Positions 1 to 64,000 of a stretch of DNA of 64,000 nucleotides are shown in pieces. Position numbers and translations under genes: made by a program. Source of the stretch: Tubulanus polymorphus (taxonomy: Eukaryota; Animalia; Nemertea); the NCBI RefSeq assembly GCF_964204645.1, contig NC_134028.1:13377263-13441262 (forward strand), written 5' to 3'. The notes below the pieces were generated by a model. That model was not told the DNA's origin, did not search any database, and worked only from the letters and a program-made list of their open reading frames with translations. Position 1 is the first letter of the stretch; each line of letters opens with the position of its first letter.

Positions 1-72
1 ATAAAAAAAAACTGGCTCAAATAAATCAAATTTTTTGGTAAATTTCTCAAAAAATATGAAACCCAGGGCTTT

Positions 73-1785
73 CAACTTTGCGCACCATAAAGAAAAACAG
101 ATTACGAAATATATTTTTGCTTAATCCGTTCAATTCGCCCATTAGTAGTGAAATTACAAGCTAATGAACTTGCTTATGAGTGTGCTAAAAATAGCTTCGA
201 GTATAGTGTATTAGCATACGAATGATTATCGATCGGCCAGACCGTTGACATGGCTCGCCAACACATGCTAAAAATGAAGAGTTAGCTATGAAGCGTCTGA
301 TCACGTTGAAAACAAAGCTCACGAGCAATAGCAAATTCTATGAACAGTGTAAATCGTTCATCAATGAAACCTTACGTGCCGGGTATGCAAGAATCGTGCC
401 AGATACGCAAGAGAGTGGTGGCCCTCATGTGTGGTATCTACCACATCATGCTGTTTTTCTACCTCAAAAACCAGTTAAGATTCGATTTGTATTCGATGCA
501 TCGGCTAAATACATGGCAATGTCTCTAAACTACATGCTACTTTAAGGGCGGGTATGACTAACTGTTTACTTGGCATTCTTGTTTAAAAAAGAAATTCAAT
601 TTGTTTTCCGTTTGCAACTTTGCGCACCATAAAGAAAAACCAATGACAAAATATATTTTTGCTCAATCCGTTCAATTCGCCGATTAGTAGTGAAATTACA
701 AGCTAATGGACTTGCGTTTGAGTGTGCTAAAAATAGCTTCGAGCATAGTGTATTAGCATACGAATGATTATCTATCGGCCAGACCGTTGACATAGGCTCG
801 CCAACACAAGCCGAAAATGAAGAGTTAGCTATGAAGCGTGTGATCATGTTGAAAACAAAGCTCACGAGGAATAGCAAATTCTATGAACAGTGTAAATCGT
901 TCATCAATGAAACCTTACGTGCCGCATATGCAGGAATCGTGCCAGATACCCAAGAGAGTGGTGGCCCTCGTGTGTGGTATCTACCACATCATGCTGTTTT
1001 TTACCCTCAAAAAACCAGTTAAGATTCGATTTGTTTTCAATGCATCGGCTAAATACATGGCAATGTCTCTAAACGACGTGCTAATTTAACCCTTTGGAAC
1101 CGGCTCTCGCATGCGAGAGAACGAAATGACGCTGAATGGACTGATCTCGCAAATTGGAGAGAGGTCGACGTTTCGCCTTGTATCGGCTATAGCACAATGA
1201 AGTTTTAAATTTAGTAACGAAAAGCAGTATGCGCCTTGGGAACTCTCCAATGAAGTCATTTTGGTACAATAACTCATAGCGTACAATTAAAAATTCTTGA
1301 GAAATTTGCATTGAATCGGCAGGTGGCGGTTTCGTAGATTTGACATCCAGGAAACAGACGTGTGTCTTTCGCATTGTTTATTTTGCTAAACACGCCTCGG
1401 AAATTTCTGACAGATGAAGAAATCCTTGAACTGATTGCCGGCGAATGCTCAGAAGATGAGTATGTCGGATACGGGCCAGATTCTGATGATGATTACATAG
1501 AATCAGATAAAAGATTTTGATTACTAAATGCTATATATCAAAAGAAACCTTGAAAAGAGTACTACAAACCTACAATTTACAGTGAAGCTCTAACTCTACT
1601 GGGTTATGAGTTACAAGGCTTGGTAAATAGGTACTTCCTTTGTTTTACCCAAAATTAATTCAGTCCTGCTCAGTGCATTGTTGTGATTGTTGTAAAATAA
1701 TCCAGGTTCCAAAGGGTTAAGGGCGGGTAACAGTTTACTTGGCATTCTTGTTTAAAAAAGAAATTTTATTTGTTTTCCATTTGCA
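73..1785 (+). pseudogene. Tandemly duplicated (~543-bp unit) fragment of BEL/Pao LTR-retrotransposon pol (start of RT region)
   Basis: ORFs 288-545 and 831-1089 read VWYLPHHAVF.P.KP.KIRFVF(D/N)ASAKY..SLN, typical of BEL/Pao. The unit starting caactttgcgcacc recurs at 73 and 615; the second copy resumes at 1721 after a piggyBac insertion. Confidence 0.8.
1090..1716. mobile_element. Non-autonomous piggyBac element
   Basis: TTAA at 1086-1089 and 1717-1720; TIRs CCCTTTGGAACC/GGTTCCAAAGGG. The empty site (tttaagggcggg) is visible in the duplicate at ~541. Internal relic RKFLTDEEILELIAGECSEDE resembles a piggyBac transposase N-terminus. Confidence 0.88.
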
Positions 1786-1968
1786 TAGCGCACGTGGTAA
1801 TATTATTGTTTATATCTGACGTCATCAATAAAATGAGGCGCGCAGCTGAGCCTGCCTGTCAATCAACATAATTGGTTTACACTAAAAATGGGCTAATTTG
1901 AAAAACTATGTAGTGTATCAATCTGGAATTTTCGTTACAACATCCGAAGTTAAATTACCTTTCTTACG

Positions 1969-2246
1969 CCCTTTCAGTGCGCCTACACCGCAGTGCGGTG
2001 TATAAATCAGTGATACATTTTGCTAGTACACTGCACCGCGGTGTATTTATGTAATTAGTAATTATCTCTCTTGAAAAATGGCAGCACCTGTCAAACATGA
2101 AATATTAGTAACTAACAATACATCACGCCGCAGTGTAAATGCACTATAGTGGTATTTCGATTATTCAACACACTAGGGCGGAATTTTAAGAAATTTTCAA
2201 ACTATCTCCAGCGCAATAGGGTATTAATTAGTCAGCACTGAAAGGG
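1969..2246. mobile_element. piggyBac-type MITE
   Basis: TIRs CCCTTTCAGTGC/GCACTGAAAGGG; TTAA on the right, left TSD degenerate; internal palindromes such as tacaccgcagtgcggtgta. Confidence 0.65.
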
Positions 2247-3772
2247 TTAAAGGTTTAGTTGGTGTAAATTGGATCACAAATATTCCTAATATTTTGTTCA
2301 TAACTTTTGAAGTGGAGGCCGGTGTCGGCATCGTGTGTTTGTGTGTACGGGCACTGGCGCTTACAACAGTCGCAGCATGGATGGTGTACTCATGCTAAAT
2401 CGGCATTCAATACGTATGATTTAAAAAAATGATATCATTCAGAGTATTTAAATCTAGTTATCATGATAATTATAATATTCTTAAGATAAACGAATTTCTG
2501 TGGACCTAGTTCAAAGAGGTGTATCACTCAATCTGGAAAAGAAATCTTCCCATCCTGTCACGTGACTTCATGACTTGACGATAGCTTAGGTTCTCATTCT
2601 TCGAACCAAAAACGCTTTTTCAAGTTGGTGTACCTGTATTAGATCGTGACAGCCTCCGATTCATTTGATGGAAAAATGGTGATATTAATGATGAGATTGG
2701 TTGTTTAAGGGCCGAGGAGCAGTATAAAAGCCCAATCAATGTCAAAGATGGCAGTACCCATGAAGCCATAGTGCAGTGGAGAGCTCCAATGGTTGAATTC
2801 CCCTATTTTCTCTGTCAGTTATCCGATTTGGATCCTCCTTTTTGTCAGACATATGTATTAAAGTGTTATATATTCATTTCTGCAGTCAAAAATGTATTTT
2901 AGGCCCTCCTCTACGAGAAATAAAGCTTTTTAGTTGTCTTTTCCTTCAAAATTTGAATCTTTGAATGACATAGAGGGAGGAGTTATCCAGTGAATTGGTG
3001 TAGCTCACAGAGCACAGTAACAGTAATATGATACCTATAGTCATCAGTATACATAAACAAAACATAGCCTCATTCATAGTACCAAAATTTGGCAACATCA
3101 AAACTTTTTTTATGGTCAATGGATCAGTCCGAAATTTCGTACACTTGTTTAGCTATCTACCATCAACGTTGTGTCCAAATTTCATCAAAATCGGATAAAA
3201 ACTAATGATTTTCAAAAAATTTGATATGTCTCTAAAATCTTTAATCTTGGCCCTATCTCAACAAAAAATTATCACTAGCATCAGATTTTCATTCCCACTG
3301 TGACTAGATTAGTTAAAATAAGTTTAGAACTTGATATGAAAACTTTCATGAATGTGTCAAATTTAACTGTGTGTGACCTGCAGTTAATGTGTGAGCCATC
3401 CTCGCTCACTCTTAACATTATAAACAAGATACTGAAGTTAGTGGGACGGCCAATCTCAAGTGTTTGCCACCCGGTTAACTAGTATCCATACTCCTTTAAG
3501 TATGAAGGTACAATAATTTAGTTCACCAACATGCACAAATTTACCTTAGCTCTCGAAAATGCAGTTGACTTCAGTAAAGAAGTAGGCTAGTCGATTCAGT
3601 TGCAAAAAACGTCGTAGTCAGTCAGCATTGCTAGCGAGCGATGTAATCAGATTATGCTGTGGTCATGAATAATGCAAGTGTTATTTATCCATTAGCTTGT
3701 ACTAAACAAAGATGTTAAGACATAAGACTTAAATCGTGATTTATTACCCAATGGCCGAGTTCTGGGTATTAA

Positions 3773-4216
3773 CCCATTAGCACTCAGGAATTGTACTATG
3801 AAGTGTCAATCACTCCTCAGAAAATTCAAGGTCAAATCCAAGTTCGTTACGATACCGAATAGCTCATTTGCTGTTTCTTTCCATGCATTAGGCCTACAAG
3901 TTCGTGTTATTTTGCAGTAAATAGTCAAGGCTTTCATATAGTAATGTAAGAATTGATGAGGTGGGTCACCAAAATTGTGTCCTTTTGGCCCACCAAAATT
4001 CAACCAACTTACTTGGATTTGAAGTGAGCGCTGAGATGTGTCATTTTCAAACTCGAAATACTCGACAAATTTAAATAGGAGGATGTTGATTTCTGTTTGG
4101 TATTTCGAGGACTTAAGTGTGTAGTTAATCATAAGCTATTGGGTCAGAATCCCACTATAACGTGCAACATACGAAAGAACACCGGGGTGGATACAGGCGG
4201 CTTGAGTGCTAATGGG
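3773..4216. mobile_element. piggyBac-type MITE
   Basis: TIRs CCCATTAGCACTCA/TGAGTGCTAATGGG, flanked by TTAA and TTAT. Confidence 0.7.
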
Positions 4217-4259
4217 TTATCTGGTCAATGTCATATGACATATTCTGTTTTCGTGTCAA

Positions 4260-5900
4260 TGTAAAAGATCATCCAGTAAGCAGAAATGGCGTGTTAGCAA
4301 CAGTGAGTAGAGTTTACGACCCAATGGGTTTCATTTCACCGATAATACTGCCCGCAAAGATTCTGTTGCAGTAACTCAGTGAACATAAAGCAGAGTGGGA
4401 CGAACATGTTTCAGATTCTGAATCGAGAACATTGTGTAAGAGTTTAAACGATCTGCAGAGCCAGGAAGTTCTCAAAGTGATGTGTAGTCTACTACCTACG
4501 GAGTTTGAAAGCGTCGCATTGTGCTTTTTGGATTTGAGACGCCAGTGAACGGATGATTAGAATTGAGGACATTGATGGGAGAATCAACGGCTTATCGTTA
4601 CATGGATAGTCAAGGGTTGCCCCATTAAAACATCTCTTGATGCCTACCTGAAACTCGCAGCCGCAGCTATGTCAGTGCGCTTATGTAACATGGTGCTGAA
4701 AGAGATTGATCTGAAGATCGATAACATAAATTATTGGACTGATAGCTCCATAGTGCTGTGTTAAATCATACAGACCTGATTCGAGAAAAGACCTACATAG
4801 CTAATCGAGTGGCTTGTATTCAACGTGGTTCAGACTAAGTCAGTGGCACCATTTGAGTACAAGAGATAATCCCGCAGACAATAAATCACGCTTAGATCGC
4901 TGGTTGAATTGCCCAGCACTACTTAACAAACCTAAGCCAGATTGGCCACACTCTTGCATAAATCAGCCATCAGAAGTGTGCTCTGAAGACCCCGAAGTTA
5001 AAAGCCAAAACATAGTCAGGCTAGTTCAATTCAAGCGGAAACACCTAGTCACCCAGTGGACGTAGATCGTTATTCTTCGTGGCTGCAGATCAAACAAATA
5101 ACATCGTGCGTAAAACCAGGCACAGATAAGTTTAAACGTCAGAACCTGGGAGACTTTGATCTCACCAGAGGATTTATCAGCCACTGAAGAGATGATATGT
5201 ACACGGATATGTAAAGGTGAAACATTTCTGATGTAGGCACGTGTTTAGAAAATCGTCAGAAACTCAAGAAAACGTGTTCTTTGGAAAAGCTGGACCCATT
5301 CTGGTTCATGTTGGTGGTCGACTATCTACCAAAATTTTTCGTTGTGGTTTGTATCTTGAGGTAGCATATTCACTGAATACGGATTCTTTTATCAATGTTA
5401 CTCACCGATTAATTGCATGTCATGGATGTATCAAATCGATTTGTTGCAATAATGGGAGCAATTTTGTGGGCGCAGATCGTGAGTTGAAGGAAAGCATTGT
5501 TGAGTGGAATACTAAATACATTCAGGATTTCCCATTCAGAATGTTGATTGGCATTTTAGCCCTCCCTCAGGTTTGCATTTTGCTGGCATCTGGGAAAGAC
5601 TGATAGGTCACAGAACAAATGGCCCGATTAGATGACGAGTTATTCCACACCCTACTATGCGAAGGAGAATCGATTTTTAACAATCGCTCGAAAACCAGAT
5701 TAGCGTCAGATAAGCCTACTATGCTAAGTAGAATCGATTCCTAACAATCGTCTGATAACCAGAGTATCATTAGATCCCAACAATTTAGGAGTTCTTACGC
5801 CGAATCATGTTCTGTTATCGGGTCAATAGGCCTCCATGCCATCGGGCATTTTCGGGAAGACTGACCAGTATTTTAAACAATACTGGCGCCAAATCCAATG
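4260..5900 (+). pseudogene. Degenerate BEL/Pao pol (RNase H/integrase region)
   Basis: Broken-frame motifs SRVYDPMGFISPIILPAKILLQ, SRVAPLK, YWTDSSIVL, W.HLSTRDNPAD, LEVAYSLNTDSFI, NNGSNFVGA, LTPNHVL. Confidence 0.8.
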
Positions 5901-5977
5901 TGCAGTTCAGCTAAATAGAAATGTAGATATGAATTATTCAAGTCTGATTTGGTTGAATTTATTTTCTAAAATTTCAG

Positions 5978-7620
5978 ATATCTCAGATACATTCGATCTG
6001 CTCAGGTGGGCGATGTAGTTTTTGTCACATCCTGTGTTTGGGCTGAGGTGAAAAAGACAGTCGGTTACAAGGTCGATCTAGCAATAGACAAGTTAGGAGT
6101 CATTATAGAATCTCAGTGTGACTGCGCAGTGGGCCAGGGACCATCCGCCCATTGCAAACACGTGGGCTCTACTCTGTATGGACTGACCCAATTTTGTCTG
6201 AATAAATTCATTTTAACAGAGCTGACTTGCACGCAGGTAATGAGCATTTGAGCGTAATGTTGATTCAATTATAACAAACTTTTTAGTTTATGTTGATAAT
6301 AATTTATTACCTGAGGATGTATAGAAAAGGATAGTAATATTTGGTTAAAATCAAAGCCATCATTAAGATTAATTTAGTGTTTTTTTTGTTTATTCAAAGT
6401 TTCATTGAGTTAAATTGTGTGTGTAACATTTATTCCTGTCCAGGTTTTGCAAAAATTCCACCGGGCTAAGCCACATAATGGGAGTCCTGTAAAAACCAGG
6501 GAATTTTACCAGGTCCGTGGCAAAGAAAATTGTCCACTATACGACCCTCAACCTGTCAACAGGCGGAATCCAGAAGTCAATCAACTGAGGATGCAGCAAT
6601 TAGTTTTGAATCATCAGCTTAATATAAATTGACAAAAATTACTTTTATGTAAAGAAATTTTGAACCTTGACTGACAATCATGTGATTTTGAAGTTTTATT
6701 ATTTTTAAAATATGCAAAAAGATGAAGTTTTATTATTTTTAAAATATGCAAAAAGATGAATTTTCTATTTCTATCTTTTCAGACGAAGTCAAGGTTGCCA
6801 GTGCTGCATTATTACGAACCAGCTAACATCAGAGGGATCGCCCATGACCATGACTACATGGCCCTCTCATACGAAGACCACTATCTCGAAAAAGCCAAGG
6901 TAACTGCTGTTTATTTGTGGGTGACATGTAATATTATAAGTAGGTTCTCTTCTTACACATTGAATCTCCTTTCAGATAAGAAACATACGTGATTCTGATA
7001 TAGCGGAAATTCAGAAAAAGACACTTGGTCAAAGTTCTAGTGGTGCTTGGCGACAGGAGCGCTGCATGAGACTCGCAGCATCAAATTTTGGTGAAATATG
7101 TCGTATGATAGACAAGAAAAATGTTCCAAATTTGTTATTACGGTTAACATCAAATTCAAATCTAAAATGTGATGCAATAAGCCATTGAGTAAAATATGAA
7201 GGTAAAGCTGTGGAACAGTTTGAGAAGCTGACTCAACAGTGAAGTGTGGTCTCTTTGTTTCAAAGGACAGACCAATGTTGGCAGCTTCCCCTGATAGACT
7301 GATACCTTCTTTGGACAGTATTTTGGAAATCAAATGCCCATTTGCAGCGAAAAACCACGAAATTTCTTCTGTGACTGTACCATATTTAGTTAAAGTTGAC
7401 GATGGAAGGTTGACTCTAAAGCCTGACCATCCTTACTATTATCAGGTTCAGGGTCAAGTACCGGGAAAAGGAATTGCTCATTTGTTGTTTATACATTCAA
7501 GGGACTAGAAATTATGCAGATACCGTATGATGAAGATTTTGTAGACACCATGCTCCAACAACTATTTCAGGAAGTATATTATTCAAAAATATCTGTACAA
7601 AAATGTTGAGAAATATAACT
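5978..7620 (+). pseudogene. Spliced SWIM zinc finger + YqaJ-like exonuclease gene of an ISL2EU-like (PIF/Harbinger-related) transposon
   Basis: AG/GT-bounded exons at 5978-6236, 6444-~6600, 6783-6899 and 6976 onward. SWIM motif CDC..CKH; YqaJ motifs GLFVS..PMLAASPD, LEIKCP, HPYYYQVQGQ. The last exon has stops and frameshifts. Confidence 0.8.
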
Positions 7621-7638
7621 TTTGGTAACTTGATTTTA

Positions 7639-7817
7639 CAGTCGTCTCGTACTTGGGTCAACTCGTACCTGGTCAACTTGTACCCTATCTTTGGTCAACA
7701 AATTCAATCTTTTGATCAGTTCAAATGCACCAATATCTCGGGCACAATTAGAGTATTTTGACCAAAGATAGGGTATGAGTTGTCCAGGAATGAGTTGACC
7801 CAGATACGAGATGACTG
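7639..7817. mobile_element. Tc1/mariner-type palindromic MITE
   Basis: TA on both sides; ends CAGTCGTCTCGTA/TACGAGATGACTG; ~60-bp imperfect inverted arms with GGTCAACTCGTACC subrepeats. Confidence 0.75.
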
Positions 7818-7929
7818 TACTTTGTTTAGAATAGAATGACCGTTCTTCTTATGCATTTACTGGAATGATACATGGTCTGAAGTTACATAAATATAAAACC
7901 CTTATCATGGCATCAGCTAAATCTGTCTC

Positions 7930-8635
7930 TGTAGTACTTAATGGTGTCCTGAGAATCCTATAAGTCTTGACTAACACAATAATACGTTCAACATGAACCA
8001 GCTTGCTTGCAATTTTCTTTCGTCACACTTTTACCTGACATTCTACTTTTCCTTTTAAAAAATTCTGGTATGTTGATTTGAACATTGGAAGAAATAAACA
8101 AGTCCTGTACATTAAATCCTTTGTCCGCCTTCATCGCATATTTGACAAAGGTGTTCCCGTTCACAAATTTGTCGGTCACTGACAGCACCACCATAAGCAC
8201 TTGACACGTACGACACACAGCCACCTGGTGTAACACCAACGAGAACTTTAGCTGTGTTGCGATTTTTGTAGGTTGAGTATGTGGCTTGTTGCGCTAGTGG
8301 TTGATAGGGCTTTTTTCTCGGCATTTCTGCTCCATCAATTATAACACGTGTAGTGGGAAATTTTGTCTTAAAATCCGAAGGTGAAAAAAAAGCGCACCAA
8401 ATCACGCGAAGGCCACGAGTCAATATCGCAAAAATGACAATACAGAAAGTTTATCCACGTAATGAAAATATTTGATACCTCTTTTTCGCTTATTTCGAAC
8501 AACACAGACAAGTCGTAATTATTTTGAGCTAAACGCAGCTTAACAAGTGTCAGAAATAATTGATCGATGGGAGCCATTCTTGGTTTTACCCCATAGTAGT
8601 AGTGAAGATCATCAACAGCATCCCCTAAGATATTA
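7930..8635 (-). pseudogene. ISL2EU/Harbinger-type transposase (HTH_Tnp_4 + DDE_Tnp_4), frameshifted and 5'-truncated
   Basis: DQLFLTLVKLR...DLSVLFEIS; TRVIIDGAE; TYSTYKNRNTAKVLVGVTPGG..SYVSSAYGG..SD; ADKGF; VHVERII. Convergent with the YqaJ gene. Confidence 0.85.
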
Positions 8636-8963
8636 AATAGTTACTGTATCAATATTTGTACTTAGATATTTCTTATGAATTGTTTATTCTGTTAACTTCT
8701 TAAATTTATAATCTACTGATCTTACATTTGTAGTATCTTTAATTCTATTTAAGAATTCACTGTGTACTTGTTTACTCTCCATTTTAATAACATATTTTCT
8801 ATTAAAATTGATTTTAGAATTTATTAGATGAATATTTTAAGAGTAATAGGGAATATGTTGTTTCAGGTTAAAGGTTGAAGGGTCGAAAAATAAATTTGAG
8901 TGTGCGAGAATTAATTTTGCGACCCTTCGACCTTTGGCCTGAAACAACATATTCCCTATTACT
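8636..8963 (-). mobile_element. Polinton terminal fragment: 122-bp terminal hairpin (8842-8963) joined directly to the 5' part of the MESKQ gene (8636-8782)
   Basis: Terminus AGTAATAGGG as at 23262 and 51291. The minus strand translates MESKQVHSEFLNRIKDTTNVRSVDYKFKKLTE*TIHKKYL, matching ORFs 27677 and 55620. Confidence 0.88.
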
Positions 8964-9696
8964 CATTGATATCAGACGAGATATTTCATAGCCGTCGCAG
9001 GATTCTTACTCACAGTCGGATGCGATAGCCGACGGTTTATTTTGAACGAGTATTTTGAAAGCCCTGTAAATTACACAGTACACACCGTGATTGATTGGAT
9101 AAATTGAATTGAAACACATCGCGCGAGTAAACGCACAATTTATGATAGTTTTACGGTCTATGACAGTGTACTTTTACTTCTTCATCCTGAAAACTAGGCA
9201 CTATATCATCAGCACTCTACGATATAAATAATTACTTACTGCGTAAAATAAATGCTAAATCGAAAGAAAATCTGACAGTCTAATGTCATTCAGCGCGGCA
9301 CCGGATATGGGCCAATTCGATTGTGCGCGCCACGACGATGTAGGGGATCGATTGAATCTCCGGTTTTTTCATAATACAATAGGGAGACGGAAACAATACG
9401 ACGACTATCAAATTTAAAATAAACATAGGCCTATAATAAGACTGACCAATGACTGGGAAATGAGAAAGTAAATCCTAAGAAATGGCAGACCAATATTCGA
9501 GCAGATTAATAGACCGGTTTGTCTGCGTCGTATTATCGAATATGGCCTTACATCTGACAGCGGGAGATCAGCTAACTGCAGGGAGCATTTATTTTACATC
9601 AATTTAACAATGTACAACGGCCTTCTGGACGTTTTACGAAACAAAATGCTCCTTGGAATTTTTTTTTTAAATCGCCACAAATTCGTCGATTTCTAT

Positions 9697-11271
9697 AACT
9701 AGGGGTCCAGGGACACCATGCCCACTCGGGAAGGGGTTTCAAATGCTCACCAATCTAACAATTTCAATATTCAATGCCCCCTATTGACCATATACAAAAA
9801 CCAATGACCTCGAAACTCACCACAATCATAGAATATGTCAGCAGCTACGATTTTTTAATTGATTGTGATAACAAAATGTGCCTCGTTACCAATTTAATAC
9901 GGAAATACTAAGTTATTCTACTATTCAACACCCCCTGGTGACCACATACAAAACCCAATGACCTTGAACCTTACCAATTTAATACGGAAATACTAAGTTA
10001 TTCTACTATTCAACACCCCCTGGTGACCACATACAAAACCCAATGACCTTGAACCTCACCACAATCATAGAACATGTCATGAACTACAACTTTGCAATTG
10101 ATCATGGTAACGAAATATACCTAGGTACCAATCTAGTGAGAAAATACCAAGTTCTTCTACTATTCAACGCCCCCAACTTTGCAATTGATTGTGGTAACAA
10201 AATATGTGTAGGTACAAATATAATAGAAATACTAAGTTATTATATTATTCAACGCCCCCTGGTGACCATATGCAAAACCCAATGACCTTGAAACTCACCA
10301 CAATCATAGAACATGTCATGAACTACAACTTTGCAATTGATCATGGTAACAAAATATCCCTAGGTACCAATCTAATAAGGATATACCAAGTTCTTCTACT
10401 ATTCAACGCCCCCTGGTGACCATATAGAATAACTTATGTCCTCGAAACTCACCACAATCATAGACAATGTCATGAGCTACAACTTTGTAATTGATTGTGG
10501 TAACAAAATATGCAAAGGAACAAATATAATATAGAAATACTAAGTTTTTGTATTATTCAATGCCCCCTGGTGGCCATATACAAAAACCAATGACCTTGAA
10601 ACTCACCAAAATCATAGAAAACAATATGAGCTACAACTTTCCAATACATTGTGGTAAGACAATATGCTTAGGTATCAATGTAATGTCGAAAAACTTTTTC
10701 CCACCTACTAATGAGTACTGATGACGCCAAGATGGCTGCCAATTGCGCCATAATTGGCTGATCAAAAATACCTGTCTCAGGTATAAAACATCCCTTTCCA
10801 AAGAATACCCATAACAAATTGCAATGAGAAATGGCAAACCAGTAGGAAGCTACAAGACTCAGAATTTGGGCGAAAATTGACATTTTTGGGCACTAAAAAG
10901 GTCATAGGACGGCCATCTTGAGTCCGATCGACCCAATTTTTCTAACGTTGATGGGCCCTTGGGAGGTACAAATATACACAAACAATCAAGGTTATTGATG
11001 AGAGTTTCTTCAAAATTTCCGTCGAAAACTTTGAAAATGTGTAAAAAGTGCTGATATTGGCGAACAACAATGGCTGCCAGTCGGCCATCTTGAATCTGAT
11101 AGGGCCAGTTTTTGGCCTGAAGATGTGTCTAGGGTAGATACATGTATAAACCAAATATCAAGACATTACCTTGAAGCGTCTTCAAAACTTCCCAAAATAA
11201 CTGGATTCCGTCGACGGACGAAAAGTGAACACAATAGCCCGCTGGGACTTAAGTCCCAAGTGGGCTAAAAA
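9697..11271. mobile_element. Helentron-associated non-autonomous element (HINE/DINE-1-like) with internal tandem array
   Basis: Starts AACTAG; subterminal inverted repeat GCCCACTCGGGA (9720) / TCCCAAGTGGGC (~11254); GACG microsatellite remnant; palindrome agcccgctgggacttaagtcccaagtgggct followed by an A-run. Confidence 0.65.
9765..10680. repeat. Tandem array of ~155-bp units (about 6 copies, some deleted)
   Basis: Recurrent ttcaacgccccctggtgaccata...atgaccttgaaactcaccacaatcataga...ctacaactttgcaattga. Confidence 0.9.
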
Positions 11272-11424
11272 TTCACCATATATGAACTCAACCTTTTATG
11301 TTTCATATTTAAGCGACTGTGAAAATTCCAGACGCGTACGTGGCGTTAAACGGACGTAATCATTTGACGTGCCGGATTTCACGATAACAATAGGATCATG
11401 TGTACTACGTAGCGTCGTCCTAAA

Positions 11425-12652
11425 AATGTCGTGAGCTACAATTTAGCAATTGATTATGGTAACAAAATATGCCTAGGTACCAATATATGCCTAACCAGAA
11501 AGAAACTTTCCATGATGGGTTTCTGTGTAATTGTTTCTGTTTCATTCACCGAACTCGCTGTCAAAAAGGCGATTCTCGATATAAATAGTAATGGGTTTTC
11601 CCCGCGGGATACCCGCTTTGGGAAAGGCACCTGAATCGATGCTACGAGTTCCAATCCCAATATTTAGACGTAATTTATTATTCTTTGAAATAAATTCTTA
11701 GAATTTCTATTTATGATAGGATGTGCAGGTTTTGATTTGGTAATGATGTTAATAAAAGTTAAACTCTTAAGGTATTGTTTTCTATCTATTATTTGTGACG
11801 GATTAGTTTCGATGCTCCTCACAACCCGCCCCACCACGTGTCACTTATTCACGGACACGCGGATTGTATCATTTGTAATAGGCCTACCACATGAAAGAGT
11901 CCATGGCCTACCGTAGAATAGTGGGGCCTACCGATCACGCTATGTGCGATGAAAGTAGTGTTTGAATAAAACAAATTTTTAATGAAATAAACATTATTTA
12001 TCATAATTAATCAATAGATCAGGTGCCACCTAAATAATTGTTTGTTTCGTGAAATTTGTACAAAACTTTGCGACTTCGTCATGTCTTGTGACCCTGAAAA
12101 TACTAGAAGAATCATCGGTAAGCTTATAAAACGGCGAGGTCAACATAGTAACAACAACTTCGGGGATTGAAAAAAAAAAACTCGAAAGAATTATTTCTTA
12201 TACTGATGAGTTATACTGATGGGGAGTAGCGACCGTCATTGAACCGGTTATTTATCCATTCACTATCAAATGTGACGAGCCCAATAAATGATTGCGCATA
12301 GATTCGGCCTCTCAGCATTTAGCACAGCAGTTCCGAGAAGTGTTAAGACCGATCAGCGCGCGCGCTATCTAAAACCGGTGCTAGTACGATCAATATCTAC
12401 AGGTATATACGTGTTCAGTATTACACAGCGAGTACCAGTATGTTGATCGAGCGTCGTCGTAGCAACGCGCTATACAGCGGCTTGAACTAGCGAGTAACGT
12501 TTATTATCTTTTAACCAAATTAGAGCACTTATAACCATCGGAATCAAATATAAACCAAGCTGCACCATCTACATCAAGTAGAGAATACCTGTGTGAAATT
12601 ACAGAATTGTCGGTCCACACAAACAGCTTAAATCGTGTCATAAAGAAACATC

Positions 12653-12684
<32 letters not shown>

Positions 12685-13805
12685 TGACGACGATGCCATA
12701 GATGGGTTCGTCTGACGACGAAACCCATCAATAAGAAAATACTAAGTTATTCTACTATTCAATGCCCCCTTATGACCTTGAAACTAACCACAATTGTAGA
12801 CCATGTCATGAGCTACAACTTTGCAATTGGTTACAAAAAAATTGCAATTGTGGTAACAAAATATACAAAGGTACGAATATAATGTCAAAATACTCAGTTA
12901 TTGTATTATTCAACGCCCCCGGTGGCCATATACAAAAACCAATGACCTTGAAACTTACCACAATCATAGCACATGTTATGAGCTACAACTTTGCAATCTA
13001 TTGTGTTAGCAAAATATGCTTAGGTATCAATATATTAGGCCTATAATGTGGAAAAACATTTTTCCACCTACGAATGAGTATTGATGACACCAATATGGCA
13101 GCTGATTGCGCGATAATGGGCTGATCAAAAATACCTGTCACAGCTATCGAAGATTCCTTTCCATAGAATACCCATCAGCAATTGGCCTGTTGCAATGAAA
13201 AATGGCAAACCAGTAGGAAGCTGCAGGACTCAGAATTTGGGCCATATTGACATTATTGGGCACAATAAAAGGTCATAGGACGGCCATCTTGTGTCCGATC
13301 GACCCAATATCTCTTATGCTGATGGGCTCTTGGGGGATACAAGTACATACGGCCGATGAAAGATCGAGATAATTGATCAAAGTGTTTTTCACGCTTATGA
13401 TTTTTAAGTTTACATGGTTTATAATATTTCTATGTTCGTCGCATTCGCCGCCTCTCCGTGGATAGGTAAAGGTCTCATGAGTGCTGTAAGTAATAATTTT
13501 GTAGCATTATTTGTTCGCTCTTATTTCTAGTTACTTACTTCCTATTTCCTCAATTTATATGTTTGTAGGCCTATCATAATTTGTTATTTTGTAGTTAACG
13601 GACGTAAAATTAATAAAAAAGAAGGTCCAGTTAAAGCCTGTGTTAGGCCTACTTGATAGTAATTTTTTGGAGGAACGTCGTCTCTGTTTACGACAAAGCG
13701 TCTTCAAAACTTCTCAAAATAACTGGAGTCTGTCTATAGACGAATGGATGGACGAAAAGTGGATGCAATAGCCCGCTGGGACTTAAGTCCCAAGTGGGCC
13801 AAAAA
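11425..13805. mobile_element. Second, partial copy of the same HINE family, interrupted by other insertions
   Basis: The same repeat units occur at 11425-11490 and 12732-13030, with the same downstream block and near-identical 3' palindrome at 13770-13805. Confidence 0.65.
11493..12731. mobile_element. Different HINE-like element nested in the second copy
   Basis: Starts AACCAG; subTIR TGATGGGTTTC / GAAACCCATCA; (GACA)n microsatellite at 12655-12684; 3' hairpin gatgggttcgtctgacgacgaaacccatc. The host repeat unit resumes directly after it. Confidence 0.6.
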
Positions 13806-13975
13806 GGCACAAGATTTTCAATACGGAAACACGTGGCTACGGTGCTACCATCTGATTCCGCGCTGCATAACTTTTTTCACTTGTAAAGTCCCAAGTATAT
13901 ATAAGCTAATAATGGTGTAGTGTAAAGACAATATTTGGTTAGGTGCCTAAATCATCACATGCTGCTACTACTTAC

Positions 13976-14059
13976 TGTGTAATGACTATTTGGATGATTT
14001 CCATTACAATTTCTACACATGGGGAGAGCTGCCTCTTGTAAGAACATACTCAGTGCAGT
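13976..14059 (-). CDS. UBALD1: UBA-like domain-containing protein (UBALD1/2 homologue), coding exon 2
   Basis: ttcag|ACT...ACA|gtaagt; encodes TALSMFLQEAALPMCRNCNGNHPNSHYT, continuing exon 1 in phase 0 as in UBALD (..WQFETALSxFFQE). Confidence 0.85.
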
Positions 14060-14648
14060 CTGAATTGAAAATATTAACAAATGTCACTGCCTTTAAATAC
14101 AAGAGAAACCTGCATGTCAAACACATGCAATGGTGTCGTCATCAAAAACAGTAAGTGTCCTACCGACGGCTGATAGAAGGCGCAGATCCAGACTATCGCA
14201 CATGCAGCACGTGCGGTAGTCGCAGTTTTCAAATGCCCTTGAAAAATTGTTTGTGCGCCTTAAAATATAATTGCCTTTCTGTAGGCCTACTAGGACTAAA
14301 GCAAAATGTGAATGAAAATAAATTGCCCAAAATCAAAGATGGCAATCTAAGGCATTTTCCTTTACTCAAAAGGGCACTATTCTAAAACTAAAAGAGACAT
14401 TACTTACTGTTGCTCTATAAATCTAATCGAAAAAGGGCAAATTTCGCCAAAAATCTTAAAAAGGCACAAGCAAATTGAATGTGAAGGCAAATTAAGTGGC
14501 ATGATACCAATAAATGGCACTAAAACTCAAACTCGCTCGCTGGGCATCAATACTGGCCCTTTTAAAAGTTGGTGCCCTTTTTTCACTGTGCTGCAGTCAC
14601 CGAATGGCCCTGGATCCGCGCCTGGATAGAAATACGACCGCTACGCTA

Positions 14649-15062
<414 letters not shown>

Positions 15063-15095
15063 TAAGTTAGCGTTCAGGTTATGGTGTACTCGTAG

Positions 15096-18000
15096 AGCCA
15101 TTTAAGATGGCGGCTATGTAGATGGCGCCATAAAACGATTGACCGGACTGTCCTTGTATCTCGAAGTTGTTGTTATGTTATAGAATTTGTAAATAGTGTA
15201 AATTTATGTGACAGTTATCCAAATGTTAATAGAGATATCGTTGGCTCGCATGTAAATTCTCATACGGTAGATACATACCCTGATGTAAATAGTAACAATC
15301 ATGTACCTGATGTAACTCCTCACAATTTCATTTCTGATGTAAATAAGCGAAATATTAACACTCCTGATTTAAATAAGCAAAATGTAACTAGTACAGCAAA
15401 CGCAGCAAACATCAGTGAAATTCCTTGTATCAAATCATCATTAAAGTTTTCTACGCTGAATGTATGTGGCCTTATAGCTAAACTCGATATCCCAGAATTC
15501 TGTGAATTTATTAGCAATAATGACATCACATGTCTAACTGAAACTCACTTAGATGATTTAGACGGTAATTTAGGTTGTAGCTTGCCCGCCTCCCATATGG
15601 CGCACTTTAAAAATAGGAAAAAGTTTTCAAAAAAAGGATCAGGTGGCGTCGGTATCATATATAGGAAGTTCATGAAAAATAAAATAAAACCAATTTCGAC
15701 TGACTCTCAGTTTGTATCTTGGTATTTATTAGATAAAGATTTATTTAATCGCGACAAACATGTACTTTTAGGTGTAATTTATATTCCTCCAGAAAATAGT
15801 CGTTATTATTCAGAAATAGCTATCAGAGAAATTGAAATAGAGTTATTGCAATTGAAAGTTGAGTATGATTTCAATGTGTTAATTTCTGGTGACTTTAATG
15901 CTCACACCGCTTGTATGCCAGACTTTTTGGAACCTGATAATCAGATAATTCAAGATGATAACTTAGACCCTATTGTTGACTCATTGATTAATTTAGGCGT
16001 TCCCACTACTAGAAATAATCAGGACAAAAGAAAGAATAATACAGGCTATCAACTAGTAGATTTGTGTAAGAACCATTCACTAATTATCCTCAATGGCAGA
16101 TGTGGCAATGATCAGACAGGTAATTATACTTTTAGGAACACTAGTGTCATCGATTATTTTGTGTGTGATTTAGAACTGTTTGGTTATGTTGAGGACTTTG
16201 AAATAATGCCTTTTGACCCATTATTATCTGATGGACATAATCCTATTAATCTGTGCGTGTATACGAATTCTAGGGACACCATTGCTAGCGATAATGAAAG
16301 GGGTAATGAACACGCGAACTTTAAAACTTCAATTAGGTGGGTCAGTACTAGATCAAATCAATTTTTCCTGAATGTAGAATCAAGATTACGAGAAAATGAT
16401 TTAGATAAGTTACTGTTGGACGGGTTGCAAGATCTAGGAAATCAATCGCCAGATGACATTAATGGACTTACCGATAGATTTGTATCTTCTTTATTATCAA
16501 GTGCTGAGTGTAATTTGATGTACCATAGAAAAAGTAGGAAAAGTAATAACTGCAAAAAACCGGTCCGCAACAGATGGTTTGGCAGGGACTGTAGAGATGC
16601 ACAGAAGAAATATAATTATATGAAAAAAAGATATAGGGGTTGCCCTACCCTTTCCAATTTTGAATCTCTTAAGAACTCGTCTAAAAACTATAAAAAGGTC
16701 ATCCGAGAAAATAAGAAGAAACAAAAGGATGAATTTATTAAGGAATTGAGAGAATGCGAAATTAATAACCCAAAAAAGTATTGGTCGATGCTAAACTCTG
16801 CGAGCGGAACAAAAAATAATGAGGCTAATATAGATATTGATATTTTTCTTGAACATTTTATGAGATTAAATGATTTGAATAATGTTAACAATGAAACCGA
16901 TGACGGTGATGAGCCCCCAGACGTGGGTGACCATCCTGTCTATGAAAATTATATTTTGAACAGTGATATAACCAGTGATGAGGTAATTAAGGCTATCTCT
17001 TTACTCAAAAACAATAAGGCCCCAGGCATTGATGGAATCACGAATGAGCTGTTGGGAGTTAGTCAGTATCCGTTTTTAGTTGATATATTACAAAAATTAT
17101 TCAATTTAGTTCTTAAAACAGGATATGTTCCAGAGATGTGGTCTATAGGCGTCATCAAACCCATTTTCAAAAAGAATGGCGATCCCTCTAATCCTGATAA
17201 TTATAGAGGTATTACCTTAGTTAGCTGTCTTGGTAAATTATTTACAAGTATCCTAAATCAAAGATTGTCAACATTTCTAGATACGAATCACATTATAAGT
17301 GAAGCCCAGGCTGGCTTTAGATCGAAATATTCCACCATTGATCATATTTACACGCTTAAAACAATCGTAGAGCTGTATCTTTGTCAGGGAAGAAGACTTT
17401 TTTGCGTCTTTGTTGATTTTAAGAAAGCTTTCGACTCGATTTGTAGGGTAAAGTTATGGCGAAAATTAATTGCTAACAATGTTAATGGAAACTTTTTCAA
17501 TGTGGTCAAAAATATGTATAACTCCATAAAATCATGTGTTGAATTAAATGGTTGCACGTCACAATACTTTGCAGCTGATAGAGGCTTAAGACAAGGCGAA
17601 AATCTCTCACCTATCCTCTTTTCGTTATTCTTAAACGACATTGAAGAATTTTTCATTGATCGTGGAATACCGACTTTGTCATTTATAGAAAAACTAAATT
17701 TGAATCGTGATCAGGATATTGATACTTTACTGAATTTATTCATAATACTATACGCAGATGATACAGTTATTCTTGCTGAGGATGAGAAATCTCTTCAGCT
17801 ACACTTAGATACCTTATTTGAATATTGCGCGGCTAATGGTCTCACTGTTAACTCAGAGAAAACTAAAGTACTAGTATTTGCGCGAAGTAAATCCCGGATA
17901 AAAACGATTTCGAAATTTATGTTTGGTGATCAAGAGTCAGAGGTAGTTGAAGATTATGTTTATCTCGGAGTAAAATTCAATTGGAATGGTAACTTTGCTA

Positions 18001-19116
18001 AGGCAAAAAAGTATCTTTACGGTAAAGCTATCAGAGCTATGTTTTCGATCGTTCAAAAAGGCAGACGTTTGAAATTGCCCATAGATGTTATGTTTAAATT
18101 ATTTGATACGTGTGTTGCTCCAATAGCCATGTATGGGTGTGAGATCTGGGGATATGAAAATCTTGATTTATTAGAAAATATTCATTGCTTCTTCTGTAAA
18201 ATCTTAATGAAAGTGACGAAATATTCTCGCAACTTACAAGTTTTATCAGAGCTAGGACGTTACCCTTTGAATATAGATGTTAGACGCAGGATGATTAACT
18301 TTTGGGTGAAAACAGTATCTGGAAAGCAAACCAAATTCAATTCAATACTCTATAAAATATCTTTCAATTTATTTTTAAGGGATAAATTTAAGAGCCCTTG
18401 GTTATCATATATAAAGAAAACGTTTGATGACTGTGGTTTGTCCTGCATTTGGACGCAGCAATTCATGACTATCAGTAAATCTTTTTCAAAACGAATAAAA
18501 CAGATACTCCGTGACCAGCACCTTCAAGAAACTGTATCTGCCATAAATACTTATCCGATATACACTAACTTTAGGCAATATAAAAATGATATTAGGTTAG
18601 AGAAGTATATAATAGAACTTGGTGATGACTTAGGAACTAGTTTATTTGAATTTGGGGTCGGGTCCTATATTTTACCTGTGAACAAATTTTCAAACCTTCA
18701 TTTAGACAGAGCCGATAGAATATGCCCCACTTGTAATACTTTAGGTGACGAATCCCATTTTCTGTTTGACTGTACCTTACTTAACGAACAACGCAAAAAC
18801 TTTTTGAATTTGAATACCTTTAATACCCTTGATATTCTGAAAAACCCAACGGTCAACTTAGCTAAATTCATTAAGACCGGCTTAGATGTATATAGATCCC
18901 TCCAATAGTATATATAGTATTGTAAATAGTTGATGTATATAATAGTGTATATAGTATTGTAAATAGTTGATGTATATATATATTTCGTTACGTTTTCATT
19001 CTCTAAATTTTAATCACTTTAGTGTTGTTTTGTAAATATTTGTATATACATGTGTAATAGTTTTCCTCCATATACCATGGAAATGGTTGGAGTGTAAATA
19101 AATCGTAATCGTAATC
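15096..19116 (+). mobile_element. Non-LTR retrotransposon (LINE, RTE-X-like)
   Basis: Single APE-RT frame, short 3' UTR, AATAAA running into an (AATCGT)n tail ending at 19116. The 5' boundary is uncertain and no TSD was found. Confidence 0.85.
15441..18908 (+). CDS. LINE ORF2: APE endonuclease, reverse transcriptase and C-terminal CCHC finger
   Basis: The frame is open from 15096. Motifs LNVCGL, CLTETH, GDFNAH, IDYF, SDGH, KAPGIDG, QAGFR, DFKKAFDS, QGENLSP, YADD, YLG, CPTC..DESHFLFDC. Confidence 0.93.
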   Translation, partial: LKFSTLNVCGLIAKLDIPEFCEFISNNDITCLTETHLDDLDGNLGCSLPASHMAHFKNRKKFSKKGSGGVGIIYRKFMKNKIKPISTDSQFVSWYLLDKDLFNRDKHVLLGVIYIPPENSRYYSEIAIREIEIELLQLKVEYDFNVLISGDFNAHTACMPDFLEPDNQIIQDDNLDPIVDSLINLGVPTTRNNQDKRKNNTGYQLVDLCKNHSLIILNGRCGNDQTGNYTFRNTSVIDYFVCDLELFGYVEDFEIMPFDPLLSDGHNPINLCVYTNSRDTIASDNERGNEHANFKTSIRWVSTRSNQFFLNVESRLRENDLDKLLLDGLQDLGNQSPDDINGLTDRFVSSLLSSAECNLMYHRKSRKSNNCKKPVRNRWFGRDCRDAQKKYNYMKKRYRGCPTLSNFESLKNSSKNYKKVIRENKKKQKDEFIKELRECEINNPKKYWSMLNSASGTKNNEANIDIDIFLEHFMRLNDLNNVNNETDDGDEPPDVGDHPVYENYILNSDITSDEVIKAISLLKNNKAPGIDGITNELLGVSQYPFLVDILQKLFNLVLKTGYVPEMWSIGVIKPIFKKNGDPSNPDNYRGITLVSCLGKLFTSILNQRLSTFLDTNHIISEAQAGFRSKYSTIDHIYTLKTIVELYLCQGRRLFCVFVDFKKAFDSICRVKLWRKLIANNVNGNFFNVVKNMYNSIKSCVELNGCTSQYFAADRGLRQGENLSPILFSLFLNDIEEFFIDRGIPTLSFIEKLNLNRDQDIDTLLNLFIILYADDTVILAEDEKSLQLHLDTLFEYCAANGLTVNSEKTKVLVFARSKSRIKTISKFMFGDQESEVVEDYVYLGVKFNWNGNFAKAKKYLYGKAIRAMFSIVQKGRRLKLPIDVMFKLFDTCVAPIAMYGCEIWGYENLDLLENIHCFFCKILMKVTKYSRNLQVLSELGRYPLNIDVRRRMINFWVKTVSGKQTKFNSILYKISFNLFLRDKFKSPWLSYIKKTFDDCGLSCIWTQQFMTISKSFSKRIKQILRDQHLQETVSAINTYPIYTNFRQYKNDIRLEKYIIELGDDLGTSLFEFGVGSYILPVNKFSNLHLDRADRICPTCNTLGDESHFLFDCTLLNEQRKNFLNLNTFNTLDILKNPTVNLAKFIKTGLDVYRSLQ

Positions 19117-19530
19117 GGTACCTACGGCGCTTTTACGAAATTGAATCCGATTCGGTGTTAACGCGAATTTATCTTGTTAAATCAGATTTGATTTTCCTTA
19201 CTATAATTTGCTTGTCACGTGTAATCTAATCAAATAAGAGGCGAATTTATCACGTCAAATTAAATTTGATTTTAAGCAAAATCGTTTTTATCTTGTCATA
19301 ATCAAATTAGATTTGGTCTAATTTTTTAATTTTACACGGCATCAAACAATTCAAAAATCGATTTGTCAAATCATCAAATCACCCCCGGAGGTGATTTGAT
19401 ACGATTTGAAGATGGTCGGCTCACAATTTGTTTTTCGAAAAACTGCATTATGGGTTTTCCGGTTTGCTCGGCTACCCTGGCGGGGTACATTATGAATTTT
19501 CCGGTTTGCTCGGCTACCCGTACTGGCGGG

Positions 19531-20211
19531 TAGTCTAGAGAGGCCAATGAAAACTCCGGTTTGCTGAACCACCCCTCTTTGCGGGGATGCGGTATGGTGT
19601 TTGATGTGACAGTTTCAAGTGGTTAATGGCTGTTTCAAGTGCTTACAACGATGCTGATTACTTTGTGGTACATGGTGGTTTAAAAAAGATTTCATAATAA
19701 TACGCTCACCGCGTGGGCTTCGTAGAAAGACCACTACCTGTGAACTTCCCAAATTTTAATTGTCCTGTCCGATTTGGTTTCATCCAATTGAGAGACTGCC
19801 TTTTCCAGTTAGGGCATTTTTGGATCACGTCACTCCAGGAAATGACTTAACGCTTTTGGGCCCCTTCGTCGGTTCCACATGTTTCATTTGAGCTATAGAC
19901 CACAATGGTGACACCATGATGGTCAGTAACTGACCAATTGAGATATCCCCGAGTCTGAACACTTGACTTCGAATTTCGGAAATTTATCATGTAATGTTTG
20001 TTTTCAAACTACTAAGGAATCATCATTGCAAATTCATCACTGACTATCACTGACCACCAATGACCAATTCAAACTTCTCGAATATGAAAACGATATACCG
20101 CGTTATGGTGTCAAACTAGAAAGGATTCGCCATTGAAAATTCATAAATTGATCATCACTGACCACCACTGACCAATTGAAACTTCTTTAAAGAACGATAT
20201 ACCGGTACCGC
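19531..20211. repeat. Interspersed repeat rich in ACTGACCA motifs; target of the Gypsy insertion (continues at 44872-~44960; another copy at 50022-50346)
   Basis: agtctagagaggccaatga...ccggtttgctgaac occurs at 19531 and 50022. The 50281 copy shows the empty Gypsy site (ggtaccgcatttggtgtgaaactag). Confidence 0.8.
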
Positions 20212-20403
20212 TGTAACGAGGTCCTATTCTGCCTGTTCCACAGTAGAAGTTTCCTCCAAATATCGACTCTGAGAGCCCAAAAACCAGTAAAAAGGCGGAC
20301 AAAAGATATTAACACAATCACCTATTGTTCTGTATTTTCGAGAGAGAGGGCAGCACCCTCCAGTTACAACATAGAAAACGACTGATGGACATATTCCATC
20401 ACA
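20212..20403 (-). repeat. Gypsy 3' LTR
   Basis: TGTAACG...CATCACA, near-identical to 44684-44871. Confidence 0.95.
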
Positions 20404-20415
20404 CCACCCCCCTTC
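20404..20415 (-). other. Polypurine tract
   Basis: Minus-strand GAAGGGGGGTGG abutting the 3' LTR. Confidence 0.85.
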
Positions 20416-21211
20416 AACTTGTTCAAACTCCTATTTGAACAGGAATATATAGTCAAAATATCTACACAAATTAAATTATAGTCCTTATTATAGTATATTA
20501 AGCTCCAAACTTCTCGGCTCTGGATACAGTAGACATCTAACACGGCGTAGTCGTTGTTTCGCATTAGGGTTGCATCTCAGTGATGATAATACATGCAGCT
20601 TTCGATCTCCACTAATGGTTTGTGGTTTGTTTTCGGGGCGCACCTAAGCGTAGTATCTTACCAAAAAATATCTATACCATCAAAAGGTAGATACGGCCAA
20701 TGGACACTGCACTTGGCTTGCCCCTCTGCCACTGTTCCTCGTCCTGGGGAGCTGAAAAATACAATCAAAAGAAAACGGAAAGAAACTGTTCGCAATGGGG
20801 TGTGCTACATCTGGGGGTCACGTGTGGTAGTATTTGGACTGAATGGCTTTTTGTCACTATCATTACAAAGAATAAGCGACTCCAGGTGAACCATCGTTAG
20901 GTACCGAAGGAAACACATTCAGACGCGATCTACCACACGGATTATTTCCCGACAGACATAGTGCATGGCCGACTTTTTGTAGTGGATCCCCACAATCGAG
21001 ACCTGCCGTTTAAGGGTCTGTGTCGCCTCGTGGATAACTGGTCTAACTCGATACAGTCCATGCTAGAAACGATAAATAGTTCAAAACATGAGTTGGCTGC
21101 AACGACAAGACTAAATGGCGGAGATTCCGTTCATTCAGATACCACCCGAATCATGCAAGGTGGGTGGTCCCAAGCATACCATCAGGAGGTGCAAGAGGTC
21201 TGAAATCCTAG

Positions 21212-23261
21212 TCACCACCAGTTACAAATGATAATAAACTGTCTACTAAAACTAAGTAAATATATATATAGGGTTATATACAAGGGTATCTCTGAGGCCC
21301 TATTTTGGTTGGCTAGCGAATCATCGTTGTTGACTGTACATGAGTTTACGAATCGACTAGGGCGCCTGATCCCTACTCTGGGCCTGAGTCTTCTGTGCCC
21401 CTCAGTGTCTGTAATGTTCAAAGGGCCAGGCTTGGAGCGGTTTTGAGTAGGAGGCTCGCGATGGTTTTGGGTAGGGTTTGTTACAAGAGGTTCTTGAATA
21501 ACCGCCGTTGTCTCGGGGTGTGACCGTGTCCAGACACAGTCTTCATCTTCCTCCCCCTCGTCGTCATTGAGGGTTGGTTGCTCCTCGGGATCGGTCGTTT
21601 TAACCGGTTCCTGTCTAGGTTTTTTATGACCTATGGTCACGGTCTCACTAGACAGGAAGCACGGTTTCATATCATTGAAGTGCACAACCCGCTTTCTCTT
21701 CACCGCCCTCGGATCGGCGCCTGGTTCCAGGACAACCCTGTAATTCACCTCCGATAGTCTCTCGGTCATGACGTAAGGCCCTTTCCATTTCCGGTGGAAC
21801 TTAGATGCCTCGTCCTTTTTCAAGAAATGGCTCATCAGCCACACGCGATCCCCGACCTTGTAACCCCCGCGTTTTGCGAAACGGTCATAGTCCATTTTCT
21901 GACGCCTTTGTGCCATCACTAGTCGATCACGAACAATGTTGTTTGACTTAGTGAGGCGGTCAGAGAGGTCCATGCCATACTTAGTCCGTGGTTGGTGGTC
22001 CTCGGGCAAGCCTACGCTGATGTCGATCGGTAGTGACATTTCCTCGGCGTACATCAAGTAGAACGGCGTTTCAAGAGTGGAGTGCTGGACGCTTGAACGA
22101 AATGCCATCAAACACGCAGGTAGTTCCTCGTCCCAGTTTGTTCCACACTCATTGACGGCTGTAGTCAGCATGGCCTTCAGGGACTTATTGAAATTTTCCA
22201 CCTGCCCATTGCCCATAGGATGGTAGGCGGTGGTTCTGGTCTTTTCAATAGCCAAGATCCTACACATCTTCATGAAAACCTTCGACTCGAAGTTCGCGCC
22301 TTTGTCCGAGTGGATGGATTCAGGGCAGCCATAACGGGTGACCCACTCGTTCACAAGGGCACGTGCCACCACGGAGGCCTTTTCCGTGCGGATTGGCCAT
22401 GCTTCGGGCCACTTAGTGAATGCATCTTGAGCCACTAGAATGTAGACGTTGCCGCGGCGGGTTCTCGGTAATGGGCCCACGATGTCTATATGTACACGCT
22501 GGAAGCGTCGCCCTACCGGTGTAGACATCAATGGGGCTTTTGGTAGTTTGGACGGGGACTTGCACTCTTGGCAAGTTTTGCAGCCCCGAACAAAATCCCT
22601 GACCCTAGCTGAGAGGCCTAATACCCAGAATCTTTCCCTAATTTTGCACTCTGTCTTTTTGGTACCAAGATGTTTCCCCGCAAATCCCTGATGTATGACT
22701 TCTATGGTTCCATCAGTCAGTGAAATGGGTAGTACCACTCGGTGTCTCGTTGAGGTAGCCCCCGGAAGTGGTTTAAGTGCAAGAATGCCATCTAAAAGCT
22801 CTAGACGCTCAACCAGACTATAGAGGCTCCTCGCTGTTCTACCACACCGTTGTAGCCGTTTCTTGTCCTTGACCCCATCTCTGGCCAAGAACTCCCTAAT
22901 TTCTGATATTTCGGGGTCATTTACTTGCGCCTCGATTATTTTGTTCCTGGACAAGCCAGTGGAGTGCGCTGTCAAATCGCCCTGATGTTTTGCAGTCACC
23001 TGGTATATAGATAGGGATGCGAGACAGGGCGTCTGCGTTCAAATGTTTGCTTCCAGCTCGATGTTCGATCACGAAATCATATTCCGACAGGCGTTCAAGC
23101 CACCGAGCCACTTGGCCCTCAGGGTTTTTGAAGGTTTGTAGCCACTTGAGTGCTGCGTGGTCTGTGCGAACTTTGAATTTCCTGCCTAGTAAATGGTGGC
23201 GGAAGTGATCAATCATGTCAACCAACGCCAACATTTCGCGCCTGGTGGCACAATAGTTCTC
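21212..23261 (-). pseudogene. pol: Gypsy pol 3' part: RNase H C-terminus and integrase (frameshift near 23000)
   Basis: ENYCATRREMLALV..TDHAAL..RWLERL..NADALSR; HHCC finger; HIDIVG, HSDKG, GQVENFN; GPY motif. Confidence 0.95.
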
Positions 23262-23700
23262 AGTAATAGGGATAATGGGCTTTCAAGCCAAAGGTCGAAC
23301 GGTCGAGCTCGTAAAAAATGAAAAAACATAAAAATAATAACAATTTCTACTTGAATTACTCGCAAAACTCATAAAAATGAAAAATAAATTCTCACACGCT
23401 CGAATTTATTTTTCATTTTATGAGTTTCACTCCTAATTCAAGTAGAAATTGTAATTATTTTTATGTTTTTTCATTTTTACTCACCCGCCCGTTCGACCTT
23501 TAGCTTGAAAGCCCATTATCCCTATTACTCTTAACATATTCATATATATATGAATAACATTTAAATCATTGAACTTCTAAAATCAATTTTAATAAAAAAT
23601 ATAGTATTAAAATGGAAGCAAATAAATACTACTGCCCAACATGTAATATCGATATAGATAAATCCCAAAAAGCAAGACACAATAAAACTAGAACACATTT
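23262..23700 (+). repeat. Left TIR, including a 268-bp hairpin (23262-23529) and the first ~30 codons of polB
   Basis: Reverse complement of 40626-41021; arms agtaatagggataatgggctttcaagc / gcttgaaagcccattatccctattact. Confidence 0.95.
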
Positions 23701-26700
23701 AGAGAATAAATTGAAACTAGAGTATAAAGATGATATATTAGAAACTAAATTAGATGAATTAAAGAATGAAAAAGAAACATACAAATGTGATACATGTAAT
23801 CAATCATTCAGTGATAAAAGATATTATAAAGAACATTTAAAATCTATAAGTCATATTAGAAATAAGAATAATGATATTTTAGGTGAAGATTATTTTGATA
23901 ATGATAACGATAAGAAACAGAAGACAATTAAAAGAATAAAAAATAAATTAAACAATAAAAGACCATACATGGAAGATGTAAGAAATTATATTAATTCATT
24001 AGATAATAAAAAAGATATAGAGATAACCGAAGCATTTAAAAGTGATATTGGTCCAGCAGCTATCGAGTTTAAATTTCATAAAGGTAAAACAATAGAAGAA
24101 AATAAAAAACATTTAGAAAATATGAAAGAAATGATAAAAATAATTACAAACGTAGAATATCCAAAAATTAGTATATCAGTTAAAGTAAAGTTTATAAAAT
24201 CTGAAGATAAACCAATATATAATATAAATTCTCATTCACAACATATTATATCTAAACAACATATAAATGATAAATTAAATAAATGTTATAATGAAATAAA
24301 AACTAAAATAGAAGAGAAATATTTTGAAGGATCTGGTTTAATATTTGATGAGATAATATTTATAACTTTACATGTTTATAACACAAAATATAATAAGTTA
24401 ACTAAATCAAAACCAATTGATGAAAATAATTTATCATATTATAAAGAACCAGATATTGAAGCATCGAGTTATATTAAACTACCATTTAAAACTAATGCTG
24501 TAATAAATGTACAAAATGAAGATGATAAATGTTTTCTATGGACAATTATAAGTTGCTTACACCCAGTTGAAGATTATAAACAACATAGTTTTAGATTAAC
24601 TCATTATAAACAATTTGAAAATAATTATAAGATAGATAAGTATCCTGTTAGAATTAAAAATATTCCAAAAATAGAAAGAGATAATAATCTAAAAATAAAT
24701 GTATTTGATTTAATCAAATTACCAAATACAAAAGGAAATAATATTAAACATTATACATTAGAACCTTTATACCTATCAAAAGATTATGATTCAAATGATG
24801 TTATAGATATACTATATTATGAGAATCATTATATGTGGAATTAACAAATAGATTTATTTTTTAGAACAGAAAATGATCACCATAAAATATATCTTTGTAG
24901 AAAATGTTTACATAGATTCAGTAATGAAAGTACATTATTAAATCATAAACAACTATGTGATAATCATGATTATTGTAAATTAGTTTTACCAAATGAAAAA
25001 GATAAAATATTAGAATTCAAAAAATATGATTACAAAAATAAAGTACCATTTGTAATATATGGAGATTTTGAATCATTAAATAAAGAACTAACTGATCAAG
25101 ATAGAAAAGATATATATTATAAAAGAAAGAAATTAAATTCTAATGAAAATGATATAATTGATTATTCAGATCCTATAATAACAAATACTATTAAAAAGAT
25201 CTATCAAAGTGCTGCAGCTTTCGGGTTATATATTAAATCTAATTATCCAGAACTAATTGAAAGTGAATATTATAATTACAGAAATGAAAATGTTATCAAT
25301 TATTTTTGTGACTTATTAATTGAATATGAAATAAGATTTAGTAAATTATTGAATACAAATAAAGAAATAATTATGACAGAAGAAGATAAAGAAGAATTTG
25401 AGTTTGCAGATAAATGTTATTATTGTGAAAAGATATTTAATTATAAAGATAAAAAAGTAAGAGACCATGATCATTTGAATGGAAAGTTTAGAGGCGCTGC
25501 ACATGAGAATTGTAACTTACAAGCTAAGAAAATTAACTTTGTACCAGTTATATTTCATAATCTATCAGGATATGATGCGCATTTATTCATCAAACAGTTA
25601 TGTCATAAAATAGAAGAAATCAATAATGAAATAGAAATATTAAATTCAAATAGATCAAAAGATAAAATACCAACTTATAAATTTAGAATGTTAGCTAAAA
25701 CATCCGAGAATTATATATCTTTCCAATTTGGATGCCTAAGATTTATAGATTCATATAGATTTTTAAGTAGTTCATTAGATAACTTATCGAAATCATTAGT
25801 TGATGATGAATTAAAAATATTAAAACAACACTATCCAAATAATGATGATTTTAAATTAATGAGATATAAAGGAGCAATTCCTTATTCATTTTATAAAACA
25901 CATAATGATTTTAACATAACTGAATTATTAAAAGAACAATTTTATGATGAATTAAAAAATGAATATGTTAAAGATGAAGTCTATGATAGAACATTGAATA
26001 TTTGGAATCATTTCAAAATAGAAAATCATGGGCAATTAGTAGATTTATATTTAAAATCAGATGTATTATTATTAACTGATATATTCGAAAGGTTTAGAGA
26101 TGTAAACCTAAAATATTTCAATATTGATCCTTGTCATTGTTATTCATCACCAGGATTAACATGGGATTGTGGATTAAAATTTACAGATATAAAAATGGAT
26201 TTGTTAACAAATATAGATCAATTACTATTATTTGAAAAATCTATAAGAGGAGGTGTTTCAGGTGTATTGGGTGATAGATATTTCAATGTAAATGATAATC
26301 CTGGATATAAATTATTATACATAGATGCAAATAATCTTTATGGTTGGCAATGATGGAACCACAACCTTATGGGATGTTTGAAATAACTGAAGTTTTACAA
26401 ATTGATAAATTTGATTGGAAGAAAAGAATTCTAGATATTGCAGATGATTCAGATACTGGGTACTTCTTTGTTGTAGACTTGGAATATCCTGAACGTATTA
26501 AATTCAAATCTAGAAATCTAGCATATTGTCCCGAACATAAAACTGTTAAACATGAAGAATTATCAAATTATCAAAAAAGAATTAAACCCGATAATCATAT
26601 TCATACTGAAAAGTTAATGGTAACTCAAGAAGATAAATATAATTACGTTGTGCATTATAGAATGTTGAAGTTTTATTTGAGACAAGGAATGATATTAAAA

Positions 26701-27648
26701 AAAGTACATAGATATATTTCATTCAGTCAATCTAAATGGTTAGAAAAATATATAGATTTTAATACTACACAGAGAACTAAAGCTAAAACTGATTTTGAAA
26801 AAGATTTCTTCAAGTTAATGAATAATGCATTCTATGGTAAGACTTGTGAAAATATTAGAAATAGAAATGATATTGAGTTAGTTAGTAATGGTAAAAGGAT
26901 AAGGCATTTACAATCATATCCTAAGTTTATAGGTAACAGAATATTTGATGAAAATTTAGCTGCAGTTAAGATGAGAAGAACTTCAATGAAATTTAATAAA
27001 CCGATTTATGTTGGAGCTGCAGTTTTAGAATTATCAAAATTACTAATGTATGAATTCTATTATAATATATTACAACCTCATTTTGGGGAAAAACATATTG
27101 AAATATTATATTTTGATACAGATTCTTACATATTAAAGATAAAAACTGATAACATAACTGATGATTTAAAAATATTAAAACATCATTTTGATTTCAGTAA
27201 CTATCCTAAAAATCATGAATTGTTTACCAATGATAATAAAAAAGTTCCTGGGAAGTTTAAGGATGAATTAGGTGGTGAAGAAATGATAGAGTTCATAGGT
27301 ATTAGATCTAAAATGTATTCATATAAAACTAAAGAACATGAAGCTAAAAAGTTAAAAGGAATTACCAAAAGCGTTGTTGAAAAGAATATTCATTTTAAAG
27401 ATAACATCAATTGTATATTCAAAGAAGAAGTTAGAAAACATAAGATGAAATGTTTAAGATCTGAAGATCATGAAATGTATATTGAAGAGATAGAGAAGAT
27501 AAGTCTAAACCCATTTGATGATAAAAGATATATTTTAGATGATGGAATCCACACAGTCGCCTATGGTTGCAATTTAGATGAATATATAAAATTCAAAAGA
27601 GAAGAAACAAAAGAAAATGAGATTATGAAAAGGATTCTAGCGTGTTAA
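23612..27648 (+). pseudogene. polB: Protein-primed family B DNA polymerase with N-terminal C2H2 fingers, an OTU-like Cys motif and an endonuclease VII insert; in-frame stop at 24842 and frameshift at ~26347
   Basis: DDKCFLW; YGDFES; CYYC..VRDHDHLNGKFRGAAHENCN; FHNLSGYD; LYIDANNLYGW; KLMNNAFYGK; YFDTDS. Lesions were located by comparison with copy 2. Confidence 0.95.
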
Positions 27649-27676
27649 TCAATTTCAATAAAAATTTGTATAATAA

Positions 27677-28018
27677 ATGGAGAGTAAACAAGTACACAGT
27701 GAATTCTTAGATAGAATTAAAGATACTTCAAGCGTCAAATCTGTAGATTATAAATTCAAAAAGTTAACAGAATTAACAATCCATAAGAAATATCTAATTA
27801 CAAATATTGATACAGTTGCTAACAAATATGGAGATAAATTAGTTATACACTTAGAATATGAAGGATTAAAAGGAAATAAATATAAATTCAGAACTTATTT
27901 ACCAGATAGATTTCATAGATTATCAAGTGAAGATCTAGAAGAATTATGTTCTGGAGATTTCTATTTCGTATACAAAGGTAAGAATGAAAAAGGGCACCAT
28001 GAAATAGATTTCGAATGA
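27677..28018 (+). CDS. Conserved Polinton protein (113 aa), possibly an OB-fold ssDNA-binding protein
   Basis: Intact in both copies and adjacent to polB; KKLTEL...KYGDKL...YLPDRF beta-rich pattern. The function is inferred. Confidence 0.6.
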   Translation: MESKQVHSEFLDRIKDTSSVKSVDYKFKKLTELTIHKKYLITNIDTVANKYGDKLVIHLEYEGLKGNKYKFRTYLPDRFHRLSSEDLEELCSGDFYFVYKGKNEKGHHEIDFE

Positions 28019-28035
28019 GAAAATATGTAAAATAA

Positions 28036-28789
28036 ATGGCGGAATTAAAAGAATACAGAATATTTGTTGATTCAAGAAAACTTACAAATTATAAATCACA
28101 TAATTTACTAGTTCAATTAGATAGAGAATTTAAGAATTGTGTAGATTTAAAATTAGTAAATATAAGTTTATGTAATTCTTTTTACAATGTATCGGATAAA
28201 ACTTTTGAACATAGAGGGTTTATGATTTATATGAGAAATAAAGATAAATGGTTTCATATATTTTTAAAACCAGGATTATATAATTTAGAATCATTAGCGC
28301 AGGAAATTAATAGAAGAGCTCGGTTGAAAATCGGGGGCACTTCTGTATTTGAAATTAAATTTAATAAAATTGATAGTACTAATAAAATAAGAATAAAGAT
28401 ATCTAATGAACAACATAAATTTATGGTAAACAAACCACTGGCTAAAATGTTAGGAATTAAACCGCTTACAGTTACTGGAAACGCAGAAGGCAGCTCAAAT
28501 ATAATACCTTTTACACACTTTTATATTTATTGCAATTTAATCGAGCCTACAAAAACTTGAAGCAACTAAAGAAACAATTTGTAATTCTAGTATACTAAAT
28601 ATTTTACCGCTAAAAAATGTTAAACAATTTGGAACTCAAATAAATTATAATTTAACAGAATGTGATTTTAAACCTTGCATTCCTAAATTTAATAATTTTA
28701 AATTAGAAATAAGAAATCATAATGGATACTTAATTGATTTGAATAACTTTCCTGTAATTTATGAATTAGTTATAAGATGTAAAGAGTAA
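28036..28789 (+). pseudogene. Minor capsid protein (penton, single jelly-roll), frameshift at ~28557
   Basis: SFYNV, PGLYN, LAKMLG, FYIYCNLI, LEIRNHNG..IDLNNFPV..EL.IR pattern typical of Polinton penton. Confidence 0.75.
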
Positions 28790-28805
28790 TTTTTCACTTA
28801 TATAA

Positions 28806-29153
28806 ATGAATATAACTGTTGGACCGAGTATATGTTTTGGATTTGATTTTAAACGTGAGAAAGAAATGAAATTTAACATTAATGATGTAATTACACATAT
28901 CAAAAATATTGCATTTTCTAATGAAACAACATTTGAGTATGAAACAACAATAGATAAAGAAACTTTTAATGTAGAAAAGATTACTGAGTCTCTAAGATTT
29001 TATGAATTAGATGAAGATTTTATCATCGATGATATTAAAAAAATAATAATTGAAATATATGATAATCATAAAACTAGTAATGAAATAAATGTTGAATTAA
29101 TCATAAATAAGTTAACTAAATATTTTGAAGATAGTAATTTTTTTGATAAATAA
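28806..29153 (+). CDS. Hypothetical protein (115 aa)
   Basis: TAAATG start; diverged homologue at 56768-57109. Confidence 0.6.
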   Translation: MNITVGPSICFGFDFKREKEMKFNINDVITHIKNIAFSNETTFEYETTIDKETFNVEKITESLRFYELDEDFIIDDIKKIIIEIYDNHKTSNEINVELIINKLTKYFEDSNFFDK

Positions 29154-29375
29154 ATGAGTGATAATAAGTGGATAATAACTGGATTATATAATAGCGCATT
29201 ACTATCAGTTGGAACGGTTGGTTATTCAATGGTATTAAAAAAAGTATTCAAAATGGGAAGTGTTAATGTTGATAGATTTGATATAAATGATATTTTAAAG
29301 TTAACATTAGCAGTTACTTTATCTAATTTAACAATTGATTATTTGGAAAAACAAAAATATATTCCTCCCATATAA
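29154..29375 (+). CDS. Small hydrophobic protein (73 aa)
   Basis: One amino-acid difference from 57110-57331; two hydrophobic segments. Confidence 0.75.
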   Translation: MSDNKWIITGLYNSALLSVGTVGYSMVLKKVFKMGSVNVDRFDINDILKLTLAVTLSNLTIDYLEKQKYIPPI

Positions 29376-29400
29376 ATGCATAATTTTTTTTGCTAAATAA

Positions 29401-29821
29401 ATGGCTTCTGCAATTATAACTATTATAGGATCGGCAATTGTTAACACTTTAGCATTTAATGGTGGTGGTTATTTATTTAAACATATTGATAAAAATAGTT
29501 CATTAGGAGAACAAAGAAGACATAACTTAGCGTTAGAGAAATACAATAAAGCTGCAGAAGAATATAGAGAAAAACGACAAAACTATATGGATTATATTAA
29601 CAAAGAATTATATGATCAGAAGATTTCACATAGATTTTCAATCAGTTGATGATGCAATGAGTTTATATAACGCAGTAACAAATAAAGAAAAATTACATCT
29701 ATACAAACCTAAATTATCAGATTATTATACCCCAAGTAAAGAACAACAGAAATATGAAATAATATGGATTTTAGGTGGAACAGTTATTGTTATATTTGTT
29801 GCTTATAAGTTTACTAATTAG
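29401..29821 (+). pseudogene. Membrane protein (~140 aa, N- and C-terminal hydrophobic helices), frameshift at ~29632
   Basis: Intact homologue at 57356-57778. Confidence 0.75.
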
Positions 29822-29840
29822 TAATTTTTATTCTAAATAA

Positions 29841-30275
29841 ATGGAAGATATAGTTGATAGTATTGATATTATTCCTCATGATATAAATAAAACTAAATTA
29901 AAAACATATTTAGAAAAACAAATATTAGAATTTGAAAGTGACTTAAAGATAAAAAAGAAAAAATATTTAAAAAGTAGAATTATATATTATTTGATTATAA
30001 GTGGTTCGGTTACAATTAGTTCTGTAATAACATTTCTAGCAATATTCAGTCCATTAACACCTTTAGCTATATCAATTGGTGTGTTAGGATTAAGTTCAAG
30101 TGTTTTAACTGGTATAAGTTCAAAATTAAATATAAAAAGTAATAAAGAAAAAATTAAAACTAATATAAAAGAAATTAATAAATTAAAGAACACACTAGAT
30201 TATATAATAAGTTTAAATGGTCATATAACAGTTGAAGAACAAGATAAATTATTAAAAGAATTAATAAATTATTAA
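29841..30275 (+). CDS. Two-TM coiled-coil protein (144 aa)
   Basis: Hydrophobic hairpin IIYYLIISG...VLTGIS; homologue at 57799. Confidence 0.7.
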   Translation: MEDIVDSIDIIPHDINKTKLKTYLEKQILEFESDLKIKKKKYLKSRIIYYLIISGSVTISSVITFLAIFSPLTPLAISIGVLGLSSSVLTGISSKLNIKSNKEKIKTNIKEINKLKNTLDYIISLNGHITVEEQDKLLKELINY

Positions 30276-30291
30276 TTTTTTAGTTATATAA

Positions 30292-31593
30292 ATGGGGTTT
30301 CCAAAAGCTTTCCAATATAATAAATCAATTAAATATAATATTCCGGCAATAGATTTTAAGAAAAATATTACATATAAAAATATAGTTTTAAATTCATTAA
30401 CTAATTTAGAAATTTATGTTAATGAATCACAGTTTTTTATTTCTAAAATGGAAAATATATTTAATACATATGAAGTTACTTTTACTCGAGATGAATATCA
30501 TATATATAAAGTAAAATCTAATATGAAATATTGGCAGAATCAATGAAATTTTGCTGTTTATTGTGCAACAACAGGATGTGGAATTAGTTGGAATGATCAT
30601 TTAAATAACTTAGATAAAAATTTGAAGTATTCTGATTTAAAATTAATTCACACAATATTTAGATTTCACTCATATTTTCAAATCAGAATAATATTAAATG
30701 AATTAGAATGTCCTTTACCCGGGTCTAAATATTTTAAAGAATTAGATAATAATATTAATCTATCTAAGTTTTATAAAATATGTAATGAATTTAATATAAA
30801 TATTAATTCCGATTTCAGAGCGCATGGTAAATTGCAAGGTGTTGGTGAAGAGTATGAAATAAAAAGAATTGATTATATGCATAGAATTGGAGCTTATCAT
30901 AATTATAAAATTGATAATAATAATGGTTGGGTTAATTTCATTTTAGAAAATGGTGAAGGTTTTACAAAATCAGGTATACAAAGAATAAATCAATCTATTA
31001 GAATTTATTTGATATGTATTTTAGGCGCTCAAGTTGAAACAAGATCACCGATAATTGGAAATTTGAATACATCATTCGATACACAAAAACAATTTAAAGT
31101 TTTATTTGAAGATTCAATTCATAATGATAAAAATAGATCGATTCCAGAAAACATTATAAGATATCAAAATTATTTAGATAAATCTCATGTAAGACTTAAT
31201 TATTGTATAGGCCCTAATCTATTAATTATTTCTAATGATTTAGTATTAAAGATGGGAAATATAATTGGTTATAATAATCTAATTAAAACTGCAACAATAA
31301 ATAATTCATTTGGATTGAATGATATAAATAAAAAGATTATTACTGCTCCAAAATTAATGGAAGGTGAAAAAAATAAAAAACACATTCAATCAACTGAAAC
31401 TAAAACTAAGAATATTAAATTAAATAATGATTCTAAAATAAAAGATTATAATACATCAGAAGATATAAAAACTGATATTATTCAACATGATATAATTAAA
31501 CTAAATGATGATAATAAATCCCATGAAAATACTAAATTAGCTATAACTTGTATAGGAATTGTAATCGGAGGAATATTATATTTTAAATTTTAA
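30292..31593 (+). pseudogene. Conserved Polinton protein (~430 aa) with C-terminal TM anchor; premature TGA at 30544
   Basis: WQNQ*NFAVYCATTGCGISW...RFHSYFQIRIIL; copy 2 reads through this position (WQNQLNF). Confidence 0.75.
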
Positions 31594-31609
31594 TTTTTGT
31601 ATTATGTAA

Positions 31610-33073
31610 ATGGCAGAAGGTGGAGAAGATATTGGAATGGATGACATGGGAAATGATAATGAAGGATATATTGATGATGATTATAATGATGCAGAAACTA
31701 ATATTGATAATGATGATGAATCAGCATATAATTCTAATTTAGCAGATAGTGGTTCTAAAGCCCCATCAACAGATGAATTTGATAGAAGAACTAGATCGAG
31801 AATAAATCCTGAAAATGAAAATCCAGATTTAGTAAAACAAAATTTAGAATATAATGAATTTATGTATGATTTTCAACATGTATTTAAAGATTCTGGATAT
31901 AATATAAATACCAGAGGCGCTAGACTTTTAGTACAAGAATTAAAGTTTTTAGATGGTGAATATTATTATCGTTTGAAAGATGATTATTATATTGATATCT
32001 TTTATAAAAAACAAAAAAAAATATTAGCAGAATCAACTTTGCTTAAGTCTGACTCATTACTATCTAGAATTAAGAGAATAAGAAATAGTAATGAAATAGA
32101 AGATGTAACACAAGAAGAAATTATTAAAAATGAAAGAGTATTTAAACAAAGAATTAATGAATTATTTGAAACAATCGATAATAATTTAGAAACAGAAACA
32201 ACTTCTGAACAGAATATAACTTCCAAAACTAGTAAACTTAAATCAAACACTGAAGTTCAAACTGAAAAACTTTTACCGAATGGATTACTTGATGCAACAG
32301 ATCAAGAAATAGAAGCTTTAAGTATGTTTTCTAAAAAAACAATTAGAGAAATAATAAGTATACGAAATGATGCCGATAAAATTGCGCGCGAAAAACATAT
32401 TAGATATAATAAAATTAAAATTTTAGAAAATAAATTATTTGACACCAGAAAAGAATTAGAACAATTAAAATTAGATAGAGAATTTAAAGTTATTGAAGAA
32501 ATTGAATTTAAAAAAAGAAATGCATATTTAGAAAAAGAAATTGATGATTTAGAATATAACATAGAATTTCAGAAAGAAAAAATGAAATTATTATTAAAAT
32601 CATACGATTATTGTATCAATAGATTAAAAGTTGTTGTTAAAGAGTTAATACTAAAACCAAATTCTGACATATCACTAAAAGATAGAATAAAATTATTATT
32701 TAAGTTTGAAGGAATAACAGTTCTTTCAATTCTAACAGCTGTAACTATGTTATTTACAACAATTGGTTTAGCAATATCAAATGCTTTAAAATCTACTCCT
32801 ACTCCCACTCCCAATAAACCAGATAAACCTCCAGGTAATAATTCTATACAAGATAAAGTTAAGGATGGTTTAAAAAAATTAGCAAAATATTTATGGGAAC
32901 TATCAAAGAAATCTGCTGCAGCTTTACCAGGAGTTATTGCTTCAATTGTTGGTTTTATATTGAAATCTGCAGGAAACATTATTAACTTTGCTGCTGAACA
33001 TATTATTTTATTTTTAATTACAGTTGTAAGTGCTATTATTTTTGGTTTAGTAAACATGATAAAAAATAAATAA
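31610..33073 (+). CDS. Acidic/coiled-coil protein with C-terminal hydrophobic helices (candidate membrane-penetration protein)
   Basis: 487-aa intact ORF; C-terminal EGITVLSILTAVTMLFTTIG and LPGVIASIVGFILK...LFLITVVS conserved in copy 2. Confidence 0.75.
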   Translation: MAEGGEDIGMDDMGNDNEGYIDDDYNDAETNIDNDDESAYNSNLADSGSKAPSTDEFDRRTRSRINPENENPDLVKQNLEYNEFMYDFQHVFKDSGYNINTRGARLLVQELKFLDGEYYYRLKDDYYIDIFYKKQKKILAESTLLKSDSLLSRIKRIRNSNEIEDVTQEEIIKNERVFKQRINELFETIDNNLETETTSEQNITSKTSKLKSNTEVQTEKLLPNGLLDATDQEIEALSMFSKKTIREIISIRNDADKIAREKHIRYNKIKILENKLFDTRKELEQLKLDREFKVIEEIEFKKRNAYLEKEIDDLEYNIEFQKEKMKLLLKSYDYCINRLKVVVKELILKPNSDISLKDRIKLLFKFEGITVLSILTAVTMLFTTIGLAISNALKSTPTPTPNKPDKPPGNNSIQDKVKDGLKKLAKYLWELSKKSAAALPGVIASIVGFILKSAGNIINFAAEHIILFLITVVSAIIFGLVNMIKNK

Positions 33074-33094
33074 TTAATTTTTTTTGTTAAATAA

Positions 33095-34346
33095 ATGAGT
33101 GGGAGTTATATAAGTCCTTCGAAGAATCATAGAATATCTAATGCTATTAAAGCAGAAAGATCACATCATATAATTACTCATAACCCTTCAAATATTAATC
33201 CCGATGAAACTTTATATGTTAGAATTCCTAGATTAACACAAAATACTTTTTATGTTCCAAACAGTATTTATTTATCAGCCGATATAACAGTAGCCGGTAA
33301 TAATAATAATTATGTTGTTGATAATGTTGGAAGATATTTGATTAAAAAGTTAACAATAAAGATTGGTCCAGAAACAGTTTTCTCATTAGATGATTATAAT
33401 TTATTTATGCATTATAAAGATTTATGGTTAACTAAAGAAAATAGAAATAATATGATATTTCAGGGTATTCAATCAGAAAACCAAAATAAATTAAGATCAG
33501 AAGCTAATAGCGCAATATTAACTAATGATGTAGATAAATTGATAAAAAGTATATATGGAAGCAAATATAAAATTCCATTAGACTTTGAATTGATAAATAA
33601 TAATGCACCTTTATATAAATACGCAATTCAAGAAGATATTATATTTGAGATAACATTTGCTCCTGTAAATGAAATTGTATTATCTAGCCTTAATAAAGAT
33701 ATGAGTTATAAATTATCGAATATATGTTTAGAATATGATACAGTAACTGATGAAAATATTTCAAGTATAATTCAAACTCAATACAATCAAGGGTTTTCAT
33801 TATTATATGATTATATTGATAAATTTAAAACTGTAACTATTAATGCAAATGATGAAATAATTAATGAGAATATTAACTTCCCTAGAAGATCTATTAAAGG
33901 TATATTAATATTTTTTACCATTGGAACGTATACTAATGGCGCAATAAATGTTGATAATTATTATAATCCTGAAATAACAAAAGTAGAAATAACTATCGAA
34001 GGTATAGCAAATAAAATATTTTGTCAAGGAATGAGAATGATTGATCAATGGGTAGAAATTAAAAAACATTTTATGAATGAAAAAATAAAATCATTTGAAA
34101 ATTGTAACATTAATCAAATTGATTGATTATTATACCGGTAATAAATATGCATTATGGTTAGATTTTAGAACAACAGAGGATAATTCATTACATGGTTCTG
34201 GAAAAAAACTACAGAACACTAGAGATGGAATACAATTATTCATGACAAAGAAAAAGGGAATCAAAAATTTTAAAATGCATATTTATATTATATCTGACGC
34301 GCAATTAAATATTGTAAATTCACAATTAGATAGTGTTATGTATTAA
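33095..34346 (+). pseudogene. Major capsid protein (double jelly-roll/hexon-like), frameshift at ~34121 (GATT duplication)
   Basis: ~415 aa; HNPSNINPDETLYVRIPRL, LEYD, NINFPRRSIKGIL, YALWLDFR..DN.LHGSG; very highly conserved in copy 2. Confidence 0.8.
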
Positions 34347-34378
34347 AATTTTAACTTTAATAAAAATATATATAATAA

Positions 34379-35365
34379 ATGGAAGGAGGTAAAGTATATG
34401 AAAGAATCAAAGCTGATAAAGAAATCAATGATGATTTGTATTATGTAATACCTTATAAAAGAATAAATGAATATATTGGAACATTTTTATTAAATGAATT
34501 AAATCAATACAAAGAATATTTAATTGAACGTAATAATAAAAGTGGTGTTGTTAATAATAGTGTAATTGATAATAATGTAATACCTACTACTACATCTGTA
34601 ATACCTACTACATCTGTAATACCTACTACATCTATAATACCTACTACATCTGTAATACCTACTACATCAAATAATGTAATACCTACTACATCTGTAATAC
34701 CCTCTACATCAAATAATGTAATACCTTCTACATATAATAATGCAATAATATTAGATGTTAGTGAAAATAGAAATTATTGTGGTTATTGTAATGGTGAATT
34801 TTCAAACGCTCCATCAAATTGGAATAAACATATGAATACAAAGGTACATATTACTAATGTTATAGAACGTGTTGGTTTAAGAGAATTTATAGAACACCCA
34901 TTTAGATATGTTACAAAATTTGTTTCAAATAAAAAAGTAAATGGTAAAGAATTATATGAAGATTTTTTATTAGCAACACCTAATAGAGATGAATTAGATT
35001 TAACCGATGCTAATGAAATATTAGGATCAAACACTGTAAATGAAATATTAGGAGCAAACACTAATAAAGATGATAATGAAAATAGCGCCATACACCCACA
35101 TGGTGATATAGTTACAGATAAGCATATTGATAATAAAGATTCTATGAAACATAAAGAAGAAACTATTGATGATATAATAGAAAGGATGAATAAGTTTAAA
35201 AATGAAACAACTATTGATGATGCGGTAAAAAGGGTGAAGAATAAGTATAAAAATAATGAAGAATTTGAAGAAGATTCGGTAGAGAATTTGAATAAATTGT
35301 TAGGGTATGATAGTGATTATAGTGAAAGTGATTCAGAAATTGATTATCTAACACTCAAAAAGTAA
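34379..35365 (+). CDS. Protein with (T/S)VIPTT repeats, a C2H2 zinc finger and an acidic tail
   Basis: 18-bp tandem repeat at 34575-34735; CGYC...WNKHMNTKVH. Confidence 0.75.
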   Translation: MEGGKVYERIKADKEINDDLYYVIPYKRINEYIGTFLLNELNQYKEYLIERNNKSGVVNNSVIDNNVIPTTTSVIPTTSVIPTTSIIPTTSVIPTTSNNVIPTTSVIPSTSNNVIPSTYNNAIILDVSENRNYCGYCNGEFSNAPSNWNKHMNTKVHITNVIERVGLREFIEHPFRYVTKFVSNKKVNGKELYEDFLLATPNRDELDLTDANEILGSNTVNEILGANTNKDDNENSAIHPHGDIVTDKHIDNKDSMKHKEETIDDIIERMNKFKNETTIDDAVKRVKNKYKNNEEFEEDSVENLNKLLGYDSDYSESDSEIDYLTLKK

Positions 35366-35422
35366 TAAAGGTTGAAAATTGTATAAAATAATAGTAAATA
35401 AAAAAAGGGTTTTAATTATTTA

Positions 35423-35512
35423 AGGTATCTAATAGGGTATTAGGTATTAGGGTATCAGGTATTAGGGTATCTAATGGGGTATTAGGTATTAGGGTATCTA
35501 ATGTATAGGTAT
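35423..35512. repeat. GGGTAT/TAGGTAT microrepeat at the convergence of the two gene blocks
   Basis: Five GGG runs; also present at 63582-63660. Confidence 0.85.
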
Positions 35513-35520
35513 ACAAATAG

Positions 35521-36132
35521 TTATTTTATAAATTTATATTCATATGGAAATTGTAATCTCATAAGTAATTTGGAACCTTTATTATTCTTTAATTTATTCA
35601 TATATTCATCATGTAATTCAGTAGGTATAATTTGATTTTCTTCCAATGATTGTTGCATAGATTTTCTATCTTTGTTGTAGAATAAAACTAGAAATCTTAT
35701 ATTCTCCCTAAAATCTTTCACAATTGAATTATATTTCTGATTTAAAACCCAAGTTGTTATCCCAAAATGTCTACCAGAGAAAGCTAAATAACATAACTCA
35801 CTTTCTCTAATTTTAGAATCATGTAAATTTGCGCAATCATCAATAATAAATAATGTATTTGATCCTTTATAAATATCTAATGCAATTTTTATACAATTAT
35901 CTAAATTATCTTTTACTGTTTTAGGGTCTAATATAATAAACTTTTTTATCTTAACTATATCTCTATTATACGTTTCATTCATTTCATAAGTTGGGCAGAA
36001 TAATATTATATTATCAAAATGATTTTTATAAATAGTTTCTAATAAATATAATATGAAGTGTGTTTTACCACAATTTGTAACTCCAGTTATTAACATATTA
36101 TGTGGTTCAAATATAAACAAATCTTTATTCAT
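35521..36132 (-). CDS. A32/FtsK-like genome packaging ATPase
   Basis: Walker A GVTNCGKT, Walker B LFIIDD, and GRHFGIT...Q motif. Confidence 0.92.
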   Translation of the reverse strand: MNKDLFIFEPHNMLITGVTNCGKTHFILYLLETIYKNHFDNIILFCPTYEMNETYNRDIVKIKKFIILDPKTVKDNLDNCIKIALDIYKGSNTLFIIDDCANLHDSKIRESELCYLAFSGRHFGITTWVLNQKYNSIVKDFRENIRFLVLFYNKDRKSMQQSLEENQIIPTELHDEYMNKLKNNKGSKLLMRLQFPYEYKFIK

Positions 36133-37209
36133 TTATTCTTTTAATTTTACTAGATAAAATCCATTCATTAAATTTATCATCATATCCTTTATATTTCGCC
36201 AAAGAATACTTTTTTCCTTTAAGAGTTTTAGTTTTCAATACCTTTTCTATTTTGTATTCTATTTCATCTGGATTTGGTACTAATGATAATTCTTGTTCAT
36301 AAAAATAACCTAATATTTCTTCATCTTTTAAATCAAACAATTTATAAACAAATGGTTTAGTTAATATTATCTTTTTAATTTTAAATATTTCTTCTGTAAA
36401 ATTAGGGGTATACCTTTATAAAATGTTTTTCTATATTTAGAAATTCTAACATGTTGTCCTATTTTAAATTTAGGTTCTCCAAAATCATGTGTAACAAATG
36501 CTCCATATAAGTTATTCCAAACTATTTCTGAATTTTCCTCTTTTCTAGCTTGTATAGGTTTCATATTTATAGAACTATGTTTAGAATTATTATAACCTTT
36601 CACTAAATCATCTAACACATCGATATATTTATATGTTTCATTAGCGGTGAAATATTTCCACATTCTAGTTTTCAATGTTTTATTAAATCTTTCTATAACA
36701 GATGCTTTTTTATCTGAATGTGTTGAAAAATATTCTACATCGTTATCAGTTAATAGTTTTTTAAAATGTTTGTTATAAAATTCTTTACCTTCATCAAATT
36801 GTATTTTATCTGGGATAGCTTCTTTAAATATTAATTTGAAAGAATTTGTTACTTCTATACCAGTTTTATTTTTAATCGGGATACTCCATGCGTATCTACT
36901 GAATATATCTATAACATTTAGTATCCAAAAATATCCTTTGTTATATTCTTCTAAGTTTTTCATATCAATTAAATCAGCTTGCCATTGTTGGTTAATATAT
37001 GAAACCATAACTTTTCTTGTTAAATATTTTTTATCCATCTTTTTATGAATTTGATATGTGGGTTGATTTTGTAACCATGATTTTAATTCACTATATTTTA
37101 TATTGCTATTATCAGATTTAATTTTATTCCATAATTCTGAAACGTTAGAAAATGATACTTCACTTTCTGGGTTGTAATATAACGCTCTTAAATATTGTTC
37201 TTTTTTCAT
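36125..37209 (-). pseudogene. Retroviral-type (rve) integrase with C-terminal chromodomain, frameshift near 36410
   Basis: WQADLID, IDIFSRYAW, QFDEGKEF, KASVIERFNKTLK, YNNSKHSSI; then YKIEKVL..KYKGYDDKFNEWI. Confidence 0.93.
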
Positions 37210-37215
37210 CTTATT

Positions 37216-37606
37216 TTAATCCATTAATAATAATCTTGGTTTATTTTCAATGACTTTATGATTTGACTTATTTTCTGGTATGATAGGTTTACTGTCTGTA
37301 CACGGATAACTAAGTTTCCGATTGTCATTGGAATCAACTTTATCGTAAGATTTGAATTTTGATTTATATATTACACCGGATAATATAATAACTGTTACTA
37401 ATCCAATTGTAATATATAATTTATAATTACTTCCAGCATTAGAAGAATTAGATGGATTATTGCCGTATGGCATCATCGGGTGATTCATTTATATCAGTTA
37501 ATTTCTTTTTCTTAGCTTTTTTTAATTCTGAAGATCTTTTACCTAATTCTCTTGCCCATTTAATTTGTTTCTCGGATCTAGCCTTTTTCTTAACGCCATC
37601 ACTCAT
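37216..37606 (-). pseudogene. Probable single gene (basic N-terminus + TM helix) split by a frameshift near 37470
   Basis: TAAATG at 37606 gives MSDGVKKKARSEKQIKWARELGKRSSELKKAKKKK, overlapping ORF 37216-37488 with TM LYITIGLVTVIILSGVIY. Confidence 0.55.
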
Positions 37607-38201
37607 TTATTTTAGTTAATTTTTGTTCTGATTCATTTTCTGTTTCACTGTTTGGTTGTAGTACATCTGTTTCGTTCTTACCTGATTTATATTCCATAGG
37701 TTTGATGTTCGAAAATGTAATGACACCAGTAGAAATCAATGTCATAACCGATCCTAATTGAAATGAAGCATATCCAACCCATTTTTGTAATTCAGTCATA
37801 ACTAAATAGTCATTTTTCAAATCACTATATAATTTATTTTCATCATCAATTGGTATTAACTGGTTACATAATTTTGAATAACATTTGACAATACCATCTG
37901 AAATAGAATCATTTATTCTAGCTAATCTTGACTCTTCATAAATCTTAAAATATTTTATTACTTTTTCTTTATTCATATTATCTAATTCTTGAAAAGTTAT
38001 TGTTTTACCAATAAACTCTTTAGTTTTTCCACTCGCAATCAATAGTTCTAGATGATGCTTACAATATAAATAGTATTCATAATCTATATTGTTATTAACT
38101 TGAATAGAATTAGAAACAACTGTATCTTTATTATCACTAATACCCAAATCATCTAATGTCTTTTCAATATCAATATTATTCTTATTAGATTTCTTTGACA
38201 T
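37599..38201 (-). CDS. Hypothetical Polinton protein (200 aa)
   Basis: Intact ORF with TAAATG start inside the element. Confidence 0.7.
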   Translation of the reverse strand: MSKKSNKNNIDIEKTLDDLGISDNKDTVVSNSIQVNNNIDYEYYLYCKHHLELLIASGKTKEFIGKTITFQELDNMNKEKVIKYFKIYEESRLARINDSISDGIVKCYSKLCNQLIPIDDENKLYSDLKNDYLVMTELQKWVGYASFQLGSVMTLISTGVITFSNIKPMEYKSGKNETDVLQPNSETENESEQKLTKINE

Positions 38202-38510
38202 TTATATTAGAGGAAAAAAGCAAAAAAAAATATTATAAGTATTCTTCAAATGATACTAGCTAGTTAAAGCTAAAGAATTCTAGTATTAGTTATTGTTTTT
38301 TTAGTATTTTTTATTTGTGATATAAAGTATTCTTTTTTGAAAAGAAAATATTAAAAATATAATAGAATTCACAAGCTAGTTGAAGGTATGTAATTTTTAT
38401 TATATTTTATTTAAATTCTATTTGATATCTCATTACTTTTGTCTATCACTGTGTGGGTGCTGTTTATGGCGCCATCTATTAGGAGCAGTAGTTATAACTG
38501 TCCAGATAAG

Positions 38511-39185
38511 TCATTTCGGATCCTTGATATCAAATTCCTCAACGTATCGTTCATTATTTGGATTATTATTCCATTGATCAATAAATTTTTTTACTTTTTC
38601 CAGTTGATTCAAATATAACTGTAAATCTATTTTATTAGATTTGATTTGATTTTCTTTCTTTTCTAAAGGTCTTAAATTTTTCCAATTCCAAATAAGTTTT
38701 TTATTGTATTCATCGTTCATGTTAAATTTAGATATTGGTAACACGTGATCAATATGGTAATAATCCCCATAATTATCTATATTCATTTTATCATCGAATT
38801 GAAATATAATCCATGATTTGAGAAATTCATCTGAACAACCCAATAAATTAGATAATGTTTCTGAATGTGTTTCTTTGTTGAATAATTGTGTTAATCTAGA
38901 CCGTAAACATTGTTTCAATCTAAAATTAAGATCTGTTTGATATCTTTCTCTCATATATTCTGTCATATAATCATTATAAGATTCTCTATTATCTTCTCGA
39001 TATTGTTTGGTATATAGTTTAATGCAAGTTTTACAGTAATATTGAAAACCATCTTTGCTAATCTTACGCTTACTTAATTCTGTTAATGATTTATCTAATT
39101 CACATTTAGAACACTTTTTGTAATATATGTTTATAACGCCAGTGTTATTTGTAATATTGATAGTTTGTGGTTGTTCTGGTTCCAT
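38511..39185 (-). CDS. HNH-type endonuclease with N-terminal CxxC..CxxC finger, resembling giant-virus HNH families
   Basis: CSKC..KDG...CKTC; LLGCS; NYGDYYHIDHVLP; WKNLRPL..EN..KSNK. Confidence 0.8.
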   Translation of the reverse strand: MEPEQPQTINITNNTGVINIYYKKCSKCELDKSLTELSKRKISKDGFQYYCKTCIKLYTKQYREDNRESYNDYMTEYMRERYQTDLNFRLKQCLRSRLTQLFNKETHSETLSNLLGCSDEFLKSWIIFQFDDKMNIDNYGDYYHIDHVLPISKFNMNDEYNKKLIWNWKNLRPLEKKENQIKSNKIDLQLYLNQLEKVKKFIDQWNNNPNNERYVEEFDIKDPK

Positions 39186-40625
39186 TTATTATACGTATTT
39201 TTTACTAAATTGGTTAATAATTTATAATCCTCTTCTATTTCTTCGACTAACGTTATCCTTTTTCATTCCTCGCTGCTTTTGATAAGTTTTTTCGATTCCT
39301 TGATATCTAAATCATACAAGCGGCCGGCCATTTATGGCCGGTTTTGCTTAATGCGCATGCGTTAAACATAATTATAAATTCATTCTATAAATTCTGTAAA
39401 ATAGAAACAACACATGCGTTACATGTGTCACATGCGGCCATTTATGGCCGGTTTTGCTTAATGCGCATGTGTTAAACATAATAGAAACGACTGAACATAA
39501 AAATTCACAAATCAGATTTACACAATACATTATACAAGTTGTTCAGTCATTTCTTCTAATACATCATTTGATTTCTATAAATACAATTTATAATTACAAA
39601 CATTTTTTCAATTGCTGGTAAATATTTAACTACATCAACAAATGTTAAACTTAATCATTGGAGTCTCAATGTTTTTGAAATTCTTATATTTCTTCTTCGA
39701 TCTTTTGGTGATTCTACGCCAGTTTCTATTGGTTTGATATCCATTGCTGTTGATTCCTCAGTCAGAAAGAGTATCTTGAGTTTCTCTATCGCTTCTTGAT
39801 GCGTATGACTTTTTATTAATCTAAAAGATATTAGCGGTAACTCTAGCTATCTAAAAGATATACTAAATACACTTAAATATATCTAAAGGTTTCATATTTA
39901 ATAGCCTTAATAACTACAACAAACAGTACTTACATTTAGATTTATAATTGTAAACTATAAACTCCTAATTTCGTTTCGAAAGATAGAATATCCTGAGCAC
40001 AATGTTACAGCATATGTCCATTTCCGGGGTGATTTCTAGAATGAACACGTCGTTGATTAGCCACGTCATCTAGTTCCAGTTATAGAATATTCTACACGTT
40101 TCTGATTATGACGTGTCATAATGTCTCGTCGTTATAGTAACAACTGTAACAGCTGTGAATTTATAGATTTATTCTATAGCTCTGTTAAGCGTCTGATGTG
40201 CGCGCCTATTTATACTATTCTATGCACAGAAACATCTAGAACAAGTGTGTTGAGACTTGCGAATTATGAGACTTTTGATTGGTTAGAGCTTAGTTGTCCA
40301 GAAACATCTAAAAAGCGCGTTGAGACTTGTAAATTATGAGATTTGTGATTCGCTAACGTCCGCCGTATGATGTATAATACACAACACGTTGAGACTTGTA
40401 AATATAGTTGAAAAAAAATCAATAATAAAGGCATTTAGATCAATGAAATTAATTAACTCTTTACAATTGAAATATAAGCTGGTAACATATGTTTACTAGA
40501 GCTAATACAACCAACTATATAGCTGAGTATTATCAGGCGTTTATAACGATTCAACATATTTTTCACTATGTGTTGAGTTCCTTAATTCGATAAATGTCTT
40601 TGCTTTAACCAACTGGACTAAAAAC

Positions 40626-41021
40626 AAATGTGTTCTAGTTTTATTGTGTCTTGCTTTTTGGGATTTATCTATATCGATATTACATGTTGGGCAGTAGTAC
40701 TTATTTGCTTCCATTTTAATACTATATTTTTTATTAAAATTGATTTTAGAAGTTCAATGATTTAAATGTTATTCATATATATATGAATATTTTAAGAGTA
40801 ATAGGGATAATGGGCTTTCAAGCTAAAGGTTGAACGGGCGGGTGAGTAAAAATGAAAAAACATAAAAATAATTACAATTTCTACTTGAATTAGGAGTGAA
40901 ACTCATAAAATGAAAAATAAATTCGAGCGTGTGAGAATTTATTTTTCATTTTTATGAGTTTTGCGAGTAATTCAAGTAGAAATTGTAATTATTTTTATGT
41001 TTTTTCATTTTTTACGAGCTC
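40626..41021 (-). repeat. Right TIR, outer ~43 bp missing; hairpin 40797-41021
   Basis: Inverted match to 23305-23700; ends at ...tttacgagctc, where Gypsy sequence resumes. Confidence 0.93.
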
Positions 41022-43327
41022 CACCAGTTAGAGGCGTCACAGTCCAAAATGAACTCTCCAGCGCCCTCCGAGAAATCTGGGAATGCCAGGATAGGGGAGC
41101 TGGTCAGCTTTTCTTTCAGTCCGTCAAACGCTAGTTGTTGCTTGGATGTCCAGACGAATGGTTCATTTTTCCTCGTAAGGCGGTGTAGCGGGGCTGTCAA
41201 GTCGGCGAAGCCCTTGATGAACTGCGAGTAATATGTCACAAGACCAAGGAAACTACGCAGTTCGGTAACTGACGTTGGGGTCGGCCAATCCCTGACTCTA
41301 TCGCATTTGGCACCGTCGGTTTCGACACCGGCCTCGCTTACTACATGCCCCAAAAACTTGAGGCGCCGCTGGAAAAGCGAGCATTTCCTCGGTTTTAGCT
41401 TGAGACCAGCTTTCTGAAAGCAACGAAATACCTCTTGTAATCGCGTCAGATGGGTTGGTAGATCATGACTAAACACCACTACATCATCCAGGTAGATAAG
41501 GCATGTTTTCCATGCAACATCATCCAGTACCATTGCCATCAGTCTGCTGAATGACGCCGGGGCATTACAGACTCCAAACGGCATGACATTCCACTCAAAT
41601 AGATGGTTTTCAGTCGTGAATGCGGTTTTATGTTTGTCTGATTCCTTTATTGGGACCTGCCAGTATCCGCTGGTTAAATCGAGGGACGAGAACCAGGTTG
41701 CGCCCGATAAAGCCTCTAGGGTACTGTCTATTCGACCTAATGGGTGAGCGTCTTTGACTGTTGCGTCATTGAGTCGGCGGTAATCGCAGCATAGACGCAG
41801 GGAACCATCGGCCTTTTTCGCTAGAACTATTGGGCTTGACCACGGGCTGGTGGATGGCCGGATCAAGTCGTGTTCTAAAAGCTCCTTGGTCGTCCCCTCA
41901 ACAAAAGCTCTCCTACCGGGGGGTAGCCGACGGGGATGTTGTTTTATCGGTGGGTGGTCACCGGTGTCAATCTCGAATTCAAGCGAATCTGTTCGACCAA
42001 TGTCAATGTCTCCCATCGAGAATACTGACTTGTGCTCCCGTGTGATGTCAACAAGCTGTGTTTTCATGTCAGTGGGGATTTCAAGCTGGTCGATTTTTAA
42101 TTCTCTCAAGAGGTCCATGAATTCAGTATTGTCACCACCCTGCAGCTGGATTTTTGGAGTTGACGGGTTTTGAGCATGGTCGTCGACAGTCATGATGTCA
42201 ACTGACTGTAGGGGGCAGAATAGACCAATAGTCTGGCCCCTGTCGACTCTACAAGCCTCATCCGAGAAGTTAGCCAGCCGAACCGGTATCTGGTTTGCCT
42301 CCGGTACCACCAGTGTTTCCCCAGTGCAAAAATTATTCCGTCCACAGCTGCTGATCATCCCTGAGGTCGAATTATTATGAGCATAACTCCGTTTCATGTA
42401 TCCATTTACCACCACCTCGGATCCAGCTGGAATGATTTGGCTCTTACTGATGAACACCCTGCAAGCGCTCGCGCGTTTGGGGCTCTGGCGGACAGGCACC
42501 TCGCTGAGGCTTCCGAAGCAGAGCACTTTGATACGGTAATCTATGTTGCAGCCATATTTCTCGAAGAAATCACTTCCAAGCAAGCAGTCTTGTGCCAAAT
42601 CCTCGCTGACGATCATGGGGACATGAAATTCTTTAGTTCCAACTCTCAGACATACATCAGCTAATCCACGTAACTCCATTGGCTGACCGGTAGCCGTTGT
42701 CACGATTCCTTCGATTGGCCTCAGTGCAGCGGCTTCACCAGTCGGGCTACTAGAGTCCCATACCGAACCTCTAATGATTGTGCAGGAGGCACCAGTGTCC
42801 AGGAGTACCACTGCTTTCGAATGGTCATTTACTACGGCATCACAGAAAAGGCCCGAGGCGTGGAGCCTCACTGTTCCGATATGTGTAACTAAGCTCGTCT
42901 GGGCTGGTTCTGTCCCTGTTGTTTGAACCTTGGTGTCGCGCAACTTGTGACCACTGTTTTCCGTAGCCGGACTGGGAGCCTCACTGTTCTCCGAAGGGTC
43001 ACGTCGATTTTCTTCTATACTTTGGGTATGTTGTGGTGGTCTAACAGTGATGGTTCTAGTAGGATGCGGACCATCAGCAGGTGTATCTCCACTAGAATCA
43101 CATGCCGGGCCAGCAACCACATATCCATCTTGAGGTGTCGTTTGAATATGGTTTGATGGTCTCGATATCATTTGAATATGGTTTGATGGTCTCACGGTGG
43201 TGGGGCTAGTATGATGGTAACCATCAATAGGTGCATCTCTACTTGCATCGCACGTTAGACCATTTGCCATATTCATCCGATTTTTCCTACGTCTTGCGGG
43301 GGGTATATACAGCGGTACAGGGGGGGA
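41022..43327 (-). pseudogene. pol: Gypsy pol 5' part: protease, RT and start of RNase H
   Basis: LLDTGAS; PWSSP; LDLTSGYWQ; MPFG; YLDD; FLGH; ILDCDASN, then the junction. Confidence 0.96.
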
Positions 43328-44440
43328 CTATTTCCTGATGGGGTTTCCACAGCCCCCCTGAAAACCCCGCTTCTCGTTTCCCTGGTTTCCCTTAGGTAGG
43401 TGGCAGTTACTTGAATAGTGACCACTCCCCCCGCAATTATAGCATTTAACTTGTGGGCACAAGTTTTTGGGGTGGTCTGCATCCCTGCAACGCCAACATT
43501 TGTCATCGGCGGGCGGTCGACGATTGCCATTACCAGAGACAACTGCTTCCAAATGGCCTACTCGAGTCATCAGCGTTCCCATCATCGATTTCAATTCGTC
43601 GAGTTGTTTGGTTATGGCTGAGCTAGTCGAGTCGAGCTGGGTCTGGTTAACGGATACTTTTTGTTTATGAGTCGTGCCCTCAGTCAACCGTCTCGCTGTT
43701 TCCAGAGTCCGTGCTTGAGCGACTGCTGCAGCCAACGAACTTGGCTGGGCAGCATACATTGACTGCTTCGCTGAGACGGGTAGGCTATTACCTTTAAGGA
43801 ATTGGTCTTTGGCCAATTCATCCTGCAGCTCGAAGGCAATGCCAGGGTATGCGTTCCTTGCCAGTTCTGCTAACTCGTCGGCATAGCGTTCCACAGATTC
43901 AGTTGTCTTTTGGTCCCTCCCTTTCAACAACATCTTAAAGTCATCCACAGTCTTTGTTTGTTGGAAACGGGATGATAGCCGCCGACAGAAATCATCATAC
44001 GACAGGCTCGAGTCGGGACGTAGGTTCGAGACAGCCTGGTATGCCTCATGGTCAAGTCGCATCATCAGGTGTGATTTACGCTGTTCGCCCCCGTTGATGC
44101 GAGAACTAATCTGAGCCAGGTCAGCGAACGCGTCAAACCTTTCGAGCCAAACGCGGAAATTGTGTCCCATGGTATAGGGCTTCGGTGCCGGAATATTGTG
44201 CATTTTCGGGGTGGGTGCATCTCTCGTCACGACCCTCTCCATCACTTCAGTCAGTCGCTGGAGGATGGAATCCTCAGATGTTTTCAAATTTTCAGCTTTT
44301 GTCTTCGTTGGACGGCCACGTTTTGGTTTTAACGAGAGGTTACCCTCCCCACTAACCAGGAGGTCATGATGTGCAGCTCCGGCCGTTGGTGACATAGGCC
44401 TAGATAAGGGCTCACACACATCATTCTCAACATCCGACAT
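43328..44440 (-). CDS. gag: Gypsy Gag with two zinc knuckles
   Basis: Likely start MSDVEND at 44440; Q..ESV..YA..L..LA..AYP; CWRCRDADHPKNLC and CYNCGGSGHYSSNC. Confidence 0.92.
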   Translation of the reverse strand: MSDVENDVCEPLSRPMSPTAGAAHHDLLVSGEGNLSLKPKRGRPTKTKAENLKTSEDSILQRLTEVMERVVTRDAPTPKMHNIPAPKPYTMGHNFRVWLERFDAFADLAQISSRINGGEQRKSHLMMRLDHEAYQAVSNLRPDSSLSYDDFCRRLSSRFQQTKTVDDFKMLLKGRDQKTTESVERYADELAELARNAYPGIAFELQDELAKDQFLKGNSLPVSAKQSMYAAQPSSLAAAVAQARTLETARRLTEGTTHKQKVSVNQTQLDSTSSAITKQLDELKSMMGTLMTRVGHLEAVVSGNGNRRPPADDKCWRCRDADHPKNLCPQVKCYNCGGSGHYSSNCHLPKGNQGNEKRGFQGGCGNPIRK

Positions 44441-44660
44441 AATTACTATTCTTTTATATAAATGACACAGAAAATACAGGACCGCAAATAAATGTAGGGG
44501 AAACAGGCACTTAAATAATACTAAATATGTACTAGGAATTACGAAGTAGGTAAAAAAATACGTTAAGTACACACAAAAAGTAACCGTAATTTACACAGAC
44601 TAAACGGAGAAAAACGTGTTCACCGCTTCAACTCAATTTCAACTGGTTTTTTCACAATCA

Positions 44661-44681
44661 AATCCCACTACGCTGCCACCA
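44661..44681 (-). other. Primer-binding site, tRNA-Leu-like
   Basis: Minus-strand TGGTGGCAGCG two bases after the 5' LTR, complementary to a ...CGCUGCCACCA tRNA 3' end. Confidence 0.75.
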
Positions 44682-44683
44682 GA

Positions 44684-44871
44684 TGTAACGATTCTATTCT
44701 GCCTGTTCCACAGTAGAAGTTTCCTCCAAATATCGACTGAGAGCCCAAAAACCAGTAAAAAGGCGGACAAAAGATATTAACACAATCACCTATTGTTCTG
44801 TATTTTCGAGAGAGAGGGCAGCACCCTCCAGTTACAACATAGAAAACGACTGATGGACATATTCCATCACA
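44684..44871 (-). repeat. Gypsy 5' LTR
   Basis: Matches 20212-20403 apart from a few small indels/substitutions. Confidence 0.95.
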
Positions 44872-47800
44872 CCGCATTAGATGTGAAACTAGAAAGGATT
44901 CGCCATTGAAATTCATAAATTGACCATCACTGACCACCACTGCCCAAGTGAAACTTCTCAGATATCGTGGTCGAATTCGAAAGTCCTTGTCGTCGTATTG
45001 CTATTTCAAGAAACCAGCAGAAAGTTTTGCTACTGTTTTTGAATGGCGTTGACATGATGGAAATTTATTACCCATAAATGGGTTACACATCTGGATCACA
45101 GCACCTCACTTGCCGCAGTGCGTTATTTTCACTGCATAGTAATGCTAATACATAAACTTTTTTACTACTTGACTCGAATCATCTGAACAGTACTGCGTTT
45201 GAAAACTCAACGAATAGAAAATGTTTGCGGGAAGCGCCTACTAATAAGTTATAATAAGATTAATTAATCGATGCATGAAAAACATTTAAATCACAAGGTG
45301 ACTAACACCCGTCTTTCAACCAATCTGCGCGATACCAATTAATTAAATCATTACACGCATTGGGTTCCTAATATTTGAAATCATGTGATACAATAGTTGT
45401 TCTTTAGACTTGGCCACTTTCATTTCAGAAAACCGCATACTAGACCAGTGGTCACCAAGGCATTAACCATTCCTTCAAGTTTTGAAAATTCGATGGTAAC
45501 GCGGATTCTTCGCCTTTAAAAACTGTTTCGTTAACAGTTTTCTTTATATGAAAAGTGTTCATAGGAATTGAAATTTGGAGTGATATCAGTCACAGCTGTA
45601 ACCCTTTTTCATTGTCAGTTCTTTTTTGGAATTCAAGTAGATCAGTGAAAATATCAATGATGAGGTTCACTTATTATATCAAGTACCGTTTTTACTGTCG
45701 CATGCGAGTCGAAACAAAAAGATCTATCTAACTGCATATCTTCGGGTATAAACTGTGATATCCTTCAGTATGTTATGAATATCTTTAAAAATTTGTGTTC
45801 TAGTGTAATACCCAAAGGTTTAACTATCGGACACAAGATTCGCCATAATCAAAGTTTTTAAGAAAATCGTTCTTCGAGAAAGAAATATCTTTAAAAGAGC
45901 GATTGGCGTCAAACTAATCCATAATGGACTGTTGTGAATTTATTGAATAATCCACCTGAGAAATTTAATGATTTCGAAGCGAAATTTATTCCTATATAAA
46001 TCAAAAATGCATGAATAACTTGACGTTATTTGCGGGTCTCATGAAACACTTTCGTGCGGTCTTTTTAAATCTAAAATAGCATACATACATGCGTGTTTCG
46101 TTATAAACAAGGTTAAATTCCAAACGCACATGAAATATGGAGCCTGTATCACACGATATACACATCTTGAATTTTCTCTAACTACGTAGGCCCTTTCTAA
46201 ATGGGAATTGTTCAGTTTTTTAACGGCCGACATTCGGAGGCACCCAAAAAACTGGTTGTATAGCATTTGAGACTTTCAGTGTAGGGCACATCTCACATCG
46301 ACTCGGCTCGCGGTCGGTGGTTAAATGGGAACACATCTGGTTGTTACTAGTTCAACAGTTGACGAATTCAGAAAACTTTTTTCAAATGTCTTTGATAACT
46401 TTTAAAACATAGTATTCTTCTTAATTACATTTCGCTGATTCCATAGATATTTTTTCATGAAAATTGCTCCAGTTATAACGGATTTAAACATACATGTAAA
46501 ATGATTATTTTCAAAATATTCAATTTTCTCCGATTTTGAAGAAATTCTGACACAATATCATCTCCACTCGACACATGATTTTACTTTGGCGCCTTTGAAG
46601 GGAGTGTCACTTGTTGTTGAGTTCATATTTAGTCAAACAAGAAGATATGCCTGATTCCTTTTTAGAATTTAGATTTCGAAGGATATCATCAAATTGCTAG
46701 AAAGGGACAGCAGCTTTCGGTCATCCGCAAAAAAATACCTAAAATGCTCTCCTAGGGTTATGGAAAAACATGTCACGAAACATACCGAGAATCCTTTGTT
46801 TGGTAGATTGAAATTATTGAACTCTTAAATAGCAACATTCAGAGAAACAAACACATAAGAATATATTCTCGCCCACCCTTGAAAAAAACAACGTGATTTC
46901 AATTGAAGATGACACGTGGCCTCATATCAAATGATATGAACGCAACAGAGCCTATTCATTCTCTTTACGAGGATGGGTCTCCACATTCATAGGATGCGAC
47001 ACGAGATTCGTGGGTACGAATGATGAATACAACTGATAAAGCGCCAATTTCACTGATTCTTGCACATAAAGGTGTTTTAGAGTAATCTAGTTAACAGGCG
47101 TGTTTTAGGAGTATTTTGAATTTAAATTTAAATCGGGGTTCATGACGAATATTGAGCATTCTAGGGCTGGAGCAAGAAACGTGTGGGATCGTCCGCCAAT
47201 GGTATCGCCAAAGAAATAATAAGGAGCCAGTCCGTGGTGGCTATTGAAAGCGACGACCGCATGTGAATGCATTGATTGAATGACATCTCAAAAGTCAGAT
47301 TATATAAAATTGAACATGATATATGGATAGGTTATTCCATATATACTGGTAAAAATGATGCCCAATATGTGATATAAATGTTCAATTAAAAAGTAGAAAC
47401 CGAATCCATAATTCAGTCTGGTATTGTTATAACATCAAACACTCAAATTTAATCCTTTGTTAGATTGGTAGCCAGTGTGTAGATGAGCAAGAATAGTGGT
47501 CCCTAATTTTGAAGTGGACTGTTCAACAAGTTGGAGTTTGCGTAGAGATGAATGAGTTTAAAATGGAGTGGAATTTAGATAATACTGTTTGAATGTCTAT
47601 TACTCAATCTTTTTATTAATCATAAAAAATTGTGGTAAAATATTTCACTCTAGGGTTGGTTTTAGATTGTATCTCTCCATGCCAGAGGTAATCACGGATA
47701 TTGGACTACACAAAATTCCTTGTGTACAGCTCAACTTTTTAAATCCCTGGAAAAGCTCGCCACGGATATATCTCAGTAATGATTAATTTTCCCACAAATT

Positions 47801-49078
47801 CTCCCCTTCGAAAAACCTAAACAACCAATGTACGCTTGGTCTAAGTTTGCCAATGCACTATTGTTACCTTTTCTAGCTATTTGCACCTAGCTGTTTGTCG
47901 CAAATAGATTGCATCCTCTATTACATGAGTAAAGGATAAAGCTCTGGGACCTGTTTCTCAAAAGATAGTTTAAATTAACCATCACCCAACATGATACATG
48001 ACTAAATACACTGAAAAAGATCAACTATGTACACATTTCAAATTTCAAACCATGTTTTATCATTAGAAAATTACGACACAACGTTCGATCTCTCACTAGA
48101 GATAATCTTTTTGAATTTGTACACTGAGTTTTCGTATCGTATTATCGTATTTTCAATTCTCTGCTTTTGAGTCAACAAGTACAAAGTTATTTTAGCAATG
48201 AAAATTTAATTGTCATTATAAATGTTAACTATCCACTGGTAAACTTACTAACTTTTGGCAACTGACCTTAGATCGTGGAATGGTCTCAGGTGGCCTGCTG
48301 ATCCACTCTTTATTTATACTACTAAAGAAATATACAGTTTAAGACGTAATAAGTATATGAACATATTATTTATCTTTATATCGCGATAATTCGTGTACGT
48401 ATGATTGAAAAACGATATTCTATCGAATCTCATGGTACTTATGATTATTGTGTATATAATCAATAATTAGCAACCCTCCACGGATACGAAGCAGCCTAAG
48501 TTTACATCCTACCAAAATTATCCTCGAAACTATCAGCATTATTTCAAGGGTCGGTCTTAGAAAATATATGAAGGACGTGTTCACAGGTTAACGAGGCCAA
48601 AAATCTTCCCCAAAATTTCAAATTTTTACAAGCAAAGATAATATACTTCATGCTTTTGGTGCAGAAAAAAATACATGTCCACAAAATGCAAATTGTGTTT
48701 TCAAAGTAAACAATTGAATGTGGAATTGTTTCGAATTCAAGGTTTTCCCATTAACACTCGGGTATTTTTCATTAAGATAAGTCAAACTATTGTTGTGATG
48801 GCCAGTTGAATACTTCATCATTGAAAGATATGTTATACTTAATGCATCTTTTCTTAGGCCTTACAGCTTTCTCTGTTGGTTAGCGTTGTGATCACTCAAA
48901 ATTAACCATAAGTTTGAATTCTCACTGATCTACTACATCTCTATAACAAAAATATATTTCATATCAGGCAATTAGCTTTGATCTGTGTTCAGTGGACAGC
49001 AGCTACGAAACATTTAAAACTACTACATTATCATTCCATCTATTCATGTATATATAATATGATATGATATCTTCTTTA

Positions 49079-51289
49079 TTCAGTTTAAAAGTCTTGATCG
49101 TAAAAGTTTGACAAGTCTCGCATGTTGGTACCGATACGCACGTTCACGCGAGTGAAATGTGCACGTTACAGGCTCAAATGCGCACGTTACAATTACAAAT
49201 GGAAACGTTGTTCGTTCAAAACCCTACGAAAAAACCTTATGCATTTTAGCGGAATTTCAATGTTAGCTCGCTACCTACAACAAAAATCGGACAAGACTTT
49301 TTCAAGCGACAAATTTAAATGTAAGAGCTAGTAGTACTAACGAAGGATTCACTAAACATATAAATTACTTATGGGGGTTCTGGTTAGCACTGGTAACTGG
49401 TCTGTACTGGTCAAGCATTGGTCAGTTAAACAATTTTTAGATTAATGCCCACATCATATCTAGTTATTTGACACCAAACAACTTAATTGTTTGCAAACAA
49501 ATAATTTACTATATGGTCAGTACTGGTCATGCATTGGTCAGTTAAAAGACCATGGTCCACGCCACATTTGATACCAAACATGATTGGATTGTGTCGTTTC
49601 GAAAATTTATCTGTTGGGCAATTTGTGGTCAGCCCTGGTTCGTTAGGTTCTTATTTTGCGGGCATTTTATCTCGAACCACCGAAAGACCGAATCACTAAT
49701 TAATTCACCAGATCGTTAATTGCTGAAAATGAAGATTAGTGTTTAACTAATAGTCCTTGTCTGAACAAAATGTCTCTAGTATGGGTCCAATGGAATCATG
49801 TCCTTAACTGTACACCGTACTGTATCTTTGTACTGTATCTTTTTATGTTCACTACTACCGTAATTGACTATGATGTTTTCAAGTGGTCTTAAGTACCGCT
49901 AATAGCCGAAAGTCTTTGATTTATGTGAAATTTACATACAGCGCCACCCGTTGATAGTAAAACTAACCCGAGCAATACGGGTGTTAAATAGATACGCTAG
50001 CAAACCGGCATTCTCATAATGAGTCTAGAGAGGCCAATGAACTCCGGTTTGCTGAACTACCCCTCTTGCGGAGATGCGGTATGATGTTTGATCTGACAGT
50101 TTCAAGTGGTTAATGATTTAGTGGTTCTGACCAATTGAGATATCCCCGAGTCTGAACACTTGACTTCGAATTTCTGAAATTTTTCAAGTCATGTTTGTTT
50201 TCAAACTACTAGAGGAATCATTGCAAATTCATAAACTGACCATCACTGACCAATTCAAACTTCTCGAATATAAGAACGATATACCGGTACCGCATTTGGT
50301 GTGAAACTAGAAAGGATTCGCCATTAAAATTCATAAATTGACCATCCATTATGAGAATGCCGGTTTGCTAGCTTATCTATTTAACACCCGTATTGCTCGG
50401 GTTAGTTTTACTATCAACGGGTGGCGCTGTATGTAAATTTCACATAAATCAACGATTTTCGGCTATTAGCGGTACTTAAGACCACTTGAAAACATCATAG
50501 TCAATTACGGTAGTAGTGAACATAAAAAGATACAGTACAAAGATACAGTACGGTGTACAGTTAAGGACATGATTCCATAGCGCCCATACCAGAGACATTT
50601 TGTTCAGACAAGGACTATTAGTTAAACACTAATCTTCATTATCAGCAATAAACGATCTGGTGAATTAATTAGTGATTCGGTCTTTCGGTGGTTCGAGATA
50701 AAATGCCCGCAAAATAAGAACCTAACGAACCAGGGCTGACCACAAATTGCCCAACAGATAAATTTTCGAAACGACACAATCCAATCATGTTTGGTATCAA
50801 ATGTGGCGTGGACCATGGTCTTTTAACTGACCAATGCATGACCAGTACTGACCATAGAGTAAATTATTTTTTTGCAAACAATTAAGTTGTTTGGTGTCAA
50901 ATAACTAGATATGATGTGGGCATTAATCTAAAAATTGTTGAACTGACCAATGCTTGACCAGTACAGACCAGTTACCAGTGCTAACCAGAACCCCCATAAG
51001 TAATTTATATGTTTAGTGAATCCTTCGTTAGTACTACTAGCTCTTACATTTAAATGTGTCGCTTGAAAAAGTCTTGTCCGATTTTTGTTGTAGGTAGCGA
51101 GCTAACTTTGAAATTCCGCTAAAATGCATACGATTTTTACGTAGGGTTTTGAACGAACAACGTTTCCATTTGTAATTGTAACGTGCGCATTTGAGCCTGT
51201 AACGTGCACATTTCACTCGCGTGAACGTGCATATCGGTACCAACATGCGAGACTTGTCAAACTTTTACGATCAAGACTTTTAAACTGAA
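49079..51289. repeat. Long inverted repeat: arms 49079-50021 and 50347-51289, ~325-bp spacer
   Basis: ttcagtttaaaagtcttgatcg... versus ...cgatcaagacttttaaactgaa; mirrored ORFs 49122(+) and 51246(-). Confidence 0.95.
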
Positions 51290-51562
51290 CAGTAATAGGG
51301 GTAATGGGCTTTCAGATCAAAGGTCGAACGGTCGAGCTCATTAAAAAACAAATAATAATAATATTCAACTGAAATACACACGGTTATGAAAATATATTAT
51401 AGTTTTAAATTACTTTTAATATTTGTTATTAATGAACTCGACCATTCAACCTTTAACCCGAAAGCCCATTACCCCTATTACTCTTAAAATAATCATATAA
51501 ATGAATAACATTTAAATCATTGAACTTCTAAAATCAATTTTAATAAAAATTTTATTATTAAA

Positions 51563-54500
51563 ATGGAAGCAAATAAGTACTACTGTCCAACATGTAAAAT
51601 CAATATAGATAAATCCCAAAAAGCAAGACATAATCAAACTAAAACACATTTAGAGAATAAATTGAAACTAGAATATAAAGATGATATATTAGAAACTAAA
51701 TTAGATGAATTAAAGAATGAAAAAGAAACATACAAATGTGATACATGTAATCAATCATTTAGTGATAAAAGATATTATAAAGAACATTTAAAATCTATAA
51801 GTCATATTAGAAATAAGAATAATGATATTTTAGGTGAAGATTATTTTGATAAAGATAATGATAAGAAACAGAAGACAATTGAAAGCATAAAAAATAAATT
51901 AAACAATAAAAGACCATACATGGAAGATGTAAGAAAATATATTATTTCATTAGATAATAAAAAAGATATTGAGATAACCGAAGCATTTAAAAGTGATATT
52001 GGTCCAGCAGCTATCGAGTTTAAATTTCATAAAGGAAAAACATTAGAAGAAAATAAAAAACATTTAGAAAATATGAAAGAAATAATAAAAATAATTACAG
52101 ATGTTGAATATCCTAAAATTAGTATATCTTCTAAAGTTAAATTCATAAAATCTGAAGATAAACCAATATATAATATAAATTCTCATTCACAACATATTAT
52201 TTCAAAACAACATATAGATGATAAATTAGATAAATGTTATAATGAAGTAAAAACTAAAATAGAAGAAAAATATTTTGAAGGATCTGGTTTAATATTTGAT
52301 GAGATAATATTTATGACTTTACATGTTTATAACACAAAATATAATAAATTAACTAAATCAAAACCAATTGATGAAAATAATTTATCATATTATAAAGATG
52401 ATAGTATAAATGGAACAAGTTATATTAAACTACCATTTAAAACTAATGCTGTAATAAATGCACAAAATTTTGATGATAAATGTTTTCTATGGACTATAAT
52501 AAGTTGTTTACATCCTGCAACTTATAATATTTGTAGATTAACTCATTATAAACCATTTGAAAATAATTATAAGGTAAGTATCCTGTTAGAATTAAAAACA
52601 TCCCAAAAATAGAAAGAGATAATAATATAAAGATAAATGTATTTGATTTAATCAAATTACCGAATACAAAAGGTAACAATATAAAACATTATACATTAGA
52701 ACCTTTATACCTATCAAAAGATTATGATTCAAACGATGTTACAGATATACTATATTATGAGAATCATTATATGTGGATTAAACAAATCGATTTATTTTTC
52801 AAATCAGAAAATGATCACCATAAAATATATCTTTGTAGAAAATGTTTACATAGATTCAGTAATGAAAGTACATTATTAAATCATAAACAATTATGTGAAA
52901 ATCATGATTATTGTAAATTAGTTTTACCAAATGAAAAGGATAAAATATTAGAATTAAAAAAATATGATTACAAAAATAAAGTACCATTTGTTATATATGG
53001 AGATTTTGAATCATTAAATAAAGAACTAACTGATCAAGATAGAAAAGAAATACATTATAAAAGAAAGAAATTAAATTCTAATGAAAATGATTTTTCAGAT
53101 GAACCACCAAAAACAAATACTATTAAAAAGATTCATCAATCAGCTGCTGCTTTCGGGTTATATATTAAATCTGATTATCCAGAACTAATTAAAAGTGAAT
53201 ATTATGATTATAGAAATGAAAATGTTATCAATCATTTTTGTGACTTATTAATTGAATATGAAATAAGATTTAGTAAATTATTGAATACAAATATAGAAAT
53301 TATAATGACAGAAGAAGATAAAGAAGAATTTGTGTTTTCAGGTAAATGTTATTATTGTGAAAAGATATTTAATTATAGAGATAAAAAAGTAAGAGACCAT
53401 GATCATTTGAACGGAAAGTTTAGAGGCGCTGCACATGAGAATTGTAACTTACAAGCTAAGAAAATTAACTTTGTACCAGTTATATTTCATAATCTATCTG
53501 GATATGATGCACATTTATTTATCAAACAGTTATGCTATGAAATAGAAGAAATCAATAATGAAATAGAAATATTAAATTCAAATAGATCAAAAGATAAAAT
53601 ACCAACTTATAAATTTAGAATGTTAGCTAAAACATCTGAGAATTATATATCATTCCAATTTGGTTGCCTAAGATTTATAGATTCATATAGATTTTTAAAT
53701 AGTTCATTAGATAACTTATCAAAATCATTAGTTGATGATGAATTGAAAATATTAAAACAACACTATCCAAATAATGATGATTTTCAATTAATGAGATATA
53801 AAGGAGCAATTCCATATTCTTTCTATAACAATCATAATGATTTTAACATAACTGAATTATTAAAAGAACAATTCTATGATGAATTAAAAAATGAATATGT
53901 TAAAGATGAAGTCTATAATAGAACATTGAATATTTGGAATCATTTCAAAATAGAAAATCATGGGCAATTAGTAGATTTATATTTAAAATCAGATGTATTA
54001 TTATTAACCGATATATTCGAAAGGTTTAGAGATGTAAACCTAAAATATTTTAACATTGATCCTTGTCATTGTTATTCATCACCAGGATTAACATGGGATT
54101 GTGGATTAAAATTTACAAATATAAAAATGGATTTGTTAACAAATATAGATCAATTACTATTATTTGAAAAATCTATAAGAGGAGGAGTTTCAGGTGTATT
54201 AGGTGATAGATATTTCAATGTAAATGATAACCCTGGATATAAGTTATTATATATAGATGCAAATAATTTGTATGGTTGGGCAATGATGGAACCACAATCT
54301 TATGGAGTATTTGAAATAAGTGAAGTTTTACAGAATGAAAATAATGATAAATTTGATTGGAAGAAAAGAATCCTAGATATTACAGATGATTCAGATACTG
54401 GTTACTTCTTTGTTGTAGACTTGGAATATCCTGAACATATTAAATTTAAATCTAGAAATCTAGCATACTGTCCCGAACATAAAACTGTAACTCATGAAGA

Positions 54501-55590
54501 ATTATCAAATTATCAAAAAAGAATTAAACCCGAAAATCATATTCATACAGAAAAGTTAATGGTAACTCAAGAAGATAAATATAATTATGTAGTACATTAT
54601 AGAATGTTAAAGTTTTATTTGAATCAAGGAATGGTTCTAAAAAAAGTACATAGATATATTTCATTTAGTCAATCTAAGTGGTTGGAAAAATATATAGATT
54701 TTAACACCAAACAGAGAACTAAAGCTAAAACTGATTTCGAAAAAGATTTCTTCAAGTTAATGAATAATGCATTCTATGGTAAGACTTGTGAAAATATTAG
54801 AAATAGAAATGATATTGAGTTAGTCAGTAATGGTAAAAGAATTAGACATTTACAAACATATCCTAAGTTCATTGGTAACAGAATATTCGATGAAAATTTA
54901 GCCGCAGTTAAGATGAGAAGAACATCAATGAAATTTAATAAACCAATCTATGTTGGCGCTTCAGTTTTAGAATTATCAAAATTACTAATGTATGAATTCT
55001 ATTATAATGTATTACAACCACTTTTTTGAGAAAAACATATAGAAATATTATATTTTGATACAGTTTCTTACATATTAAAGATAAAAACTGATAACATAAC
55101 TGATGATTTAAAAACATTAAAACATCATTTTGATTTTAGTAACTATCCTAAAAATCATGAATTGTTTAGCAATGATAATAAAAAAGTTCCCGGTAAATTC
55201 AAAGATGAATTAGGCGGTGAAGAAATGATTGAATTCATTGGTATTAGATCTAAAATGTATTCATATAAAACTAAAACTCATGAAGCTAAAAAGTTAAAAG
55301 GAAGAACCAAAAGTGTAGTAGAAAAGAATATTCATTTCAAAGATTACATCAATTGTATATTCAATGAAGAAGTTAGAAAACATAAGATGAGATGTTTAAG
55401 ATCTGAAGATCATGAAATGTTTATTGAAGAAATTGAAAAGATAAGTCTAAACCCATTTGATGATAAAAGATATATTTTAGATGATGGAATTCATACAGTT
55501 GCTTATGGTTGTAATTTAGATGAATACTTAAAATTTAAAAGAGAAGAAACAAAAGAGAACGAGATTATGAAAAGAATTCTAACGTGTTAA
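51563..55590 (+). pseudogene. polB: pPolB, frameshifts at ~52573 and ~55025
   Basis: Colinear with 23612-27648; DANNLYGWAM and KLMNNAFYGK present; motif C reads DTVS. Confidence 0.93.
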
Positions 55591-55619
55591 TCAAATTTTA
55601 ATAAAAATATGTTATTAAA

Positions 55620-55973
55620 ATGGAGAGTAAACAAGCGCACAGTGAGAACAACAAATTATTTCTAGATAGAATAAAAGATACTACAAATGTAAAATCTGTA
55701 GATTATAAATTCAAAAAGTTAACAGAATTAACAATCCATAAGAAATATCTAATTACAAATATTGATACAGTTACTATTAACTATGGAGATAAATTAGTTA
55801 TACACTTAGAATATGAAGGATTAAAAGGAAATACATATAAATTCAGAACATATTTACCGGATAGATTTCATAGATTATCAAGTGAAGATCTAGAAGAATT
55901 ATGTTCTGGTGATTTCTATTTCATATACAAAGGTAAGAATGAAAAAGGGCACCATGAAATAGATTTCGAATGA
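55620..55973 (+). CDS. Homologue of the 113-aa putative ssDNA-binding protein
   Basis: High similarity to 27677-28018. Confidence 0.7.
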   Translation: MESKQAHSENNKLFLDRIKDTTNVKSVDYKFKKLTELTIHKKYLITNIDTVTINYGDKLVIHLEYEGLKGNTYKFRTYLPDRFHRLSSEDLEELCSGDFYFIYKGKNEKGHHEIDFE

Positions 55974-55990
55974 GAAAATATGTAAAATAA

Positions 55991-56750
55991 ATCGTAGAAT
56001 TAAAAGAATACAGAATATTTGTTGATTCTAGAAGGCTTACAAATTATAAATCTCATAATTTACTAGTACAATTAGATAGAGAATTTAAGAATTGTGTAGA
56101 TTTAAAATTAGTTAATATAAGTTTATGTAATTCTTTTTACAATATATCGAATAAAACTATTGAACATAGAGCTTTTTTAATTTTTAATAAAAATAAAAAT
56201 GAATGGGCCTATATATATATTTAAAACCGGGGTTATATAATTTAGATCCATTGGCACAAGAAATTAATAGAAAAGCCTGGCACATGTCAGGTAATAATTC
56301 CGGGTTTAATATTAGATTTTTAAAAAGTGAGAGTACTGACAAAATAAAGATAAGGTTGTCTGATAGTGAAAAACATGCATTTATGGTAAAAAAACCTATA
56401 GCTAAACTGTTAGGAATTCCTCCAGATAAATCTTTTACAAATATTGATGCTACACCAAACTTAATACCTTTTACACACTTTTATATTTATTGCAATTTAA
56501 TCGATCCTACAAAAACATTCGAAGGAACTAAAGATATAACTTGTAATTCTGGTTTACTAAACATTTTACCATTGAAGAATGTTAAAGAATTTGGAACGCA
56601 AATAAATTATAATTTAACAGAATGTGATTTCAAACCATGCATTCCTCGTTTTAATAATTTTAGATTAGAATTAGAAATCACAATGGATACTTAATTGATT
56701 TAAATAATTTCCCCGTAATTTATGAATTAGTTGTAAGATGTAGAGAGTAA
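55991..56750 (+). pseudogene. Penton-like minor capsid protein (start ATG>ATC, frameshifts)
   Basis: Colinear with 28036-28789. Confidence 0.75.
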
Positions 56751-57109
56751 TTTTTTTCACTATATAAATGAATATAACTGTTGGACCGAGTATATGTTTT
56801 GGGTTTGATTTTAAACATGGTAAAGAAATGAGAATTAAACTAAATGATGTAATTACTGATATAAAAAGTAAATCATTTAACTATACAACAATGATTAATA
56901 AAGAAAATTATAATATATAAAAAGTAATTGATTTAATTAAATCACCTTTAGAATATTATGAATTAAATGAAGATGGAATTATTGATGATATTAAAAACAT
57001 ATTAACCAAAATATATGATAATCATAAAAGTTGTAATGAAATAAATGTTGAATTAATCATAAATAAGTTAACTAAATATTTTGATGATAGTTATTTTTTT
57101 GATAATTAA

Positions 57110-57331
57110 ATGAGTGATAATAAGTGGATAATAACTGGATTATATAATGGAGCATTACTATCAGTTGGAACTGTTGGTTATTCAATGGTATTAAAAAAAG
57201 TATTCAAAATGGGAAGTGTTAATGTTGATAGATTTGATATAAATGATATTTTAAAATTAACGTTAGCAGTTACTTTATCTAATTTAACTATTGATTATTT
57301 AGAAAAACAAAAATATATTCCTCCCATATAA
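57110..57331 (+). CDS. Small hydrophobic protein (73 aa)
   Basis: Homologue of 29154-29375. Confidence 0.75.
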   Translation: MSDNKWIITGLYNGALLSVGTVGYSMVLKKVFKMGSVNVDRFDINDILKLTLAVTLSNLTIDYLEKQKYIPPI

Positions 57332-57355
57332 ATGCGTAATTATTTTACTAAATAA

Positions 57356-57778
57356 ATGGCTTCTGCAATTATAACTATTATAGGATCGGCAATTGTTAAC
57401 GCTTTAGCATTTACTGGTGGCGGTTATTTATTTAAGCATATTGATAAAAATAGTTCATTAGGAGAACAAGGAAGACATAACTTAGCATTAGAGAAATACA
57501 ATAAAGCTGCAGAAGAATATAGAGAAAAGAGACAAAACTATATGGATTACATCAATAAAGAATTATATGATCAGAAGATTTCACATAGAGATTTTCAATC
57601 AGTTGATGATGCAATGAGTTTATATAACGCGGTAACCAATAAAGAAAAATTACATCTATACAAACCTAAATTATCAGATTATTATACCCCGAGTAAAGAA
57701 CAACAGAAATATGAAATAGTATGGATTTTAGGTGGAACAGTTATTGTTATATTTGTTGCTTATAAGTTTACTAATTAA
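57356..57778 (+). CDS. Membrane protein (140 aa)
   Basis: Intact version of 29401-29821. Confidence 0.75.
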   Translation: MASAIITIIGSAIVNALAFTGGGYLFKHIDKNSSLGEQGRHNLALEKYNKAAEEYREKRQNYMDYINKELYDQKISHRDFQSVDDAMSLYNAVTNKEKLHLYKPKLSDYYTPSKEQQKYEIVWILGGTVIVIFVAYKFTN

Positions 57779-57798
57779 TTATTTTTTTTGTTAAATAA

Positions 57799-58240
57799 AT
57801 GGAAGTTAAAGTTGATAATATTGATATTATTCCTCATGATATAGATAAAACTAAATTAAAAATATATTTAGAAAAACAAATATTAGAATTTGAAAGTGAT
57901 TTAAAAGTTAAAAAGAAAAAATATTTAAAATCTAAAATTATATATTATTTGATTATAAGTGGTTCGGTTACAATTAGTTCTGTAATAACATTTTTAGCAA
58001 TATTCAGCCCATTAACACCTTTAGCTATATCAATTGGTGTGTTAGGATTAAGTTCAAGTGTTTTAACCGGTATAAGTTCAAAATTAAATATAAAAAGTAA
58101 TAAAGAAAAAATTAAAACTAATATAAAAGAAATTAATAAATTAAAGAACACACTAGATTATATCTTATGATATAAGTTTAAATGGTCATATAACAGTTGA
58201 AGAACAAGATAAATTATTAAAAGAATTAATAAATTATTAA
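57799..58240 (+). pseudogene. Two-TM protein, truncated by a small insertion at ~58165
   Basis: Homologue of 29841-30275. Confidence 0.7.
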
Positions 58241-58256
58241 TTTTTTAATTATATAA

Positions 58257-59645
58257 ATGGCAGATAGTTTTCCAAAAGCTTTCCAATATAATAAATCAAT
58301 TAAATATAATATTCCAGCAATAGATTTTAATAAAGATATAACATATAGAAATCAAGTTTTAGATTCATTAACTAATTTAGAAATTTATGTTACTGAAACT
58401 AATAATTTTAATGCAAAGATGGAAAATATATTTCATATATATTTAATTAATTTTAAAAAATTGAAAGATGAAAAACAATGGTTATTAAAATCTAATATGA
58501 AGTATTGGCAGAACCAATTAAATTTTGCTGTTTATTTTGCAACAACAGGTTGTGGAATTAGTTGGAATGATCATTTGAATAATTCTAAATATAAACTAAT
58601 TCAAAGTTTATTTAGATTTCATACATACTTTCAAATCAGAATAATATTAAATGAATTAGAGTGCGCTTTACCAGGATCAAGATATTTTAAAGAATTAGAT
58701 AATAATATTAATTTATCAAAGTTTTATAAAATTTGTAATGAATTTAATATAGATATAAATAATTCTGATTTTAGAATAAAAATTGGAACAATAAGATCAC
58801 TTCCTTGCCCTAAAAAGATTGCAGAATATTGCGCACTTCCCATACCATCTAATAGTTTTTATAATATCTATAATAATAAATTAGGTTATGGTAAAATAGA
58901 AACTAAGGATTTAGAAACATTAAATTTCAATAAATTACCGAAATTTTATGATCATTTAAAACAAGAAAACAATAATGGTTGGGTTTATTTTATTTTAGAA
59001 AATAGTGAAGGTTTTACTAAATCAGGTATACAAAGAATAAATCAAGCTATTAGAACTTATTTGATATGTATTTTAGGTGCGCAAGTTGAAACAAGATCAC
59101 CGATAATTGGAAATTTGAATACATCATTTGATACACAAAAACAATTTAAAGTTTTATTTGAAGATTCCATACATAATGATAAAAATAGATCGATTCCAGA
59201 AAACATTATAAGATATCAAGATTATTTAGATAAATCTCATGTAAGACTTAATTATTGTATAGGCCCTAATCTATTAATTATTTCTAATGATTTAGTATTA
59301 AAGATGGGAAACATAATTGGTTATAATAATCTAATTGCAACTGCAACAATAAATAATTCATTTGGATTGAATGATATAAATAAAAAGATTATTACTACTC
59401 CAAAATTAATGGAAGGTGAAAAAAATAAAAAACACATTTAATCAACAGAAACTAAAACTAATAATATTAAATTAAATATTGATTCTAAAATAAAAGATTA
59501 CAATACATCAGAAGATATAAAAACTGATAATATTCAACATGATATAATTAAACTAAATAATAATAATAAATCCCATGAAAATACTAAATTAGCTATAACT
59601 TCTATAGGAATTGTAATCGCAGGAATATTATATTTTAAATTTTAA
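58257..59645 (+). pseudogene. Conserved Polinton protein with C-terminal TM; premature stop at 59439
   Basis: Homologue of 30292-31593 with a different central insert. Confidence 0.75.
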
Positions 59646-59661
59646 TTTTTTTATCATGTAA

Positions 59662-61355
59662 ATGGATGTAGAAGGTGGAGAAGATATTCCATTGGATCCT
59701 TTAGATGAACCTAGTATAAGTGATGAACAACAACCTGATTTTAGTGAAACGAGTTTTAGTAATGATAATAAAACAGAATATAATACTAATTTAGGTGAAG
59801 ATGATTATGATGATGATTATGATGATGATGATTCCGAATTACGTGAAAAATTATATAAATATTTAAAAGCTCCTGAAATTGGTAGAATTTCAACTAGAAG
59901 AGAAAGAGAAGAATTTATGAAACTATTAGTAGAACAACAAGAAAAATATCCTGATGAACATTTGGAATTATATAAAATGAAATCTAGAGTAACAGATACA
60001 ATTGTTAACGAATTATTACCAATAGTTGTATTACATGAAATTGATACTGAAGATGTTGTAGAACAAAAAAGATTAAAGATGACATACATTTCACGAATAA
60101 TTTAGAATTTAAAGATGATGCATGGTATTATAATCTTGATTTAAATAGGAATATTGTAACAATTCAATTATCTATAAAGGGTCAAGAAAATATTCATGAA
60201 CCTGAAATGCGAGCAAGATCTACAATTAAAGGTTCAAAAGGCGGTAGAGAATTTCTAAGAATTATATGGAATGCACTCAATAGAATAAATGAAGAAGAAC
60301 CAATTCCTAAAATTGATATAAACAAATATTCACCATTTAAAAATCCATTTAAAAATCCAAATCCTACTGATTTTGATCCAGAAATGGAAGAGAATAGAGA
60401 TCGATTAGATAGATTAAGATCTTCAACACCCGAAACATCGAGAAGAGACACTCAACCAATTGATAATTATTCAAGTCAATTACAATTAGAAAAACAAATT
60501 GATAGATTAAGAGATTCAGAAAAAGAGATGAATAGCGCTGGAATAAATCGACTGCAATATTTACTAGAAAAAGGATTTCTTAATTTAACTGATGAAGAAT
60601 TAGAAGCATTTCCTGAACAAATACGTAGAGAAATTAAAGGTATACAAGTATCAGCTGATGAAATTGCTAATATTAAGATGAGATTTTTAAAAATAACCAT
60701 GTTAGAAAAAGAATTAACTAATGCAGATGAAGAATTAAAACAATTAGAATTAAATAGAGATCTTAATGTAATTTATGAAGCTGATTATGAAAGCAGAAAG
60801 TTAGCTTTAGTAAAAGAAATAGATGATTTAGAATATAACATAAAATTACAAAAAGAAGAAAGAGATATATTATTAAAATCATATGATCTTAATCATATTA
60901 AAAAATTAAAAGTTATTTTTAAAGATTTGTTGATAAAACCAGATTCTAAAATATCATTAAAAGACAGAATAAGATTATTATTTAAGTTAGAAGGAATAAC
61001 AATTCTTTCAATTCTAACAGCTGTAACCATGTTATTTACAACAATTGGTTTAGCTATATCAAATGCTTTGAAATCTACTCCTACTCCTAACAAACCGGAT
61101 AAACCACCGAGTAATAATTCTATACAAGATAAAGTTAAAGATGGTTTAAAGAAATTAGCAAAATATTTATGGGAACTATCTAAAAAATCTGCTGCAGCAT
61201 TGCCAGGAGTGTTTGCATCAATTGTTGGTTTTATATTGAAATCTGCAGGAAACATTATTAACTTTGCTGCTGAACATATTATTTTATTTTTAATTACAGT
61301 TGTAAGTGCTATTATTTTTGGTTTAGTGAATATGATATCAAAAGATATCAAGTAA
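59662..61355 (+). pseudogene. Homologue of the 487-aa candidate membrane-penetration protein (frameshift near 60085)
   Basis: C-terminal ~130 aa nearly identical to copy 1; N-terminal half not alignable by eye. Confidence 0.75.
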
Positions 61356-61409
61356 ACATGATATCAAAAGATATCAAGTAAACATGATATCAAAAGATAT
61401 CAAGTAAAC
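61332..61409 (+). repeat. Three tandem copies of the 26-bp unit atgatatcaaaagatatcaagtaaac
   Basis: Directly visible; absent from copy 1. Confidence 0.9.
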
Positions 61410-61446
61410 CTGATAAAAAATAAATAATTAATTTTTTGTTAAATAA

Positions 61447-62693
61447 ATGAGTGGGAGTTATATCAATCCTTCTAAGAATCATAGAATATCTAATGCTATT
61501 AAAGCAGAAAGATCACATCATATAATTACTCATAACCCTTCAAATATTAATCCCGATGAAACTTTATATGTTAGAATTCCGAGATTAACACAAAATACTT
61601 TTTATGTTCCAAATAGTATTGATTTATCGGCCGATATAAAAGTAATCGGTAATAATAATAATTATGTTGTTGATAATGTTGGAAGATATTTGATTAAAAA
61701 GTTAACAATAAAGATTGGTCCAGAAACAGTTTTCTCATTAGATGATTATAATTTATTTATGCATTATAAAGATTTATGGTTAACTAAAGAAAATAGAAAT
61801 AATATGATATTTCAAGGCATCCAATCAGAAAACCAAAATAAATTAAGATCAGAAGCTAATAGCGCAATATTAACTAATGCTGTAGATAAGTTGATAAAAA
61901 GTATATATGGAACCAAATATAAAATTCCATTAGACTTTGAATTGATAAATAATAATGCACCTTTATATAAATACGCAATTCAAGAAGATATTATATTTGA
62001 GATAACATTTGCTCCTGTAAATGAAATTGTATTATCTAGCGTTAATAAAGATATGAGTTATAAATTATCGAATATATGTTTAGAATATGATACAGTAACT
62101 GATGAAAATATTTCAAGTATAATTCAAACTAAATACAATCAAGGATTTTCATTATTATATGATTACATTGATAAATTTAAAACCGTAACTATTAATGCAA
62201 ATGATGAAATAATTAATGAGAATATTAACTTCCCAAGAAGATCTATTAAAGGCATATTAATATTTTTTACCATTGCAACATATACTAATGGCGCAATAAA
62301 TGTTGATAATTATTATAATCCTGAAATGACAAAAGTAGAAATAACTATCGAAGGAATAGCAAATAAATTATTTTGTCAAGGAATGAGAATGATTGATCAA
62401 TGGCCAGAAATTAGAAAACATTGTATGAATGAAAAAGTAAAATCATCTGAAATTGTAACATTAATCAAATTGATTATTATACCGGCAATAGATATGCATT
62501 ATGGTTAGATTTTAGAACAACAGAGGATAATTCACTACATGGTTCTGGAAAAAAATTACAAAACACTAAAGATGGAATACAATTATTCATGACAAAGAAT
62601 AAAGGAATCAAAAATTTTAAAATGCACATTTATATTATATCTGACGCGCAATTAAATATTGTAAATTCTCAATTGAATAGTGTTATGTATTAA
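61447..62693 (+). pseudogene. Major capsid protein, 1-bp deletion at ~62450
   Basis: Colinear with 33095-34346. Confidence 0.8.
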
Positions 62694-62725
62694 AATTTTA
62701 ACTTTAATAAAAATATATATAATAA

Positions 62726-63523
62726 ATGGAAGGAGGTAAAGTATATAAACATATTCCATACATCGATACACATGAAAATAATGACGGTTTATATTATGTA
62801 ATACCTTGTAATATAGCTTTGATATTTGATCCTATTTTCAAAAATTATAAAACTAAACTAATAGATATCGATAATAATAAAAGTGAAGTTGTTGATAATT
62901 TAAGTAATGTAATTGATAATAATGTAATACCTACTACAGTAATACCTACTACTTCTAATAATGTAATACATTCTACATCTAATAATGCAATAATATTAAA
63001 TGTTAGTAAAAGTAGAAATTATTGTGAATTATTGTAAAGGTGAATTTTCAAACGCTCCATCAAATTGGAATAAACATATGAATACAAATTCACATATTAC
63101 TAATGTTATAGAACGTGTTGGTTTAAAAGAATTTATAGAACACCCATTTAGATATGTTACAAAGTTTGTTTCAAATAAAAAAGTAAATGGTAAAGAATTA
63201 TATGAAGATTTTTTATTAGCAACACCTAATAAAGATGAATAAGATTTAACCGATGCTAATGAAATATTAGGATCAAACACTGTAAATGAAATATTAGTAG
63301 CAAACACTAATAAAGATTCTATGAAACATAAAGTAGAAAATAATGATAACTTTGATTGGATGAATAAGCATAACAATGAAACAACTATTGATGATTCGGT
63401 AAAAAAGGTGAAAAATAAGTATAAAAATTATGAAGAAAAGATACGGTAGAGAAATTGAATAGCTTGTTAGGGTCTGATAGTGAAAGTGATTCAGAAAGTA
63501 ATTATCTAACACTCAAAAAGTAA
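62726..63523 (+). pseudogene. VIPTT-repeat/C2H2 protein, disrupted
   Basis: Homologue of 34379-35365. Confidence 0.7.
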
Positions 63524-63679
63524 TAAAGGTTGAAAATTGTATAAAATAATAGTAAATAAAAAAGGGGGTTTTAAGTATTTAAGGTATCTAATAGGGTATC
63601 AGGTATTAGGGTATCAGGTATTAGGGTATCTAATGGGGTATCAGGTATTGGGGTATCTAATACATAGATATATAAATAG

Positions 63680-63895
63680 TTATTTTATAAATTTATATTC
63701 ATAGGGAAATTGTAGTCTCAGTAATAATTTTGAACCTTTATTATTCTTTAATTTATTCATATATTCATCATCTAATTCAGTAGGTATAATTTGATTTTCT
63801 TCCAATGATTGTTGCATAGATTTTTTATCTTTGTTATAAAATAAAACTAGAAATCTTATATTCTCCCTAAAGTCTTTAACAATTGAATTATATTT
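63680..63895 (-). pseudogene. 3' end of the packaging ATPase, interrupted by a duplication of sequence from 63428 onward
   Basis: Matches 35521-35737; from 63896 the sequence repeats 63428-63532. Confidence 0.8.
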
Positions 63896-64000
63896 TTATG
63901 AAGAAAAGATACGGTAGAGAAATTGAATAGCTTGTTAGGGTCTGATAGTGAAAGTGATTCAGAAAGTAATTATCTAACACTCAAAAAGTAATAAAGGTTG

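Follow-up and report, generated by a model that had tools for sequence, protein, structure and literature searches.

We found a putative strand-specific, orientation-fixed terminal DNA fold in a Polinton lineage that bears a terminal protein, and this combination appears to be new. The window, the whole 64,000-nt stretch of Tubulanus polymorphus DNA analyzed here, is low-GC and of animal type. Besides a LINE ORF and a Gypsy element, it contains three pieces of Polintons. Compared with other Polintons, each TIR here opens with a strand-asymmetric palindrome of 120 to 270 bp. An earlier note on this DNA had pointed out the palindromes; the strand asymmetry of their mismatches goes beyond that observation and is new here. 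In the reading that we prefer, and to which we give a probability of about 0.5, the 3' end of the displaced strand folds back, and the fold would supply a duplex origin close by for protein priming as well as a template for end repair.

The Polinton pieces and their main genes are as follows.

8630-8963: Polinton end fragment, single-ended
8630-8841, minus strand: inner TIR and start of a small ORF in the fragment; homologous to 27647-27829 and 55589-55784
23262-41025: Polinton copy 1
23262-23700: left TIR of copy 1, made up of the hairpin and an inner part; overlaps the PolB start
23612-27648, plus strand: protein-primed PolB of copy 1, split into three ORFs
25397-25528, plus strand: endonuclease VII/HNH-type insert in the PolB of copy 1; counterpart at 53329-53460 in copy 2
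33095-34126, plus strand: probable major capsid protein, from a Capsid_N match that is weak (E 0.005) and does not reach the cut-off
35521-36132, minus strand: A32-like packaging ATPase (Pfam)
36367-37209, minus strand: RVE integrase (Pfam)
40626-41025: right TIR of copy 1, 400 bp, 99% complementary to 23301-23700; the outer ~39 bp are lost
51291 to window end: Polinton copy 2, which runs past the window edge
51563-55029, plus strand: protein-primed PolB of copy 2, in two ORFs

By gene content the element is an ordinary Polinton. The Pfam scan identified pPolB (as DNA_pol_B_2), the endonuclease VII insert, the A32 ATPase, and the RVE integrase. Long TIRs, a pPolB with terminal-protein and vOTU domains, an RVE integrase, and a packaging ATPase are all present, and in these it resembles Polinton/Maverick elements of the adintovirus type with an endonuclease-containing pPolB. 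Among capsid and maturation-protease families in Pfam, the weak Capsid_N match was the only one. AG...CT tips are typical of Polintons, and the tips here are similar.

The terminal hairpins and their internal motifs are listed below.

8842-8963, plus strand: hairpin of the Polinton end fragment, 122 bp; 50 of 55 columns Watson-Crick
23262-23529, minus strand: hairpin at the left end of copy 1, 268 bp; 116 of 130 columns Watson-Crick
23309-23310, minus strand: tandem GA/GA mismatch 1, opposite 23481-23482; putative sheared geometry
23360-23361, minus strand: tandem GA/GA mismatch 2, opposite 23431-23432
23391-23402, minus strand: apex of the copy 1 hairpin, closed by tandem GA/GA; read variants at 23394 and 23398
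40797-41025, plus strand: truncated right-end hairpin of copy 1, in the same orientation as the left end
51291-51482, minus strand: hairpin at the left end of copy 2, 192 bp; 73 of 91 columns Watson-Crick

The extents of 268, 192, and 122 bp given in the earlier note agree with our alignments and with DNA folding, in which the hairpins scored z = -15 to -33 relative to 60 dinucleotide shuffles. That note also took the right end of copy 1 for a full 268-bp hairpin. This was wrong, as 40797-41025 lacks the outer ~39 bp. The terminal hairpin of L004, a relative found in another assembly and 81% identical in PolB, measures 257 bp and has a largely different stem sequence. In the window copies the outer 23 to 27 bp of the stem are perfectly paired (27 bp in the left hairpin of copy 1, 23 bp in copy 2, and 26 bp in the fragment). 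The stem closes exactly on the terminal 3' base, beside the first inner-TIR base and flush with the 3' end. In every variant it stops precisely at the end of the DNA.

The apex is common to copy 1 and the fragment, as had been claimed; the fragment apex is built as in copy 1, except that the C-G and G·T pairs beside it have exchanged places. The copy 2 apex differs, being irregular and poorly paired, and this hairpin has no tandem GA. Copy 1 contains three tandem GA/GA loops and the fragment one, and the L004 apex is a C(GAA)G triloop. By hairpin type, GA/GA occurs in two of four, the GAA triloop in one, and neither in one (copy 2); the GA pairs are probably sheared. All GA and GAA motifs of copy 1, the fragment, and L004 lie on the 3'-terminal strand, by which we mean the strand whose 3' end is the element terminus. 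Tandem GA stacking and GAA mini-hairpins are described as stable motifs in DNA (PMC8163305, PMC13037366). A direct repeat at 23292-23306 consists of two GGTCGA-like units 8 bp apart. It is kept in all five tips, including those of L004 and of a second relative, L005. Present with or without the hairpin, it is a candidate origin-binding site.

The mismatches within the stems are strongly biased between strands. They were counted in strand-neutral alignments with a free apex, scoring Watson-Crick pairs alone. Read on the 3'-terminal strand, which in copy 1 is the minus strand with its 3' end at 23262, the four hairpins including L004 contain 25 G·T and 1 A·C mismatches (copy 1, 5:0; copy 2, 9:1; fragment, 3:0; L004, 8:0). 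When columns common to several hairpins were merged, the ratio was 20:1 (P = 1e-5 against 0.5). Polarized substitutions in the neighboring DNA, taken from the adjacent PolB gene and so from coding DNA only, are near-symmetric between the strands (53:42), and the 20:1 ratio also departs from this local bias (P = 8e-5). Strand-specific deamination was rejected as the source of the G·T excess on the basis of the 53:42 ratio in neighboring coding DNA. Two control inverted repeats of the host in the window gave 2:3 and 7:3, and the mismatches of a 2.2-kb foldback element (49079-51289) are without strand bias. Global alignments with forced apices gave a G·T:A·C ratio of 21:2, and of 11:6 for L004. 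Over all hairpins G·A exceeded C·T by only 10:5. The DNA folding energy of the 3'-terminal strand was better by 5 to 8 kcal/mol in the window copies, and the two strands of L004 were equal (-69.5 and -69.4 kcal/mol).

Substitutions between variants are mirrored in both arms, as first proposed. Over the first 27 nt, we compared pairwise differences found in both arms with those found in one arm. Between the three window variants the counts were 3:2, 6:1, and 6:3; when each of these was compared with L004, they were 10:3, 10:4, and 10:2. Wobble positions are common to variants whose neighboring pairs have changed. Many of the mirrored changes are transversions. A transversion has no wobble intermediate to go through, so one arm has probably been copied onto the other to some degree.

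Reads came from a sequencing run in a second study that carries the same species label, and 14,467 of them were placed. Two mirrored pairs segregate in them, 23272/23519 at 53 and 58% and 23330/23462 at 52 and 61%, as unphased frequencies. The predicted arm-to-arm covariation is thus present across the window variants, L004, and segregating read pairs. Among the 40 read variants listed, of 254, 16 lie in the arms; they are unphased, and the arms can cross-map. Ten of the 16 produce G·T, 3 restore a pair, 2 produce A·C when taken alone and have a compensating partner, and 1 is unpaired. Fifteen of the 16 leave the 3'-terminal strand with a Watson-Crick or G·T pair. Length variants were also found. 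A joint from 23363 to 23428 (124 reads) removes 64 nt symmetrically and turns internal GA/GA loop 2 into the apex, with symmetry kept. A joint from 23419 to 23519 (46 reads), also in host reads, deletes most of the inner arm.

Before 23262, 1,830 reads end loosely, with unrelated flanks (agreement 0.34). So many unrelated flanks indicate that the hairpin is the tip of many independent insertions. Read depth was ~860 inside the element, 1,730 in the inner TIR, and 2,380 per arm, and it fits a TIR component rather than an amplified MITE. The heterogeneous flanks and the arm-to-inner-TIR depth ratio of 1.38 uphold the earlier view that the hairpin belongs to the terminus and is not a free MITE. 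If the hairpin were inverted, its wobbles would move to the other strand, so orientation can be read from the asymmetric bases. All five ends, as integrated copies, have the same orientation. At 23495 the base needed for a G·T pair on the 3' strand was found in 93% of reads, as placed on the copy 1 reference, where 94 reads fit two places and arm cross-mapping is possible. The flip/flop isoforms raised in the earlier note were not seen among integrated copies. Sixty-two reads switch strand beside the apex (23411-23419). They may represent a variant with a second inverted apex, that is, a branched end.

The trait looks lineage-restricted. L005 (65% PolB identity) has an intact PolB and a homologous tip with no inner arm. 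L017 (37% PolB identity) has a Polinton-like tip and no long hairpin. In a self-comparison of 87 loci, L004 and L002 alone had a long, well-paired hairpin upstream of PolB. Among 26 loci with a 5'-complete PolB, chosen from 51 that hold the N terminus, a recognizable tip was found only in L004, L005, and probably L017. The hairpin of L002 (4567-4750, 184 bp) lies between divergent genes, upstream of a distant PolB, and its tip-like repeats face the opposite way from those of a terminal hairpin. An inverted match in L029 was rejected as a tip, being A+T-rich intergenic DNA. The hairpin is an accessory feature and is not essential to Polintons generally. Viral contigs contained no match to a degenerate terminus pattern and no relatives of the integrase or the capsid-like protein. 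Related PolB genes were present in records labeled as bacterial genomes (P0005; L084 to L087), probably through eukaryotic or viral contamination of bins.

The absence of an inner arm from a close relative with an intact PolB is what would be expected if the hairpin were a by-product. A fold-back replication error would have duplicated the tip, and occasional copying between arms would keep the two alike, with no selected role. The range of lengths (122 to 268 bp), the inner-arm deletions in reads, and the ragged apex of copy 2 also fit. Such an origin does not predict a 25:1 strand bias beside near-symmetric neighboring substitutions. Nor does it predict wobbles shared by variants with changed adjacent pairs, GA and GAA motifs confined to one strand, or the persistence of a hairpin in L004 despite its largely different stem. 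We regard it as unlikely.

The priming domain of the polymerase is retained. Polinton pPolB is described as having a terminal-protein domain followed by a vOTU protease; the linking residue of the former, a Ser or Tyr next to Gly or Pro, lies between helix 2 and strand 4 (bioRxiv 10.1101/2024.03.18.585575). The N-terminal PolB piece of copy 1 contains zinc fingers, a terminal-protein region with the linking Ser-Gly, and the vOTU Cys and His. The linking Ser is near-invariant in 22 relatives. In a predicted model of the intact L004 PolB (pLDDT 81), it sits in the helix 2/strand 4 loop. The model matched adintovirus PolBs (E 1e-14) and, weakly, Y-polymerase little-finger PDB entries (E about 0.01); a little-finger likeness of polinton terminal proteins has been described (bioRxiv 10.1101/2024.03.18.585575). 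The hairpin does not appear to replace protein priming, as the earlier note had suggested, since the terminal-protein fold with its Ser-Gly and the vOTU Cys and His are kept. The endonuclease VII motif looks complete in both copies and was found in 60 of 87 relatives, including the hairpin-less L005. PF02945 was present in 35 among the 120 homologues listed. Such inserts in PolB are described as homing-type endonucleases (bioRxiv 10.1101/2024.03.18.585575, 10.1101/2023.08.22.554363). The proposal that endonuclease VII resolves the hairpin is unsupported, as the insert occurs in these loci irrespective of a hairpin. In Pfam, no HUH Rep/NS1 nickase was matched among 32 of the 36 ORFs of at least 100 aa, and no Tap or Tpg protein among the scanned window ORFs.

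These genes bear on the possibility that the folded 3'-OH itself primes inward, or that the ends are closed, with a nuclease such as endonuclease VII resolving the product and one orientation being kept. The exact closure of the stem on the 3' base, beside the first inner-TIR base, would suit self-priming, as would the complete-looking endonuclease motif in both copies and the 62 strand-switching reads. A parvovirus end with a single orientation exists, the left end of MVM. A similar model has been proposed for protist elements (bioRxiv 10.64898/2026.07.28.741278). We consider self-priming quite unlikely here. There is no flip/flop, the sequences flanking the tip are heterogeneous and are not inverted element sequence, the priming domain is kept, and no HUH/Rep protein was matched among the 32 ORFs scanned. 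The nuclease is distributed irrespective of the hairpin and is described as a homing-type insertion.

A third explanation places selection on RNA. An outward transcript from the TIR would fold into a G·U-rich stem, as a source of small RNA or a dsRNA decoy. The G·T bias is equally compatible with an RNA hairpin, since G·U bias is typical of RNA stems, and tandem GA is found in RNA too. The strand gap of the fragment is wider when folded as RNA (-80.9 against -67.7 kcal/mol). Against it, the stem stops at the DNA terminus exactly in every variant, and the adjacent PolB gene is on the opposite strand and reads inward. L004 has a C(GAA)G triloop, which is a motif of DNA type, and a related RNA hairpin is described as far less stable (PMC13037366). 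Rfam gave seven sub-threshold matches to generic miRNA precursors and none at the gathering level. An RNA function is likewise quite unlikely on this evidence. That a MITE-like palindrome was inserted at Polinton ends is barely credible: the arm depth (mean, 1.38 times that of the inner TIR) would suit it and can be explained by divergent inner TIRs of other subfamilies, the four window copies and L004 all have Polinton sequence next to them internally, the plain tip of L005 is a homologue of the outer arm, and no free hairpin copies were found within the window.

The local fold-back that we prefer would proceed in four steps. The polymerase would start at the tip from the terminal protein and displace the other strand. 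The freed 3' end would then snap back within 120 to 270 nt to form a local panhandle, avoiding the alternative pairing with the far TIR 17 kb away. A new terminal protein would prime on the folded tip, and strand displacement would open the stem; the outcome would be a full duplex with arm order unchanged and no flip/flop, and the integrase would insert this extended form. Finally, trimming and refilling of the folded 3' end may carry inner-arm changes outward, which would explain the mirrored transversions. A local partner for the 3' end would explain why the register is exact and the outer stem pairs perfectly, why the mismatches favor one strand, why a single orientation is seen, why the terminal protein is retained, and why the hairpin is dispensable in L005. 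The fold-back part of the earlier telomere proposal is likely, in single-stranded form. Its closed ends of the poxvirus or ASFV kind and its resolution by hairpin transfer are not supported, given one orientation in the five ends and 93% of one base at 23495.

The strand bias, the GA and GAA motifs, the mirrored changes, the single orientation, and the kept priming domain suggest this local fold-back. Counting against it are L005 and L017, which lack the hairpin, and the read joints that delete the inner arm. The missing GA and ragged apex of copy 2, the equal strand energies of L004, and the G·A:C·T ratio of 10:5 also count against it. A full panhandle over the same stretch has a folding energy of -261 kcal/mol, against -70 and -63 kcal/mol for the two hairpins. 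The panhandle is far more stable, so the hairpin would need a kinetic advantage.

The closest functional likeness is to Streptomyces, whose 3' overhangs, folded with sheared G·A pairs, are described as required templates for protein priming (PMC4513846) and whose truncated tips are repaired on a fold-back (PMC5449611). A 3'-strand-specific fold with G·A, protein priming on the folded end, and fold-back repair would be common to both. Streptomyces telomeres have several short packed palindromes, an internal origin, and a Tap primase, whereas the element here has one long stem and is expected to initiate at the end. The likeness is one of analogy and not of homology. The hairpin probably belongs to none of the poxvirus, parvovirus, or Streptomyces telomere families and probably works most like the last. 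With somewhat less than even confidence, we suggest that an animal Polinton lineage may have evolved structured single-strand telomeres convergent with those of Streptomyces. G·T, sheared G·A, and GAA-loop pairing would hold the fold, and protein-primed restart and tip repair would proceed without a genome-spanning panhandle. If so, this would be a eukaryotic viral folded-DNA telomere that acts with the terminal protein, not instead of it.

The panhandle of adenovirus and PRD1 is similar in that it gives the displaced strand back a duplex end on which a protein can prime. It joins opposite genome ends, whereas the partner here would lie within 270 nt of the tip. A 2025 paper states that direct evidence for the displaced-strand panhandle is lacking and also invokes the panhandle for homology restoration (PMC11886824). 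Poxvirus and parvovirus hairpins are likewise A+T-rich, imperfect, and terminal, with mismatches retained. Poxvirus telomeres exist as two forms, flip and flop, made by junction resolution (PMC8956199). They have closed ends and two isoforms, and parvoviruses depend on Rep nicking; here there is one orientation, an integrated extended form, and no Rep match.

Hairpin priming is not a new idea. It was proposed for Halocafeteria virophages (subtypes 1, 2, 5, and 6) and PLV subtype 4, which have palindromes at TIR extremities (bioRxiv 10.64898/2026.07.28.741278). Those palindromes also lie at the TIR extremity beside the flank. They are short (52 nt in subtype 5) and occur preferentially with non-pPolB replication genes, whereas those here are long and occur with pPolB and a terminal protein. 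The available text of that preprint contains neither a strand asymmetry nor an orientation test. Casposon TIRs can contain palindromes (PMC4046053), and the ITRs of bidnaviruses are described as not forming hairpins (PMC4061559). Hairpins at Polinton DNA ends are not mentioned in the available portions of PMC11296320, PMC12220804, and PMC6061790 or of bioRxiv 10.1101/2023.08.22.554363 and 10.1101/2022.05.25.493380. In the literature outside Repbase, the founding papers of 2006-2007, and preprint supplements, we found no description of strand-asymmetric terminal hairpins in pPolB-bearing animal Polintons.

The model of Polinton replication has so far been based on sequence. A strand-specific fold indicates which strand is single-stranded at the tip and argues against pox-like ends. 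The hairpins are short, defined substrates for assaying priming and end repair. Counting G·T against A·C also offers an inexpensive way to test the terminal palindromes reported in protist virophages and PLVs.

Copy 1 is inserted within the RNase H region of a Gypsy retrotransposon, whose flanks lie at 21212-23261 and 41012-44440. The Gypsy frame across copy 1 presumably misses ~35 to 40 codons, going by the usual layout of the family. The missing codons were lost together with the right tip of copy 1. The TSD of copy 1, for which a Polinton would have about 6 bp, is unreadable because the right tip is deleted and the adjoining Gypsy frame resumes only after a gap. A small ORF lies 3' of PolB in copies 1 (27677-28018) and 2 (55620-55973). 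The same ORF lies directly inside the tip in the fragment (8630-8814) and in L004 (571-936). Its placement differs between elements, so gene order beside the Polinton end is mobile. The fragment is the terminus of another subfamily with the small ORF as its first gene, as in L004.

The 2.2-kb foldback element has 943-bp arms (98%) and stops one base short of the copy 2 tip. An imperfect inverted repeat of 183 bp (7637-7819) is likely the end of another transposon, and the stretch just before it resembles, by eye, what we take to be a YqaJ-type nuclease gene. A dispersed tandem array with 154- and 239-bp units occupies 9768-13045. The window also encodes an intact LINE-type reverse transcriptase ORF of 1,103 aa at 15597-18908.
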